NCBI GenBank assembly: GCA_963836075.1
Contig: CAWIIB010000009.1
Span: forward strand, 96,001-160,000
Length of the DNA: 64,000 nucleotides
Source: an uncultured Acidobacteriota bacterium
GTDB lineage: Bacteria; Acidobacteriota; JAQAZP01
Direction of reading: 5' to 3'
Within the stretch, counting starts at the first letter, position 1; each line of letters begins with the position of its first letter. The notes below the pieces were generated by a model. That model did not search any database. It was not told where the DNA came from and worked only from the letters and a program-made list of their open reading frames with translations. The translations under genes were made by a program, and so were the position numbers. Shown one piece after another: positions 1-64,000 of the stretch.

Positions 1-301
1 CCATATCGTTACAAAATTACAAAAATAAACTGGACTTTTTCTGGAAAATATAAAGACGCTCAGGGATCAAGGGCCGTCAGCACGCGGTGCGGAACGGCCG
101 CTGGAAGCTGGTGATCGCCCGCGGGATGGAGAGGACACCGATGTAATCCTGCATGCCGAAGGGCATCGGGTGGAACACTCCATCCCTGTCGAAGATGACA
201 AGAGCGGCACCCACAACCCGCTTGAGATCGGACAATAGCGTCAACCGAACCAGCTTCAGCAGGAGTAGTGAGGCGGTGGGAACGTCCGGGCAATCATGCC
301 G

Positions 302-1234
302 CTAGTGCATCTTCGCGGCAAGGAAAGTGACGTCGTCATCGATCTTCGTCATGTCATGCTCTTCGGAGATACGGCTGAACAGTTTGTCGGTCAAAGCCCG
401 CGGCCCCTCGTGGTTGTGCCGCAAAAAGTCGCGCAATCGGTCGAGGCCGAACTGTTCACCGGAGCGGGTGATCAGTTCGACCAAGCCGTCGGTGTAGAGA
501 AAGAGCGTCTCGCCAGGTGCGAGCCGGGCCTGCTCGACCTTGAAGCTCTCATCCGGGAACAGCCCGATGGGACGCGAGTTGGAACCCAGTTCACGCAGAT
601 CACCCGCCGCTCCGCTGATCAGTGCCGGCAGGTGGCCCGCCGAGCAGTAGCTCGCTGTTCCATCAGCTCCCAGAGTGATGAAGAACCCCGTGGCGTACAC
701 GGTCCTGCCGCAGGGCTGCACCAGGTGGTGCAGTGCCGCATTCAACTCGCCCACCAGCCGGTCAAGGCGGCCCGGGCTGTGAAGGGCGTCGATGACAAGT
801 TTCAACAATACCGAGGCAAGCCCCGCTTCCAGACCATGCCCGGACATGTCCACTATCCAGATCAGAAACTCTCCGTCGGCCGTCACATCCCAGCCGAACA
901 GGTCGCCACTGAGATGGCAGAACGACTCGAGCACGGCGGAAACCCCGACAGGGGCGTTGGGGGGGAGCTCCCTGGGCAGCAAATGGTACTGCAGACGATG
1001 TGCCAGCCGCAGTTTGAGATCCATTCCGGGAAAGAGGTGGGGCACGTAGTGCAGGTCCACCTCCCCCTGACTCGCGTGCGCCGTTTTTCCCGGCGGTCCG
1101 GGGGTGCCCCAGTCATCCAGCGAGACTTTGTCCAGATCGATGTCGAGGCGTTCGACCAGTTCCGCGATCCGGACGCCATGCACCCGGTAGTCGAGATCAA
1201 AGGACGCCGCCATATCGTCGAGCAGCCGCTTCAT
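302..1234 (-). CDS. PP2C-family Ser/Thr phosphatase (SpoIIE/RsbU-like)
   Basis: Motifs SGDLF, IVDMSGHG, SAGHLP, LYTDGLVE and terminal DDVT typical of the SpoIIE phosphatase domain. Confidence 0.88.
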   Translation of the reverse strand: MKRLLDDMAASFDLDYRVHGVRIAELVERLDIDLDKVSLDDWGTPGPPGKTAHASQGEVDLHYVPHLFPGMDLKLRLAHRLQYHLLPRELPPNAPVGVSAVLESFCHLSGDLFGWDVTADGEFLIWIVDMSGHGLEAGLASVLLKLVIDALHSPGRLDRLVGELNAALHHLVQPCGRTVYATGFFITLGADGTASYCSAGHLPALISGAAGDLRELGSNSRPIGLFPDESFKVEQARLAPGETLFLYTDGLVELITRSGEQFGLDRLRDFLRHNHEGPRALTDKLFSRISEEHDMTKIDDDVTFLAAKMH

Positions 1235-1423
1235 GTCACCAGACCATCATCCCCTCAGGTGCCGTCACGAATCGTTGTGCACCGGTTCGGTTCGACCAAT
1301 CGGTTTTTCACGGAAAGCAACCAGGCCGCATCACGACCCGAATGGATAGTATTGGTTTCCCGGGTGGCGGTCAACATATGCCGGGCGCAGTTGGCGGTGC
1401 TGGGAGTCGGCCTGAAACCAGCC

Positions 1424-2368
1424 TCAGCGGGCGGCGCGCAGCGCGCAGCGCCGTTCGGCGTAGGCCGCGTCCTCGACCCACAGCCGGTGCGCGCGCCAAC
1501 GCATCAGGGGGCGCAGCAGCGGGCCGCAGAGCCGCACCACGGTCTGGAACTGCGGCCGCTCCGAGGTGGCGAGGGTCGCCTCGGTGACCAGGGTGCGGCC
1601 GGGGTCCAGCGGCGTGGCGTGGGTCTCCACCACCGACCCCACCCCTTCCCCGCCGATGATGGTCATCACGATGGTCCGCGGTTCGGGGCAGTGGAACCGC
1701 GCGTCCACCTCCATGCCGATCCGGCGGAAGATGCGGAAGACCACCCGCACGGTGATCGCGTCGTCCTCCTGCCCGATGACCTTGAGCCGGGCGAAGGAGT
1801 GCGGGTGGAAATGGGCGCCGTGCCACGGGTCGAGCCGGTTGGCGATGACGTCCCGGGGGTCGCAGCGCACCTCCTGCCGCAGCACGGCCGCGAGGCACTT
1901 CTCCGGCCGCGGCGACAGCACCGGCGTGTCGAAGCCCGGCTGCGCCTCCCCCGTCCGGATCCAGAGCAGCACGCCGTCGTCGTGCACCGCCACCGGCCGC
2001 CAGCTTCCGTGAGGCTCCGTGCCCAGGGCCAGCCCGTGCCACGGGCAGACCACGCGGCCGTCGCGCAGCGTCCCGTCGGACAGCGGCGCGCCCATGTGCG
2101 GGCAGGAATCCGGCGCCACCGTCACCCTCCCGCCGCTGCGCCAGCCGACGTAGTCCCTGCCGTCCACCCGGTAGCGCCGCGGCTGCGGCCCCAGGTCGGC
2201 GGAGGTCCCGAGGACGTACCACCCTCCCGAGGGGAGAGCCAGCGCCCGTTCCAGCCCCTGCTCGATCCAGGGCACGCGGGCCTGCATCCAGTCGGGGTCC
2301 GTGGAAACGGGCTCGGCCGGACCGAGCTCGCGGCCGAACAGCTTCAATCCATCCGAATCCCTGAACAT
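1424..2368 (-). CDS. Rieske [2Fe-2S] protein with DUF5914-like C-terminus, carotenoid-cluster associated
   Basis: CPHMGAPL...CPWHG Rieske ligands; NRLDPWHGAHFH motif; last gene of the crt operon. Confidence 0.82.
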   Translation of the reverse strand: MFRDSDGLKLFGRELGPAEPVSTDPDWMQARVPWIEQGLERALALPSGGWYVLGTSADLGPQPRRYRVDGRDYVGWRSGGRVTVAPDSCPHMGAPLSDGTLRDGRVVCPWHGLALGTEPHGSWRPVAVHDDGVLLWIRTGEAQPGFDTPVLSPRPEKCLAAVLRQEVRCDPRDVIANRLDPWHGAHFHPHSFARLKVIGQEDDAITVRVVFRIFRRIGMEVDARFHCPEPRTIVMTIIGGEGVGSVVETHATPLDPGRTLVTEATLATSERPQFQTVVRLCGPLLRPLMRWRAHRLWVEDAAYAERRCALRAAR

Positions 2369-2384
2369 CCCTTGAACACCTCCG

Positions 2385-3884
2385 TCAGACCGGCAGCCAG
2401 GAAAGCAGGCCCCGGGCCGGAGTCGAGCGGATCGGCTCGGGGGCTACGCCGCAGTCGGCCAGAAAATGGTTTGCCGCCAGGAAGCCCGAGGCGGCGGCCC
2501 GCTCCATCAGCGCGCTGGGGATCGGCAGCTTGACGAAGTCGCCGGCGATGGTCAGCCCGGGGAACGGCGTGGCCACGCCGGGCCTCGCCGCGTAAGAACC
2601 GGGGGCAAAGGCCGGGCAGTCCTGCCTGACCAGCCAGCGCTCTTCCAGGATGCGGGCCTTCTTCGTTTCGGGGTAGAGCTGGTGCAGCGCGCCGAGCAGT
2701 TCCCGCTTGAGGTCCTCTTCCGCCGCGCCCTCGTCCACGGCATAGGCGTGAAGCTCCACCACCGAGCCCCCGTTGGCCTCGGCCCAGCTCCGGCTCTCGT
2801 CCTCGAACAGCTCGTAGAGCGAGATGTTGTCGATGGGGCCCAGGCCGGTGGTGCCGACAAAGGGGGCGCGCCCCTCGGCAGCCGGCCGGTCGAGCCAGAG
2901 GCGCCAGACGGCGAAGGGGTTGGTCAGCGACGTCTTCTCGATCGACGCCCGCCACTCCGGGTCGTCGAGGTCCGGCGAGGCGGCGACGATCTCGCGGATC
3001 GCCGGGACGGTCACCGCCAGCACCACGCCGTCGGCGTCCACCGCGGCCGAGCCGGTGGAGACCTGCCAGCCGCCGCCGGCGCGGCGGCGCACGGCCCCCA
3101 CCGGCTCGCCGGTACGCACGCTGACCCCCAGCGATTCGAGGTAGCGGCCGAAGGGCGTCCAGATCGACCGGGAGAAGGGGGCGTCGGCCACGTCGAAGAT
3201 CAGCCCTTCGGGGTTGCCGGTGAAGTAGAAGTGGAACATCATCAGCAGCTCGCCGGCCGACATCTCCCGCTCGGGGTTGAAGAACGAGTGGGCGAAGACG
3301 TCGAAGAGCAGGCGCCGGGCGTCGGGGGGGAAGCGCAGCGAATCGAGATACTCGCCGGCATTCATCCCGTCCCGGCGGCGGTAGGTCTTCTCCAGGTCGA
3401 AGGTCAGCATCTCCAGGGCCCGCCGGGCGCCGACCCGGGACAGGTCGCGGAGGGTCAGCGCTTTCGTCCGGGCGGTGAGGGTGATCACGTTCCACGGGGT
3501 GCGGCGGGGGAGGTTGGCGAAACTCTGCACCTGGCCCCCCGGGCCGAGGATCGGGTAGTCCTCCAGCGGCCGGAGGAAGCCGAGCTGCGGGTCGATCCGC
3601 CGCAGCAGCGACTGCAGGTTGTAATACTGCCGGAAAAAGGCGTGGAACCCCCGCTCCATCTCAAAGGAGGTCCCGTCGGCCAGGCGGTCGGTCCAGGCAC
3701 CGGCCCGGCCTCCGAGATAGCCTTCCCGCTCGAACAGCGTGACCGCCACCCCCCGCTCGGCCAGCACCGCCGCGGCGGCCACCCCGGCGATCCCGCCGCC
3801 GGCGACGACGGCCGTCGCCCGCTCCCCGACACGCTCGCGCCCGCCCGCCGCGGGCAGCATCAGCACCCGTTGATGTCCCGTCAT
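2385..3884 (-). CDS. crtU: Carotenoid phi-ring synthase / isorenieratene synthase (CrtU-like FAD oxidoreductase)
   Basis: GGGIAG FAD motif, GGRAGAW, RGFHAFFRQYYNL, C-terminal AGDFVKLPIPSALMERAAASG resembling actinobacterial CrtU; lies in the crt operon. Confidence 0.75.
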   Translation of the reverse strand: MTGHQRVLMLPAAGGRERVGERATAVVAGGGIAGVAAAAVLAERGVAVTLFEREGYLGGRAGAWTDRLADGTSFEMERGFHAFFRQYYNLQSLLRRIDPQLGFLRPLEDYPILGPGGQVQSFANLPRRTPWNVITLTARTKALTLRDLSRVGARRALEMLTFDLEKTYRRRDGMNAGEYLDSLRFPPDARRLLFDVFAHSFFNPEREMSAGELLMMFHFYFTGNPEGLIFDVADAPFSRSIWTPFGRYLESLGVSVRTGEPVGAVRRRAGGGWQVSTGSAAVDADGVVLAVTVPAIREIVAASPDLDDPEWRASIEKTSLTNPFAVWRLWLDRPAAEGRAPFVGTTGLGPIDNISLYELFEDESRSWAEANGGSVVELHAYAVDEGAAEEDLKRELLGALHQLYPETKKARILEERWLVRQDCPAFAPGSYAARPGVATPFPGLTIAGDFVKLPIPSALMERAAASGFLAANHFLADCGVAPEPIRSTPARGLLSWLPV

Positions 3885-3932
3885 CTTCCTCCCTTTCCCG
3901 CGGGCGCCGGCCGCAGGGCCCGGCCGCCCGCA

Positions 3933-4412
3933 TCACTCGTCGGTAGCCACCAGGGTGATCTCGATCTCCCGGGGCCCGTCCGCCAACGTGAACGCGGCTG
4001 CGGCAAACGTCGGCGGACCGAAACGACCGCGGACATTGTTCGACGTGCCGTAGCGTTCGAGGGGCCGGCCGAACCGGTCGGTCTCCATCCGGCCGTCACT
4101 GTCGAGGTCGTGGTAGACGCTGACCGCGTAACGCCCCGTCGGCAGGCCGGTGAAGGTGACGCGCACCGCGTCACCGTCCGCCGGCACCTCGGCCAGGCGC
4201 AGCTCGCTGCCGGCCTCGCCGGGAAACCCCTGCGCCGAGTCGAAGAGCGCCACGTGCACCACCCCCTCCGGGGGACTGATGCCGTCGACAACGATGTGCA
4301 GGGCCCCGCCCTCGTCCCCTCCCGGCACGGCCTTCCGCATCCCCGTGGCCGAGGTACAGCCCCCGGCGAGCAGGACGGCGAGAGCGATGATCGTGAGGAC
4401 AAATTGTTTCAT
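3933..4412 (-). CDS. DUF2141-family exported lipoprotein
   Basis: Signal peptide with LAGGC; GRYAVSVYHDLDSDG and YGTSNN...FGPPTF motifs; ATGA overlap with crtB. Confidence 0.8.
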   Translation of the reverse strand: MKQFVLTIIALAVLLAGGCTSATGMRKAVPGGDEGGALHIVVDGISPPEGVVHVALFDSAQGFPGEAGSELRLAEVPADGDAVRVTFTGLPTGRYAVSVYHDLDSDGRMETDRFGRPLERYGTSNNVRGRFGPPTFAAAAFTLADGPREIEITLVATDE

Positions 4413-5356
4413 CTGGCTTCCACCGGCATGATGTCCTCGGGAAACGATATGCAGTTCTCCGGCGCTGCGTGCACGGCGGCCCCGGCGGCCCGGCGGCCGC
4501 TAAGGGACCGGCCCAGGGCCCCGGCGACGAGGACCAGCTTCTGCCCCAGGGGCACGAAGGCCCGCCCGGCCAGCGGGTCGCACCCCGCGCCGCGCACCCG
4601 CGCGCCGATGGCCGAGTAGACCTTGCGGGCGGTCCTGATCGACACCTCGCAGCGCCGGCTCAGCGCGTGGAGCCCGCGGTCGCCCGAGGCGTAGTAGCGG
4701 TCGGCCTCGTCGAGCAGCGCCGCCGTGGCCCGGGCCACCGGTTCACGCGCCTCTTCGGGGAAATCGCCGCCCAGACGGTCGGCCAGCCGCGAACAGCCCT
4801 GGGCGGCGAGCAGCTCCTCCGGGATGTAGAGCCGCTGACGCTGCCAGTCCTCCAGCACGTCGCGGCAGATGTTGGTCATCTGCATCGCCATCCCCAGGTG
4901 CGCGGCATGGCGGACCGCCCCTTCATCGCTCAGCCCCATGACGTGGCACATCATCAGCCCCACCGTGCCCGCCACGCGAAAGCAGTAGAGCAGGAAGGTG
5001 TCCATGGTCTCGTAGCGCGTGCCGACGACATCCATCTCCATGCCGGCAAGCAGTTCGTCGGCGTACTGGCGGTGGATGCCGCACTCCCGCACCACCTGCT
5101 GAAACGAGGAGAGCACCGGATCGTCCAGCGGCCGACCGCCGTACACGTCGTCCAGTTCCCGCCTCAGCCGCTGGAGCGCTGCGGGCTGCCTCCCGGCCGG
5201 GGCGAGGTCCACCGCGTCGTCCGCCCGCCGGCACCAGGCGTAGACAACCACGGCGCGCCGGCGCACCGCCTCGGGGAGCAGCCGCGAGGCCAGCGAAAAA
5301 CTCTTCGAGTGGTAGCGGATGATTTCCGCGCACTGTTCGATCGGGTCCTGTGTCAT
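4409..5356 (-). CDS. crtB: Phytoene synthase
   Basis: HSKSFSLAS, YAWCRRADDAVD, YCFRVAGTVG, MQMTNICRDVLED motifs. Confidence 0.95.
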   Translation of the reverse strand: MTQDPIEQCAEIIRYHSKSFSLASRLLPEAVRRRAVVVYAWCRRADDAVDLAPAGRQPAALQRLRRELDDVYGGRPLDDPVLSSFQQVVRECGIHRQYADELLAGMEMDVVGTRYETMDTFLLYCFRVAGTVGLMMCHVMGLSDEGAVRHAAHLGMAMQMTNICRDVLEDWQRQRLYIPEELLAAQGCSRLADRLGGDFPEEAREPVARATAALLDEADRYYASGDRGLHALSRRCEVSIRTARKVYSAIGARVRGAGCDPLAGRAFVPLGQKLVLVAGALGRSLSGRRAAGAAVHAAPENCISFPEDIMPVEAR

Positions 5357-6861
5357 CCGAGAAAGTCCTCGGTCACCAGGCGCACGGTGGCCTTGGCCGA
5401 GTTGACCACCCCGGGCACCCCGGCCCCGGGGTGGGTCCCCGCACCCACCAGGTAGAGGCCGGGAATCCGGTCGTCGCGGTTGTGCGGCCGGAACCAGGCG
5501 CTCTGGGTCAGCAGCGGGGCGCAGGAGAACGCCGAGCCCATGTAGGTGTTGTAGACGCTCTTGAAGTCCTGCGGGGTGAACCAGAACTTCGTCACCAGGT
5601 GCTTGCGCAGCCCGGGCAGGTGCGTTTCCAGCGCGGCGAGGATCCGGTCGGCGTATGCCTCGCCGGCTGCGCTCCAGTCGAGGGGTGCATTGCCCAGGTG
5701 CGGCACCGGCGAGAGCACGTAGAAGGTCTCGCAGCCCTCGGGGGCCAGCGATGGGTCGGTCACCGTGGGCATGTGCAGGTAGAGGCTGAAGTCCTCGGCC
5801 AGGCTGCTGCCGCGGAAGATGTCGTTGAGCAGCCCCTTGTAGCGCGGCCCGAAGATGATGGTGTGGTGGGCCACCTCTTTGTCATAGCGGCGGTCGGTAC
5901 CGAAGTAGAGCACGAAGAGGGACATCGACCACTGCATCCGCTCCAGCCGTTTGCGCATCCGCGCGGCCTGGGGCACGCTGCCGAGCAGCGTGCCGTAGGT
6001 GTGGTGGATATCGGCGTTGGAGACCACCAGGTCGAAGGGTTCCCGCTCGGCCCCCTCGCTGGTCACCAGGTGTTTCACCCGGCCGTTGCCTTGCTCGAGG
6101 TCCACCCGGCTCACCGGCGTGGAGAGGCGGACCTCGCCGCCCAGTTCCTCGAACCGCTTGACCACCGCCCGGACCAGGGCGCCGGTGCCCCCGCGGGGGA
6201 AGAAGACGCCCCACTCGCGCTCGAGGTAGTGGATCAGGGTGTAGATCGAACTGGTTTCGAAGGGGTTGCCGCCCACGAGCAGCGAGTGGAAACTCAGCGC
6301 CTGGCGGATGTGGTCGTTTTTGACGAAGCGGCTCACCGCGCGGTAGACCGAACGGTCGGCCCGGAGCCGGATCAGCGCCGGGGCCACCCGCACCATGTCG
6401 CTGAAATTGAGGAAGGGCGTGGCGGCCAGCTCGCTGTACCCGGCGATGAAGACTTTGCGGGCGTACTCGGTGAACTTGAGATAGCCCTCCACGTCCCCCG
6501 GGTCGCGTTCGCGGATCTGGGCCACCATCGACTCCGAATCGCCGTCGTAGTTGAAGGTGTCCCCGTCGTCCCAGATCAGGCGGTAGAACGGGTGGACCGG
6601 GATCAGCTCCACGTAGTCCTCGAGGCGGGCCCCGGTATCGGCGAACAGCTCCTCGAAGATCAGCGGCGCGGTGATCACCGTCGGGCCGCCGTCGAAGACG
6701 AACCCCTGGTCTTCGTAGACATAGGCCCGGCCCCCCGGCTGGTCGCGCTTCTCGAACACGGTGGTCTGGATTCCCGCGTTCTGCATCATCACCGCGGCGG
6801 CAAGGCCGCCGAAACCGCCGCCCACCACCGCTGCCCGCGGTGCCCCTCCGCTGCTAGCCAT
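5353..6861 (-). CDS. crtI: Phytoene desaturase
   Basis: GGGFGGL FAD motif, PGGRAY, FDGGPTVIT, C-terminal GAGTHPGAGVPGV; ATG at 6861 preceded by GGAG. Confidence 0.95.
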   Translation of the reverse strand: MASSGGAPRAAVVGGGFGGLAAAVMMQNAGIQTTVFEKRDQPGGRAYVYEDQGFVFDGGPTVITAPLIFEELFADTGARLEDYVELIPVHPFYRLIWDDGDTFNYDGDSESMVAQIRERDPGDVEGYLKFTEYARKVFIAGYSELAATPFLNFSDMVRVAPALIRLRADRSVYRAVSRFVKNDHIRQALSFHSLLVGGNPFETSSIYTLIHYLEREWGVFFPRGGTGALVRAVVKRFEELGGEVRLSTPVSRVDLEQGNGRVKHLVTSEGAEREPFDLVVSNADIHHTYGTLLGSVPQAARMRKRLERMQWSMSLFVLYFGTDRRYDKEVAHHTIIFGPRYKGLLNDIFRGSSLAEDFSLYLHMPTVTDPSLAPEGCETFYVLSPVPHLGNAPLDWSAAGEAYADRILAALETHLPGLRKHLVTKFWFTPQDFKSVYNTYMGSAFSCAPLLTQSAWFRPHNRDDRIPGLYLVGAGTHPGAGVPGVVNSAKATVRLVTEDFLG

Positions 6862-7882
6862 ATGCACTCTCCAGTTTGAAGACGTCCTCGCCGAGCTGTT
6901 CCAGCCGCGGCGAGTCGCCGATGTTCCCGCGCAGGTCCGCCAGTGCCTGCTGCAGCTGCGCGGCGATGCGGTTCCGTGCGATGGGGATCAAGGCGTCGCG
7001 CATTTTCCCGATCACCTGCTCGGCATCCCAGTCGATGGAAGCCGCGCCGGCCTGGCGGGCCAGCCCGGCGTATGTCACGTCGTCCAGCATCTCGGCCAGC
7101 CAGGCCCAGGGCCAGGTGGGGCGGCAGTGCCGGATGTCCTCGATACCCTTATCCAGCCGTTCGGGGATGTTCAGGCCGCTCCAGTCGTCGATCATCTGCA
7201 GGCCCAGGCCGTAGCCGGCACCGAACGAGGCCAGCGCCGCCACCACCTCCGGCGGTGCGCCGGCGCCGTGAGCGCCGATCATGGCGGCCATCTCCATCAG
7301 CGAGCCGGTCTTCAGCCGTGTGGACCGGGTGACCAGTGCCGGCACCTGTGGCCTGGGGACGCGGGTGATGTTCACCGTCAGGTCCAGCGCCTGGCCCTTG
7401 TGGCAGCGCAACAGCCCGAGGCTGATGTCCTCGTAGAGCGCCAGCCGGGCGGCCGCGCCCAGCTCGACGCGGAAGAGGAGAGTCAGCGAGAGGAAGTAAA
7501 GCCAGTTGGCCGTATTGATCGCCACCGGAACGCCGTAGCGCCGGTGCATCGTGGGAGCGCCCCGGCGCATCGCCGAATCATCTTCGATATCATCGATGAT
7601 CAGCGACCCCGCGTGCAACAGCTCGATGAGCACGGGAAGCTCGTCAGGCGGCCCCGCAGGGTCACCGCCGGCGAGGTGCCAGGCGTGTTCGATCAGCTTC
7701 GCCCGCACTCCCTTTCCCGAGCGGCTGAGAATGTCCCGGGCCGGGTCGATCAGCGCCCTGTCCCAGTAGCGGGGATCGATATCACCCTGATCGTCCCCCT
7801 CGGAAGGCAGACGCTCGAAGAGACCCCTCATCAGTTCGCCGAGGTCGGCATCGGGGCCAAGCAGTTTGTCAGCAATATTCAT
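6854..7882 (-). CDS. crtE: Polyprenyl (geranylgeranyl) diphosphate synthase; in frame with upstream crtY in this assembly
   Basis: GKGVR, ELLHAGSLIIDDIEDD...RRG (FARM), GQALDL, KTGSL, LQMIDDW (SARM); own ATG at 7882 with GAAGGG upstream. Confidence 0.88.
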   Translation of the reverse strand: MNIADKLLGPDADLGELMRGLFERLPSEGDDQGDIDPRYWDRALIDPARDILSRSGKGVRAKLIEHAWHLAGGDPAGPPDELPVLIELLHAGSLIIDDIEDDSAMRRGAPTMHRRYGVPVAINTANWLYFLSLTLLFRVELGAAARLALYEDISLGLLRCHKGQALDLTVNITRVPRPQVPALVTRSTRLKTGSLMEMAAMIGAHGAGAPPEVVAALASFGAGYGLGLQMIDDWSGLNIPERLDKGIEDIRHCRPTWPWAWLAEMLDDVTYAGLARQAGAASIDWDAEQVIGKMRDALIPIARNRIAAQLQQALADLRGNIGDSPRLEQLGEDVFKLESAYG

Positions 7883-9046
7883 CTGTCCGTACCCTTCAGT
7901 CAACCGGTAGCGGGGTGAGAACCCCCTGGGCGGGTTCCCCACCAGCAGCCGGAACCGGTCGGCCCAGGTCATCCGCAGCGCGTAGAAGCGCTCGATGGTG
8001 GCCATGGGCAGCCGGTAGAAACGTTCAAAGATGTGTCTTCTCGACCGCGGGGCGTACCAGCGGAAGAGCAGACGGTTGAGCATATGGCAGAACCGCGACT
8101 GCGAGCGCTGCCGGGGCACCAGTTCGTCGAGCCCCTGATGCTGGATGGTCTCCAGCGGTCGGTTCGCGATGTGGTCCGCCACCCGGGCGGCGATGGGCAA
8201 CGAGTAGCCCGTGGCCGGGTGGAACCAGCCGCCCTGAAAACCGGCGGCAATGGCCCCCGGCGGTCGCCGTTCGGGCAGCGAACCTCTCCAGGTCATGGGC
8301 AGCACGCCCTTCTCCTCGCGGGCCACCGCGGCCACCGCGTAACCCTTGCGCTCGGCGTAGGCCATGATCTCGGCCCGGACACCCTCGGCGTCGAGCGCCG
8401 GCGACTGGTGGAAGTAGGTGTCCTCCAGCAGCAGCCGGCGTTCGGCCAGGGGCAGCACGTACATGAAGCGGAACCCTTGTTCCTGGTCCAGCTCGGCATC
8501 CATCAGCAGCGGCCGTTCCAGGCCGTGGGGCGCCTCCAGGTCCACCTCGAGGCCGACGAACTTCTGAAACCCGGCGCTCTTCGGGCTCGCGGCGCTCCTC
8601 TCGGGGCCGCGGGCATCGATGACGACTGTCGCGGTCAACACCTGCCCATCGGTAAGGTGTACCGCGCCGCGCTCAACACGAAGCGCCTCGGCGCCGAGAA
8701 AGAGCCGCGAACCCGGACGACCATCAATCGCCTCCCGGACAACCCGGTCCATCCGGTCGCTGGTGATCGCCGAATACGCGACGTCGATCGGTCCGCCGGA
8801 ACCCGGGGAACCGCACCTCGTATCCCGGCCAGCGGTGGCAGACCAGGGGTTCGATCCAATCCGTGGCTCGGGGAGAGACGTCGCCGGCGTGGAAACACCA
8901 GGTGTGGTTGCCCCCAGCGCCTTGTCGCGTTCGACGATGGCGATGCGGGACTCGGGTCGCCTGGAGCGCAGGGCGAGCGTGATCAGGCCGCTCTGCAGCC
9001 CGCCGCCCACCAGGAGGTATTCGTAATCTGTATCTGTCGCGGCCAT
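7883..9046 (-). CDS. crtY: Lycopene beta-cyclase (two compensating indels near 8910 and 8790; no stop before crtE)
   Basis: LVGGGLQSGL, FQKFVGLE, FRFMYVLP, LLEDTYF, FHPATGYSLP; the conserved GGNHTWCFH segment appears only in a shifted frame. Confidence 0.87.
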
Positions 9047-9258
9047 CAGACGGAGCCAGGTCCGGGGATGCTTGACCGGCACGCAGGACTCACCCCCCGC
9101 CTCCAGCGGAAGCGACTTTCCCCGTGGGTCATGTGTGCGGTGCCGGGAAAGGCGGTGGCGGCCCGGGAACCGCGCCCCGCCTTTCCATCCTCCCGACAGT
9201 GTTCCACTCGATCGACCATGGAAAGCAAGGGCTTTCCATGGAAGGAATCGAATTTCTT

Positions 9259-9287
9259 ATTAAATCAGAGGTTTGGCTCTTGTGCAA
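9259..9287 (-). promoter_or_regulatory. Candidate sigma70 promoter of the crt operon
   Basis: Minus strand reads TTGCAC-N17-TTTAAT, about 210 bp upstream of crtY. Confidence 0.4.
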
Positions 9288-10293
9288 CTTTGGTCGCCAG
9301 TGACGGGTCCCAGATCCGGTGCCAGACCCAGGCCAGTTGCCGCCGCTGGAAGGTCATTTCCAGCTGCTCCGGCGCCAGCGGCACGGTCACCGGCCCGTCC
9401 CTGCGGCCCACGAGGAAACTGAAAACGTAGGAGGGCTCGGTCCCCATGCGCAGGTCGCTGACCACGATCCCGCCGCCTTCCTCGGCCAGGGCGTAGAACC
9501 CCCGGGAGAACCAGCGCAGGCGGGCCACCGGCCGGTGCTCCTCCAGGCCGCTGAGCAGCGCCGTCCGCCGGGGATAGCGCTCCACGAGGAGCGGCGCGTC
9601 CCCGTCGAAGAGCGAGAAGTAGGCTTCGAAATAGGTGTCCCCGTCGATGCCCACGTAGCGGTGGAGCAGTGTGGTGAACGGCGCCGGGGTGGCGGTGAGG
9701 CGGGACCAGTCGATGTCCTGGCGCTCCAGTTTCGAGGCCACCCGGTGGTCGAGCGAACTCCCGCACGCCGGCCGCCCACAGGGTGTAGGACAGGCAGAGC
9801 AGCAGGCCCACCGTGTTCATCCGGTGGCCCAGGCGCCGGTTGCCCTTATCAGCAGCGCCGCCAGGCACCCCACCAACAGCGGCAGGGTGAACAGCGGGTC
9901 GATGATGAAGAAGATCGGCCAGGCCCTGGGGGTGGTGTCGAAGGGCCAGAATATCTGCGTGCCGTACACCGTGAGGAAATCGATCAGCACGCTGGACTGG
10001 AAAACAAGGAAGGCGAGCAACATCCAGCCCACCGTGTGTTTAGGGGAGTCACGGTGGATCCGGCTGATCAGCCATCCGGCAGGGATGGAGAGCAGCGCCA
10101 GCAGGAACAGGGAGTGGCTGAAGCCGCGGTGGGAGACGAACGCCTCCACCGGCCCGTCCACCGGGAGCAGGACGTCGAGGTCGGGGAGCGTCCCCAGCAC
10201 CGCCCCCCAGAGCATGGCCTTCCGTCCCACCTTCGGGCCGAGGACCGCTTCCCCCACGGCGGCACCGGCGGTCAACTGGGTCAGTGAATCCAC
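9265..10293 (-). CDS. Inner-membrane metal-dependent hydrolase (YdjM-like), interrupted by two compensating indels (~9843, ~9754)
   Basis: MDSLTQ start, LPDLD, HRGFSHSL, FIIDPLFTLPL, DLRMG; the middle segment reads GNRRLGHRMNTVGLLLCLSYTLW in a shifted frame. Confidence 0.8.
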
Positions 10294-10304
10294 GGTCGGG
10301 TCCC

Positions 10305-11381
10305 TCAGCCGGCGGCCACCGCTTCCACCAGGTCGGAAGCGTCGCCGAGGATGCCGCTGCGGAACGCCTTGTGGCTCGGCACCGGCAACGGCGGGAAGGT
10401 GTTGTTGTCCGGGTTGAAGCGCAGGCGGTAGGAGAAGCCGAAGTTGCCCTGGGACTCCATGGTCTGCCAGCCGCGCACGTAGTACGAGCAGTCATCGTTG
10501 AAGCAGACGTACATCGTCTCCACGTTCCACTCGGTGAACGGGGTCTGGGGCACGGCCCACTTGGACAGCGGCTGCTCGCAGTAAGGGCAGCAGCCGGTGT
10601 GGCGCACCGCCGCTTTACGTTCGGCCACCAGCGCCGGGTCGGGGGTGGCCACGTCGCCGGCCGCTTCGGCCGGATCGGGCCGCGCCGCTCCGTTACCACC
10701 GGCCCGTTCGGCGTAGACTGCGATCACCGGGTCGCTGGGGATGCCCAGCTCGGCATAGCGGTCATCGGCCGGGCGGGGCAGGCCGCGGGAAGCGAAATAC
10801 CGCGGCTCGTCAAAGACGCCGGCGGCACGGATCCAGTCCTGCACCAGCAGCAGCCGCTCCTCCTCGGTGGAGCGCTTCCAGACGTGGGTGGCCTTTTCCG
10901 GAAAGTAGCGGTTGGAGAAAACCACAAGCAGCAGGCCGCCGGGCTTGAGCACCCGGCCCGCCTCGGCCAGCACCACTTCCGGCCGGACCAGGTAGTCCAC
11001 CGAGATCACGTTGAGCACGGCGTCGAACGAGCTGTCCTCGAAGGGCAGCTCCGGGTCCTTGTTCAGATCATGGATCACCCGCCGGTCCAGGCGGGCGTTC
11101 TGTTCCAACTCGGTCTCGTTGAGCCCCAGCCCCACTACCTCGGCCGGGGAAAGGGCCGCGGGAAGGTGCGAGTCGTGGCTGGCCATCAGGTCGAGGATCC
11201 GGGGGTTCTCCTCCACCAGCAGGGTGCCCACCAGCCGCTCCACCGTCTCCAGCGCCCGGTTGTCCAGGTGCTCCACCAGGCGGGCGCGGCTGTAGAAGGT
11301 GGGGTCGGGACACTCGTTGTCCCGGGAAAAGTCGCTTTTGTCGTCGCCCACCGCGGGGCGGCAGCTCAGTGGCTGATCCAT
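10305..11381 (-). CDS. Class I SAM methyltransferase (type 11) fused to a C-terminal Cys-rich putative zinc-binding domain
   Basis: FYSRARLVEHLD, ILDLMASHDSHLP, LPFEDSSFDAV, LKPGG; tail CCPYC...CFNDDC; GAGGAG RBS before ATG 11381. Confidence 0.78.
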   Translation of the reverse strand: MDQPLSCRPAVGDDKSDFSRDNECPDPTFYSRARLVEHLDNRALETVERLVGTLLVEENPRILDLMASHDSHLPAALSPAEVVGLGLNETELEQNARLDRRVIHDLNKDPELPFEDSSFDAVLNVISVDYLVRPEVVLAEAGRVLKPGGLLLVVFSNRYFPEKATHVWKRSTEEERLLLVQDWIRAAGVFDEPRYFASRGLPRPADDRYAELGIPSDPVIAVYAERAGGNGAARPDPAEAAGDVATPDPALVAERKAAVRHTGCCPYCEQPLSKWAVPQTPFTEWNVETMYVCFNDDCSYYVRGWQTMESQGNFGFSYRLRFNPDNNTFPPLPVPSHKAFRSGILGDASDLVEAVAAG

Positions 11382-11514
11382 GATCGTGATGCTCCTCATT
11401 GCGGCAGCAGCCGGCCGGAGCCGGCTGGTCGTTGTCCATCCGGATAATCATTATGCCACGGAAGCCCCGCACACGACCGAGGAAGGCCGCTGCAGAAACG
11501 TTGGGCGACGCGTG

Positions 11515-12496
11515 TCAATCCCCGTTCCGTAAGAGGGTCACCGCGCCGCCCGTGCGAGCGGACCGCACGTCGAGCACCCCGGGGATCCGCCGCAGCCGCT
11601 GCTCCACGGCCTCCGCCTCCTCCCCGAGCGTCAGCACGTGCACATTGGCGCCCGCATCCACGGTGTAACAGACGGGGATGCCCTGGCGCCGCCACCGGCG
11701 GACGGCGCTCATCACCTCTTCCGAAGCGAAGGTCAGGTAATGAAGCACCGGGGTGGAACTCAACATCACCGCATGCATCAGGTCCGAGTCGATTTCCACG
11801 ATGGAGGCCAGCGTATCGAAGTCACGCTCGAGCACGGCCAGGCGGCAGATGTCGAGCCGGCGGGGCGTATCCGCCACCCGCGCTGCCTGCAGGGGACTGC
11901 TCGAGGCGAGCGCATGCCCGTCGATGGAAGCGGTGTCCTTGGGTGACGTGCTGACGATGGCGACACAATCCACCAGGTTCCAGTGATCGGCGGGAGCGAT
12001 GGAATGGGCGAAGGAATCGTGATCACCGCCGCCGGCCGGCCATTCCACGAACCCCCCGGGAACCGAGCGCGCCGCGGAACCGGACCCGCACCGCGCCAGG
12101 CGCGACAGTTCGGGCTCGCCGAGTTCGAGGCCCGCGGCCGCACTGCCCGCCAGGGCCAGCGCCGCAAAGGCCGAGGCCGAGGAAGCGATCCCCGCGCCGG
12201 CGGGAAAATCGTTCTCGCTGAGCACCTCCGCGCGCTCGTCGATACCGGCCATCTCGCGCACGATATCGAGGATCCGCGAAACACGGTCGCAGCGCCGTGC
12301 TGTCGGCCTGGCGCCCGTTAATCACCAGCGTGTCGGCGGCCGGCGACGGCTGGAAGCTGACCGTGGTCCGCGTGGTCAGGCCGTCGAGATTCATCGAGAT
12401 CGATCCGTTCGCCGGCAGATGCCGCTCGTGGTCTCGATTACCCCAGTACTTGATGAAGGCGATGTTGGGATGGCTCAGCGCCGTGGCCTTGTTCAT
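11515..12496 (-). CDS. mvaD: (Di)phosphomevalonate decarboxylase, GHMP family; +1 indel near 12290
   Basis: PNIAFIKYWG, NGSISMNL, GAGIASSASAFAAL, GSGSAARS, YTVDAGANVH split across two frames. Confidence 0.88.
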
Positions 12497-12523
12497 GGGG
12501 TGATGATACCACTGCCATGAGTG

Positions 12524-13552
12524 TTAGTAACTCATCTTGTCCAGCTTGACCTTGCCGCGGAAAATCCAGTAAATGCTCACCGTGTAAGCCAGCACAATGG
12601 GCACGCCGATGACAGCGATGATCAGCATGATCTTCAGTGTCTTTGGTGACGAGGCGGCATTGTAGATGTCGAGACTGTTGGCGACCTCGGGGTTGGAGAA
12701 GATCATGTCGGGATACATCCCGATGCCGAAAACGGCCAGCAGGGCCACCACCGCCACGCAGGAGGAGACAAAAGCGCGGAACTCGCGGCGGTGGAAGATC
12801 TCCCGCGGGATGTTGGCGATGGCCAGCATGCCGAGGAACGGCACAACAAAGAGCACCGGGTTGGCCTTGATGTGCTCGGTCATGTTCGGCACGTAGAGCA
12901 GGGTGGCCATGGTGGTGCAGACATAGCAGATGATGAAGAAGATCATCGAGCGCCGGGCCCAGAGCCGCAGCTTCTCCTGCAGCTCGTCCTCGGTCTTCAG
13001 GATGCCGTAGATCGCGCCGTGCATCATGAACAGCGCCACCGTGGTCACCCCCACCAGCAGGGCGTAAGGGTGCAGCAGGCCGAGGAAGGAGCCGGCGAAC
13101 TCGTGGCTCGCGTCCAGCGGCACGCCCCAGGCCACGTTGCCCAGGGCCACCCCCACCAGCAGGCTGGAGAGGATCGAGCTGACCGAGAAGCTGACGTCCC
13201 ACATCTGGCGCCAGCCCGGGTTCTCCCGTTTCGACCGGAAGTCGATGGCCACCGCGCGAAAGATCAGCCCGCAGAGCAGCAGCATGAAGGCGATGTAGAA
13301 CCCGGAGAAAGCCGTGGCATACACCTCGGGGAAGGCGGCGAAGAGCGCCCCGCCGCCGGTGACCAGCCAGACCTCGTTGCCGTCCCACACCGGCCCGATG
13401 GAGTTGATCATCAGCCGCCGCTCGCGGTCGCTGCTGGTGAAAAGGTGCAGGGCGCCGATGCCGAGGTCAAAACCGTCGAGCACCGCATACCCGGCGAGCA
13501 GGATGCCGACGAGGAAGAACCAGACCGTGTTGAGATCGAATGCGATGTTCAT
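12524..13552 (-). CDS. cydB: Cytochrome bd ubiquinol oxidase subunit II
   Basis: YAVLDGFDLGIG, IGPVWDGNEVWL; ATGA overlap with cydA stop. Confidence 0.95.
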   Translation of the reverse strand: MNIAFDLNTVWFFLVGILLAGYAVLDGFDLGIGALHLFTSSDRERRLMINSIGPVWDGNEVWLVTGGGALFAAFPEVYATAFSGFYIAFMLLLCGLIFRAVAIDFRSKRENPGWRQMWDVSFSVSSILSSLLVGVALGNVAWGVPLDASHEFAGSFLGLLHPYALLVGVTTVALFMMHGAIYGILKTEDELQEKLRLWARRSMIFFIICYVCTTMATLLYVPNMTEHIKANPVLFVVPFLGMLAIANIPREIFHRREFRAFVSSCVAVVALLAVFGIGMYPDMIFSNPEVANSLDIYNAASSPKTLKIMLIIAVIGVPIVLAYTVSIYWIFRGKVKLDKMSY

Positions 13553-14898
13553 GCCCGCCTCCCTTCGTGCTGCAGGTCCTCTTCGTCGGGACCGTGCTGG
13601 ATCTTCTCGTTGAGCAGGTAGACAAAGAGCACGAAGAGCAGCCCGTAGATCAGGCCGAACATCACGATGGAGCCGAGCACCTGCCAGGCGGAGACCACCG
13701 GCGAGCCGGCATCGGCGGTGCGCAGCAGGCCCTGGACGATCCAGGGCTGGCGCCCGATCTCGGCGGTCATCCAGCCCAGCTGGTTGGCCAGCTGGGGCCC
13801 GAGCACCGAGAAGACCAGCACCCAGAGCAGCCAGCGGGCCTGGAAGAGCCACCCGCGCCACCAGAAGAGCAGGCCGAGCAGCGAGAGGCCGATCAGCCCC
13901 ATGCCGATGGCCACCATCAGGTGGTAGGACTGGAAGACGATGTTCACCGGCGGCCGGTCCTCCGGAGGCACCGAGCGCAGGCCGGTCACCGGGGCCGAGC
14001 TGTCGCCGTGGATCATCCAGGAGAGCATCCCCGGCAGTTCGACCCCGAAGCGCAGGGTTTCGTTCTCCTCGTCGACCCAGCCGAAGAGGGCCAGCGGGGC
14101 CGGCTCGCTCTCCGGCCACACCGCCTCCATCGCCGCCATCTTCACCGGCTGGTTGACGCTGACCCCCTCGGCGCTGGTGTGCCCGGTGACCAGCTGCAGG
14201 ATCGCGGCCACCGCGGCCACCGGCAGGGCGATCTTGATCGACAGCCGCGCGAAGTCGGTGTGCCGGTTGCGCAGCAGGTAGTAGGCGCCGACGCTGACCA
14301 CGAAGAAGGCCCCGGCCTGCCAGGCGCCGAGCACCGTGTGGGTCAGCCGGTCGATGGTGGAGGGGTTGAAGACCAGGGCCCAGAAATCGGTGATCTCGGC
14401 CCGGACGCCGGTGGCCGTCTGCACCAGGTGGTGGCCGGCCGGCGTCTGCTGCCAGGAGTTGGCGACAATGATCCAGACCGCGCTGAAGTGGGCCCCCAGC
14501 GCCACCATCACCGTGGAGATGAAGTGCGTCCGCGGCTTTACCTTGTCCCAGCCGAAGAGCAGGATGGCCAGGAACCCGGACTCGAGGAAGAAGGCGAAGA
14601 TCCCCTCGGCGGCCAGGGCGCTGCCAAAGACATCGCCGACGAACCGCGAGTAGCTGGACCAGTTGGTGCCGAACTGGAACTCCATCACGATGCCCGACGC
14701 CACGCCAAGGGCGAAGATCAGGCCGAAGACCTTGACCCAGAAACGGGTCATCTGGTGGAACAGCGGGTTCTTCGTCTTGAGATAGAGCCCCTCCATGAGG
14801 ACCAGGATCAGCCCCAGACCGATACTCAAAGGCGGAAAGAGATAGTGGAAACCGATGGTCAGTGCGAATTGCAGGCGGGAGAGGAACAGAGTATCCAT
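13549..14898 (-). CDS. cydA: Cytochrome bd ubiquinol oxidase subunit I (short Q-loop)
   Basis: [39 protein letters not shown]. Confidence 0.96.
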
Positions 14899-15135
14899 GA
14901 ATGCCTCCCAACAGGGTCAGTGATAAGGTATTTCATGCTGTTTAGAAGGCTATATTATCCCGTTTTTCCCGGCCTGACAATCAGCGCCCGACGGGACAGC
15001 GACCCCACAAAGCACATGGAGCAGCTAGTGTTTGGCCGCTTCCATTCTCTCCGGCCGCAGGCAGCGCTCTTCCGGTGGGCCGGTGACTCCGGTCAGCTCG
15101 GGCCATCCGGGCCGCCATCTTTCGCGGACCAGCGC

Positions 15136-16422
15136 TCACGGCTGCAGTCCGGTGACGTTGCAGGCAGCGTGGTCGCTCCCACCGGACGGTTGGTGAGGCG
15201 GCTGGTTGAAGGGCGCGGGTGTCACGTCCTCCACGGTAACGGTGAAGATGTTGGCGCCAAGGCACGACGCTAGCGCCGGGATCTGCTGCACCCAGGAGGC
15301 CACGAATTCATCACCGGGGGCGATGTTGCTGTATCCCGCTCGCCAGGAGGGGAACTGCGCGCCGCCGGCCAGGGCCGCCCCCACCCGGACCGCCACGCGG
15401 CGGGTCTCGTTCGCATCATGATCGAAGCTGACCGTGAAGTGCACCGGCAGCGGCAGGACACCCTCCGAAGGCTCGCAGGTGATGGCGGCTGAAGGTTGGA
15501 CCGGAAAGAGGCAGTGCTGCTCATGCTCGATACGGTTGTCGCTGTTCAGCAAGTCCTGCCAGTCCGCCCAGGCACCGTCGTCGCCCAGCAATACCGCGTC
15601 GAGCCAGGGGGCCAGGTGGTCGGTGACCGTCACCTGCTGCTCGGCCCGACTGATGCCTGGCGACGAACAGAAGAGTTCACCGAGACTGCATGTGAAGCTG
15701 TAGGCCGCGAACTGACAGTGGCTGGCTCCGAGCACGGTGATGAGCGCACGGCAGCCGGAGCCGAGGTTGCCGTACATCGGCAACTGGTGGTCCGGCGGAG
15801 GGGTCACACAGTCGAGCTCGCCGGCAAAGATCAGTGCCGAAACCTGGATCGATGCGGCCGCGCCGATGGCCGACGGTGAGGTCTCGGCCGGGGCCAGTGC
15901 GGCCACGGCAGTGATCGTCGGGTCTCCGGCGGCCGCGAGCAGGGCGGCGCCGCCGCCCATGGAGTGCCCGAGAACCGCCGCCTCACCGGCGATCCGGCCC
16001 TCGTAGGGGCTGCCCGCCGTGTTGCCGGCCGCCCTGAGCGCATTGATCACATAGGCCAGGTCGAGGCCAAAATCACCGTGGCTGGGGAACAGGCCGTTCT
16101 CGGTGTCTGACAGGGCCACCACATATCCCCGGGGCACCAGGGCATCGACCAGAAAGCCATAGACCGACCAGTTCAGCTGGTAGCCGTGGCCGACGCTGAT
16201 AACCGGGAACGGGCCGCCGGCGGCAGCCACCGGGACACCGTCACCGGGCGCGTCTGACGGATAGTAGACCTCGACAGGGATGTTGCGGTTACCCCGGTCT
16301 GGATCGACGAAGGTCTCGGTTTGATGACCGATCTCGAACGTCTGCGCACCGTCGGTCCCGGGGGCAAAAAGGAAGAACAGAGCGAACAGCACAACGGAAG
16401 CAGACTTGGTGATCACGGTCAT
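15136..16422 (-). CDS. Secreted alpha/beta hydrolase (chlorophyllase/dienelactone-hydrolase-like) with an unassigned ~120-aa C-terminal domain
   Basis: Signal peptide; GHSMGGG nucleophile elbow; D (GELDC) and H (ASHCQF) triad; separate beta-rich tail. Confidence 0.75.
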   Translation of the reverse strand: MTVITKSASVVLFALFFLFAPGTDGAQTFEIGHQTETFVDPDRGNRNIPVEVYYPSDAPGDGVPVAAAGGPFPVISVGHGYQLNWSVYGFLVDALVPRGYVVALSDTENGLFPSHGDFGLDLAYVINALRAAGNTAGSPYEGRIAGEAAVLGHSMGGGAALLAAAGDPTITAVAALAPAETSPSAIGAAASIQVSALIFAGELDCVTPPPDHQLPMYGNLGSGCRALITVLGASHCQFAAYSFTCSLGELFCSSPGISRAEQQVTVTDHLAPWLDAVLLGDDGAWADWQDLLNSDNRIEHEQHCLFPVQPSAAITCEPSEGVLPLPVHFTVSFDHDANETRRVAVRVGAALAGGAQFPSWRAGYSNIAPGDEFVASWVQQIPALASCLGANIFTVTVEDVTPAPFNQPPHQPSGGSDHAACNVTGLQP

Positions 16423-16552
16423 GGTTGCACCTCTTCAGCCGGTGGGTGGGGGCATCCAGCACCCGGGTGACTCCGGACCAGCCCATACATTAAGATTAGG
16501 TTTTCCAGGGGAGAAACGCAACTCGGGCCGGGCGGCAGAACCCGGGGTACAG

Positions 16553-16585
16553 AAAACGGGCCCGCGAACTCGGTCCACGGGCCTG
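16553..16585 (-). terminator. Probable rho-independent terminator after the DUF4397 gene
   Basis: Minus strand GGCCCGTGGA-loop-TTCGCGGGCC followed by CGTTTT. Confidence 0.5.
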
Positions 16586-16604
16586 GGGGGATTGATCAAC
16601 CGGT

Positions 16605-17315
16605 TTACAGGTCGATGGTCTGCAGGAAGAGGGTGAACGTGCCGTCGAAAATCGAGCCGATGGCATACACGGTATATGACTTCCCGCCTTCAAAGAAAAT
16701 CCGACCCGAGTCGAATGCCACATCGCTGGTGCCGGTGGGCAGCAACTGAGCCGTCAGCACACCGCGCCAGTAGTCGGCCGGACCGAACTGTGTCGGCATG
16801 CCATCATCGGCGTTGGAAATGTCGATCCCCTTGGTGACGAACCAGCGGAACCACCAGCCGCGCAGCAGGGCCGCGTCCACGGCCGGAGCGTCGGCAGTGT
16901 GCCGAACGGTCAGCCGAATTTTGTCGTGGGCCAGGGAGGACGTGTTATTCTCGAAAAGCGAAAGTTTGATCCCCGAATCAACACCGTCGATGAACGTCTC
17001 GTGGGCGATGACAGTGTAGTTCATCCCTTCTTCGAGGGTGACCTCCGCGTCGAGCACCACCGCGCCGTCCAGTTTCACCTCGAGCAGGTAGTCGCCGGCT
17101 TCGAGAGGCAGCGGCCCCACGCTCTCGTTGAAATCGAAGGAGAAGGCGAATCCGCCGTTGACAAAGACATCCACCGGCATGGGCAGGCCGGGGATCCCGT
17201 GGATCACGGTGAGGTCAAAGTTTCCTGCCGGCTCACCCTTGCCCTTGATGGCGGCATTGGCGCTGACGGTGACGGACAGCAACAGGATGGCGATGGCGGT
17301 GATCAATTTCTTCAT
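16605..17315 (-). CDS. Secreted DUF4397-like protein
   Basis: Signal peptide MKKLITAIAILLL; VIHGIPG..VDVFVNG and VRHTADAPAVD repeats; AAGGAG RBS. Confidence 0.7.
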   Translation of the reverse strand: MKKLITAIAILLLSVTVSANAAIKGKGEPAGNFDLTVIHGIPGLPMPVDVFVNGGFAFSFDFNESVGPLPLEAGDYLLEVKLDGAVVLDAEVTLEEGMNYTVIAHETFIDGVDSGIKLSLFENNTSSLAHDKIRLTVRHTADAPAVDAALLRGWWFRWFVTKGIDISNADDGMPTQFGPADYWRGVLTAQLLPTGTSDVAFDSGRIFFEGGKSYTVYAIGSIFDGTFTLFLQTIDL

Positions 17316-17579
17316 CGTTCTTCTCCTTAACCAGTGATTGGTCATCTCTGAAAATTTGGTTTTCTGAATCCTGCCCGGAATGCGATCTCCCGGCTGGCTC
17401 CGCTGATAATTGGAAGATTAACATGGGAAATGATAAATGTCAATAATTATTCTAGTTAATTTCTATATTTTTTCAAACCAAAGCCAACCATGAGCATCCT
17501 CAATAATCAAATATAAGTTTATTATTCATATTTTTAGGCAACACCAACAGGGCATCTTCAGGCACGACAACGGAGTTAA

Positions 17580-17620
17580 TGTCTATTTATTGACAAATAT
17601 AATGTAGACAAATATAATGA
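17580..17620 (+). promoter_or_regulatory. Consensus sigma70 promoter overlapped by a T(T/A)GACAAATATAATG direct repeat (probable repressor operator)
   Basis: TTGACA 17590-17595, 17-nt spacer, TATAAT 17613-17618; 15-bp repeat at 17590 and 17605. Confidence 0.7.
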
Positions 17621-17647
17621 AGCTGTTTTGAGAGGGAGCAGATTCCG

Positions 17648-18199
17648 ATGATGAACAATACAAATAGAGGACGCTGGCTGGCCCTGTTGCTGCTGGTGAT
17701 CAGTCTGGGGACGTCCGGCGGATGTGACGACATGCCTGAGGAACCAATGGCAGCAGTGTCCCGGGTGGACCTGGAGCGGTTCATGGGGGACTGGTACGTG
17801 ATCGCCTCGATCCCCACCTCGCTGGAGAAGGGGGCTCACAATGCCGTCGAGTCATACCGGCTCAACGACGACCGTACGGTGCAGACCACCTTCACCTTTC
17901 GCAAGGACGGCTTTGACGGCCCGCTGAAGACCTACAAACCGAAGGGGTTCGTACGGGATGACCCCTCCAATGCCTTGTGGGGCATGCGCTTCATCTGGCC
18001 GATCAAGGCCGACTACCGCATCATCTATCTCGACGAGGACTACCGGGTGACGGTGATCGGCCGGCAGAAACGGGACTACGTCTGGATCATGGCTCGCACG
18101 CCGCAGATCGACGAGGCCGAGTTCGAGACGCTGCTCGACTTTGTCGAGGCGCAGGGCTACGACCGGTCGCTGGTGGAACGGGTACCCCAGCGCTGGTAA
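17648..18199 (+). CDS. blc: Lipocalin (Blc-like lipoprotein)
   Basis: VDLERFMGDWYVIA (GxWY), DYRIIYLDEDY, YVWIMARTP; lipoprotein-type signal. Confidence 0.88.
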   Translation: MMNNTNRGRWLALLLLVISLGTSGGCDDMPEEPMAAVSRVDLERFMGDWYVIASIPTSLEKGAHNAVESYRLNDDRTVQTTFTFRKDGFDGPLKTYKPKGFVRDDPSNALWGMRFIWPIKADYRIIYLDEDYRVTVIGRQKRDYVWIMARTPQIDEAEFETLLDFVEAQGYDRSLVERVPQRW

Positions 18200-18334
18200 T
18201 CGGGGCCCGAAGGATGAATTTCACTTGTTCGTCGACAATTCCAGCATGCTATGATTTCCATTGCGGCATGCTGCACACGTATTCGATTCCACACCGGCCG
18301 GTGACCGGCCGTCCTGTCTGATGGAGGAGCGACG

Positions 18335-19567
18335 ATGCGCGGAATGACATTCCCCGGGCTGGCCCGTTTTTCGGCCCTGGTCCTGTTGATCTTCTTGCTG
18401 ACTACCCCCGCGGCCCTGGCCGGCTGGCGGGAAGCCGACACGCTGGTGCCGGACAAGGGCGTGGAGAACGACCTCGCCGGGTACTCGGCGGCCATCGCCG
18501 GAGACACGCTGTTCCTCGGCGCGGTGAACCGCTGCGCCGTGCATGTCTTCCAGCGCACGGGCGGCACCTGGCTGGAGCAGGCCTGGCTCGAGGCCAGCGA
18601 CGGCAGCGAGTGGGAGGAGTTCGGCAAGTCGGTTTCCGCCGATGGCGACCTGGCGGTGGTGGGCTGCCCCGGCGACGACATCATGTCCTGGAACTCCGGT
18701 TCGGCCTACATCTTCACCCGCCAGGCCTGGGGCTGGGACGAGACGGCCAAGCTGGTGCCCTCGGACACCTTCCAGCTGGACAACTTCGGCTGCTCGGTGG
18801 CAATCAGCGGGAACAAGGTGCTCGCCGGGGCCAAGTACGACGACGACATGGGCCACAGCTCCGGTTCGGCCTACCTCTTCGAGCTGCAGGACGGCCAGTG
18901 GGTCGAGGAAGCGAAACTGGTGGCCGCCGACGGGGCCGAAGGGGACCTGGCCGGCTGGTCGGTAGCCCTGGAAGGCAACACCGCGGTGGTGGGTGCCTGG
19001 GCCCGCCAGACCGACGCGCTGTTCGCCGGTGCGGTCTACGTCTACGAGAAGCTCGGCGGCGTGTGGACCCAGACCGCCACCCTCACCGCCCCGCAGCCGC
19101 TGGTTGACGCCTACTTCGGCGTCTCGGTGGCGATGGACCGCAACTTCATCGCCGTGGGCGCCACCGGCGAGGAGAACCGCCGCGGCGCGGTCTATCTGTT
19201 CAAACGGTCGCTCGACGGCTGGACGTACCAGCGGCGGCTCACCGGCTCGGGAACCGGCGCGGGCGCCGAGTATGGCAATGCGCTGGCCCTGGACAACGGG
19301 CGCCTGCTGGTGGCGGCCCACCGCCAGAACGGGCTGCGGGGCGGCGCCTTCCTCTACGAGCAGCGGGGCTCGTTCTGGATCGAGACCGGACCCATGGCCC
19401 CCCAGGGCATGGCGGCCGGCGAGCAGGCCGGCTGGTCGGTGGCCCTCTCGGGCAGCGAGATGCTGCTCGGCTGCCCCTTTGACAATCCCCATGGCCCCAG
19501 CTCCGGCTCGGGGGTGATGTTCAAGCAGGGGCTGCTGGCCTACTTCGGGCCGGCCGGCGGCCGGTAA
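18335..19567 (+). CDS. Secreted FG-GAP repeat beta-propeller protein
   Basis: About seven repeats of FGxSVAxxGxxxxVGA...GxAYxF; signal peptide. Confidence 0.85.
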   Translation: MRGMTFPGLARFSALVLLIFLLTTPAALAGWREADTLVPDKGVENDLAGYSAAIAGDTLFLGAVNRCAVHVFQRTGGTWLEQAWLEASDGSEWEEFGKSVSADGDLAVVGCPGDDIMSWNSGSAYIFTRQAWGWDETAKLVPSDTFQLDNFGCSVAISGNKVLAGAKYDDDMGHSSGSAYLFELQDGQWVEEAKLVAADGAEGDLAGWSVALEGNTAVVGAWARQTDALFAGAVYVYEKLGGVWTQTATLTAPQPLVDAYFGVSVAMDRNFIAVGATGEENRRGAVYLFKRSLDGWTYQRRLTGSGTGAGAEYGNALALDNGRLLVAAHRQNGLRGGAFLYEQRGSFWIETGPMAPQGMAAGEQAGWSVALSGSEMLLGCPFDNPHGPSSGSGVMFKQGLLAYFGPAGGR

Positions 19568-19587
19568 CCGGGAGGCGGCCGTACATG

Positions 19588-19617
19588 GAAAAGCCACCCG
19601 TTTGCGGGTGGCTTTTC
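19588..19617. terminator. Bidirectional intrinsic terminator
   Basis: Perfect 13-bp inverted repeat GAAAAGCCACCCG-TTTG-CGGGTGGCTTTTC between convergent genes. Confidence 0.85.
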
Positions 19618-19636
19618 ACTTATCGCCTGCAGAAAA

Positions 19637-19819
19637 TCAGCCGCCGATGGACGCGCCGCCGCCGGTCTCCGCCTCGGAGACGCAATTCTTCAGCTCTTCC
19701 TCGGTGGCCTCGGATTTCTTTTTCAGAGCGCTCTGGGGGCAGATGAACTCATCCCCATTGGCGTTCTTGACGATGATGAAGCTCTCTTTTCTGCCGGTGA
19801 ACGTTTCGACGTCGGACAT
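19637..19819 (-). CDS. 60-aa hypothetical protein with two Cys (C27, C46) and C-terminal Gly-Gly, copy 1
   Basis: AGGAGGAA RBS, own terminator, near-identical second copy. Confidence 0.8.
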   Translation of the reverse strand: MSDVETFTGRKESFIIVKNANGDEFICPQSALKKKSEATEEELKNCVSEAETGGGASIGG

Positions 19820-19943
19820 TGTTCTTCCTCCTGGTGGGGGTTTCATGAAACCGTAAAAATGGAGCCGTGCTCCATTGTCGATCCTGGGTTCAGTATAATA
19901 GATAGAGTACGTAGATCAAAGGTTACAAATAAAAGGATTTTTT

Positions 19944-20594
19944 ATGCCATTTACAACCGTCGAGGGCGAGGACCGGGGGGAGGTGCGGGTCTTCACCATG
20001 TCCACCTGTGCCTGGTGCGACAAGATGAAGGGGCTGCTGAACAACCACAACGTCAAGTATCACTACGTGGACCTCGACCGCCTCGAAGAGGAGGAGCGGG
20101 ACGACATCACCGCCTACCTCGACTCGGTCTACGCCGAGTGGGGCTTCCCCTGCATGCTTTTCGATTCCAGAATCCTGATCGTCGGCTACCAGGAAAAGGA
20201 GATCCGCGAGGCACTGGGCCTTCCCGAAACCGGCGGCGAACCGGTGGAGCCGCCGGCGGAGCCGGCCAGCGAAAAGGTCGGGATGATCATCGAGCGGCTG
20301 CAGCGGTTCGCCGAGAAGAAGAACGCTTCGCTCAACCCGGACCGCAACGTGACGGTGAAGCTGGTCAACGGCCTGCTGGAGAACCAGGAACGCTACGGCT
20401 ACTGGGCCTGCCCCTGCATGCTGGCCGCCGGCAGGCGGGAGGAGGACCGGGACATCATCTGCCCCTGCCACTACTGGGAGGATGACGCGAACGAATTCGG
20501 CGCCTGTTTCTGCGGCCTCTTCGTCTCGCAGAAGGTCATCTCCGGCGAGATGACCCTGCGCACGGTCCCCGAGCGTCGCAAAAAGAAGAAATAG
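19944..20594 (+). CDS. Glutaredoxin fused to ferredoxin:thioredoxin (disulfide) reductase catalytic subunit
   Basis: N-terminal CAWC and GFP (Grx fold); Pro/Glu linker; C-terminal CPC...CPC...CFC [4Fe-4S]/disulfide motifs. Confidence 0.85.
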   Translation: MPFTTVEGEDRGEVRVFTMSTCAWCDKMKGLLNNHNVKYHYVDLDRLEEEERDDITAYLDSVYAEWGFPCMLFDSRILIVGYQEKEIREALGLPETGGEPVEPPAEPASEKVGMIIERLQRFAEKKNASLNPDRNVTVKLVNGLLENQERYGYWACPCMLAAGRREEDRDIICPCHYWEDDANEFGACFCGLFVSQKVISGEMTLRTVPERRKKKK

Positions 20595-20600
20595 CCCCCT

Positions 20601-23600
20601 CTAAGCTCGAATCCTGAAGAAGATCGCGTAGAGCACCGGCACCACGATCAGGGTCAGCACCGTGGCGAACCCCAGGCCGAACATGATGGTCACCGCCATG
20701 GCGATGAAGAAGGCGTCGCTGAGCAGCGGCGCCATGCCCAGAATGGTGGTGATGGCGGCCATCAACACCGGGATCAGGCGGCTGACCCCCGAGTCGACGA
20801 TGGCCTGGAACCCCGGCTTGCCGCTGGCCACCTCCTGGTCGATCTGGTCGATGAGCACGATGGCGTTCTTGATCAGCATCCCGGAGAGGCTGAGCAGTCC
20901 CAGCAGCGACATGAAGCCGAAGGGCTGGTCGAAGAGCAGCAGTCCGGCGGTCACGCCGATCAGCGCCAGGGGCACACAGAGCCAGATGATTGCCGTCTTC
21001 TTCAGCGAGTTGAAGAGGACAATGACGATGAGCACCATCAACCCGAAAAAGATCGGCAGCGTCGATGAGAGGGCAGCCTGGGCCATGGATGATTGTTCGG
21101 CCTCGCCGCCCCAGGCCATGAAGTAGCCGGGTTTGTCTTTCAGCGGCCACTTGGCGTTCTTCGCCAACGGCAACGTCGCGGCGGTGTAGTCGGCAAATGG
21201 ATCCTCCCCCGGCGCAAACTGCTTGCCCAGCACCGCGGCCACGTCTACGTTCAACTCCCGTTCCATCGCCGGTTTGAGCGTGGCCAGAAGATCGGCCGGC
21301 AGGCCCTCGCGCGGCTCGGTGTGGAAGCGGATCATTTTGGAGCGGTCGAAGCGCCAGATGTGGGGATTCTCGAATTCGGTCTCGAACGAACGGACCACCT
21401 GGCCGGCGGGAATCATCCGCTGCGCCGCGGGGCTCCAGACCTGGATCGCGAAGAGGCTGTCCATGTCGGTGCGTTCCGGCTGGGGCGAACGGGCGATGAT
21501 CGGCAGCAGTTCGTCATTCTCGCGATAGACCCCGGTTACGGTCCCCTCCACCGCCGACTCGAGGGACTGGGCCAGCATCGAGCGGGTGACCCCGGCCCGG
21601 CGGGCCTGGGCCTCGGCCAGCTGCGGCCGCAGCACCTTGACCTTGTTGCCCCACTCGTTGCGCAGGGCCTTGACGTTCGGATCGGAGTCGAATACCGCTT
21701 TCGCCCGGGCGGCCAGCAGCTGCAGTTCGTCCGCATCGGGGCCGATCAGGCGCAACTGGATCTTGCCGCCGGTGGCCGGACCGTTGACGAACATCCGGAC
21801 GTTGACCAGGGCAGCGGGCAGCGCTTTCTCCAGACGGCCCTGCATCTCCTGGATCATGGCGGGGACTTTCTTGTAGTCGTCCACGTCGAAGAGCAGCTGG
21901 GCAAAGGCCGAGCTGGGCATTTCGGTGGGATAGGTCAGCAAAAACCGCACCTGGGCGCCGCCGACAAAAGTGGTGACATGTTCGACCCCTTCCATGGCGG
22001 CGGCCACCTCTTCGGCAATGGCGGCCTGGCGCGTCGTCTCGTCGATGTGCGTCCCTTCGGGAAGCCAGAGATCGACAAAGAACTGGGGCCGGGTGGAATC
22101 GGGGAAGAAGCTCTGCTTCACCGAGCCGAAGCCGATTATCGCCGCGATGAACAGGCCCACAACCACGGCCATGGTGATCCAGCGGTGGCGGATGCTGGCC
22201 GAAAGAAAAGCGCTGTAGCCGCGGAAGAGGACACCGCCGTAAGGGTCTTTTGCTTTCTCTCCCTCCTTGAGCGGGGCCTCCTTCTTGAGAAAGGTTTTGC
22301 AGAGCAGCGGCGTAATGGTCACCGCCGTGACCCAGCTGAGCAGCAGTGAGATGAGGATCACGGTGAACAGCGAACGGCAGTATTCCCCGGTTGCGTCCTG
22401 GGAAGTGCCGATGGAGGCGAAGGCGGTGATCGCCACGATGGTGGCGCCGAGCAGCGGCACCGCGGTCTGGCTCACCACGGCCTTGGCCGCGGACAGCGCG
22501 TCCTCGCCCTGCTTCATTCTCATCCGCATGCCGTCAGTGACCACGATGGCGTTGTCCACCAGCATACCCAGGGCGATGATCAGCGCGCCGAGGGAGATCC
22601 GCTCCAGGGTCACCTCCTTCATGCTCATGAAGATGAAGGTGCCCATGATGGTGATCAGCAGCACGGCGCCGATGATCAGCCCCGAGCGAAGCCCCATGAA
22701 GATCAGCAGCACCACCACCACGATGAGGATCGCCTCCACCAGGTTGATCAGGAAGCCGTTGATTGCCACCTTCACCGTCTCCGACTGCAGGGAGATGATG
22801 TGCATATCGATGCCCAGCGGTGCCATCGGCTCCAGCTGGCGGAACCGTTCGCCCAGCGCCTCGCCCATGTTCACCACGTTGCCCCCCTCCACCGTGGAGA
22901 TGGCCAGGCCGATGGCCGGTTGGCCGTCGTAGCGCAGGATGGTGGAGGCCGGCTCCTGGTACCCGCGGCGGATCACGGCCACGTCCCTGAGGTAGACCAG
23001 CTGGTCACTCCTCAGCTGCTGGCTGGAGATGAGCAGGTCGCCGAACTCCTGCTCGGAGGTGAACTCACCGGTGGGGTTGACCGCGATGTACTCGGCGCCC
23101 AGGGTGAGATTGCCCGCCGGGGCCGGCAGGTTTTTCGAAGCCAGCGAGTTGTAGATGTCCTGGGGGGAGATGCCCAGTTCGGCCATCTTCTCCCGCCGCA
23201 TTTCGACGTAGACCGCCTCCGGCTGGTTGCCGTAGAGCACGATCTTCTTCACGTCCTGGACGGTGAGCAGCTCGCGCTGGAGGAACTTGGCGTAGTCGTA
23301 GATCTCCTTGTAGGAGTACCCCTCGCCGGTGAGCGCCATGTAGATGCCGAACACATCGCCAAAGTCGTCGTTGACGACGGACGGCCCGGCCCCGGGGGGC
23401 AACTGCCGCTGGGCGTCACCCACCTTGCGCCTCAGCTCATCCCAGACCTGGGGCAGCAGGTTCTTGTCGTAACGGTCCTTGATGAAGACATAGACAATGG
23501 AACGACCGCGGGAGGAGCGCGACTCGAGCCACCAGAGCTGGCCCAGTTCCTGGCAGGCCATTTCGATGACATTGGTCACCTCCTCCTCCACCTCGGCCGC

Positions 23601-23765
23601 CGAAGCGCCCGCGTAGGGAGTGACCACCGAGGCCTGCTTGATGGTGAACTCGGGATCCTCCAGGCGGCTGAGACCGTTGAAGGAGACCCACCCGGCGACC
23701 ACGATCAGGACGGTCATGACCCAGGTGATGACGCTCTTCTTTATCGACAGTTCGGCGATGTTCAT
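20601..23765 (-). CDS. RND efflux permease (AcrB/AcrD/AcrF family)
   Basis: 1054 aa; RLEDPEFTIK, ALGMLVDNAIVV, LIKNAIVLID. Confidence 0.95.
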   Translation of the reverse strand: MNIAELSIKKSVITWVMTVLIVVAGWVSFNGLSRLEDPEFTIKQASVVTPYAGASAAEVEEEVTNVIEMACQELGQLWWLESRSSRGRSIVYVFIKDRYDKNLLPQVWDELRRKVGDAQRQLPPGAGPSVVNDDFGDVFGIYMALTGEGYSYKEIYDYAKFLQRELLTVQDVKKIVLYGNQPEAVYVEMRREKMAELGISPQDIYNSLASKNLPAPAGNLTLGAEYIAVNPTGEFTSEQEFGDLLISSQQLRSDQLVYLRDVAVIRRGYQEPASTILRYDGQPAIGLAISTVEGGNVVNMGEALGERFRQLEPMAPLGIDMHIISLQSETVKVAINGFLINLVEAILIVVVVLLIFMGLRSGLIIGAVLLITIMGTFIFMSMKEVTLERISLGALIIALGMLVDNAIVVTDGMRMRMKQGEDALSAAKAVVSQTAVPLLGATIVAITAFASIGTSQDATGEYCRSLFTVILISLLLSWVTAVTITPLLCKTFLKKEAPLKEGEKAKDPYGGVLFRGYSAFLSASIRHRWITMAVVVGLFIAAIIGFGSVKQSFFPDSTRPQFFVDLWLPEGTHIDETTRQAAIAEEVAAAMEGVEHVTTFVGGAQVRFLLTYPTEMPSSAFAQLLFDVDDYKKVPAMIQEMQGRLEKALPAALVNVRMFVNGPATGGKIQLRLIGPDADELQLLAARAKAVFDSDPNVKALRNEWGNKVKVLRPQLAEAQARRAGVTRSMLAQSLESAVEGTVTGVYRENDELLPIIARSPQPERTDMDSLFAIQVWSPAAQRMIPAGQVVRSFETEFENPHIWRFDRSKMIRFHTEPREGLPADLLATLKPAMERELNVDVAAVLGKQFAPGEDPFADYTAATLPLAKNAKWPLKDKPGYFMAWGGEAEQSSMAQAALSSTLPIFFGLMVLIVIVLFNSLKKTAIIWLCVPLALIGVTAGLLLFDQPFGFMSLLGLLSLSGMLIKNAIVLIDQIDQEVASGKPGFQAIVDSGVSRLIPVLMAAITTILGMAPLLSDAFFIAMAVTIMFGLGFATVLTLIVVPVLYAIFFRIRA

Positions 23766-23781
23766 CGGCAGCCCGTCCCCC

Positions 23782-24885
23782 TCACTGGTTCAGCGAGCGG
23801 ATCTGCATTCCCTCGCTGAGGCGGCTCACCGCGCTGACCGCCACCGTCTCGCCGGCCTCGAGACCGCTGACGATGATGATCTGGTCTGTTCCGGTCAGTT
23901 CTCCGGTGGTCACGGCCCGACGGGAAACGGTCATCGATTCCGGATCCACCACCCAGAGGAATTTCCCCTGGTTCTCGTCGTCAAAAACCGCCGCCGCGGG
24001 GATCACCACCGCGGCCCCGGCTTCACCGGTGGGGTCGCCCTGAATCACCACGGTGGCCGTCATCCCGGGCAACACGGTCAACCCCTCGGGACTGGGCATG
24101 CCCAGGGTCACCCGGTAGGTCTGGGTGGCCGGATCGGCCTGGTTGGCCACTTCCTCCACATCCAGCTCGAACTCGCGGTTCGGGTCGGCCTCGAACCGGG
24201 CCACCAGGCGGAATTCGGCCCCGTCTTCGGCTTCGTTCCTGCCCTCGCCACGAGCCCGGGCGATGAGCATTTCCGGTACATCGACCTCGATCTTCAGCCG
24301 AGTGACATCGACCAGGCTGAGCACCGGCTGACGCGGCCGCACGTCCTGGAAGTTCTCCACGAAAGTGGTGCCCACCCGACCGGAAAAGGGCGCCCGCAGG
24401 CTGGTGTCGGCCAGGTTCGCTTCAGCGGTGTCCACGGCCGAGGCGGCCACGTCCCGCACTGCCCGAGCCTGATCCAGCTGGGTGGCCGGAATGGCTTCTT
24501 TCTCATAGAGCGCCGCCATGCGCTCGAAGTCGGCCCGCGCCCGCTGGTACTCGGCCCGGGCGCTGGAAAGACGGATCTCGAAATCGCGGGGATCGATGCG
24601 CGCCACCACCTGGCCCTTGCGGATGGCGTCACCCTCCTTGACCGGGAAGGTGATCAATGGCCCACCGACACGGAAGGAGAGATCAACCTGGTTGGTGGCT
24701 TCCACCCGGCCGGGAAAACTCCGCTCTCCCACGTCTCCGCCCCCGGCCACGATCAACGTTTTCACCGGGCGGACCACCGGGGCCTGCTCCACCACCGGTT
24801 CACCGCCGCAGGACCCGAGCAGCAGCACCATGATGAGAACGACCGGACCGTGGACCCATGCCGCCTTGTTCCTGCCGATGTTCAT
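23782..24885 (-). CDS. RND periplasmic adaptor (membrane fusion protein)
   Basis: Lipobox LLGSC; LSFRVGG..VKEGD, LRAPFSG, LPGMTA; start could alternatively be 24924. Confidence 0.9.
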   Translation of the reverse strand: MNIGRNKAAWVHGPVVLIMVLLLGSCGGEPVVEQAPVVRPVKTLIVAGGGDVGERSFPGRVEATNQVDLSFRVGGPLITFPVKEGDAIRKGQVVARIDPRDFEIRLSSARAEYQRARADFERMAALYEKEAIPATQLDQARAVRDVAASAVDTAEANLADTSLRAPFSGRVGTTFVENFQDVRPRQPVLSLVDVTRLKIEVDVPEMLIARARGEGRNEAEDGAEFRLVARFEADPNREFELDVEEVANQADPATQTYRVTLGMPSPEGLTVLPGMTATVVIQGDPTGEAGAAVVIPAAAVFDDENQGKFLWVVDPESMTVSRRAVTTGELTGTDQIIIVSGLEAGETVAVSAVSRLSEGMQIRSLNQ

Positions 24886-24920
24886 CTCTCGACCTCGTCC
24901 TTTTGTTACAGTCGTTTGAT

Positions 24921-27347
24921 TCATTGGCCCTGCCCCTCCCGACTCGCGGCCGCCGCAGCTTCGACCTGCTCGATGAGCCGTTCCATGTCACCGGGCTCCA
25001 GCTCGTCCTCGAACAGGGAAATGGCCCGCTGCAGGGCCACCAGGTCGAGAAGAAATTCGTAGCGGGCGATGGTGGCTTCCTGCTCGGCAACGAACTGCTG
25101 GTTCTGCGCCGAATCGAGGTCGGTGACATTGACCACACCCTCGGCGTATTTCTCCTGCACCAGCTCGAGGTTTTTCGCCGCCACTTCCGCCGACTCACGG
25201 CTGAGAGCGATCCGCGCAAAAGAGCTGGCCACCCGGTTCAGCGCCGTGCGGGTCTGCTGCTCCACCAGTTCGCCGGCCAGGGCCAGCTGCCGCTCCAGCC
25301 CCTCCAGCTCGGCCTTGCCCTTGGCCCGCGCCGCCGCCTTGCGTCCGCCCTCGAAGAAGGGGTAGGACGCGCCCACCATGAAGCCATAGGAGTCGTCCCC
25401 GTCGGGGAAGGTGTTCACATCGCCGCTGATCAGCTCGTTGGCATAGTAGAGATCGACGAAGAAGGAGGGCAGAAAGTAGCTCCGGCCCAGCTGGGCCAGG
25501 CCGATCTCCTGCGCTTCCATGGTCCTGGCCAGAGCGTGCATCTCCGGGGAGCGCTCCAGGGCCATCTCCACCATTGCGTCGCGCAGCGCCTGGCGGTGCG
25601 GGGGATCACGCAGGACCTGGTCGAGCCTCCCGCCGGCAAAGTAAAACTCCTCTTGCACCTCGATCTCCCGCGGCCGCCAGCGCCGGTCCTGGGCCGTGCC
25701 GAGGGTCTGGTTCAGGGCGATCATGGCATTGGCAACGCTCTGGGCGCTGCGCATCAACTGGCTGCGCTCATTGGCCAGCTGGGCCTCCCAGCGGTAGATC
25801 TCGTCACGGCCCGAATACCCCACCTCCAGGCGCAGGTTCGCCAGCTCCAGGTTTTCACGGGTCAATCTGATATTTTCCGTCCGCACCTTGTACAGCGCCC
25901 GGGCCAGGGCCAGGCCGAGGAAAGTCTCGCCGGCGGCGGCCCGAATATCCAGACGCGTACTTTCATACATCTCGGCCCCGGCCTCGCTGAGGCGCTTGGA
26001 GGCCCGCCAGTTCGACACCGATTGGTCGTCATAGATCATCTGGCGCAGCGCGGCACGGCCCATGGTGGAGCCGTCGGCGGCGATACCGGCGTTGGTGAAG
26101 GTCGCCAGGGAATCGGTCCGGGCATGGGCAAAATCGGCCTGCATCTGGGGCAGAAGCGGGCTGCGGAACAGCTTCTCATCCTGCTCGATGCTCATGAGAC
26201 GGCTCTGTTCCACGGCCAGCGTCGTGTTGCCGGCCTCGGCCATTCTCATCGCCTCCTCCAGGCTCAACTCCTCCGCGTCACCTTCAAAGGCCTCCTCGTC
26301 GAGAAAGGACGCGTAGAGCCGTGTTTCGGGGTCCGGGGTGTAGCCCACGGCCACGGCAGTGCGGGCATTGATCAGCAACATACTGTCCACCGTGAGCAGC
26401 ACCGGCAGGTCGCCCGTGGTCTCGCCACGGATCAGCCGGCTGAGGTTGAGCGCCGCCCGGCGCACCGCCTGGTCGGTGATATCGGGGGAGAGTGCACCCA
26501 GCACACCCAGGTGAACATCCGAATGGCCAATGAGACTGAAGGTCGGGATACCGCGCCCGGTGAGGCTGTCGATCAGCTGTTTGCGATCAGTGGTGGAGAG
26601 CCGGGGCATCCCGGTGAGATAAACCGCCTCGATGCTGTCGCCAAGGGAGGCGAGAAGGGCATCGGCGTCAGCACCTGCAGGAATGGTGACCAGATGTGTA
26701 TCCAGCTGCTGCTCCATCTTTGCGATGTCCGCGGTGATGTCCCCGGCGGCGGCAAGATCGGTTTCGCCGGCGAGGACATGCAGCGTCTCAAACGGAATCA
26801 GCGAGTGGAAAAGCTCCACGTCGTTGATGACCCGCGAGGGCATGGCGATGAAGGCAAGGTTCCTTTTTGCCGAGTGGTTGTCTGCGGTTCGCGGCAGGTG
26901 CATGAGGTCGGCCCGCTGTACATAGACCGAGACCACCGGTTTGGCGAGGGTCATGCCGTCACCGGCGGCGGCCATGGTGACCATTGCACCGTCCACCAGC
27001 ACCAGGTCCACTTCGGGGTCGGCCAGGGCCGCTTCCAGGGCGGCCGCCGCGTTCGCCGCATCCCACCCGGCGTCAAAAGCCGGGTCGCGCTTGAACTTCG
27101 CGGTGTAGTAGCCCGGCAGGTGCGAGTTCAGCTCGGCCTCCACCATAACCGCCAGAGCACTCGCTGGATCGGGCGGCGGGCCGTCACGGACCACGGCAAT
27201 GGTGAATGACTGCTCCCCCGTTGCCGGCGCGGCCAGTGCACTCCCGGCCCACACCAGCGCCAGGGCCCCCAGGACCAGGACGGCAAGGAATGTCCCCCGC
27301 CGGGATACCCTGCGTTCAAAGATACGCTTGTTCACAGTGTTCCTCAT
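24921..27347 (-). CDS. TolC-family outer membrane factor with an N-terminal periplasmic-binding-protein-like domain
   Basis: 808 aa; C-terminal ~450 aa TolC repeats (LSLEEAMRMA..N, LELVQEKYAEG); N-terminal ~340 aa alpha/beta domain ending LLINARTAVAVG, resembling the ABC substrate-binding family. Confidence 0.8.
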   Translation of the reverse strand: MRNTVNKRIFERRVSRRGTFLAVLVLGALALVWAGSALAAPATGEQSFTIAVVRDGPPPDPASALAVMVEAELNSHLPGYYTAKFKRDPAFDAGWDAANAAAALEAALADPEVDLVLVDGAMVTMAAAGDGMTLAKPVVSVYVQRADLMHLPRTADNHSAKRNLAFIAMPSRVINDVELFHSLIPFETLHVLAGETDLAAAGDITADIAKMEQQLDTHLVTIPAGADADALLASLGDSIEAVYLTGMPRLSTTDRKQLIDSLTGRGIPTFSLIGHSDVHLGVLGALSPDITDQAVRRAALNLSRLIRGETTGDLPVLLTVDSMLLINARTAVAVGYTPDPETRLYASFLDEEAFEGDAEELSLEEAMRMAEAGNTTLAVEQSRLMSIEQDEKLFRSPLLPQMQADFAHARTDSLATFTNAGIAADGSTMGRAALRQMIYDDQSVSNWRASKRLSEAGAEMYESTRLDIRAAAGETFLGLALARALYKVRTENIRLTRENLELANLRLEVGYSGRDEIYRWEAQLANERSQLMRSAQSVANAMIALNQTLGTAQDRRWRPREIEVQEEFYFAGGRLDQVLRDPPHRQALRDAMVEMALERSPEMHALARTMEAQEIGLAQLGRSYFLPSFFVDLYYANELISGDVNTFPDGDDSYGFMVGASYPFFEGGRKAAARAKGKAELEGLERQLALAGELVEQQTRTALNRVASSFARIALSRESAEVAAKNLELVQEKYAEGVVNVTDLDSAQNQQFVAEQEATIARYEFLLDLVALQRAISLFEDELEPGDMERLIEQVEAAAAASREGQGQ

Positions 27348-27432
27348 GGATTCTGGTTAGCTGTTTTGCAATGTAAACCAATGAATTGATGTAGGTTTGT
27401 ATCATAGCATGCCCGTCGTCGGGAATACCACA

Positions 27433-27517
27433 TCAAAAGTCTGACTGGGGCTCCAGGTCCGTGGTCTCGTGAAGGCGTGATTCGGGAGTCGGGGGAAGCT
27501 TCGGGCTCCACCCCCCG
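27433..27517 (-). pseudogene. Orphan 3' remnant of an OMF gene, paralogous to the end of 31648-36225
   Basis: 27451-27517 matches 31663-31729 at 58/67 nt; translates GGWSPKLPPTPESRLHETTDLEPQSDF* versus GGWSPELPPAPESRLHETTDLESPPE*. Confidence 0.8.
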
Positions 27518-27548
27518 GCGCCTTCGACAGGGACGGCCGCCGGGAGGG

Positions 27549-30022
<2,474 letters not shown>

Positions 30023-30153
30023 GGTCTGACCTCCCGTCGTTGGCGGCCCAGCCCGGCAATGTGGGCGTTAACTATGTCTCCCCGGCGTGAGGTAGCCCAT
30101 GGCGTGATCCTCCACATCGCCTTTTCTCCCTTCCCTCTTTTCCTGGCCCTGCC

Positions 30154-31467
30154 TTACGATCCCGCCATGGACACCGGCTGGCCGGTGGTTCCGAGGACCC
30201 GCTGCCAGATTTCGCCTTCCGGATCGATCTGCTTGCGGCCGGAGGTGGCGAGGGAGATCGGCACATGGGTGAAGCGGTGGTTCCAGAAGCCGACGAACAT
30301 GCCGGTGCGCCCGGCCATGGCGGCATGGGCCGCGTGCTGCCCGAGGACCAGGCAAAAGGCCGAGTCGAACGCGTTGGCCGCCTTGCTGCGGATGGTGTAG
30401 CTCGGGTCGATATACTTCACATCCACCGGGATGCCGCGGGAAGAGAAGTGCTCGCGGATCTGGTCGCGCAGGACGATACCGATGTCGCCAAGCTTGACGT
30501 TGCCCGATGCATCCCTCCCGCCGCCGGCTGCCACCAACTCCTGCCCGGCACCCTCGGCAACGGCGATGACCGCATGCCGGCGATCGGCAAGCCGGTTCCC
30601 CAGCGCCTCGAGGAAACCGTCCCGCCCCTCCAGGGTGAAGGGGACCTCGGGGATGAGGCAGAAATTCACGTCCCCGTCGGCCAGCGTGGCGTGAGCAGCG
30701 ATGGATCCGCTGTGCCGCCCCATCAATTTGACCAGTCCGACGCCGTTCAACGCCGCCCGGGCTTCGTTGTGCGCGGCGGTCAGCGTGTCCTCCGCCTCGT
30801 CCACGGCAGTGGTGAAGCCAAAGGTCCGCTGTGTCCACATCAGGTCGTCGTCGATGGTCTTTGGCACACCGATGACGCCGATGTCGAGCCCGCGGCGCCG
30901 GATCTCCTCGGCAATGGCCAGGGCGCCGCGAAGGGTGCCGTCGCCACCGATGGTGAACAGGACCTGCAGGTCGTGCTCCACCAGCTGGTCGACCATCACC
31001 GCGGTATCCTGCGCGCCACGGGAGGTGCCGAGCATCGTCCCCCCCTGCCGGTGGATGTACTCCACCATCCCGGGGTCCAACTCCACCGGCTCTGCGGGGC
31101 ACTGGGGCATCAGGCCGTAGTAGCCGTAGCGGAAGCCGAGCACGCGATCGACGCCGTAAGCATGGTGCATGGTCAGAACGATGGAGCGGATGACGTCGTT
31201 GAGCCCCGGGCAGAGTCCGCCGCAGGTGACGATGCCGCAACCCACCTTCTCGGGCCGAAAGAAGATCTTCTCCCGCGGGCCGGCGGCCTCGAAATGCGGG
31301 GGTTCTTCTCCACGCTCGATGGCCTGCCGCTGCTCCCCGATCTGCTGCCCGATGAGTACGCCGTTGGCCACGGAGACGAAGTCCCGCCGTCCTACGAGCG
31401 GAGAGGGGAGGGTGGGTTCGCCGAGCGTCTCGATCACGAGACCCGTTTGGTCGGGCAGTAGTCTCAA
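30154..31467 (-). CDS. pfkA: ATP-dependent 6-phosphofructokinase
   Basis: TCGGLCPG, GGDGT (Gly = ATP type), PKTIDDD, MGRHSG; likely TTG start at 31467 after GGAGG. Confidence 0.88.
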   Translation of the reverse strand: MRLLPDQTGLVIETLGEPTLPSPLVGRRDFVSVANGVLIGQQIGEQRQAIERGEEPPHFEAAGPREKIFFRPEKVGCGIVTCGGLCPGLNDVIRSIVLTMHHAYGVDRVLGFRYGYYGLMPQCPAEPVELDPGMVEYIHRQGGTMLGTSRGAQDTAVMVDQLVEHDLQVLFTIGGDGTLRGALAIAEEIRRRGLDIGVIGVPKTIDDDLMWTQRTFGFTTAVDEAEDTLTAAHNEARAALNGVGLVKLMGRHSGSIAAHATLADGDVNFCLIPEVPFTLEGRDGFLEALGNRLADRRHAVIAVAEGAGQELVAAGGGRDASGNVKLGDIGIVLRDQIREHFSSRGIPVDVKYIDPSYTIRSKAANAFDSAFCLVLGQHAAHAAMAGRTGMFVGFWNHRFTHVPISLATSGRKQIDPEGEIWQRVLGTTGQPVSMAGS

Positions 31468-31647
31468 GGGGTTACCTCCAGGCTTCACCGGCCGGCACCC
31501 GCTGCTCCGGCAGCAGCGGGTATCGTGCGGCAGTCCTTGACGTATCAGAGTAGTGACTGCTGATTTGGCGGTCAAGCGGGCCGATACCGGGGACCGGCTT
31601 CAGTCCTTCTTCGTCGGATCGGTGCTGCCCTTCAAGATTGAGTGGAC

Positions 31648-34600
31648 TTATTCCGGTGGAGACTCCAGGTCCGTGGTTTCATGGAGGCGTGACTCGGGAG
31701 CCGGGGGAAGTTCAGGGCTCCACCCGCCGCCCAGCGACTTGTAGAGCACCACCAGGTTCTGAACCAGGGTTCCCCGGCTGGACGCCAGCTGGTCCTGCTG
31801 GTTGAACAGCGAGCGCTGGGTATCGAGTACGTTCTGGAAGTTGGTCAAGCCGGCCATGTACTGGGTGCGCACCAGTTCCACCGATTTCCCGCTGGCCTCG
31901 GCGGCCTCGGCCAGCCTGTCCCGGCGCAGGGCCTGCTGGTGGAATTCCACCATGGCGTTTTCCACTTCCTCGAGGGCCAGGAGCACCTCCTGCTCGTAGG
32001 CCAGCAGGGCCTGCTCGGTCCGCGCCTCCTCCACGTCGATGGCTGCGCGGAGCCGTCCGCCGGCAAAGATATTCCAGCTGACCGGCAGCCCGAATCCCCA
32101 GGTGAGGCTGTCGCCACTGAACAGGTCGCCGCCGTCGGTGGCCTGCAGCCCCAGGAAACCGAACAGCGAAAACCGCGGGTAGAGGTCGGCAGTGCGGATA
32201 CCGATCTGCTCGGCCTGCACGGCCAGGTACCGCTCGGCACTCCGGACATCCGGGCGCTGGCGGAGCAGCTCGGCGGGCAGGCCGGCGGCGACCTCCACCG
32301 GCGGGACCGGAACGAGGGTGTCGGGTTCGAGTTCGACCGCGAGCTCGGCGTCGAGCGAGCCGGGATATTCGCCGAGGAGCACGGCCAGACGGTTGAGCGT
32401 CCGCACCATGCCGGCCCTGAGCGGAGGGACCTGGGCTTCGGTGTTGGCCAAGTTCGACTCGGCCTGGGTGATGTCGAGCTGGGAGACCAGCCCGGCGTCG
32501 AAGCGATCCTTCGTGATCTGCAGCGTCTCCTGCTGGATCAGGATGTTGGCTTCGGCGTAGGCCAGACGTTCCTGCAGCGACCTCAGCTCGAAATAGTTCA
32601 GCCCCACTTCGGCGAGCAGGGTCACCAGCACGTCCCGGTAGTCCTCCACCGAGGCCTCGATGCCCACATCGGCGGCCCTGACACTGCGTCGGATGCGGCC
32701 GAAGACGTCGATCTCCCAACTGGAGTCGGCACCGAGAGCGAAGAAATTGGCCGCCTCGGCCCCAGGCACCACGTTCCGGCTCTGCTCGCTGCGGTTGGCC
32801 TCGCCCGTGGCCTGGACGCCGGGGTAGCGCTCCCCCCGGGCCACACCGTAGCTGGCCCGCGCCACCTCGATGCGCCACACTGCCTGCAGCAGGTCGAGGT
32901 TGTCCGTCTCGGCGCGCTCGATCAGGCTGGTCAGTTGCGGGTCGTCAAAGACGGTCCACCAAGTCTGGAATGCGGCCTCCCCCGCCTCGACATCGGCGGT
33001 GGCCGTCTGCTGCCAGGCGTCGGGCATTTCCACCACCGGCGGCTGGTAGTTCGGGCCGACCAGGCAGCCGGTAAGGGGAAGGACCAGGAGGAGCAGGACC
33101 AGGCCGGCCGGGATGGCCTTCTTCTTCCCGCCCAGTTTCTCGGCCATCGTCTGCACCACGAAATAGAGCAGCGGGATGACGAACACGCCGGCGCAGGTAC
33201 CCACCAGCATGCCGCCGAACACCGCCGTGCCGAGGGAGACCCGGCTGTTGGCGCCGGCACCCGTGGCGATCACCAGCGGCATGACACCGAGGATGAACGA
33301 AAACGCGGTCATCAGGATGGCCCGGAACCGGAGCCGGGCCGCGGTGAGCGCCGCGTCGAAGATCGAGTTTCCCTCCTCGCGCAACTGCTTGGCAAACTCC
33401 ACGATCAGGATCGCGCTCTTGGAGCAGAGGCCGATGAGCAGGATCATGCCGATCTGGAAGTAGATGTCGTTGTCCAGCGAACGGGCCATGGTGAGCAGCA
33501 CGGCTCCGAGCACGGCCAGGGGCACCGAAAGCAGCACCGACAGCGGGGTGCTCCAGCTCTCGTATTGCGCGGAAAGGAAGAGGAAGACGAGGACGATGGC
33601 CAGGCCGAAAATCACCGGGGCCAGGTTCCCCGCGGCCTTCTGCTGCTGGGTCACCCCGGACCACTCGTAGCCGATGGACGATGGGGTCAGCTCGCGGGTG
33701 ATCCGCTCGATCTCGTCAACCGCCTGGCCCTCGGAGAAGCCGGGTGTCGGCGAACCGGTGATCGTGGCCGAGGGGAACATGTTGAAACGGTTCACGGTCT
33801 CCGGCCCAACGCTGCTCGACACCCGGACCAAAGTGCTCAGCGGCACCATTTTTCCATCAGAGCTGCGCACCTCCAACCGGCTGATATCCTCGGGATCCAT
33901 GCGAAACTGCTGGTCCGCCTGGACCATCACCCGCCAGGTGCGGCCGAAGATGTTGAAGTCGTTGACGTAGGCCGAACCGAGGCTGGCCTGCAGGGTGTCG
34001 AAGACCCACTGCAGGGGGACGTTCATCCGCTTGGTCTTTTCCCGGTCCACGTCGGCGTAAAGCTGGGGCACACCGGCACGGAGGTTCTGGTTGAGCCGGG
34101 TCAGTTGCGGGCTGGCCGTGCCGGTGGCGAGGATGTCGTTGGCCACCTGCTCCAGCAGGACCAGCCCGGCGCCGCCGCGGTCCTGCAGCTCCATCTGAAA
34201 GCCCCCGGCGGCCCCGAGGCCGGAGATTGGCGGCGGGCCGAAGGCGAAGACGATACCCTCCTCGATCTGGGCCAACCGCGGCTGGACCATGGCCATCAGC
34301 TGGGGGACGGTATGCTCACGTTCATCCCAGTGTTCGAGGGTGGCGATGGCGAAGCCGTAGTTCGATCCCTGGATCGCGTCGAGCATCGAGTAACCGCCGA
34401 CGCTCAGGACGTTTTTCACGCCGGGCATGTCCAGCAGGATCTCCTCCATCTCCCCGACTATGTCGTTCGTCCGCTCCAGTGCTGCGCTGGCCGGCAGCTG
34501 GGCATTGACGTAGAAATAGCCCTCGTCCTCGCTGGGCACGAATCCGGCGGGCAGCCGGGTGAGCCCGAAACCGGCAGCGACCAGCAGAATGAGGACCGCC

Positions 34601-36225
34601 ACAACGGCCAGCCCGGCCCGCCGGATCAGCCCTCGCACCGCGCCGGTGTACCCATTGGTGCCCCGGTCAAATGCCGAGTTGAACCACTTGAAGAAACCCC
34701 GCCGGATCTTGGGTGACGGCCGGAGCAGCAGGCCGCAAAGGGCCGGGCTGAGGGTCAGCGCGTTGATCGAGGAGAAGATGGTGGCCACCGAAATGGTGAT
34801 GGCGAAGGGGCGATACATCCGGCCGGTGAGGCCGGGCAGGAACAGCGAGGGGACGAAGACCGCCAGCAGTACCAGGGTGGTGGCGACAATGGCGCCCCCC
34901 ACCTCACCCATCGCCTTCGACGTCGCCTCTTTTGCCGACAGGCCCTCGGTATCCATCAACCGCATGGTGTTCTCCACCACCACGATGGCATCGTCCACCA
35001 CGATGCCGATGGCCAGCACCAGTCCGAAGAGGGTCAGGTTGTTGATCGACTGCCCGGTGGCCAGCATCACGGCGAAGGTGCCGATCAGCGACACCGGAAT
35101 GGTCACCGCCGGCACCAGGGTGGTGCGCCAGTCCTGGAGGAAGATCCAGACGGTGAAGATCACCAGCAGGATGGCCACCAGCAGAGTTTCCACCACCTCG
35201 CTGATCGACTGGCTGATATACTCCGTGGAGTCGTAGGGGATCGACCATTCGAGCCCTTCGGGGAAGTTGTGCGAGAGCTCCTCCATCACCTCCTTGATGC
35301 CGTCGGCCACGGCCAGCGCGTTGGATCCGGGGATCTGGTTGACCCCGAGCATCGCGGTGGGGGAGCCGTCCAGGTGAGCGTACCAGGCATAGGTCTGGGA
35401 ACCGAGCTCGACCCGGGCGACGTCGCGCAGGCGGACCACCTGCCCCTGTTCGCCCCGCTTGACGATGATGTTCTGGAACTGCTCGGGATCCTCCAGCCGC
35501 CCCAGGGTGGTCACCGTGTATTCGAAGCTCTGCCCGCCCGTGGTGGGCGGCTCGCCGATTTTGCCCGCGGCCACCTGGACGTTCTGCTCGCGCAGCGCGG
35601 CGACGATGTCGTTGGTGGTCAGCCCGCGGGCCTTGAGCCGCAATGGGTTGAGCCAGACCCGCATGCCGAAGTCCTTGGCCCCATACACCGTGACCTCGCC
35701 CACGCCATCCACCCGGGCGATGACGTCCTTGATCTGGGTGGTGGCGTAGTTGGAGAGGAACATGTCGTCATAGCGGCCGTCCGGTGAATAGAGGGTGGTC
35801 GCCAGCACCATCTTGGTCGACTTCTTCTTGACCTTGACCCCCTGGCGCTTGACCTCCTCGGGCAGCAGGGGTTCGGCCACCGCCACCCGGTTCTGCACCA
35901 GTACCGTGGCCATGTCCACGTCGGTGCCCACCTCGAAGTAGACGGTGAGGGAGTAGGTACCGCTGGCCGCGCTCTTCGACGACATGTAGAGCATGTCCTC
36001 GACGCCGTTGATCTCCTGCTCGATGGGCTGGGCCACGGTCTGGGCCAGTACTTCGGCGCTGGCCCCGGGGTAACTGGTGCTCACCTCAACGGTGGGCGGG
36101 GTGATTTCCGGCATGCTTTCCACCGGCAGGATGGGGATGGACAGCACCCCGACAAGGACGATGACGATGGCGATAACCAGGGCGAAGACCGGCCGGTAGA
36201 TGAAGAAGTGACTGAACCCGCCCAT
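31648..36225 (-). CDS. HAE1 RND permease fused in frame to a NodT-family outer membrane factor lipoprotein
   Basis: Residues 1-~1030 are AcrB-like (AIGIVVDDAIVVVEN, RFRAILMT), followed by KKK-hydrophobic-LTGC and an OMF (ELLRQRPDVRSAE, LYKSLGGGW). Confidence 0.88.
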   Translation of the reverse strand: MGGFSHFFIYRPVFALVIAIVIVLVGVLSIPILPVESMPEITPPTVEVSTSYPGASAEVLAQTVAQPIEQEINGVEDMLYMSSKSAASGTYSLTVYFEVGTDVDMATVLVQNRVAVAEPLLPEEVKRQGVKVKKKSTKMVLATTLYSPDGRYDDMFLSNYATTQIKDVIARVDGVGEVTVYGAKDFGMRVWLNPLRLKARGLTTNDIVAALREQNVQVAAGKIGEPPTTGGQSFEYTVTTLGRLEDPEQFQNIIVKRGEQGQVVRLRDVARVELGSQTYAWYAHLDGSPTAMLGVNQIPGSNALAVADGIKEVMEELSHNFPEGLEWSIPYDSTEYISQSISEVVETLLVAILLVIFTVWIFLQDWRTTLVPAVTIPVSLIGTFAVMLATGQSINNLTLFGLVLAIGIVVDDAIVVVENTMRLMDTEGLSAKEATSKAMGEVGGAIVATTLVLLAVFVPSLFLPGLTGRMYRPFAITISVATIFSSINALTLSPALCGLLLRPSPKIRRGFFKWFNSAFDRGTNGYTGAVRGLIRRAGLAVVAVLILLVAAGFGLTRLPAGFVPSEDEGYFYVNAQLPASAALERTNDIVGEMEEILLDMPGVKNVLSVGGYSMLDAIQGSNYGFAIATLEHWDEREHTVPQLMAMVQPRLAQIEEGIVFAFGPPPISGLGAAGGFQMELQDRGGAGLVLLEQVANDILATGTASPQLTRLNQNLRAGVPQLYADVDREKTKRMNVPLQWVFDTLQASLGSAYVNDFNIFGRTWRVMVQADQQFRMDPEDISRLEVRSSDGKMVPLSTLVRVSSSVGPETVNRFNMFPSATITGSPTPGFSEGQAVDEIERITRELTPSSIGYEWSGVTQQQKAAGNLAPVIFGLAIVLVFLFLSAQYESWSTPLSVLLSVPLAVLGAVLLTMARSLDNDIYFQIGMILLIGLCSKSAILIVEFAKQLREEGNSIFDAALTAARLRFRAILMTAFSFILGVMPLVIATGAGANSRVSLGTAVFGGMLVGTCAGVFVIPLLYFVVQTMAEKLGGKKKAIPAGLVLLLLVLPLTGCLVGPNYQPPVVEMPDAWQQTATADVEAGEAAFQTWWTVFDDPQLTSLIERAETDNLDLLQAVWRIEVARASYGVARGERYPGVQATGEANRSEQSRNVVPGAEAANFFALGADSSWEIDVFGRIRRSVRAADVGIEASVEDYRDVLVTLLAEVGLNYFELRSLQERLAYAEANILIQQETLQITKDRFDAGLVSQLDITQAESNLANTEAQVPPLRAGMVRTLNRLAVLLGEYPGSLDAELAVELEPDTLVPVPPVEVAAGLPAELLRQRPDVRSAERYLAVQAEQIGIRTADLYPRFSLFGFLGLQATDGGDLFSGDSLTWGFGLPVSWNIFAGGRLRAAIDVEEARTEQALLAYEQEVLLALEEVENAMVEFHQQALRRDRLAEAAEASGKSVELVRTQYMAGLTNFQNVLDTQRSLFNQQDQLASSRGTLVQNLVVLYKSLGGGWSPELPPAPESRLHETTDLESPPE

Positions 36226-36227
36226 GC

Positions 36228-37367
36228 CTATGCTCCTTCCGGCGTGGTCTTCGGCGTCACCGGCAGCCCGGGCCGGGCCCGCAGCAGGCCGTCCACGATG
36301 TAGCGTTCGCCCGCCTCGATGCCCTCTCGGACCACCACATCTCCCTCAACCGACGGGCCGAGTTCCACGCTGCGCTGTTCGACCACATTGCCCTCGCCGA
36401 CGACATAGAGATACTTTCCCCCGAGATCTGTTCCCAAAGCCCGCTCCTCGACCACCACCGCACCCTTGAGCGTCTCGGCTTCAAGCTGCACGGCGACGAA
36501 GAACCCGGGGAAGATCAGGGCCTCGGGATTGGGAAAGACACCGCGTACGGATATCGTGCCGGTACCGGTGTCGACGGCATTGTCGAACGAGTCGATTTTC
36601 CCCTCGATCTCGTGGCCGGTCTCCTCCAGGACCAGATTGACCACCACCCTCTCCTCAGATGGTCTGGACTCGGCTTTGTGTCCTCCCCGCAAATTCAGGA
36701 TGCGGGCAAAGGTGCGTTCATCCACCTCGAAGTAGGCGTAGATAGGGTCAATGGTCCGCACAGTGGCCAGCACGGTGGTGCCGGTTTGCCCAACCAGGTT
36801 GCCGGCGTCCACCAGGTGCCGGCTGATCAGTCCGTCGATGGGCGAGGTGATAGTGGTGTAGCCCAGTTCGATCTCGGCGTTCTGCAGTTCGGTCCGGGAA
36901 GCCTGCAGGGCCGCTTCGGCCTGGTCGCGCTCGGCCCGGGCCCGGGTGACCTCCTGCTGGCTCACCGCGTTGGTCTTCACTGCCTGTTCGAGCCGATCCA
37001 GGTCCGACTCGGCCCGGCGGAGCGCCGCCTCGGCGGAAGCGATGTTGGCCCGGGCCCGGTCCCGCCGGGCGATGAACGGCGCCTGTTCGATGACGAACAG
37101 GGTCTGGCCCTTCCTGACAAAGGTGCTCGGTTCGAAGCGGATCTGCTCGAGGAAGCCCTGCACCCGGGCGACGATGTCCACCGATTTGACCGCCTCGGTG
37201 GTGCCGCTGAACTCCACCACGTTGGTCACGTCACGCACCTCGGGGAGCGCCACCACCACTTCTGGCGGGGCGGGTGGCGGCGGGGCCGCGGTCTGCCCGC
37301 ACCCGGCAGCGGCAAAGAGCAGCACGATGATGGCCCACCTGTATCGCATCAACCGATCGATGTTCAT
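36228..37367 (-). CDS. RND periplasmic adaptor (AcrA/MexE-like)
   Basis: Lipobox AAGC; VDIVARVQG, LGYTTITSPIDG, IFPGFFV; start approximate. Confidence 0.9.
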   Translation of the reverse strand: MNIDRLMRYRWAIIVLLFAAAGCGQTAAPPPPAPPEVVVALPEVRDVTNVVEFSGTTEAVKSVDIVARVQGFLEQIRFEPSTFVRKGQTLFVIEQAPFIARRDRARANIASAEAALRRAESDLDRLEQAVKTNAVSQQEVTRARAERDQAEAALQASRTELQNAEIELGYTTITSPIDGLISRHLVDAGNLVGQTGTTVLATVRTIDPIYAYFEVDERTFARILNLRGGHKAESRPSEERVVVNLVLEETGHEIEGKIDSFDNAVDTGTGTISVRGVFPNPEALIFPGFFVAVQLEAETLKGAVVVEERALGTDLGGKYLYVVGEGNVVEQRSVELGPSVEGDVVVREGIEAGERYIVDGLLRARPGLPVTPKTTPEGA

Positions 37368-37582
37368 CTCCATCCCTTTCTCGAGGCGGCGCTGCCCCCT
37401 GGATGCCCCGGCAGTCGCGTCCGGAAGGAAGGTTGCAGACATTTTCGCGTCCTGATGAAACAGAATCTCACGATGAAAACACGTACTATTCTCACTGAAT
37501 CCTGTTGATGGCAAAGAGAATACAGGATACCAAGACGGGTGCGCAACAGACTGTCTTTGCATTGGGCAAACGTGGCGCCCCG

Positions 37583-38521
37583 CTAATCCCTCACATCGAA
37601 CAGTTGCACGCTGAACATGGAGCGATCGTCGGTCCAGATTTCCGTACGTTCAAAACCAGCGCGGCCGGCCAGCCCGGCAAACTCGTCGGGAGTGTACTTG
37701 TGGGAGTTCTCGGTGTGGATGGTCTCCCCTTCGGCGAAGTGAATCTCGACGCCACCGATGGTGAAGGAGAGGTCCCGGGTGCAGCGCAGGTGCATCTCGA
37801 TCCGGCCCTCGCTCTCGTTATAGAAGGCGAGGTGCTCGAAGGCCCCCAGGTCCAGGTCGGCGCCCAGCTCGTTTTTCATCCGTTGCAGCAGGTTGAGGTT
37901 GAACTCGGCAGTGACCCCGGCACTGTCGTTGTATGCCCGTTCCAGAACCGCCCTGTCCTTCTTCAGGTCCACACCGATGAGCAGCCCGCCGCCGGCACCA
38001 CAGATGGCGGCGATACGGTGCAGCAGATCAACGCTCTCCTGGTGAGTGAAATTTCCGATGGTCGACCCGGGGAAGTAGACCAGTTGCCGCCGGGCCGGCC
38101 GCGGTGGGTCGGGCAGGATGAAGTCGCCAAAAAAATCGGCGTGGACCGGCTGCACCGGTATCTGCGGATAGAGCCGGTGGAGCTCGGCTGCCGTCTGCTG
38201 CAGCATCTCGCCGGAGATGTCCACCGGCACATAGGAGACAGGGAGGTCCAGATACTTGAGCAGCATTCTGGTCTTCAAACCGCTGCCGCTGCCCAGTTCG
38301 ATAACCCGGGCATTGGGCCCGATCAGCCCCGCCATCTCCGGGCAGCGGAGCTGCATGATCCGCAGTTCGGTCCTGGTGGGGTAGTACTCCGGCAGCTCGC
38401 AGATCTCCTCGAAGAGCTCCGCGCCCCGCCGGTCATAGAAGTATTTTGGTGAAATCCTCTTCGGCTGGGAGCGGAGCCCCGCGATGGCGTCTTCGAGAAA
38501 TGTGGCAGGTTCCTGATTCAT
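37583..38521 (-). CDS. egtD: L-histidine N-alpha-methyltransferase
   Basis: PKYFYDRRG, PEYYPTRTE, ELGSGSGLKT, FPGSTIGNF, IHTENSHKY. Confidence 0.93.
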   Translation of the reverse strand: MNQEPATFLEDAIAGLRSQPKRISPKYFYDRRGAELFEEICELPEYYPTRTELRIMQLRCPEMAGLIGPNARVIELGSGSGLKTRMLLKYLDLPVSYVPVDISGEMLQQTAAELHRLYPQIPVQPVHADFFGDFILPDPPRPARRQLVYFPGSTIGNFTHQESVDLLHRIAAICGAGGGLLIGVDLKKDRAVLERAYNDSAGVTAEFNLNLLQRMKNELGADLDLGAFEHLAFYNESEGRIEMHLRCTRDLSFTIGGVEIHFAEGETIHTENSHKYTPDEFAGLAGRAGFERTEIWTDDRSMFSVQLFDVRD

Positions 38522-39799
38522 CCCTCATCCCTGGCCAGACGGATCCCGGTGAACTGCCAGCGGGCATCCGGGTGAAAGAAATTGCGGTAGGTGGCCCGGA
38601 TGTGATTCCCGGGCGTGGCGCAGGAGCCGCCGCGCAGCACGAACTGGCTGCACATGAACTTGCCGTTGTACTCCCCCACCGCCCCCTCGGCGGGCCGGAA
38701 CCCGGGATAGGGCCGGTACGGGCTCTGGGTCCACTCCCAGAGATCCCCGAAGGCCTGGCGGATCGGAGCGTCACCGTCAGCCGGGCATATCGTGGGGTGC
38801 AGGCACCCGCTCTCGACAAAATTTCCCTCCCGGGGGAGCGGCTCACAGGCCGTCTCCCACTCGGCCTCGCCCGGGAGCCGCGCACCGGCCCAGCGGGCGA
38901 AAGCCTCGGCTTCGTAAAAACTGACGTGGCACACCGGTTCCCCCCCGGCCACCGGCCGCGGGCCCCGGAGGGTGAACAGCTGCCAGTCCGCACCGTCGGC
39001 ACTCCAGTAGAGCGGCGCCTGCCAGCCGCGGGCCCGGACCGTGGCCCAGCCCTCGTCGAGCCACAGCTCCGGCCGCCGGTACCCGTCGTCGGCCATGAAC
39101 TCCTGGTATTCGGCGCAGGTCACCAGTCGGTCGGTGATGGCGAAGGGGCCGACGAACCGCCGGTGCCGCGGCGATTCGTTGTCAAAGGCGAAATCCTCTC
39201 CCTCGAAACCGACCTCACGCATGCCTTCGCCAAACGACTGCCACCCGGCCGGGCCGGGCATGGGGACGGGTGAATGTTCATCCGCCGCCGATCGGTAGGA
39301 CGGCTGCAGCGGGTTGAGCGACAGCAGGTGCTTGATGTCGGTGAGGATCAGTTCCTGGTGCTGCTGTTCGTGGTTCAGGCCCAGGGTGAAAAGGAACCCT
39401 AACCGGTCATCCTTTTCGACGGCGGGCCCGGAAAGCAGGTCGAGCATCCGTTGGTCCACGTGCCGGCGGTAGCGGTGCACCTCCTCCAGTGTGGGCCGGG
39501 TCATCAGCCCCCGCCGGGGCCGGGCCGTCCGATCACCCACCGCGTTGTAGTAGGAGTTGAACAGATAGGAGTAGAGGGGATGAAAATGGTCGGTACGCGG
39601 GCAGGTGGTGCTGGAGGATGAACTCCTCGAAGAACCAGCTGGTGTGCGCCAGGTGCCACTTGGCCGGGCTGGCCGTGGTCATCGACTGGGGCACGTGGTC
39701 CTCCACGGCCAACGGCCGGCAGAGGTCGATGGTGGCCTGCCGCACCAGACGGTATTCAGCGGCCCGTGCTTCCCTGCTTTCAGAAGCAGTGCTGGACAT
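38518..39799 (-). CDS. egtB: Ergothioneine sulfoxide synthase; +1 indel in the T-run near 39585
   Basis: SPAKWHLAHTSWFFE, FNSYY, HEQQHQEL iron ligands, FGE-sulfatase domain, YNGKFM, RWQFTGIRLA. Confidence 0.9.
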
Positions 39800-39908
39800 C
39801 TTCCCTTCCTTCTCCCGTCACATCACTTGTCCGTGAACTGATAATCTGCATGGAAGAAAGGGTATCAGATAGTGGCTGAATCCGAAAATCCGCGCCGCCT
39901 GGACAGCC

Positions 39909-40610
39909 TCAATTGGCCTTGATATCCCGGTCCGCCGTCTCACCCCAGTGGATGAGGAAAAACTTCTTCTCCTGGCTGAGGAACTCGGGGGATGTGCCCA
40001 CCAGTGGCCTGAGGGTGGTACTCATCTGCACCATGGTCAGCAGGAAGACCAGGCACCAGAGAGCAACGATGTGCGGTTTCGCCGCCCGCAGGGCCCGCAG
40101 CCCCTGGCTCACGTAACGGATGCCGATGGCGAAGCTGACCAGCCAGATCAGCAGGTGGATGACGCCCATGAAGGCAACGGAGTTGGTGGAGCAGGTGAAG
40201 ATGAAGGCCACCGGAACAAAGCCCAGCAACAGCACACCCACCAGGGCCAGTGACCCGGCCAGCAGGGCCATGGCCTGCCCCGGACGGATGTCCGCACCGC
40301 TGAGACAGGAGAAGATGAACAGGCTGGGATAGCAGAGCAGGGCGGCCAGCAGCATCCCCACCGCCACCTTCACCGCCGCGGCCAGCCACTGGGGGTGGCC
40401 GGAGAAGCCGCCCATGATCGCCCCGTAGACCAGAAAACAGGCCATGGCCAACCAGAAGAGCATCAGGGTGGTCCGGCGGTCGCGGCCCTCGCGCACCTGG
40501 TTCACCAGCTCCCCCGGGCGCTTGAGCAGCGCCTCAACCACCGGCATCAGCCCCGGAGAATCCAGCAGGTCCTTCTGTTCCTCAACCCCGTTCGTTTCGT
40601 CGACGTTCAT
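39909..40610 (-). CDS. Multi-pass membrane protein of unknown function (paralog pair, gene 2)
   Basis: About 5-6 hydrophobic segments; QMSTTLRPLVG motif shared with the neighbour. Confidence 0.7.
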   Translation of the reverse strand: MNVDETNGVEEQKDLLDSPGLMPVVEALLKRPGELVNQVREGRDRRTTLMLFWLAMACFLVYGAIMGGFSGHPQWLAAAVKVAVGMLLAALLCYPSLFIFSCLSGADIRPGQAMALLAGSLALVGVLLLGFVPVAFIFTCSTNSVAFMGVIHLLIWLVSFAIGIRYVSQGLRALRAAKPHIVALWCLVFLLTMVQMSTTLRPLVGTSPEFLSQEKKFFLIHWGETADRDIKAN

Positions 40611-40642
40611 TGTCTGCCTCCAGTAGGTTGTGCCTCGCCGGC

Positions 40643-41347
40643 TCAGGTGAAACGGCTGAATATCACCGTGATAATGTTTTCATAAAAGCTGCCGTCAAAA
40701 GGGTGCTCCCGGAGAAAGCGCACCGGCAGCCCGGGAGACCCCACAAAGGGCCGCATGTTCCAGGAAACCTGGCAGCCGACGATCATGTTCAGCACCAGCC
40801 AGGCGCCCAGCACCTGGAGGGCCTTCATCCCGCCACCGCAAACCCTCCGCAGCAGGGAGAAAAACCGGATGTTGACCCCCACCCCGGCCGCGGCGATGAG
40901 CGCCACGTGAAAGAGGAGCAGCACGCTGTGGGCGGTCTGTGTGGCGGCCGAGCCCATGGGCGGCAGGTTGAACCACAGGAAAAGGGAGACCGGGGTCAGC
41001 GAGCCGAGGATCAGCGCCAGCAGGGCAAAGCTGATCATCACCGCAATGAAACTCTGGCGGAAGGTGAGCCCGGTGCCCAGGATCTGGGCCAGCATGCCGT
41101 TGATAACTGCGTTTATCAGCGCGGTGATCAGCACGATCAGCGGGAACTTGAGGCCGACGTAGAGCCCCATCAGCGGGTCCCGCCAGAGCCCCACCGAAAA
41201 GCCGTAGACACCGCTGCCCAGGACCAGCAGCAGGAAGCAGAGGGCCAGGCTGCCGCTGCCCGGCTCCAGCCAGCCGGCCAGCTCGTCCGGCTCGGCGCGG
41301 CAAAGCCGGATGGTGCGGGCCCAGGTTTTCTCGAGATATCTCTTCAT
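40643..41347 (-). CDS. Multi-pass membrane protein of unknown function (paralog pair, gene 1)
   Basis: Hydrophobic segments; QVSWNMRPFVGSP motif; GGAGGAG RBS. Confidence 0.7.
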   Translation of the reverse strand: MKRYLEKTWARTIRLCRAEPDELAGWLEPGSGSLALCFLLLVLGSGVYGFSVGLWRDPLMGLYVGLKFPLIVLITALINAVINGMLAQILGTGLTFRQSFIAVMISFALLALILGSLTPVSLFLWFNLPPMGSAATQTAHSVLLLFHVALIAAAGVGVNIRFFSLLRRVCGGGMKALQVLGAWLVLNMIVGCQVSWNMRPFVGSPGLPVRFLREHPFDGSFYENIITVIFSRFT

Positions 41348-41378
41348 CGAATCTCCTCCCACTCACCTTCTGCTCCAG

Positions 41379-41411
41379 ATATACGGAATCGATGTGCAGA
41401 TTGCGTGCAGG
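41379..41411 (-). promoter_or_regulatory. OmpR/CreB-type operator-promoter, copy 1
   Basis: Minus strand CCTGCACGCAATCTGCACATCGATTCCGTATAT: TGCAC-N6-TGCAC followed by a -10-like TATATC. Confidence 0.7.
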
Positions 41412-41438
41412 TGATGAGGCGATTCAATGGAAAGGGTT

Positions 41439-42764
41439 TCACGGTTGGGGAAGGAGGTGGAAGTCCACCTGCTCGACGTCGGTCCAGGGTACGTACTCGG
41501 GGCGCTGACGGCCGTCGACGAAGATCAGCATGCCGGCATTCCCCTCGCCGAGGTCGCCGGCGCGCTCGAGCGGCAACTCCTCGCCGCTATGGAGGATGAC
41601 CCTTGTTCGCTGGTCGCCACGCTCTTCGCTGCCGGAGGGCACAATCGAGGCGATCATGCCGAAGGGGATCGTGTAGTCCACGCCCTGGGATGGAGCGTCC
41701 AGAGTCTCGGTGGTCTCGCTCTCGTCGAGGTCGTAGACCAGCCGGCCGGTAAAGCGGCGACCAGCGCGGGTGGTGACACTGCCGGTGAGCGGATGCCCCG
41801 GCGGGAAGTCACCGTACGATGGTCCACTGCCGCCGGGGCTGAAGTCGGCGCACACGAACGCGTCCCAGGAGATCAGCACCCGGCCGTAGCGCCGGTCATC
41901 GACGTAGACCCCGAGGTTGCCGCGCCCGACGTCGCGGGTGCCGGAGAGCACGATCTCGCGGCCATCGAGCAGCGTCACCAGGGAGCTGTCAGGCGAGCGG
42001 CGCGCGATGGAGCGGATGCTGTGGAAAGGCAGGCTGAGCAGACCATCGGCGGTGCGGCCGTGGAGTTCGTCGAGGCCGACGCACGCTTCGCGGTCCCACT
42101 GGAGAAAGCCGGTGAAGTCGCCGTGCTGTGTGCGCACCGTACCGTGCAGCCGATCAGGGGAGGCAGCGCCCGGCCCGTCGGTAGGCAGGAACTCTATGGT
42201 GCGGATCCGCCTGCTGTCCAGATCGACGATGCCCCTCCTGCCGTCCCACACCCGAACGCCGTCGTCGATGTCACCGGCGGAGAAGCGGTCGAGGGTGAAC
42301 ACGGTCCCGCTCTTGAGAGTCACCCGCACCTGGCGGCCGTGCGCCTCGATACGCGAGATGTCGCCGAAACGCGCCATGAACGGCCGCTCGAGGTCCAGCT
42401 GGCGCTCCCGGTGAGCAATCCGCACCCCGAAGATCTGGATCGGGCGGCGCTGCCCGGGCAACTGCTCTGGCGGCACGTGGACGACCCAGGGGTTCTCGAC
42501 TTTGGAGCCGTTGAGGTAATTGCCCCAGAACGCCTCCTCGTCGATCCCGAAGCGCAGCCGGCCCTCGTAGGTGTCGCCGCCGACCGTGGTGATGCGGCCG
42601 TAGAGGACGCCCGGGTGTGCTGCCGCCGCGGCGGTCGGGGAAGTGATCGCGGGTGAAATACCCGCGGCCTGCTCGGCGTCCGGCTCCAGAACCCAATAGA
42701 CGGCGAAGGCAAAGAGGACGAGCGCGGCGGCGAAGACCCCGCCGGCGATTACAGCTCTGGTCAT
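41439..42764 (-). CDS. Membrane-anchored extracytoplasmic protein with three internal repeats
   Basis: N-terminal TM; three GxxTTxxGxx(Y/F)xGxLx(F/W/Y)xxxE repeats; GGGAG RBS. Confidence 0.7.
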   Translation of the reverse strand: MTRAVIAGGVFAAALVLFAFAVYWVLEPDAEQAAGISPAITSPTAAAAAHPGVLYGRITTVGGDTYEGRLRFGIDEEAFWGNYLNGSKVENPWVVHVPPEQLPGQRRPIQIFGVRIAHRERQLDLERPFMARFGDISRIEAHGRQVRVTLKSGTVFTLDRFSAGDIDDGVRVWDGRRGIVDLDSRRIRTIEFLPTDGPGAASPDRLHGTVRTQHGDFTGFLQWDREACVGLDELHGRTADGLLSLPFHSIRSIARRSPDSSLVTLLDGREIVLSGTRDVGRGNLGVYVDDRRYGRVLISWDAFVCADFSPGGSGPSYGDFPPGHPLTGSVTTRAGRRFTGRLVYDLDESETTETLDAPSQGVDYTIPFGMIASIVPSGSEERGDQRTRVILHSGEELPLERAGDLGEGNAGMLIFVDGRQRPEYVPWTDVEQVDFHLLPQP

Positions 42765-42843
42765 GGTCGGCTCCCGCAAGAAACATTGCGGCCTGGCTAC
42801 CGGACAGGCCGATCGATCAGAAACACCATTCACCTGTCCATGG

Positions 42844-42876
42844 TTATACAGACTCGATGTGCAGATTTCGTGCAGG
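42844..42876 (-). promoter_or_regulatory. OmpR/CreB-type operator-promoter, copy 2
   Basis: Minus strand CCTGCACGAAATCTGCACATCGAGTCTGTATAA; 22/23 identical to copy 1. Confidence 0.7.
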
Positions 42877-42946
42877 CGGGAAGGCGATTCCATGGATGTC
42901 GCTGCGGGGTGTGGCCCCGGCCGACAGCATGCGATATATTGAAAGC

Positions 42947-43639
42947 ATGCCGAAGCAGCAGACCATTCTTATCGTGGATGACGAACCGCACATCAGAGAG
43001 GTGGTGGTCTTCGCCCTGGAGAAGGCCGGGTACAACACCCTTGAGGCGGCCGACGGCGAACAGGCGCTGGCCCAGGTGGAACAGCACGCCCCCGACCTGG
43101 TGGTGCTCGACATCGTGCTCCCCGACATCGAGGGTACCGAGGTCTGCCGCCGGATCCGCACCTCGTCACAGGTGCCGATCCTCTTCCTCTCCTCGAAGAA
43201 CGAGGAGATCGACCGCGTCCTCGGGCTGGAGCTGGGCGGCGACGACTACGTGACCAAGCCGTTCAGCCCCCGGGAGCTGGTGGCCCGGGTCAAGGCCATC
43301 CTCCGCCGGGCCGAGGCGGCGGGCGCCGCCCCGGATGCGGAACCCCTGCGGCACAATCTGCTGCAGCTGGATCTGGAGCGCTGCATGGCCGCCTGGGACG
43401 GCCGGGAGGTGACCCTCACCGCCACCGAGTTCAATCTCCTGCGGGCCCTGCTGGGCCGGCCGGGCAAGGTCTACAGCCGCGGCGAGCTGATGGAGCGGGC
43501 CTACGAGGGCGCCAGCGTGGTCAGTGAACGGACCCTGGACAGCCACGTGCGCCGGGTGCGCGAGAAGTTCAGGGAGGTGGGCGGCGACCCCATCGAGACC
43601 GTGCACGGCTTCGGCTACAAACTCGGCCCCTGCCAATGA
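42947..43639 (+). CDS. OmpR-family response regulator (CreB-like)
   Basis: ILIVDDE, VVLDIVLP, DDYVTKPFSPREL, winged-helix IETVHGFGY. Confidence 0.93.
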   Translation: MPKQQTILIVDDEPHIREVVVFALEKAGYNTLEAADGEQALAQVEQHAPDLVVLDIVLPDIEGTEVCRRIRTSSQVPILFLSSKNEEIDRVLGLELGGDDYVTKPFSPRELVARVKAILRRAEAAGAAPDAEPLRHNLLQLDLERCMAAWDGREVTLTATEFNLLRALLGRPGKVYSRGELMERAYEGASVVSERTLDSHVRRVREKFREVGGDPIETVHGFGYKLGPCQ

Positions 43640-45258
43640 TCGGAAAATACCAGCCCAGCCTGCGCACGCTCTTCCTGGTGGTGAGCCTGATCGTGCTGCT
43701 ATTGCCCCTGGGCGGCATCGCCGTTCTCCGGCTCTACGAGACCTCCCTGGTGCAGCGCACCGAGTCGGCGCTGATCGGCCAGGGGGCACTGGTGGCGGCC
43801 TTCTACCGCGAGGAGCTGGCGCGGCAGCTGGCCGCGGCTCCCGAGGAAGAGGGGATCGACCCCGCGCGCTACGGCAACCCGCTGAGCCCCCTGTGGCAGG
43901 CCGACCCCAGCCTGCCCTTCACCCCCATCCACCCGTCCCTCGACATGGCTTCCTCCTCGATCAGCGGCCCGGCCGCGGAGGCGACCCTGGCGATCCAGCC
44001 GGCGGACCGCTGTGCCGAGGCCGCCGGCCGGGCACTTTCCCCGGTGCTCAGCCAGGCCAAGCTGGTCTCCCTCTCCGGTATTCGCATCGTCGACCACCGG
44101 GGCACGGTGGTGGCCAGCAGCGGCACCGAGCTGGGCCTGTCGCTGCTCGTTCGCGAGGAGGTGCCGCGGGCGCTGGCCGGCGAGCCGGTGAGCCTGCTCC
44201 GCCAACGGATCTCCGACGAGGCGCCGCCGGCCGTCGATTCGCTGAGCCGCCGGACCCGGGTGCGGGCCTACGTGGCCCTGCCGGTGGTCTCCGGAGACCG
44301 GGTCTGGGGTGCGGTGGTGCTCTCCCGCACCCCGCTGGACGTTCAGAAAGCGCTGTACAACCGCCGCCACACCCTGCTGCTGGGGGGCGCCGCGCTGCTG
44401 GCCGCCGTGCTGCTGATCACCCTGTTGACCACCTTTGCCGTCACCCGGCCGATGAAACAGCTGGTGCGCCAGGCCGAGGCCGTGACCCGCGGCCGCCGGG
44501 ACGCGGCCCGGCCGCTGGACTCCCCCGGCACCCGCGAGGTGGCCCGGCTCTCCGAGGCCATTGCCGCCATGGCCGCGGCGCTCCAGGAGCGGGCGGACTA
44601 CATCCGCACCTTTGCCTCCAACGTCTCCCACGAGTTCAAGGCGCCGCTGACCTCGCTCAAGGGCGCGGGGGAGCTGTTCCGCGACCACCTGGAGGAGATG
44701 AGCCGGGAGGAGCTGGAGCGGTTCCTGCGGATCATGGAAGCGGACGTGGAACGGCTGGAGCGGCTGGTCAACCGGCTGCTGGAGCTGGCCCGGGCCGACA
44801 TGGCCGCCCCGGGGGAACAGCGCTGCGACCCGCTGCCGCTGCTCCGGGGGCTGGCCGACCGCTACCGCGACGCCGGCCTGGAGGTGGAACTGCGGCCGGC
44901 AACCGGCGATCTCCAGGCCGCCATCTCCGCCGCCGACCTGGAGTCGGTCTTCTCCATCCTCCTCGACAACACGCTGCAGCATGCCGGGGCCGGCCGCTCG
45001 GTCTCCATCACCCTCTCCCCCGCCGCCGGTGACGCGGCATGGCTGGAGATCGGCTACGCCGACGACGGCCCGGGGATCCCGCAGCAGGCGGCGGGCAGGA
45101 TTTTCGATCCCTTCTACACCACCGCACGCGAACAGGGCGGCAGCGGACTGGGTCTGGCCATCGTCAGGTCACTGCTGGAGGCCCACGGCGGCAGCATCGA
45201 ACTGTTGCCGTCAGCGGCGGGGACCAGGTTTACGATCCGCCTCCCCGGCGGCGAATAG
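43636..45258 (+). CDS. HAMP sensor histidine kinase (CreC-like)
   Basis: Two TMs, HAMP, SHEFKAPLTS H-box, DDGPGI, GGSGLGLAIV. Confidence 0.93.
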   Translation: MIGKYQPSLRTLFLVVSLIVLLLPLGGIAVLRLYETSLVQRTESALIGQGALVAAFYREELARQLAAAPEEEGIDPARYGNPLSPLWQADPSLPFTPIHPSLDMASSSISGPAAEATLAIQPADRCAEAAGRALSPVLSQAKLVSLSGIRIVDHRGTVVASSGTELGLSLLVREEVPRALAGEPVSLLRQRISDEAPPAVDSLSRRTRVRAYVALPVVSGDRVWGAVVLSRTPLDVQKALYNRRHTLLLGGAALLAAVLLITLLTTFAVTRPMKQLVRQAEAVTRGRRDAARPLDSPGTREVARLSEAIAAMAAALQERADYIRTFASNVSHEFKAPLTSLKGAGELFRDHLEEMSREELERFLRIMEADVERLERLVNRLLELARADMAAPGEQRCDPLPLLRGLADRYRDAGLEVELRPATGDLQAAISAADLESVFSILLDNTLQHAGAGRSVSITLSPAAGDAAWLEIGYADDGPGIPQQAAGRIFDPFYTTAREQGGSGLGLAIVRSLLEAHGGSIELLPSAAGTRFTIRLPGGE

Positions 45259-45347
45259 TGTTTCTGAGTATGCCAATGAGGAGGTCCTGACGCGGGAATT
45301 CCTGCGCGCCGGCTTCGGTTCCGGCCGGACGTAACCATGCGGTCTGA

Positions 45348-46883
45348 TCAGGCCCCCTTCAGCTGCTTCGAGAAATACTCCCGTGCCGGGTCGACGTACT
45401 CGGGGAGCATCCACTCGTTCTCCAGGTCATCGTTAATGTGATGGACCGAGACCAGTTTTTTGCGGCTGAAACGCCGGATGACCGGATGGAGATAGAAGGC
45501 TTCATGGGCCTGTTCCGGGGACGGGTCACGCATCACGCTGAACGGGTTGCCGGTGTGCTTGCCGTACTCCAGGCTGACCACGTAGTAGTCCCGCTCCCTG
45601 CCGAGGAAGGAGTTCGGGATGTGGTCCTTGCGCACATCCTCGTAGCAGCGGGCGGTGCCGTTCTTCCCATCCACCGCCACCACATCACAGAGGAATCCGG
45701 GCTGGAGAAAGACGCCCGGGGAGACGTTGATCCGGTGGATGACCTTCTGCAGCACTGACTCCACCGAAGCGGGGATCTCCTCCGCCGGCCAGGGTTTCCC
45801 GGAATAGCGCTCATCGAGGATCCTGCTCAGTGTGCGGATATTGTGGCGAAAGCCGTGAATGAAGCCCGACATGGTCTTCTTGTAGTCACAGGCCTGCATC
45901 AGGGTGCCGGCGAAATACATGTCCGGGACCTTGACCGATTCCCAGGCCGTGGTCTGGGCGGGCAGGCGATCGTCCTGCATCAGCTCGGGACGGCAGTTCT
46001 CGTCGAAAATCGAAGCGTCGAACCGGAATCCCGTGCAGCAGATCACGCGGTCGTAGACCAGTTCGCGGGTCTGGCCCATGGCGTGGCTGTATTTGATGTT
46101 CACGACGAACTTGCCGTCGCGCTTTCTGACCCGCTCCACGTCTGCATCGATGGCAGCGTTCTGGGACTTCAGCTGGTAGGTGTCGAGGAAATTGTTGTTG
46201 ACCGCCCGCAGGTTTCCCACGAAGTGGGTGTCCCAGGCCATGCGTATCGAATTCGGGCTGACCATGTGCAGGACAGCAGTCACCCCGAACAGGTGTTCGG
46301 CGGTTTCGAAGGCGGAGTTGCTCTTGCCGATGAGCAGGACGCGCTTGTTGCGGTAGTTCCGGAGGTTCATCGAGTGATTCCCGTAGGTCTCACAGAGCTC
46401 GATTCCAGGAATATCGGGGATGTACTCTTTCGAAACCCCGGTGGCGACGATCAGCCGGGACGATTTGAAGACCCGGTTCCGGGAATCCTTGACACGGAAG
46501 ATCCCGTCCTTGCGGGAGACCCTGGTCACCCGCGTATCGTGCTCCACCTTGATTTTGTAGCGCTTCTTGAAATCGTTCAGATAGCGGCGGAGGTCGGACG
46601 GTTTTGGAAAGTACGAATCGGTGTAGGTGGTGAATTTGAAATGGTCATCCGAGAGGAGGGAGTTCCAGTCCCAGCGGAGGTTCTGTTCCTGGTCCTTGAT
46701 GCCGGTATGCACCTTGTTGATCGAGATCAGGTATCCGTGCCTCGGCATTTCCTTGAAGAATGAACCGGGCTTTGCCGCCTGGTCGAGGATCAGATAACTG
46801 TAGCCCCGGCGAGCCAGATAGTAGCCCATCTGCAGGCCGGCCGGCCCCGCACCGATCACGAGAAAGTCATACTGATTTTTCAT
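45348..46883 (-). CDS. FAD/NAD(P)-dependent oxidoreductase (FOXRED2-like)
   Basis: IGAGPAGLQ, RWDWNSLLSD, GKSNSAFETA, SGFIHGFRHN. Confidence 0.78.
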   Translation of the reverse strand: MKNQYDFLVIGAGPAGLQMGYYLARRGYSYLILDQAAKPGSFFKEMPRHGYLISINKVHTGIKDQEQNLRWDWNSLLSDDHFKFTTYTDSYFPKPSDLRRYLNDFKKRYKIKVEHDTRVTRVSRKDGIFRVKDSRNRVFKSSRLIVATGVSKEYIPDIPGIELCETYGNHSMNLRNYRNKRVLLIGKSNSAFETAEHLFGVTAVLHMVSPNSIRMAWDTHFVGNLRAVNNNFLDTYQLKSQNAAIDADVERVRKRDGKFVVNIKYSHAMGQTRELVYDRVICCTGFRFDASIFDENCRPELMQDDRLPAQTTAWESVKVPDMYFAGTLMQACDYKKTMSGFIHGFRHNIRTLSRILDERYSGKPWPAEEIPASVESVLQKVIHRINVSPGVFLQPGFLCDVVAVDGKNGTARCYEDVRKDHIPNSFLGRERDYYVVSLEYGKHTGNPFSVMRDPSPEQAHEAFYLHPVIRRFSRKKLVSVHHINDDLENEWMLPEYVDPAREYFSKQLKGA

Positions 46884-47299
46884 CGCACGTTCTACTCACT
46901 GGATACTCTTCCCCTGCCGCAACAAGCATGACGAGAGTAATCCCGTTTCAAAATTTTGGCGGAGGCTGGATTTGTTCACATTCAGGATGGGCAAGCTGCG
47001 AATTTTTTGCAATCCGCTTGATTCTGCGCATCCCTTACACTGCTATTCTGAAATTTTATATCAATGAACGGCGGATACTGTCGGGCTTTGAGTGACAACC
47101 GTCAAACAATTCGGCTGTTTCGAAAGATAACTATTGCTGTTTGTTTGCGGTACGTCAGGAGAATGCCTATTATCCCTCGGCTCGACTGGGGCGAGGCGGG
47201 ACGTGAGCTTCTCCCTGCGGGATAATATTTTTTTCGAGTATGTGCAAATCATGGTAATCTGATCAGCGTAGGTTATCAGTAAATGGAATTTGAACGGCC

Positions 47300-48628
47300 A
47301 TGGTGCATACTCGATACCAGCAGAATTCATCGAGACCGGATAAGAGCAGTAAGGGATCCAGGTTCCGGAAAGCCTTGCTGCCGCTGGTCATTCTTCTTGC
47401 GACCCTTTCCATTGTCGATACGGCCTGGTGCGTCTACATTGATTCAAGGCTCGGTTTCACCTGGCAGAGGCTCGAGGGGGAAGGCACAAAGGTCGATTTC
47501 GAGATATTCTTCCCGCGGAGCCATACCCTTGCTGGATACGGGGATGACCTGTGGAGCTTCACAGTGCTCCAGCTGGAGGAGCCTGCCACACTGGAGATCA
47601 GCAGTGACGCGGTGGAGAACCGCATCTTGAAATTGCATGGTCTGTTCGACCGGGCGAGGTTCTTCAACGTTCAGGTGGTGGAATCCGAAGAAGACCCATT
47701 CTCCTACACCATTGACGAATCCCGGAAATATCCATTTCCCCAGGCCTATCCCGACGACGTTCTGGAATTTCTCAGGCCGGGCAGGAACATCGAGTCGGAC
47801 CGCCTGGAGATACGGACCCTGGCCCAGGAGCTGGCCGGTGAATTCGCTGATCCCGAATCCGGCTGCATGTACCGGGCGGTGAAGGCGATCATCAACTCGG
47901 GATACTTCCATTACATGCCCTATGACTACGAGAACCTTGAGGAGGTGACCAACGGCTGTGTCACCACTTCCTTTGCCGATGGACGGGTGCGATCCGCCTT
48001 TGAAGTGTACCAGGATTACATCGGTGTCTGTTCATCCAAAGCCAGGCTGGGGGCTGCGCTCTGCCGGTCGATCGGCATCCCCGCGCGGACGGTGAGCAAG
48101 ACCGGTCTGCACGCCTGGACCGAAATGTGGATCAACGGCCTGGGCTGGGTGCCGGCGGAATATACCGGTGCCGAGCGGTTCCCCAAGCCGATCACCGGCA
48201 ACAATCACACCACCTCGAGACTTTCCACCCGTGATGACTCCATCTGGTTCACCTGGGATCCGCCCTGTCTCTCGGAGTTCAACATGCTGAGTTCTGACGA
48301 GTACAACTTCGAGTTCGCCGTGGCCAGCACCATCATCGCCCATCCCGCCGGCGAGATCCTCCATGACAGCCCTGAATGTCGCAGAGCGTTCATTCCCGTG
48401 GCGCTGAGAATCGGTATCTATTGTGTTGCGGACGAAAAGGGGCTCACTCTCTACACGCTGAACGTGCTCACCGGTGAACTGCTGGACACGGATATCCTCC
48501 CCGGGCAGGCAGGGGTGGCGCTGATCTCCATCTCCCCGGATTCCACGAAGAGCATCCAGTATCGCAAGGTCGGTGAATACGTCATCCTGAATATACTCTC
48601 CAGCCCTCGGGTCCCAGCCTCGGAATGA
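47300..48628 (+). CDS. Exported transglutaminase-like domain protein
   Basis: GVCSSKARLGAALCRSIGIPAR...HAWTE..INGLGWVPAE (Cys-His-acid triad); N-terminal hydrophobic segment. Confidence 0.75.
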   Translation: MVHTRYQQNSSRPDKSSKGSRFRKALLPLVILLATLSIVDTAWCVYIDSRLGFTWQRLEGEGTKVDFEIFFPRSHTLAGYGDDLWSFTVLQLEEPATLEISSDAVENRILKLHGLFDRARFFNVQVVESEEDPFSYTIDESRKYPFPQAYPDDVLEFLRPGRNIESDRLEIRTLAQELAGEFADPESGCMYRAVKAIINSGYFHYMPYDYENLEEVTNGCVTTSFADGRVRSAFEVYQDYIGVCSSKARLGAALCRSIGIPARTVSKTGLHAWTEMWINGLGWVPAEYTGAERFPKPITGNNHTTSRLSTRDDSIWFTWDPPCLSEFNMLSSDEYNFEFAVASTIIAHPAGEILHDSPECRRAFIPVALRIGIYCVADEKGLTLYTLNVLTGELLDTDILPGQAGVALISISPDSTKSIQYRKVGEYVILNILSSPRVPASE

Positions 48629-48833
48629 CAGAAGAATGGGGACTGGCCGATCGCTGCCGGGAATCACTCTTTCTTCGCGATCCCCAGCTGCACGCCGCAG
48701 GCCCGGGCAACGGGTATGGCAACCGATGGCCCGGCACCGGCAGGGGGCGGCCGGATGCGCCGGTGAAATGTTGACGACGGAAAGGGAAACCCATATATTC
48801 AATTGCAGTCTTGACTGATGATCTCGAAGGGGG

Positions 48834-50069
48834 GTGTTTCCGTTCCGCTCAATCCTCTCCGTTGGACTGATTCTGGCGTTTTCCGCCGGAGGGACAATTG
48901 CGGCAGGAGCTCAAACATTCGCCTTCCGCGGGGAAGCGTCCATCGCAGGAATACTCAGCGACGCTGAAGAGGCCGACCGTCAGGCTACGGCCCGCTACCT
49001 TCCCGAGTTGTCCCTTAATATCCACCTTGCCAAATCCGTGACTCTGGATTTTTCTGCTGCAGCCAACCTGTGGGCCTATCAAGCCTCGGTCTCCGACGGG
49101 GAGAACCTGTCCGAAAGCGGCGCCGATCCCTATCGCGCCTGGGTGCGGCTTTCCGACCCCCGCTTCGAGGTTCGCGCCGGGCTGCAAAAGATCTCCTTCG
49201 GATCGGCAAGTATTTTCCGCGCCCTGATGTGGTTCGACCGTATCGACCCTCGTGACCCGCTGCAACTCACAGAGGGGGTCTGGGGCCTGCTGTGCCGGGC
49301 CTACCTGCCGGGCAATGCCAACGCTTGGGGATGGGTCCTGAGAGGAGAGGACGAGCGGAAGGGGTGGGAGTTCATCCCGACCGAGGACGGGACCGTCGAA
49401 GGGGGGGGAAGACTTCAGGTGCCGCTCGGGCCGGGGGAAGCGGCGGTCACCTATCACCGGCGACGGTTCGATCTCGCCTCCCTCGGTGGCGTTCCCGCCG
49501 GTGTCTACTCCGGGTCGGGACCGGAAGACCGCTTCGCCGTCGACGGAAAGTGGGATCTCGAACTGGGTGTCTGGGTGGAAGGGGCGTTCATCCGGCAGGA
49601 GTCGGAGGCCCTGGAGCGCACCTGGAGCCGCGCGCTGAGTCTCGGCGCGGATTACACCTTCGAGATCGGCAATGGCCTGACGGTTCTTTCCGAATACTTC
49701 TACAAGGATAACCCGTCCCTTGCGGTGATCCCTCCCGCCGGGGGCGCCGGGAGTATCGAGCCGGAGCGCTCGCGCAGTGCTCCCGCGGAGCCGTTCCCGC
49801 CCCAGGTCCAGCTCGCGTCGTTCACGGCCAGCTACCCCTTCGGTGTCCTCGATCGGGTGGCCCTGGCCGCCTACCGGGACCTGGACAGTTCCGACTGGTA
49901 CAGCCTCCTGGAGTGGCGGCGCAGTTACGATCGCTGGCGGTTCCACTTCCTGGCGTTCTGGAATCCCGAGCAAAGCTCCCTGTTCCCTCCCTCTTCCGCG
50001 GGGAACGCCGCCAGTTCCGGGTCGCTGTCGGGCCGGGGCGTACAACTTATCGTGGTGTTCAACCATTGA
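48834..50069 (+). CDS. Probable outer-membrane beta-barrel protein
   Basis: Signal peptide, alternating aromatic beta strands, RAGLQKISFGSA...DPRDPLQLTEG, terminal QLIVVFNH. Confidence 0.65.
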   Translation: MFPFRSILSVGLILAFSAGGTIAAGAQTFAFRGEASIAGILSDAEEADRQATARYLPELSLNIHLAKSVTLDFSAAANLWAYQASVSDGENLSESGADPYRAWVRLSDPRFEVRAGLQKISFGSASIFRALMWFDRIDPRDPLQLTEGVWGLLCRAYLPGNANAWGWVLRGEDERKGWEFIPTEDGTVEGGGRLQVPLGPGEAAVTYHRRRFDLASLGGVPAGVYSGSGPEDRFAVDGKWDLELGVWVEGAFIRQESEALERTWSRALSLGADYTFEIGNGLTVLSEYFYKDNPSLAVIPPAGGAGSIEPERSRSAPAEPFPPQVQLASFTASYPFGVLDRVALAAYRDLDSSDWYSLLEWRRSYDRWRFHFLAFWNPEQSSLFPPSSAGNAASSGSLSGRGVQLIVVFNH

Positions 50070-50086
50070 CCGGTGAGCGCAAGCAG

Positions 50087-50815
50087 ATGGAAAACGGCAT
50101 TCTGATCCAGACCGACGGGCTGTCCAAGCGCTACCCCATGGGCGCCGGCGAAATCATCGCTCTCGAGGATATCAGCCTCACCTTCGGTGAAGGGGAGTTC
50201 AGCGGCATCGTCGGCCCCAGCGGCTCGGGAAAGACAACCCTGCTCAACATCATCGGGACACTGGACAGCCCGACCAGGGGCACGGCCCGGGTATTGGGAC
50301 AACACGTCGAGCGTCTGACGCACCGGGCGGCCGCCGAACTCCGCAGCCGCCACATCGGTTTCATCTTCCAGACCTTTTGCCTCCTCCAGTTCTACACGGT
50401 TTTCGAAAATGTCGAGTTTCCGCTCCTCCTGCTGGGCATGACCGCGCGAGACCGCCGACGGGCGGTGATGGAGGCGCTGGAACGGGTGGGCCTGGCCGAT
50501 CGGGCGGCCTCCAGGCCCAACCAGCTCTCGGGCGGGCAGAGCCAGCGAGTCGCCATCTCCCGGGCCATCGTCAAGAAGCCCCGGCTGGTCCTGGCCGACG
50601 AGCCGACGGCCAATCTGGACGCGGAAAATTCGCACAATATCCTCCAGACCATGGAGCGGCTGAATAGAGACCTGGGCACGACCTTCCTCTTCGCCACGCA
50701 TGACGAGAAGGTCATCCGCTACCTGCGCCGGACCATCACCCTCGAGGACGGCCGGGTGGCCGGCGACCTCGCGGCACATGCGGGGCGGAGCGAACAGGAG
50801 GATACCGGTCCATGA
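50087..50815 (+). CDS. ABC transporter ATPase (LolD/MacB-like)
   Basis: GPSGSGKTT, LSGGQSQRVAI, LADEPTANLD, THD. Confidence 0.93.
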   Translation: MENGILIQTDGLSKRYPMGAGEIIALEDISLTFGEGEFSGIVGPSGSGKTTLLNIIGTLDSPTRGTARVLGQHVERLTHRAAAELRSRHIGFIFQTFCLLQFYTVFENVEFPLLLLGMTARDRRRAVMEALERVGLADRAASRPNQLSGGQSQRVAISRAIVKKPRLVLADEPTANLDAENSHNILQTMERLNRDLGTTFLFATHDEKVIRYLRRTITLEDGRVAGDLAAHAGRSEQEDTGP

Positions 50816-52023
50816 CCCTGCTGAAACTTGCGATACGCAACCTGATCGGCGCGGGGCTTCGCACGGTCCTCAACATTCTCGTCCTGACCCTGGTCTTCCT
50901 GGCCATCGTGGCTTCGCTGGGCCTGCTCGAGGGGATGAACGAGCAGACCTCCCGGGCGATGGTGGAGGCCGAGTACGGCGGGGGCCAGTTCTGGCATCCC
51001 GGATACGATCCCTATGATCCGCTGACCCTGGAGGACGCCCGCGGGATCCCGCCCCCGGAACTGCTCGATCTCATGGCCCGGGGCGAGGCGGCCGCCATCC
51101 TGGTTGTCCAGGGCACCATGTATCCCGGGGGGCGCCTGCGCCCGGTCCTCCTCAAGGGTATCGATCCCGGACAGGGCATTCTCGAGCTCCCCACCGCAGC
51201 CCTGGGCGCCTCACCGGACGAGCCTGACGGCATACCGGTTCTGCTGGGGTCGCGGATGGCCGAGAATACCGGCCTGGCCCCGGGGGACGTCGTCACCCTT
51301 CAGTGGCGGGACGTGAACGGGACCATCGACGCCCGGGAGGCCCGGGTGGTCCAGATCATGAACACGCCCGTTCAAAGCGTGGACCTGAACCAGGTCTGGC
51401 TGCCCCTGGGCCGGCTGCAGGAGATGATGGGCGCGCCCCGGGAAGCGACCCTGGCCGTGGCGCGCAGGGGCCTGCCGGGCCCTGCCGCGGGTCTGCAGGC
51501 TCCGGCCGCTTCCCTTGCCGGGGCGGACTGGGTGTTTCAGCGGCCCGATGACCTTCTCGCCGACATCCGGAATCTGGTGCGGGCCAAGAAGATCGGGGCC
51601 GGCATCATCTATGCCCTGCTGATCTTCCTGGCGATGATCGCCATCTTCGACACGCAGGTCCTGTCGCTGTTCCACCGCAGGAAGGAGATCGGGACGCTGA
51701 TGGCCCTGGGGATGACCCGGGGAAGGATCATGGCCCTCTTCGTCCTCGAGGGCGGCCTCCACGGGGTCCTGGCCATCGGCGCCGGTGCTGTATTCGGCAC
51801 CCCGCTCCTCTGGCGCTTCAGCCGGGTCGGCTGGAAACTGAGCACCCAGGCGGACAGTTACGGCTACGCCCTGGGAGACACCCTCTACCCGGTGTTCACC
51901 CCCGGAATTCTCATCCAGACCGGGCTGCTGCTCCTCCTGATCACGGCGCTGGTCAGCTGGATCCCGACCCGCAGCATATTGTCACTGACGCCCACCGAAG
52001 CGCTTCGGGGGAGGGCGGCATGA
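50812..52023 (+). CDS. ABC permease (LolC/E, FtsX family)
   Basis: LAIRNL N-terminus, large periplasmic domain, RRKEIGTLMALGM. Confidence 0.88.
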   Translation: MTLLKLAIRNLIGAGLRTVLNILVLTLVFLAIVASLGLLEGMNEQTSRAMVEAEYGGGQFWHPGYDPYDPLTLEDARGIPPPELLDLMARGEAAAILVVQGTMYPGGRLRPVLLKGIDPGQGILELPTAALGASPDEPDGIPVLLGSRMAENTGLAPGDVVTLQWRDVNGTIDAREARVVQIMNTPVQSVDLNQVWLPLGRLQEMMGAPREATLAVARRGLPGPAAGLQAPAASLAGADWVFQRPDDLLADIRNLVRAKKIGAGIIYALLIFLAMIAIFDTQVLSLFHRRKEIGTLMALGMTRGRIMALFVLEGGLHGVLAIGAGAVFGTPLLWRFSRVGWKLSTQADSYGYALGDTLYPVFTPGILIQTGLLLLLITALVSWIPTRSILSLTPTEALRGRAA

Positions 52024-53294
52024 TCCTCTTCCTGCTCAAGGGGCTCCTCAGAGACAGATCCCGCAGCTTCTTCCCGGTAATCACGGTTCTGGCGGGAGTG
52101 GCTCTCACGGTGGTGGCCTACAGCTGGATCCGAGGCACGGAAGCGGACATCATCCGGGCCAACGCCAGCTTCAGCACCGGCCATCTCAGGCTGACGACCC
52201 GCGGCTACCTCAACGAACCGGCCCAGACGGCCAATGAACTGGCCCTGGGGGATCTGGCCGGGTCCCTGGCCCTGCTCGAGGAAACCTGCCCCGGGCTGGA
52301 CTGGGTTCCCCGGATACGTTTTTCCGGTCTCTTCGACCTGCCGGACGCCCGGGGCGAAACCCGGGCCCAGGCTCCGGTGGCGGGGCTCGCTCTCGATCTG
52401 CTCAACCCGCACGGCGCCGAGCGAGAGATCCTCAACCTGGAGCGGGCCCTCACGTCCGGCCGGCTGCCGGCCGCCCCAAGCGAGATTCTGATCAGCGAAA
52501 CCCTCGCCGAACGATTGGGCCTTCGGCTCGGCGAAAGCGGGACATTCATCGGAACCACCCGCTTCGGGGGCCTGACCACCGCCAACTTCGAGGTGGTGGG
52601 GACCATCCGTTTCGGCATCACGGCCATGGATCGCGGAGCGATCCTCGGTGACATCAGCGGACTGGGGCCGGCCCTGGACATGGAGAACGCCGCCGGGGAA
52701 ATCCTGGGATTCTTCCCCGACCGCATCTACCGGCCGCATATCAGCGCCGAGATGACCGATGCGTTCAACCGGCGTTTCGAAGACCCCGGCGACGAGTTCT
52801 CGCTCCGCCTCACCCACCTGCGGAGCGATCCCGGGCTCGCCACACTGCTGGACCTGGCCGGAATCGTGACCGGAGCGCTGATCGCCCTTTTCGTGGCCGT
52901 GATGTCAATCGTGCTCTGGAACGCCGGGCTGATGGGGTCTCTCCGGCGCTACGGGGAGTTCGGTGTGCGCCTGGCCGTGGGCGAGAAGCACGGCCACATC
53001 TACGGTTCACTGCTGGTGGAGGCCCTGACTATCGGCGTTTTAGGCTCGCTGCTGGGGACGGCCCTGGGGCTGGGCCTCTCCCACTACCTCCAGGTCCGCG
53101 GCCTGAGCATCGCCCCGTTTCTGAAGAACGCCTCCCTGCTCATTTCCGACGTCCTCCGCGCCCGGGTGACGCTGGGGAGCTTCTTCATCGGCTTCGTGCC
53201 GGGTTTGCTGGCCACCCTCGTGGGTACGGCGGTCTCTGGTATTGGGATTTACCGGCGGCGGACCTCGCAGCTGGCCAAGGAGTTTGAAGGATGA
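52020..53294 (+). CDS. ABC permease (LolC/E, FtsX family)
   Basis: Same topology; RRYGEFGVRLAVGE. Confidence 0.88.
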   Translation: MILFLLKGLLRDRSRSFFPVITVLAGVALTVVAYSWIRGTEADIIRANASFSTGHLRLTTRGYLNEPAQTANELALGDLAGSLALLEETCPGLDWVPRIRFSGLFDLPDARGETRAQAPVAGLALDLLNPHGAEREILNLERALTSGRLPAAPSEILISETLAERLGLRLGESGTFIGTTRFGGLTTANFEVVGTIRFGITAMDRGAILGDISGLGPALDMENAAGEILGFFPDRIYRPHISAEMTDAFNRRFEDPGDEFSLRLTHLRSDPGLATLLDLAGIVTGALIALFVAVMSIVLWNAGLMGSLRRYGEFGVRLAVGEKHGHIYGSLLVEALTIGVLGSLLGTALGLGLSHYLQVRGLSIAPFLKNASLLISDVLRARVTLGSFFIGFVPGLLATLVGTAVSGIGIYRRRTSQLAKEFEG

Positions 53295-54076
53295 GGACGA
53301 TCAGCATTATCGGTTGCGCCCTGGCGCTCTTCTCCCTTGCCGCAACGGTACCGCTCGCGGGTTCCGGCGGTGCGGATGACGCGGCGGGCGCCGGGCCATT
53401 GACCGGGGAGCAGATTCTCGTGCGGGTCGACGAAAACCTGGCCTCGGAAACCAAGATCTCTCTTTCCCGCATGGTCATCCAGGGGCGGGCCGGCTCCCGG
53501 ACCGTGGAGTCGCGGTCCTGGATCAGAGGCACGGAGGAGTCCTTCACCGAGTATCTGGCCCCCCCCAGGGACCGGGGGACCAAGATGCTGAAACTGGGCG
53601 ACCAGCTCTGGACCTACTTCCCCGACACCGACCGTACCATCCTCATCGCCGGCCATATGCTGCGGCAATCCGTGATGGGATCGGACCTCTCCTATGAGGA
53701 CCTGATGGAAGACCCCCATCTCTTCGACATGTACTCGGCGGAGGTCCTCAGGACGGAGCCGTGTGACGGTCGACCGTGCTGGGTCCTGCGGCTTGAGGCG
53801 AAGGACACCTCGCCGGCCTACCACGCCCGGGAGATGTGGGTGGACCAGGAGCGCTTCGTGCCCCTCAGGGAGAGCCGGTTCGCCAAGAGCGGAAAGCTGC
53901 TGAAGACCACCGAGGTGCGGCGAGTGGAACGACAGGGTGACCGCTGGGTGGCGCGGGAAATGGTCTTCAAGGACGTGCTGAAATCGGGGGAGGGAACCGT
54001 TTTTATCATCGAATCGATCGAGTTTGATGCCGAAATCCCGGGCTACTTCTTTACCAAGGCAGCCCTGCGGCGCTGA
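53291..54076 (+). CDS. LolA-like outer membrane lipoprotein-sorting protein
   Basis: Signal peptide; GTKMLK...LWTY, MGSDLSYEDL motifs. Confidence 0.85.
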   Translation: MRTISIIGCALALFSLAATVPLAGSGGADDAAGAGPLTGEQILVRVDENLASETKISLSRMVIQGRAGSRTVESRSWIRGTEESFTEYLAPPRDRGTKMLKLGDQLWTYFPDTDRTILIAGHMLRQSVMGSDLSYEDLMEDPHLFDMYSAEVLRTEPCDGRPCWVLRLEAKDTSPAYHAREMWVDQERFVPLRESRFAKSGKLLKTTEVRRVERQGDRWVAREMVFKDVLKSGEGTVFIIESIEFDAEIPGYFFTKAALRR

Positions 54077-54095
54077 GCGGAGAAAAGGGCGAGGA

Positions 54096-56546
54096 ATGAA
54101 GCGGAAGATCATCTGGCTGGACAGCCGCAAGGCCCTGGATCGCACGCTGACCGGGGGAAAGGCAGCGAACCTGGCGCGGCTCGTGTCTCTCGGCTTCCCC
54201 GTGCCCAAGGGGTTCGTGATCCCGCCGGAAATTGAGCTGAAGGGCAGCCGGTCCCCGGGAACTCTCCTGGGCTCGGGGCGGCGTCGGCTCGATGGTCCGC
54301 TGGCCGTGCGATCCTCTCTGGTGGGGGAGGATGGAACGAATCATTCCTTTGCCGGACAACTGGAAACAGTCCTCGGCGTCGAGGGAGAGAAGCCGCTGCT
54401 CACCGCCGTCGCTCAGGTGCGATCCTCCGTGTTTCATCCCCGGATCCGGCGATATGCCGAACAGCATGACCTGCTGGAGCTCCGGTCCTCTTCCCGCCCC
54501 TCCCGGTCGCCCGGCGGGGTGGCGGATATATTCAGGATGGCCGTCCTGGTCCAGGAAATGGTCCCGGCATTGGCCGCCGGCGTGGCGTTCAGCGCCGACC
54601 CCCTGACGGGCCGGCGCACCGTGATCATCGAGGCGGTGCCACGTCATGGCGACGCTTTACTCCAGGGCCGGATCGAGCCCGACCGGTTCATCATCGACCC
54701 CCGGGGGGAGCTGGCCCTGGAGGAAAGAAAGACCCTGAGCCGCCAGGATCTCCCATCCGGAATCATCAAGGCCCTCGGGGACACGGTTCTGCAGGTCGCG
54801 GCCCGTTTCGGCACGCCTCAGGATGTCGAGTGGGCCTGGGACGGGAAACGGATGTACCTCCTGCAAGCCCGTCCGATCACCTCTCTGGCGGGGCAGAGCG
54901 TCTATTCGAAAAAGCTGCTGGGGGACATGATTCCCGGACCTATCAAGCCCCTGGTCTGGTCCACGAATGTTCTCGGCATGGTGGAAGGTGTCTTCGGGGA
55001 CGTGTTCACCCGGCTCATCGGAAAGAACGACCACGACTTCAGGCGCATCCTGCGAAGAATCCGGTCCCGGGCTTACGTGGACACGACCTTCGTCGGCCGG
55101 CTCCTGGCCGAGGTCGGGTTGCCCGGGAATCTCTTCGAAGCCGTCGGCAGGGAGGAGAAGGTGCCGGTGCGGGTCGGGCTGAACAGGACGCTTCTCGCCC
55201 GGGCGCCGAGGTTCTTCATCTTCTGCCTGCGCCATGCCCGGCTGGAGAAAAAACTGTCTTCCGGTCTCCGGGAACACGATCGGGCCCTCGACGCTTTCCG
55301 CAAGGCCGAGCTGGCATCGATGCCCGCATCCCGGCTGTTCGACCGCGCGGACGAACTGCTCATGCTCCACCGCAAGCTCCAGGGCTCCATCATGTTCGCC
55401 AGCATGAGCCTCGGCATTCGCACCCGCCTGTTGAAGCGTTACGTGGCCCGGCACGCCGCGGAAGTCGATCCGTCCCACCTCCTGCTCGGCCGGCGGGGTT
55501 TGAAATCCACCGCGCCGAATCGCGAACTGAGCGCCCTGGCGGCGGAAGCGGCCAGCCTGGATCAGGAGCAGGTATCCCTCTTCCTGACCGGAGACACCGA
55601 GGCCATAGGTCAGGGCCTCACCGGGTGCGCGGCGGGAACAGCGATCATCGCCGGGGTGGAACGGTTCCTCGGGCGCTATGGATTCCTCAGCGCCAACGGC
55701 ACCAATTTCGGCGAGCCCAGCTGGGAGGAGGAGCCCGGACCGGTGTGGAAAGCCCTGGGGCGGATGATCCGCAGCGGGCAGCCCAATCAGATCGACAACA
55801 CCGCTGTCCGCGAGGGGGCGAGGAAGGCCGTCCTGGACCGGCTGGGGCCATTCCGGCGGATCCATTTTGCCAGACGCCTGGCATCCGTTGCCCGTTACCT
55901 GGAGCTTCGGGAAGGGATCAGCTCGCTGATGACGGAGGACACCTACGAACTCCGGCGGCTCTTCCTCGGGATCGGCCGCCGACTGGTGGAGCAGGGCCGA
56001 ACGGATGACGCGGAAGACGTGTTTCTCCTTCACGCCGAGGAACTTCGCCGGGCGCTGGGCGGGGACGGTGACACGGGGGAACTGAGGGCGCTGATCGAGG
56101 AGCGCCGGGCTGAACTCGACCGGGACCGGGACGCGGAACTGCCCGAGACGATCGTGGGAGAAGGAATCCCGGAAGCGGCCACCGTGACCGAATCCGGCCC
56201 GCTGTTGACGGGGATGGGCGTCAGCACCGGCGTGGTGCGGGGGACGGCCCGCGTGGTCAGGGAACTGGACGACGCTCCGGCCAGCCTGACCAGGGGTGAC
56301 ATCCTGATCGTTCCCTTTTCCGATGTCGGGTGGACGCCGCTCTTCGCCACGGTGGGTGGCATCGTCGCGGAATGCGGCGGGCAGCTCTCCCACACGGCCA
56401 TCGTGGCCCGGGAGTACGGCCTGCCGGCGGTGGTGGGCGTGCGGGGGGTGATGAGGGAAATCAGGGACGGACAGGTGATAACCGTGGACGGGGGAAAGGG
56501 GCATATCCATCTTGCGCAGGCGGCTCCGCCAGGCGAATCAGCCTGA
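54096..56546 (+). CDS. PEP-utilising-enzyme family dikinase with rifampin-phosphotransferase-like architecture
   Basis: N-terminal ATP-grasp (GGKAANL, AVRSS..GED, SFAGQ, QDVEWA, LQARPIT); central helical domain; C-terminal phospho-His swivel (GGQLSHTAIVAREYG); no PEP/pyruvate barrel. Confidence 0.85.
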   Translation: MKRKIIWLDSRKALDRTLTGGKAANLARLVSLGFPVPKGFVIPPEIELKGSRSPGTLLGSGRRRLDGPLAVRSSLVGEDGTNHSFAGQLETVLGVEGEKPLLTAVAQVRSSVFHPRIRRYAEQHDLLELRSSSRPSRSPGGVADIFRMAVLVQEMVPALAAGVAFSADPLTGRRTVIIEAVPRHGDALLQGRIEPDRFIIDPRGELALEERKTLSRQDLPSGIIKALGDTVLQVAARFGTPQDVEWAWDGKRMYLLQARPITSLAGQSVYSKKLLGDMIPGPIKPLVWSTNVLGMVEGVFGDVFTRLIGKNDHDFRRILRRIRSRAYVDTTFVGRLLAEVGLPGNLFEAVGREEKVPVRVGLNRTLLARAPRFFIFCLRHARLEKKLSSGLREHDRALDAFRKAELASMPASRLFDRADELLMLHRKLQGSIMFASMSLGIRTRLLKRYVARHAAEVDPSHLLLGRRGLKSTAPNRELSALAAEAASLDQEQVSLFLTGDTEAIGQGLTGCAAGTAIIAGVERFLGRYGFLSANGTNFGEPSWEEEPGPVWKALGRMIRSGQPNQIDNTAVREGARKAVLDRLGPFRRIHFARRLASVARYLELREGISSLMTEDTYELRRLFLGIGRRLVEQGRTDDAEDVFLLHAEELRRALGGDGDTGELRALIEERRAELDRDRDAELPETIVGEGIPEAATVTESGPLLTGMGVSTGVVRGTARVVRELDDAPASLTRGDILIVPFSDVGWTPLFATVGGIVAECGGQLSHTAIVAREYGLPAVVGVRGVMREIRDGQVITVDGGKGHIHLAQAAPPGESA

Positions 56547-56625
56547 GGACGCGTTGCGGGACATTCGGCGCCACAGCCCCGGGCAGGACGAACCGGCAGC
56601 CGAGAACGTCTTTCTGGAGGCAGGG

Positions 56626-57339
56626 ATGAACATCCAACTCGCGGGATTGAGCCTGCTCACCGGCTACCTGGTCGGCAGCATTTCCATGGCCCGGATCGTC
56701 AGCGCCCTGGCCGCGCCCGGGAAAAAAGTGCCCACGGTCACCGAACTGAGGCTCGAGGGGAGCGACCGGGTCTTTCACCTCGGAACGGTCAGCGCTTCCT
56801 CGGTGTCGGTGCAGCACGGCTCGAAATACGGTTTCCTGGTCTTCCTCCTGGACATGATCAAGGTCATCATTCCGGTGGCGCTGTTCAGGCACTTCTTCCC
56901 GGGCTCATCCTATTTCCTGCTGGTGGCCACCGCGGCCGTGGCCGGGCACATCTGGCCGGTCTATCACCGATTCCGGGGAGGGCGGGGCCTCTCCGCCATC
57001 TACGGCACCCTCCTCGTCGTCGACTGGATCGGGATGTTCATCGCCGGCGCGGGGGGGATGGTCGTGGGGCTGTTCATCCTCCGCTCAGTCCTTCTCGCCT
57101 ACGTGCTCGGGCCGTGGCTGGTGGTACCCTGGATCTGGTGGCGCACCGGTGACCCGGCCCACGTTGCTTTTGCGGTTGCGGCTGCCGTATTTTTTACCAT
57201 CTCCATGGTGCCTGAAATCAGGCAGTGGAGGAAGATTTCGAAAGAGGAACAGTGGGACGACTATCAGGCGGTGATGCAGCTCTCCGGGATGGGCAGGGGA
57301 ATTCTCAAGCTGGCGAAGAAGATCGGGGTGGTGAAGTAG
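56626..57339 (+). CDS. Divergent PlsY-family membrane acyltransferase
   Basis: GYLVGSI, LDMIK, AGHIWPVYHRFRGGRG; motifs 1 and 3 degenerate; GGAGG RBS. Confidence 0.75.
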   Translation: MNIQLAGLSLLTGYLVGSISMARIVSALAAPGKKVPTVTELRLEGSDRVFHLGTVSASSVSVQHGSKYGFLVFLLDMIKVIIPVALFRHFFPGSSYFLLVATAAVAGHIWPVYHRFRGGRGLSAIYGTLLVVDWIGMFIAGAGGMVVGLFILRSVLLAYVLGPWLVVPWIWWRTGDPAHVAFAVAAAVFFTISMVPEIRQWRKISKEEQWDDYQAVMQLSGMGRGILKLAKKIGVVK

Positions 57340-58031
57340 CCCCGGGCGCCGCTCCCATCGTCGTGCTGGGTGGTTTGCTCAGCACCCCCTCCCTCTACCG
57401 GGAGATGGGGGACACCCTCCGGCGACTTGCCGGGGCGCCGGTGCTGGTGGTCCCGGTTTCCCGCCTGGAATGGGCGGCGACCGTTTCCGGATGGGGGTGG
57501 GAGCGGATCCTGCTGAAACTGCGGGAGACCGTCGACCGGGCGTTCCGGCTCGGCGAGGACCGGCGGGTCACGCTGGTGGGGCACAGCGCGGGCGGGGTCA
57601 TCGGCAGGCTGTATCTCAGCCCCGAGCCGTTCAGGGGTCACCGCTTCCGGGGACTGGATCAGGTACGCCACCTCATCACCCTGGGCAGCCCCCATCTGAA
57701 CGTTCGGGGCGCCCGCCTGCGCAGTTGGGTGGACCGGACCTTGCCCGGCGCCTATTTCGCTCCGCGGGTCGCCTATTCCACGGTGGCCGGCCGGGCCGTT
57801 CGGGGCGATCGGCGAGGCCCTGTGAAGGCACGGCTGGCCTATCTGCTGTACCGTCAGCTTTGCGGCGAGGGGTCCCAATGGGGAGACGGGGTTGTTCCCC
57901 TCGCTTCGGCACGTCTGGAGGGTGCCGCCAACCTCACTCTGGATGCCGTGGCCCATGCACCCATCGGGGGGAAGCTCTGGTACGGGACGCCCGAGATGGT
58001 AAGGGAGTGGTGGGAACAGTCAAGGCCGTGA
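57252..58031 (+). CDS. Alpha/beta hydrolase (lipase/esterase, PGAP1-like); start uncertain
   Basis: PIVVLGG, LVGHSAGG, LITLGSPH, GDGVVP, VAH. Confidence 0.8.
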   Translation: MGRLSGGDAALRDGQGNSQAGEEDRGGEVAPGAAPIVVLGGLLSTPSLYREMGDTLRRLAGAPVLVVPVSRLEWAATVSGWGWERILLKLRETVDRAFRLGEDRRVTLVGHSAGGVIGRLYLSPEPFRGHRFRGLDQVRHLITLGSPHLNVRGARLRSWVDRTLPGAYFAPRVAYSTVAGRAVRGDRRGPVKARLAYLLYRQLCGEGSQWGDGVVPLASARLEGAANLTLDAVAHAPIGGKLWYGTPEMVREWWEQSRP

Positions 58032-58252
58032 AGGGAGGGAGGCGGCTCCTCCCGAAACGGTGGTGCGTCTGTTTTTCGCGCTACTGTTCGTGCCGCCATG
58101 AAGGGATGGGATATGATCTGCCGTGGCCGGAGCCTGAAGCACGGCCGCGCACCGGACCAAGGTCCCGGGGGAGGGACGGTGGTCTTTATCCCCGGACCGT
58201 CCTGACCGGGAGTCAAGCCGGTGCTGATCAGGGCGGCGGAGAGGGAGCGAGC

Positions 58253-59344
58253 ATGGAGGAGCATCTCTTCATTACCGGGGGCACCGGCTTTATCGGGAGC
58301 CGCCTCCTCAGGCTGTGGCTCGAACGGACCAACGCGCTGATCACGCTGCTCATCCGGCCACGCGCCGGTTCCAGCGCCAAAAGTCAACGACGGCGCGCGC
58401 TGGCCGCCCTTCCCAAAGAATGGCGCAATACCTGCTCCGGGCGAATCAGGCTGGTCCGGGGCGATCTCGCGCTTCCGCAACTGGGCATTCAACCCGACGA
58501 CTGGGCGGCGCTTGCCAGGAGCGTCACCCACATCGTCCACGCCGGGGCTGTGCTGCGTTTCAACCTGGCACTCGACCAGGCACGGCGGATCAACACGAAC
58601 GGGACAGCGGCGGTCCTCGACCTGGCCCGATGCTGCCGCCGCCTCGTCCGGTTCGATTACCTCAGCACAGCCTACGTCGCCAGCCGCTGTCAGGGGGTGG
58701 TGCTGGAGGACACATGCCGGGTTTTCGAGGAGCACAACAACAGCTACGAGCGCAGCAAGTATGAGGCCGAGCTTCTGATCAGGGGGGCGATGGCGGAAGT
58801 GCCCGCGGCCATCCTGCGGCCAACGGTCGTGACCTGCGATTTGCAGAGCGGCTATGCGCCGGCCACCAGCGCCTTCTTCCGCTTGCTGCATGCCGTGGCG
58901 AGCGGCATTCTCACCGTACTGCCCGGGCGGCCGGGGACCCTGCTCGACCTGGTGCCCTTGGACTATATTGCCGAAGCGGCTTTTGCCATCGGCCGGCAAT
59001 CCGATACCGCGGGCCGCTGCTTCCACCTCAGCGCCGGCCGGGAGAACCTCATCAGCCTTGGTGATCTGCGCGATCTGGCCTGTGCCGGCTTCGGACGCGA
59101 AACGGTGGAGATCCTGTCCCCGGATCTATTCGCGCACTGGGCGGCAGACCGCTGCAAGGTGATGCCCGAGACGAGCGCCCACCTGGAGGAGATCAGCCTC
59201 TACCTGCCATATCTCAGTCACCATCCTCACTTTGACAATGCGAATGCCATGCGTGCGCTGGACGGGACCGCTGTGCACATGGTGGCCGTCCCGGACTATT
59301 TCGATCGTGTCGCAGCCTACGTCGGCCGCCTGCTTCGGAAGTGA
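58253..59344 (+). CDS. Extended SDR, fatty acyl-CoA/thioester reductase (male-sterility NAD-binding domain)
   Basis: FITGGTGFIG, GDLALPQLG, HAGAVLRF, STAYV, NSYERSK, LRPTVV, DLVPLDY. Confidence 0.82.
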   Translation: MEEHLFITGGTGFIGSRLLRLWLERTNALITLLIRPRAGSSAKSQRRRALAALPKEWRNTCSGRIRLVRGDLALPQLGIQPDDWAALARSVTHIVHAGAVLRFNLALDQARRINTNGTAAVLDLARCCRRLVRFDYLSTAYVASRCQGVVLEDTCRVFEEHNNSYERSKYEAELLIRGAMAEVPAAILRPTVVTCDLQSGYAPATSAFFRLLHAVASGILTVLPGRPGTLLDLVPLDYIAEAAFAIGRQSDTAGRCFHLSAGRENLISLGDLRDLACAGFGRETVEILSPDLFAHWAADRCKVMPETSAHLEEISLYLPYLSHHPHFDNANAMRALDGTAVHMVAVPDYFDRVAAYVGRLLRK

Positions 59345-59472
59345 CGCTCACAGTTTCCCGTCGCTGGCCGCTGGTCGCTGTTCTGCTGTCCCGGGGATTC
59401 CACCCAAGATTCCTCATCCGCATCTCGCGGCCGCCGCCGGGGAGGGCCGGAGGCTGGTGCCGGCCGTACATG

Positions 59473-59502
59473 GAAAAGCCACCCGTTTGCGGGTGGCTTT
59501 TC
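59473..59502. terminator. Bidirectional intrinsic terminator (copy 2)
   Basis: Same perfect 13-bp inverted repeat, again between convergent genes. Confidence 0.85.
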
Positions 59503-59521
59503 ACATATCGCCTGAAGACAA

Positions 59522-59704
59522 TCAGCCGCCGATGGACGCGCCGCCGCCGGTCTCCGCCTCGGAGATGCAATTCTTCAGCTCTTCCTCGGTGGCCTCGGAT
59601 TTCTTTTTCAGAGCGCTCTGGGGGCAGATGAACTCATCCCCATTGGCGTTCTTGACGATGATGAAGCTCTCTTTTCTGCCGGTGAACGTTTCGACGTCGG
59701 ACAT
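59522..59704 (-). CDS. 60-aa two-Cys, Gly-Gly-ending protein, copy 2 (V47I)
   Basis: AGGAGGAA RBS; 59/60 aa identical to copy 1. Confidence 0.8.
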   Translation of the reverse strand: MSDVETFTGRKESFIIVKNANGDEFICPQSALKKKSEATEEELKNCISEAETGGGASIGG

Positions 59705-59791
59705 TGTTCTTCCTCCTTGTGGGGGTTTCAGTAGTTCGGCACCTGCTTCTGCGGACGGTCCCCGAACGGCGCAAAAAGAAGTAGCCGCAGG

Positions 59792-60361
59792 TCACTCGGC
59801 TTTCTTAGCGATCCCCAGCTGCTCCAGTCGGGCGGCCAGGTCCTCTCCGGCCGAACCGGTTTTCACCTTGTCGTCGATGAACAGCACCTTGCCGTCGGCA
59901 CCGATGTAGATCGTCTGCCGGGCCGCATAGAGACCCATGCCCCGGAGCACACCGTAGGCCCGGGCCACGTCCTTGCCCGGATCGCTGAGGATCGGGTAAT
60001 CCAGTTCGAGGGACTGGGCAAACTCCTTGTTCTTCTCCGGCTTGTCGATGCTGGCCGCGAAGTATGCCACGTCGTATTTGCGGATCTTTTCGCCGCTCTC
60101 ACGGAGCGACCGGCACTCGGCGGTTCAGCCACCGGTGAACGCCTTGGGGAACCAGGCGATGACCACCGCCCTCTTACCCAGAAAATCATCCAGGCTGTAG
60201 GTGTTCCCGTCGGAACCGGGCAGGCTGAACGGCGGTGCCGTGGCGCCGACTTCCAGTTTTTTGCTCATGTCGGTCTCTTCCTCCGTGGAGAAACTGCAGT
60301 TCGAGACGCCCAGGGCCGTGAAGGCGAGGATGATGATGGTCAGCAATCCGAAGCGCCGCAT
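59792..60361 (-). CDS. Selenocysteine-containing peroxiredoxin (BCP/AhpC-TSA family) with N-terminal export signal
   Basis: The two ORFs are in one frame: WFPKAFTGG-UGA(60125-60127)-TAECRSL, with UGA at the peroxidatic Cys position of PxxxTxxC; AAGGAGG RBS. Confidence 0.88.
60092..60110 (-). promoter_or_regulatory. Bacterial SECIS hairpin
   Basis: GTCGCTC-CGTGA-GAGCGGC: 7-bp stem starting 14 nt after UGA, G-containing apical loop. Confidence 0.7.
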
Positions 60362-60365
60362 GGTT

Positions 60366-61010
60366 CTACCTCCTTTCGGCAGTGTCCACCCGCTCTTCGG
60401 CGTAGCCCGCGATACGGTCCACGTCGATGCGGAACGGCCCTGCCTGTTTGCCGGCAATCAGAAGTCCGAGCTGGCGGATCCGCCCGGGGTCCAGCGGCGG
60501 GACACCGGGGACCTGCCGGCCGCGCCAGGTGGTTTCAAATCCCGAGAAGGGCAGCCGCACCGTGACCCATTCGTCCGCCCGGGTTTCGAACGTCGATTGC
60601 CAGGCAACACCGTCGAACCGGTCGTCGGTGCGCAGGCGAAAGCTGTAGCGTTTGCCGTCGCCTCGCACCCGCAAGGTTATCCCGTCATACCCTTCGAGGC
60701 CGTATGCCCCGGGAACGGAGCGCACCGAAGCGAAACCGCCGTTGTTCTCCAGGGAGACCGACCCGCGAAAGACACCGAAATCGTCGCCGTCCGCCAGGAA
60801 CTCGCTCCGCGACAGTCCGCCCATCACTCCGTCGTTGACAATCTGCCAGGTTCCCCGATCTCCCCCGGCACTGAAATCGATGAGCGCCCGCTCCTCCATC
60901 TTACTCCCGCCTTCCCCGGAAACCGGCCCGGCCACCGCCAGCGAGAGCAGCGTCATCAGCACGCCCCGCTGGAAAACCTCGAACTGTCTGCTGTTGAGTA
61001 TCCGTTTCAT
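60366..61010 (-). CDS. CIA30 family protein
   Basis: WQIVNDGVMGGLS, VSLENNGGFASVR, VRGDGKRY. Confidence 0.88.
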   Translation of the reverse strand: MKRILNSRQFEVFQRGVLMTLLSLAVAGPVSGEGGSKMEERALIDFSAGGDRGTWQIVNDGVMGGLSRSEFLADGDDFGVFRGSVSLENNGGFASVRSVPGAYGLEGYDGITLRVRGDGKRYSFRLRTDDRFDGVAWQSTFETRADEWVTVRLPFSGFETTWRGRQVPGVPPLDPGRIRQLGLLIAGKQAGPFRIDVDRIAGYAEERVDTAERR

Positions 61011-61042
61011 GATCATCCTCTTTTCAACGTTCCACCGCAAGC

Positions 61043-61558
61043 TCACCAGCCCATGGAGCCCGGCTGGCCCTTGAACGGCCCGACCAGGTTGCTGGTTATC
61101 CAACCGCCGTAAAAACCGCCGGGCTGGGGCCGGGCCCGCTCGCCGTCGACCAGGCAGGCGCCCATCAGTTCGGCGTAGAAGGCCACGTGGTCCTGGATGG
61201 CGCTGAATGCCTCCTTGGGCGAGCGGTAGCGCCAGGCCGCGCGGGCCGCAATCCTCTCCCCCACCCGAAGGTCGAGATAGTCTGCCGTCCCCTTCCACTC
61301 GCAGAACGACGAACCGCCGTCCGCGCTGAGCAGAGGCATGCGGATGTCGCCGGGCGGGATGTAGTAGACCGGCGGGTGGCTGGTCTCCAGCACCCGCATC
61401 GCCCTCGTCGTGTCGGCGATCACCTCGTTGTTGAAGATCACCTGGACGTGCCCGTGAAACCGCTCCACCCGCGGCGGCCGCGGATAGTCCCACACCGACT
61501 CGATGAGAGAAGCCCGCCGCGATTTCGCTCTCTTTCCCTTTCCCTTCGCCATGTTCAT
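61043..61558 (-). CDS. DUF427 family protein
   Basis: ESVWDYPRPP, LETSHPPVYYIP, SFCEWKG, FYGGWIT. Confidence 0.85.
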   Translation of the reverse strand: MNMAKGKGKRAKSRRASLIESVWDYPRPPRVERFHGHVQVIFNNEVIADTTRAMRVLETSHPPVYYIPPGDIRMPLLSADGGSSFCEWKGTADYLDLRVGERIAARAAWRYRSPKEAFSAIQDHVAFYAELMGACLVDGERARPQPGGFYGGWITSNLVGPFKGQPGSMGW

Positions 61559-61586
61559 CGTGTCACGCCTTTTCGTCATCCGATAG

Positions 61587-62312
61587 TCATTTGAGCAGCC
61601 GCAGCGAGCCGATGCCGCCGTCCACCGCCAGGACCTGCCCGGTGATCCAGCCGTTCTCCTCGTCGAGGAGCCCGCATGCCCAGCGGGCGATATCATCAGG
61701 TTGCCCCACGCGCCCCAGCGGATGCCGGCCGGCCGCCGCGCTCCGCTTCTCGTCACTGGAGAGCAGCCGCCCGGCCAGCGGCGTGTCGGTGAGCGACGGG
61801 GCGACGGCGTTGACCCGGATCCCCGGCGCCAGTTCGGCGGCCAGCGACCTGGTCAGTCCCTCCACCGCACCCTTGGCGCTGGCCACCGAAGCGTGAAAGG
61901 GCATGCCGGTCTGCACCGCGACGGTGCTGAAGAGCACGATGCCGGCCGACGGTTCGGCCCGCTTGAGCAGCGGCAGGGCAGCCTGGATCACCGACACCGC
62001 GCCGAGCAGGTTGACCTTGAAGTCCTCGAGAAAATCGTCGGCCTTCAGCTGACGGAAGGGCCGCAGCCGGATCGTTCCCGGGCAGTAGGCCAGGCCGTGC
62101 AGCACATCCGGGAGCTGGTCCAGGGGAAGGTCCTGTTCCACCGCGTCGCAGCGGATGAAGCTGACGCTGTCGTTCTGCAGCTGCGATTGCTGCTCCCCGC
62201 CGGCCGACCGGCCGGCGACATAGACACTGCGTCCGCGCCAGACCAGCTGGTCCACCATGGCCCGGCCGATGCCGGACCCGCCGCCGACGATGAGATAGTT
62301 TCTTTTATTCAT
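61587..62312 (-). CDS. Short-chain dehydrogenase/reductase (atypical HxxxxxxK type)
   Basis: GGGSGIG, YCPGTIRLRPF, FSTVAVQTGMPFHASVASAKGAVEG, ITGQVLAVDGG. Confidence 0.88.
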   Translation of the reverse strand: MNKRNYLIVGGGSGIGRAMVDQLVWRGRSVYVAGRSAGGEQQSQLQNDSVSFIRCDAVEQDLPLDQLPDVLHGLAYCPGTIRLRPFRQLKADDFLEDFKVNLLGAVSVIQAALPLLKRAEPSAGIVLFSTVAVQTGMPFHASVASAKGAVEGLTRSLAAELAPGIRVNAVAPSLTDTPLAGRLLSSDEKRSAAAGRHPLGRVGQPDDIARWACGLLDEENGWITGQVLAVDGGIGSLRLLK

Positions 62313-62361
62313 ATGCCTGCTCCATTCACCATCACGAGGCCCTCCTTATTGAAGACAGCAT

Positions 62362-62410
62362 GATTGTATTATATTTGTCTATGTTTTGTCAAGATAAATA
62401 TATACAATTC
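62362..62410 (-). promoter_or_regulatory. Promoter with 11-bp-periodic operator (CarH/LitR-like)
   Basis: Minus strand TTGACA-AAACA-TAGACA-AATAT-AATACA; TTGACA-N18-TACAAT. Confidence 0.65.
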
Positions 62411-62499
62411 TCGCAAAGGGATGAAATCAATGGGGATGGCGGATTACCGGACGACCTACCGTAAGGAGGGGTAACAGATGGGACCCGATTCCGTAAATC

Positions 62500-63063
62500 C
62501 TACGGTTTTCCACTGCCGCTTCCACTGCCCTGCGCCGTCATCTCGAACTCGCCGGGATCGTAGCCCTGCTCCCGGAGAATGGTCTGCACCGCCGCCCACT
62601 GTTCGTCGCCGAGCGCTGCCGACCGGGCGAGGACCCAGCCGTAGCGGCGGTCGGGGTGCCCGATCACCGCGTATTCGTAACCCGGACCGAGGCCAATGAT
62701 CCAGTAGTCGCCCCAGAAGAGCTGTAACCCGAACAGCCGCACGAAGCTGACTTCCAGTTTCGCCCCGGTTGCGGCGTCGACCACCCGGGCGACACCCGCG
62801 GCCTCGCTCACGCCGCCGTCGGCCTCGATGCAGCGGTTCACCACCCCGATCATCCCGTCCTCCCGCAGGGTGTACTCGGCGGTGGTCCCGCTCGCGCACT
62901 TCCGCTGAAAACGGTTGGGGATCTTCGCGATCTCGTACCACAGCCCGGCGTAGCGCTGAAGGTCCACCGAGTCCACGGTCTGCGGCGGCCGCTTACCGGC
63001 CGCTCCGGCGGTTGCCGCCGCGAGCCCGAAAATGATCAGGCACCCGATAAGGAGCTTGTCCAC
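62500..63063 (-). CDS. blc: Lipocalin (Blc-like)
   Basis: VDLQRYAGLWYEIA, GDYWII, YGWVLARS; signal peptide. Confidence 0.88.
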   Translation of the reverse strand: MDKLLIGCLIIFGLAAATAGAAGKRPPQTVDSVDLQRYAGLWYEIAKIPNRFQRKCASGTTAEYTLREDGMIGVVNRCIEADGGVSEAAGVARVVDAATGAKLEVSFVRLFGLQLFWGDYWIIGLGPGYEYAVIGHPDRRYGWVLARSAALGDEQWAAVQTILREQGYDPGEFEMTAQGSGSGSGKP

Positions 63064-63124
63064 TCTCGATTCCTCCCCGTCGGTGAAGGCCAGCTATTCC
63101 ACAAGGCTGGCACACTACAGTTGA

Positions 63125-63170
63125 TGTGCAACAAATTATTGACAAATATTATAGATTAATTATACAATCG
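63125..63170 (+). promoter_or_regulatory. Promoter with four 11-bp-periodic repeats (CarH/LitR-like)
   Basis: GCAACA(63128)-TTGACA(63139)-TATAGA(63150)-TATACA(63161); TTGACA-N18-TACAAT. Confidence 0.65.
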
Positions 63171-63217
63171 AACCGACGACAATTGCAAGAGTACTTTTCC
63201 CAATCAGAGAACGAGCG

Positions 63218-64000
63218 ATGAAACGCCAGGAAAACAGAATGGATGCAGCGGCCCGGGAAACGGTGCTGGTCACCGGGGCCACCGGGTATATCGGCGGGCG
63301 GCTGGTGCCCCGCCTGCTCGATGCCGGCTACGCCGTGTGCTGCCTGGTGCGTGACCCGCGCAAACTGGTCCACCGCCCGTGGGCCGAGCGGTCCGATGTG
63401 ACGGTGGTGACCGGTGACGCCGCCGACGCGGCGTCACTGGAGCGGGCAGCCGCCGGGTGCACCGCTGCCTACTACCTGGTCCACTCCATGGTGGCGGCGG
63501 GCGCTTCGTATGCCGAAACCGACCGGCGCCTGGCAGGCACCTTCGCCGCCGCCATGTCGGCCGCCGGCGTGCGGCGGATCGTCTACCTCGCCGGCCTCGG
63601 CGAGAGCGAGGGAGATCTCAGCGAGCACCTCTCGTCGCGCCGGGAAGTTGAGTCGTCGCTGCGCGCCGGCGACGTGCCGGTGACCGTGCTGCGGGCGGCG
63701 ATGATCATCGGTTCCGGCTCGGCCTCGTTCGAGATCCTGCGCTACCTCGTGGAGCGGTTGCCGGTGATGACGACGCCGCGGTGGGTCAGCACTCCGAGCC
63801 AGCCCATTGCGGTGCGCAACGTGCTCCACTACCTGGTGGCCTGTCTCGAAGTGGAAGAGACCGCCGGCGAGATCCTGGACATCGGTGGCCCCGATGTGCT
63901 GACCTACCGCGAACTGATGCAGGAAATGGCCGGCGTGCTCGGTCTGCCCCGCCGGCTGATCATCCCGGTCCCGGTGCTCACCCCGAAACTCAGTGCGCTC
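63218..64000 (+). CDS. YbjT-like NAD(P)H-binding SDR, truncated by the window end
   Basis: [47 protein letters not shown]; absent from the ORF track because no stop is in view. Confidence 0.85.

Follow-up and report, generated by a model that had tools for sequence, protein, structure and literature searches.

What do nine co-oriented genes that join an envelope transporter to a dikinase and a PlsY-like protein make, or take up? The question is raised by positions 48834 to 59344 of the window, the 64,000-nucleotide stretch of DNA from an uncultured Acidobacteriota bacterium that was analysed here. The initial annotation had proposed either lipid salvage, ending in PlsY transfer to glycerol-3-phosphate (G3P), or a pathway that makes a novel lipid and exports it in a Lol-like manner. 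As a whole, this interpretation is partly supported.

Layout and setting of an accessory gene island

All nine genes lie on the + strand (48834-59344), as annotated, and the domain naming given to each of them was borne out. A sigma-70-like promoter match (TTGACG-17-TATATT, 10/12; 48771..48799, + strand), a consensus match only, was found just 5' of the first gene, and the region holds five such sites against 1.1 expected. Because their homologues begin further downstream, the ORFs opening at 49913, 54024 and 56512 probably start at 50087, 54096 and 56626, and junction distances were computed with these preferred starts. We observed three 4-base overlaps (50812/50815, 52020/52023 and 53291/53294) and intergenic spacings of 17, 19 and 79 bases elsewhere in the run; the hydrolase ORF overlaps the stop of the PlsY-like gene, and a 221-base gap precedes the FAR-like gene.

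In comparison with two congeneric genomes, the nine genes belong to a genome-specific segment (45249..59460), which also carries an FMO-like and a transglutaminase-like gene and is absent from both. In G001, the flanks matching window positions 45248 and 59474 lie about 1.7 kb apart on one contig with other DNA between them, and G002 has different content at the corresponding place. At the right edge of the segment stands a 270-base direct repeat (59461..59730), 98% identical to window positions 19576-19845. The nine-gene island is accessory and horizontally acquired. PlsX (390 bits) and a canonical PlsY (183.5 bits) are encoded elsewhere in the same genome.

An envelope transporter that also occurs alone

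The first gene (48834..50069, + strand) encodes a 411-residue protein with a signal peptide, for which no family match was found in Pfam or NCBIfam. Its predicted model is a beta-barrel of about 18 strands behind a signal helix (pLDDT 75.4), consistent with an outer-membrane protein, and the closest solved structures are general porins and AlgE (TM 0.43-0.56). It is followed on the same strand by an ABC ATPase of the LolD/MacB/DevA type (50087..50815, ORF from 49913; start MENGIL...; ABC_tran 1.4e-34), whose homologues in linked loci are 63-76% identical, by two type VII ABC permeases with a MacB periplasmic core domain and FtsX (permease 1, 50812..52023, FtsX 6.7e-19, MacB_PCD 4.5e-08; permease 2, 52020..53294, FtsX 8.1e-13, MacB_PCD 2.2e-06), and by a periplasmic LolA_like protein with a signal peptide (PF17131; 53291..54076; 2.1e-56, 190.9 bits). 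The description of this transporter as Lol-like holds for its architecture, but not for the equivalog scores: the ATPase reached 225.1 against LolD TIGR02211 (cut-off 307.75), with 194 bits against the DevA family and 175 bits against YbbA, and permease 1 only 46.9 bits against lolCE (cut-off 362.45). A stronger LolCE-like gene (353 bits) is present elsewhere in the genome, and the island gene is the only one above the PF17131 cut-off when the whole genome is searched.

Of the 80 sampled PlsY-like loci (phyla taken from record titles), 37 have a MacB-type permease within 10 kb, 30 a LolA-like gene and 25 a barrel gene. Near the dikinase/PlsY-like pair, the transporter lies upstream and co-oriented, downstream on the opposite strand, or downstream and co-oriented; the ten monoderm loci have an ATPase and a fused double permease instead. 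In a sample of the phylum, 17 of 401 genomes encode the barrel and two the PlsY-like gene; of the eight barrel loci fetched, seven carry all five genes of the cassette and have neither a dikinase nor a PlsY-like gene in the vicinity. The transporter is therefore an autonomous cassette, often linked to the pair and not dedicated to it since it also occurs alone; this independence counts against the explanation that we prefer below. As for direction, we know of no type VII ABC transporter that acts as an importer, which weakens the salvage reading.

Efflux pumps often have an adjoining TetR gene, and such a gene lies directly upstream in two of the seven stand-alone cassettes. This observation and the occurrence of the cassette alone would fit a system that detoxifies and salvages membrane-active acids, free fatty acids among them, which is the salvage reading minus its G3P acceptor: the autonomous transporter would expel the acids from the inner membrane, and the pair would activate those that enter to acyl-phosphate and fix them onto a cellular lipid. 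The island is also accessory and patchy, as resistance-type functions often are. We nevertheless consider detoxification rather unlikely, on grounds that concern the enzymes.

A dikinase and a divergent PlsY-like protein as the conserved core

The dikinase (54096..56546, + strand, ORF from 54024) has the RPH architecture, with an ATP-grasp domain, a central domain and a swivel-His domain (GGQLSHTAIVAREYGLPAV). The Pfam search returned PPDK_N (8.7e-43) and the PEP-utilizers mobile domain (1e-21) and no third, PEP/pyruvate domain; the score against NF041857 was 240.8 for a cut-off of 999. The best solved relative is the Listeria RPH (5FBS, 4.2e-46), the alignment being confined to residues 54-264 and 619-806. 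The central domain, of about 350 residues, matches no family and has no detectable sequence similarity to the RIF-binding domain, and many of its residues are invariant across 25 relatives. To our knowledge, and as far as the available portions of the literature extend, no characterised RPH-like dikinase acts on a lipid or a carboxylate.

The PlsY-like protein (56626..57339, + strand, ORF from 56512) is a predicted 7-TM membrane transferase (G3P_acyltransf PF02660, 9.7e-20) that scored 71.5 against the TIGR00023 equivalog (cut-off 137.2) and is split from nine canonical PlsY proteins in a tree (branch length 0.99, support 99). The PlsY fold is kept (Z 19.7 to 5XJ7, rmsd 3.3 A, 191 of its 193 residues aligned). 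In aaPlsY, whose numbering is used here, His92, the GGxG phosphate hole, Ala40 and Thr41 bind the acyl-phosphate head group (PMC5700162, section 9), and a T41S mutant retains 45% activity (PMC5700162, Table 2). These residues are all kept in the PlsY-like protein, Thr41 as Ser/Thr, and are invariant or nearly so in the 18 sequences of the window's clade. In contrast, the residues that hold G3P in aaPlsY, Arg45 and those of motif 3 (PMC5700162, section 10), are lost: Arg45 is replaced by Val, Ala, Ile or Tyr, and motif 3 (His177, Asn180, Arg183, Glu189) has no counterpart. Also found in the PlsY-like proteins are an insertion of six residues that follows the Ser35 equivalent and a new C-terminal tail with an invariant SGMGRG.

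Since Arg45 and the motif 3 residues are absent, synthesis of lysophosphatidic acid by the PlsY-like protein appears unlikely from its sequence. Salvage with transfer to G3P is weakened because the G3P pocket is without its Arg45, His177 and Asn180 (PMC5700162, sections 9-11), and because PlsX and a canonical PlsY are already available to the cell. For detoxification, the retained acyl-phosphate site is favourable, whereas the resident PlsX and PlsY speak against it, as does the loss of the G3P clamp, by which the product would not be a normal phospholipid precursor.

The conserved core is this RPH-type dikinase together with the divergent PlsY-like protein. In 71 of the 80 loci, from about ten phyla, a dikinase gene is found no more than 3 kb from the PlsY-like gene; for the loci having at least 2.6 kb on each side, the count is 54 of 59. 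Carriers were found in Acidobacteriota, Calditrichota, Zixiibacteriota, Cloacimonadota, Fibrobacterota and WOR-3, as well as in Chloroflexota, Actinomycetota, Bacteroidota, Bacillota, Thermotogota and one Bathyarchaeota MAG. Among 15 long dikinase relatives tested, seven carry an N-terminal PF02660 domain (PlsY::dikinase fusions) and two others the membrane domain DUF454. A literature search found no paper linking these families. The pair recurring across many phyla probably makes or processes a membrane lipid.

In the six fused proteins that were aligned, His92 and the Ala40-Thr41 pair are missing, which excludes canonical acyl-phosphate binding in these forms; this difference counts against our preferred explanation. 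The available text on RPH (PMC4844700), HpeHI (PMC12167813), MarK (PMC12624787) and HapC (PMC13534948) describes the phosphorylation of a hydroxyl or enol oxygen, not of a carboxylate, and this missing precedent counts against it as well. The dikinase could instead phosphorylate a hydroxyl or phosphate of a membrane lipid or hydrophobic xenobiotic, like RPH with rifampin; the PlsY-fold protein would then be a membrane-embedded substrate holder or a phospho-lipid user rather than an acyltransferase, and the transporter would remove the product. The hydroxyl or enol oxygens on which the characterised relatives act, as described in that text, favour this alternative. RPH is the best solved relative, the fusion persists even though its PlsY domains have lost His92 and Thr41, and this persistence, with the fusion to DUF454, another small membrane protein, fits a role in presenting a membrane substrate. 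However, the near-invariance of the acyl-carbonyl and phosphate residues in the window's clade would be difficult to account for if the protein were a mere holder, and the central domain does not resemble the RIF-binding domain in sequence. We give phosphorylation of this type a minor chance.

Partner genes, a candidate product and known systems

The next gene (57225..58031, + strand; conserved part from about 57354; start uncertain, the codon at position 57336 being GTA and not a start) encodes a predicted cytoplasmic alpha/beta serine hydrolase with GHSAGG, WGDGxVP and His motifs and weak Pfam matches (PGAP1, DUF676, Palm_thioest). GHSAGG is the nucleophile motif, and 10 of 10 aligned homologues keep the Ser/Asp/His triad. 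The hydrolase has no signal peptide, so the enzyme cannot release acids outside the cell, a further point against detoxification; in favour of detoxification, and likewise of the explanation that we prefer, esterases of three folds are repeatedly found next to the pair (PGAP1-like in 18, PETase-like in 8 and GDSL in 4 of the 80 loci). The last gene (58253..59344, + strand) encodes a stand-alone SDR of the FAR or thioester-reductase type (NAD_binding_4 6.4e-50; TGGTGFIG, YxxxK), scoring 128.8 against TIGR01746, under 213.35. The expected co-occurrence of dikinase, PlsY, lipase and FAR stands very strongly for the first two, fusions included. The hydrolase follows the PlsY-like gene, always within 3 kb, in one sub-group (18/80); the FAR-like gene is rare (2/80), but its orthologues come directly after a PlsY-like gene in five of six evaluable metagenome loci.

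Class II chelatase-like or ferrochelatase genes together occur in the module in 23 of the 80 loci. In Chloroflexota, Thermotogota and Bacteroidales loci, the former either separate the dikinase and PlsY-like genes or adjoin them; in seven Acidimicrobiia loci, the dikinase gene has a true ferrochelatase gene as its neighbour. B12-binding radical SAM genes were seen in six loci. These neighbours would suit the activation of a tetrapyrrole or other non-lipid carboxylate, for example a propionate side chain, that the PlsY-like protein would esterify or amidate. This is very improbable: neither the window nor the 29 tree-nearest loci contain a chelatase-like gene, the Acidimicrobiia loci are so closely related that the synteny they share amounts to roughly one independent case, and the LolA-like carriers and the lipase-like and FAR-like partners point to aliphatic lipids. 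The chelatase-like partner is left unexplained by our preferred explanation and counts against it, as does the finding that no acceptor-supplying gene is conserved across the loci.

The explanation that we prefer, tentatively and at somewhat less than an even chance, is that the transporter serves a dikinase/PlsY-like acyl-phosphate core making an exported accessory envelope lipid. Gene content, folds, active-site residues kept and lost, linkage, fusions and the island's accessory status are observed. What the dikinase acts on, which acceptor is used, what the hydrolase and the reductase do and which way the transporter works are inferred as follows, for two units, an envelope transporter and a two-enzyme core. 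Using ATP and its swivelling His, the cytoplasmic dikinase would phosphorylate a membrane-associated carboxylate, most likely a fatty acid, to an acyl-phosphate; the PlsY-like protein would take this in its retained phosphate hole and move the acyl group to an acceptor other than G3P. The hydrolase probably frees or edits the acyl substrate, and a fatty aldehyde or alcohol partner is probably provided or altered by the reductase. If LolCDE-LolA, DevBCA and YbbAP are taken as analogues, the ATPase, the two MacB/LolC-type permeases, the LolA-like carrier and the barrel would extract the hydrophobic product from the outer leaflet of the inner membrane and carry it outward through the periplasm as far as the outer membrane. 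Of the two readings initially annotated, the one in which a novel lipid is made and exported in a Lol-like manner fits better than salvage; it is unproven, and its transporter is not dedicated to the pair.

PlsX/PlsY and FakAB/PlsY are acyl-phosphate routes to lysophosphatidic acid. The island shares with them (aaPlsY 5XJ5-5XJ9; PMC5700162) the 7-TM fold, phosphate hole, His92 and Ala40/Thr41-type carbonyl site, and a partner of kinase type as a possible source of a phosphate-activated donor. Here, however, this partner is an ATP-grasp/swivel-His dikinase and not PlsX or FakA/FakB, and the island protein differs from canonical PlsY by its missing Arg45, His177 and Asn180, its insertion and tail, and its sub-cut-off TIGR00023 score. 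The dikinase resembles RPH-Lm (5FBS, 5HV1; PMC4844700), PigC/HapC, HpeHI and MarK, as far as the available text describes them, in its three-part architecture without a PEP/pyruvate barrel, and keeps the catalytic His in the swivel domain; unlike RPH, its central substrate domain is not alignable by sequence and its type is obligately paired with or fused to a membrane protein. With LolCDE-LolA, the transporter has in common one ATPase, two different MacB_PCD+FtsX permeases, a periplasmic LolA-superfamily carrier and 4-base gene overlaps, but it scores far under the LolD/LolCE cut-offs, its carrier is PF17131, its outer-membrane partner is a barrel rather than a LolB-type lipoprotein, and the island has no cargo lipoprotein gene. 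DevBCA-TolC, a type VII ABC transporter tied to lipid synthesis genes, exports glycolipid. YbbAP-TesA, in the available part of its description, is a type VII ABC transporter for hydrophobic or lipid molecules tied genetically to a lipid hydrolase (PMC12646458). The island has the same kind of link between transporter and lipid-hydrolase or lipid-synthesis genes; its hydrolase is predicted to be cytoplasmic, unlike that of YbbAP-TesA, its periplasmic partner is a LolA-like carrier instead of an esterase or membrane-fusion protein, and the linked enzymes are the dikinase and the PlsY-like protein. The dikinase and the remodelled PlsY copy are a previously unstudied enzyme pair, here joined to an envelope transporter of the lipid type.

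The nine-gene block and its genomic setting

The initial annotation had described nine co-oriented genes, and Pfam and NCBIfam searches bore this out: all nine lie on the + strand at 48834-59344. The first encodes a 411-residue protein of no Pfam or NCBIfam family, whose model shows a signal helix and then a beta-barrel with approximately 18 strands (pLDDT 75.4, pTM 0.71); its Foldseek matches (general porins, AlgE; TM 0.43-0.56) were generic, so that no specific family such as FadL can be assigned or excluded from them. It is followed by an ABC ATPase with LolD as its top NCBIfam match, two permeases each combining a MacB periplasmic core domain with an FtsX domain, a LolA_like protein (PF17131, 190.9 bits), a dikinase, a PlsY-like protein, a hydrolase with a weak PGAP1/DUF676/palmitoyl-thioesterase-like match and a FAR-like SDR. 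Genes overlap by 4 bases at three junctions, and a promoter-like site with a 10/12 consensus match lies at 48771-48799. Three ORFs probably start downstream of their openings, at 50087, 54096 and 56626, and the start codon of the hydrolase is unsettled. Gene calls and Pfam revealed no carrier-protein or ligase gene within the island, and none of the 20 listed runs holding the sequence was an RNA run.

On another contig, the same genome encodes a canonical PlsY (183.5 bits to PF02660) and PlsX (390 bits), and the two congeneric genomes compared (G001 and G002) have canonical PlsY only. We therefore rejected the possibility that the PlsY-like protein is a PlsY replacement, canonical PlsX and PlsY both being present. 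The flanks of the island are conserved at 77-86% with the congeners, on the left a histidine-kinase gene ending at 45258 and on the right the sequence from 59463 on, and DNA comparison found the 14.2 kb between them in neither congeneric genome. This genome-specific segment consists of an FMO-like gene, a transglutaminase-like gene and the nine genes. The first two occupy 45348-48628, in a low-GC stretch (53-56% vs approximately 65%): the FMO-like flavoprotein gene is on the - strand (Pyr_redox_3, 4.2e-44) and the gene with a transglutaminase core on the + strand. No relative of either was found in the 80 loci of other genomes that carry a PlsY-like gene.

A 270-base direct repeat, with 98% identical copies at 19576-19845 and 59461-59730, brackets approximately 39.6 kb, and its second copy sits at the right edge of the genome-specific segment. 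In both congeners, the sequence beside the first copy (to approximately 20588) continues into position 59750 onward, with the histidine-kinase block on the other side of that junction. This altered block order therefore reflects a block rearrangement at the island's edge and places the island at a variable site. The window holds no tRNA gene, and we observed no obvious integration signature beyond the repeat. Among 401 genomes of the phylum, counting the window's own, 2 encode a PlsY-like protein (E <= 1e-30) and 17 the barrel. The rearranged variable site, the 2/401 frequency and a PlsY-like tree that does not follow taxonomy together indicate horizontal acquisition, and by these genomic comparisons the whole block reads as a recent island. 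Just outside it, at 60366-61493 (-), lies a gene for a CIA30 (complex I intermediate-associated protein 30) domain protein (2.6e-48).

Linkage and fusion of the dikinase and PlsY-like families

The PlsY-like subfamily comprises 266 clusters at E <= 1e-5, with identities down to 48% among the 120 matches listed, and many of these clusters carry the source name 'PlsY'. When one genome per species was scanned, 322 encoding stretches were recovered, and 80 of these were analyzed as loci. Their titles cover Acidobacteriota (including Aminicenantes), Calditrichota, Zixiibacteriota, Cloacimonadota, Fibrobacterota, WOR-3, Chloroflexota, Actinomycetota, Bacteroidota, Bacillota, Thermotogota and one Bathyarchaeota MAG; the PlsY-like relative in the MAG labelled archaeal is that of locus L068. 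The initial annotation had proposed, as a test, to look for co-occurrence and fusion of dikinase, PlsY, lipase and FAR genes across genomes. Co-occurrence is very strong for the dikinase and the PlsY-like gene, a dikinase relative lying within 3 kb of the latter in 71 of the 80 loci. The hydrolase gene accompanies the PlsY-like gene in one sub-group (18/80), and the FAR-like gene is rare in these loci (2/80). When restricted to the 59 loci having at least 2.6 kb on both flanks, the dikinase was within 3 kb in 54, the five exceptions being L050, L061, L069, L071 and L087. In one MAG (L024:5194-7767), the dikinase gene contains an in-frame stop codon, possibly a sequencing error or the mark of a pseudogene.

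Fusions were sought among the 34,510 dikinase matches obtained from 1.84 billion representatives, by domain-scanning 15 unusually long proteins chosen from the best 150 matches. Seven of the 15 joined a PlsY domain to the dikinase, two were DUF454::dikinase, one DUF116::dikinase and one SDR::dikinase, and four were doubled dikinases. Small membrane proteins are thus repeatedly tethered to the dikinase. Taken together, the neighbourhood linkage and the fusions identify the dikinase and PlsY-like families as partners, and this pair forms the module's conserved core. Within the non-subscription main texts covered, we found nothing joining the PlsY, LolA-like, dikinase/PEP synthase and FtsX families. 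Since cultured carriers of the pair exist, Acidaminobacter hydrogenoformans DSM 2784 (L074) and a Gudongella sp. (L088), the question is open to direct testing.

Active sites, accessory genes and candidate chemistry

The PlsY-like protein (56626-57339) exceeds the PF02660 gathering score of 24.1 with 71.7 bits and has an intact 7-TM PlsY fold: its model (pLDDT 83.2) aligns with 191 of the 193 residues of aaPlsY, a solved PlsY (5XJ7), at Z 19.7 and an rmsd of 3.3 A, against a Z of 6.2 for the best unrelated structure. A profile of 18 subfamily members matched aaPlsY (5XJ5) at 4.5e-12, and profile-profile comparison (hhalign) with nine canonical PlsY of this phylum gave a 99.4% probability. The protein is well short of the TIGR00023 equivalog cut-off (71.5 bits vs 137.2), and in a tree of 79 subfamily sequences, including the window's, a branch of length 0.99 (SH-aLRT 99) divides them from the nine canonical PlsY; as the loci were picked by similarity to the subfamily, the tree speaks to separation and not to completeness.

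In the aaPlsY structures (PMC5700162), the acyl-phosphate head group occupies a phosphate hole formed by His92 and the Lys104-Ala107 backbone, the acyl carbonyl is held by Ala40 and Thr41, and glycerol-3-phosphate (G3P) is contacted by Ser35, Arg45, Lys104 and Asn180, with Ser142 and His177 at its 2-OH. Both alignments recover the acyl-phosphate site in the PlsY-like subfamily: His92 is kept, with the His of GH(I)WP almost invariant, the GGxG phosphate loop is GGRG with Lys104 replaced by Arg, and S-A-S/T at positions 39-41 keeps Ala40, with Ser or Thr for Thr41. Asn37 is Thr in both alignments. In the G3P pocket, Arg45 is replaced by Val, Ala, Ile or Tyr, and the four motif-3 residues shared by all nine canonical PlsY (H, N, R, E) have no aligned counterpart, both alignments ending upstream of motif 3; an invariant P-E ... 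W ... S-G-M-G-R-G tail replaces this region. Ser35 may be retained depending on the register, hhalign placing it within an invariant E-G-S-D that precedes a 6-residue insertion. We read this pattern of residues as a retained site for an acyl donor activated by phosphate, with the G3P acceptor site lost. Six fused representatives are more degenerate, with His92 and the Ala40-Thr41 pair replaced, which argues against a uniform mechanism. A joint structure prediction, with a separate alignment for each chain (dikinase residues 265-816 and the PlsY-like protein), scored 0.00, which weighs neither for nor against their contact.

PlsY is taken to mark phospholipid synthesis of the bacterial type. 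This clade keeps the fold and the donor site, appears to lack the G3P site and is annotated PlsY by its sources, so genome-based conclusions on membrane lipids that include it among PlsY would be in error.

The 816-residue dikinase (54096-56546) has an RPH-like architecture, with a PPDK_N ATP-grasp and a swivel-His (PEP-utilizers mobile) domain and no PEP/pyruvate TIM barrel. Its closest solved relative is the Listeria rifampin phosphotransferase RPH-Lm (5FBS, 4.2e-46), aligned by phmmer at ATP-grasp residues 54-264 and at C-terminal residues 619-806, which include the swivel domain; the dikinase SH motif lines up with the TH motif of RPH-Lm, so that the catalytic His aligns. At this sequence level, we observed no likeness to the rifampin-binding central domain, residues 265-618 remaining unaligned. 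These central 350 or so residues belong to no family and are strongly conserved in 25 module dikinases, with several invariant arginines, Arg325, Arg605, Arg620 and Arg621 being among the invariant positions. All equivalog cut-offs were far missed (NF041857, 240.8 vs 999).

The characterised RPH-like dikinases surveyed act on hydroxyl or enol oxygens, and a carboxylate would be a novel substrate for the family. The dikinase could phosphorylate a hydroxyl or phosphate group of a lipid or xenobiotic in the manner of RPH, with the PlsY fold as a holder. The aligned catalytic His is shared with RPH-Lm, the central domain is not, and the PlsY-like protein keeps the residues of an acyl-phosphate site; we regard this explanation as rather unlikely. 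Our tentative reading, which we put somewhat short of an even chance, is that the dikinase would make an acyl-phosphate from a membrane-associated carboxylate, that the PlsY-like enzyme would hand the acyl group to an acceptor other than G3P, that the hydrolase and reductase would supply or trim substrates, and that the transporter would take the product to the outer membrane. If the dikinase does make acyl-phosphate, this would be a new activation chemistry for lipid metabolism and for the RPH family.

A more specific version, doubtful as a whole, would have the swivel-His dikinase convert free fatty acid to acyl-phosphate, a third route beside PlsX and FakAB, and the PlsY-like enzyme acylate a non-G3P acceptor to yield an undescribed class of envelope lipid, which a Lol-like extractor, carrier and barrel would deliver to the outer membrane; in that case the two enzymes would form an ancient, mobile pathway across more than 10 phyla and archaea. 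If this is true, many genes now annotated 'PlsY' are not phospholipid enzymes.

The hydrolase gene follows the PlsY-like gene in loci that all belong to an Acidobacteriota/Calditrichota/Zixiibacteriota/Anaerolineae group. Its Ser (GHSxGG), Asp (WGDGxVP) and His are invariant in 10/10 aligned sequences, none of which has a signal peptide. Fatty-acid detoxification and salvage is another account of the module, which we consider rather unlikely.

The FAR-like protein (58253-59344) has NAD_binding_4 (male sterility/FAR, 170.1 bits) and the TGxxGxxG and YxxxK motifs of FAR/thioester reductase SDRs, and falls under the TIGR01746 cut-off (128.8 vs 213.35). The two PlsY-like loci with a FAR-like gene are L038, where it begins 18 bases past the PlsY-like gene, is 44% identical to the window's and shares TGGTGFIG and Y165/K169 with it, and L028, where the match is weak and 8 kb distant. 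A metagenome scan with the FAR-like protein alone found no relative, and one with the two-sequence alignment found 9 loci, 7 of them convincing (E <= 1e-13). One of the 7 begins inside the gene; among the 6 evaluable, a PlsY-like gene lies directly upstream in 5 (L138 being without), and locus L137 also includes the end of a dikinase. The FAR-like protein is therefore a dedicated accessory of a module sub-lineage. Hydrolase and FAR-like reductase occur together in the window only, among the loci examined. To the module this analysis adds the Acidobacteriota-type arrangement with hydrolase and reductase, a dedicated FAR-type accessory, an autonomous cassette and, by its genomic context, a recent island.

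A lipocalin gene (Lipocalin_2, 4.6e-46) lies at 62500-63063 (-), 3 kb downstream of the FAR-like gene, in DNA common to the congeneric genomes, and in L137 the gene immediately after the dikinase/PlsY-like/FAR set, at 3110-3685 (-), is likewise a lipocalin. An NmrA/NAD_binding_10 gene at 63218-64000 (+), cut by the window end, groups by BLASTP with module-adjacent genes of the Bacteroidales loci L076, L079 and L084, which carry DUF2867.

Class II chelatase-like genes are present in 23/80 loci. Their products (410-450 residues) have weak ferrochelatase/CbiX Pfam matches, their nearest Atlas clusters being named 'sirohydrochlorin cobaltochelatase family' (0.95), and in Chloroflexota, Thermotogota and Bacteroidales the genes are embedded in the module: between dikinase and PlsY-like genes (L047, L049, L058, L062, L063, L085), before the dikinase (L080), or elsewhere within it (L066, L076 and others). 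Such genes would suit a tetrapyrrole-type carboxylate as the substrate; the window's own block has none among its nine genes, and we hold this very improbable. Other neighbours are PETase-like hydrolases (8/80), B12-radical SAM genes (6/80), and GDSL hydrolases, ICMT/PEMT-like methyltransferases and DUF454 (4/80 each). In seven Bacteroidales loci (L066, L075, L076, L079, L080, L082, L083), the PETase-like hydrolase comes after the transporter cassette. Downstream of the cassette, the Bacteroidales loci L075, L076, L079 and L084 have an epimerase/3-beta-HSD-type SDR, a steroid-5-alpha-reductase-family membrane protein and a 247-residue protein of no assigned family.

The transporter cassette and the Lol system

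Coupling of the pair to a type VII ABC system is frequent and non-obligatory: within 10 kb of the PlsY-like gene, a MacB-type permease was found in 37/80 loci, a LolA-like gene in 30/80 and a barrel in 25/80. The five-gene set of barrel, ATPase, two permeases and LolA_like protein occurs in three arrangements: upstream of the pair in the same direction (the layout of the window), downstream of it on the opposite strand (Aminicenantes-type loci) or downstream in the same direction (Bacteroidales). In monoderms its place is taken, in 10 loci, by an ATPase with two permeases fused into one protein of approximately 860 residues. Among eight barrel loci fetched separately, with approximately 9 kb available each, seven hold a complete cassette without dikinase or PlsY-like gene. 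These stand-alone cassettes adjoin unrelated housekeeping genes, and a TetR-family gene lies directly upstream of two of them (L129:8756-9340 and L136:6661-7260). The transporter cassette is thus linked to the pair yet autonomous. The pair's linkage to a LolA-like carrier and a barrel offers a candidate path by which little-studied phyla would bring a non-protein lipid to their outer membrane.

The window's LolA_like protein is the sole PF17131 match above cut-off in its genome, and a lolCE match of 353 bits lies elsewhere in that genome. We rejected the possibility that the island genes are the housekeeping Lol system, given this match and their low equivalog scores. Compared with LolCDE-LolA, the cassette shares heterodimeric MacB_PCD+FtsX permeases, a single ATPase and a periplasmic carrier of the LolA superfamily, a likeness of architecture only, whereas its components fall short of the equivalog cut-offs for LolD (225.1 bits vs 307.75) and lolCE (46.9 vs 362.45).
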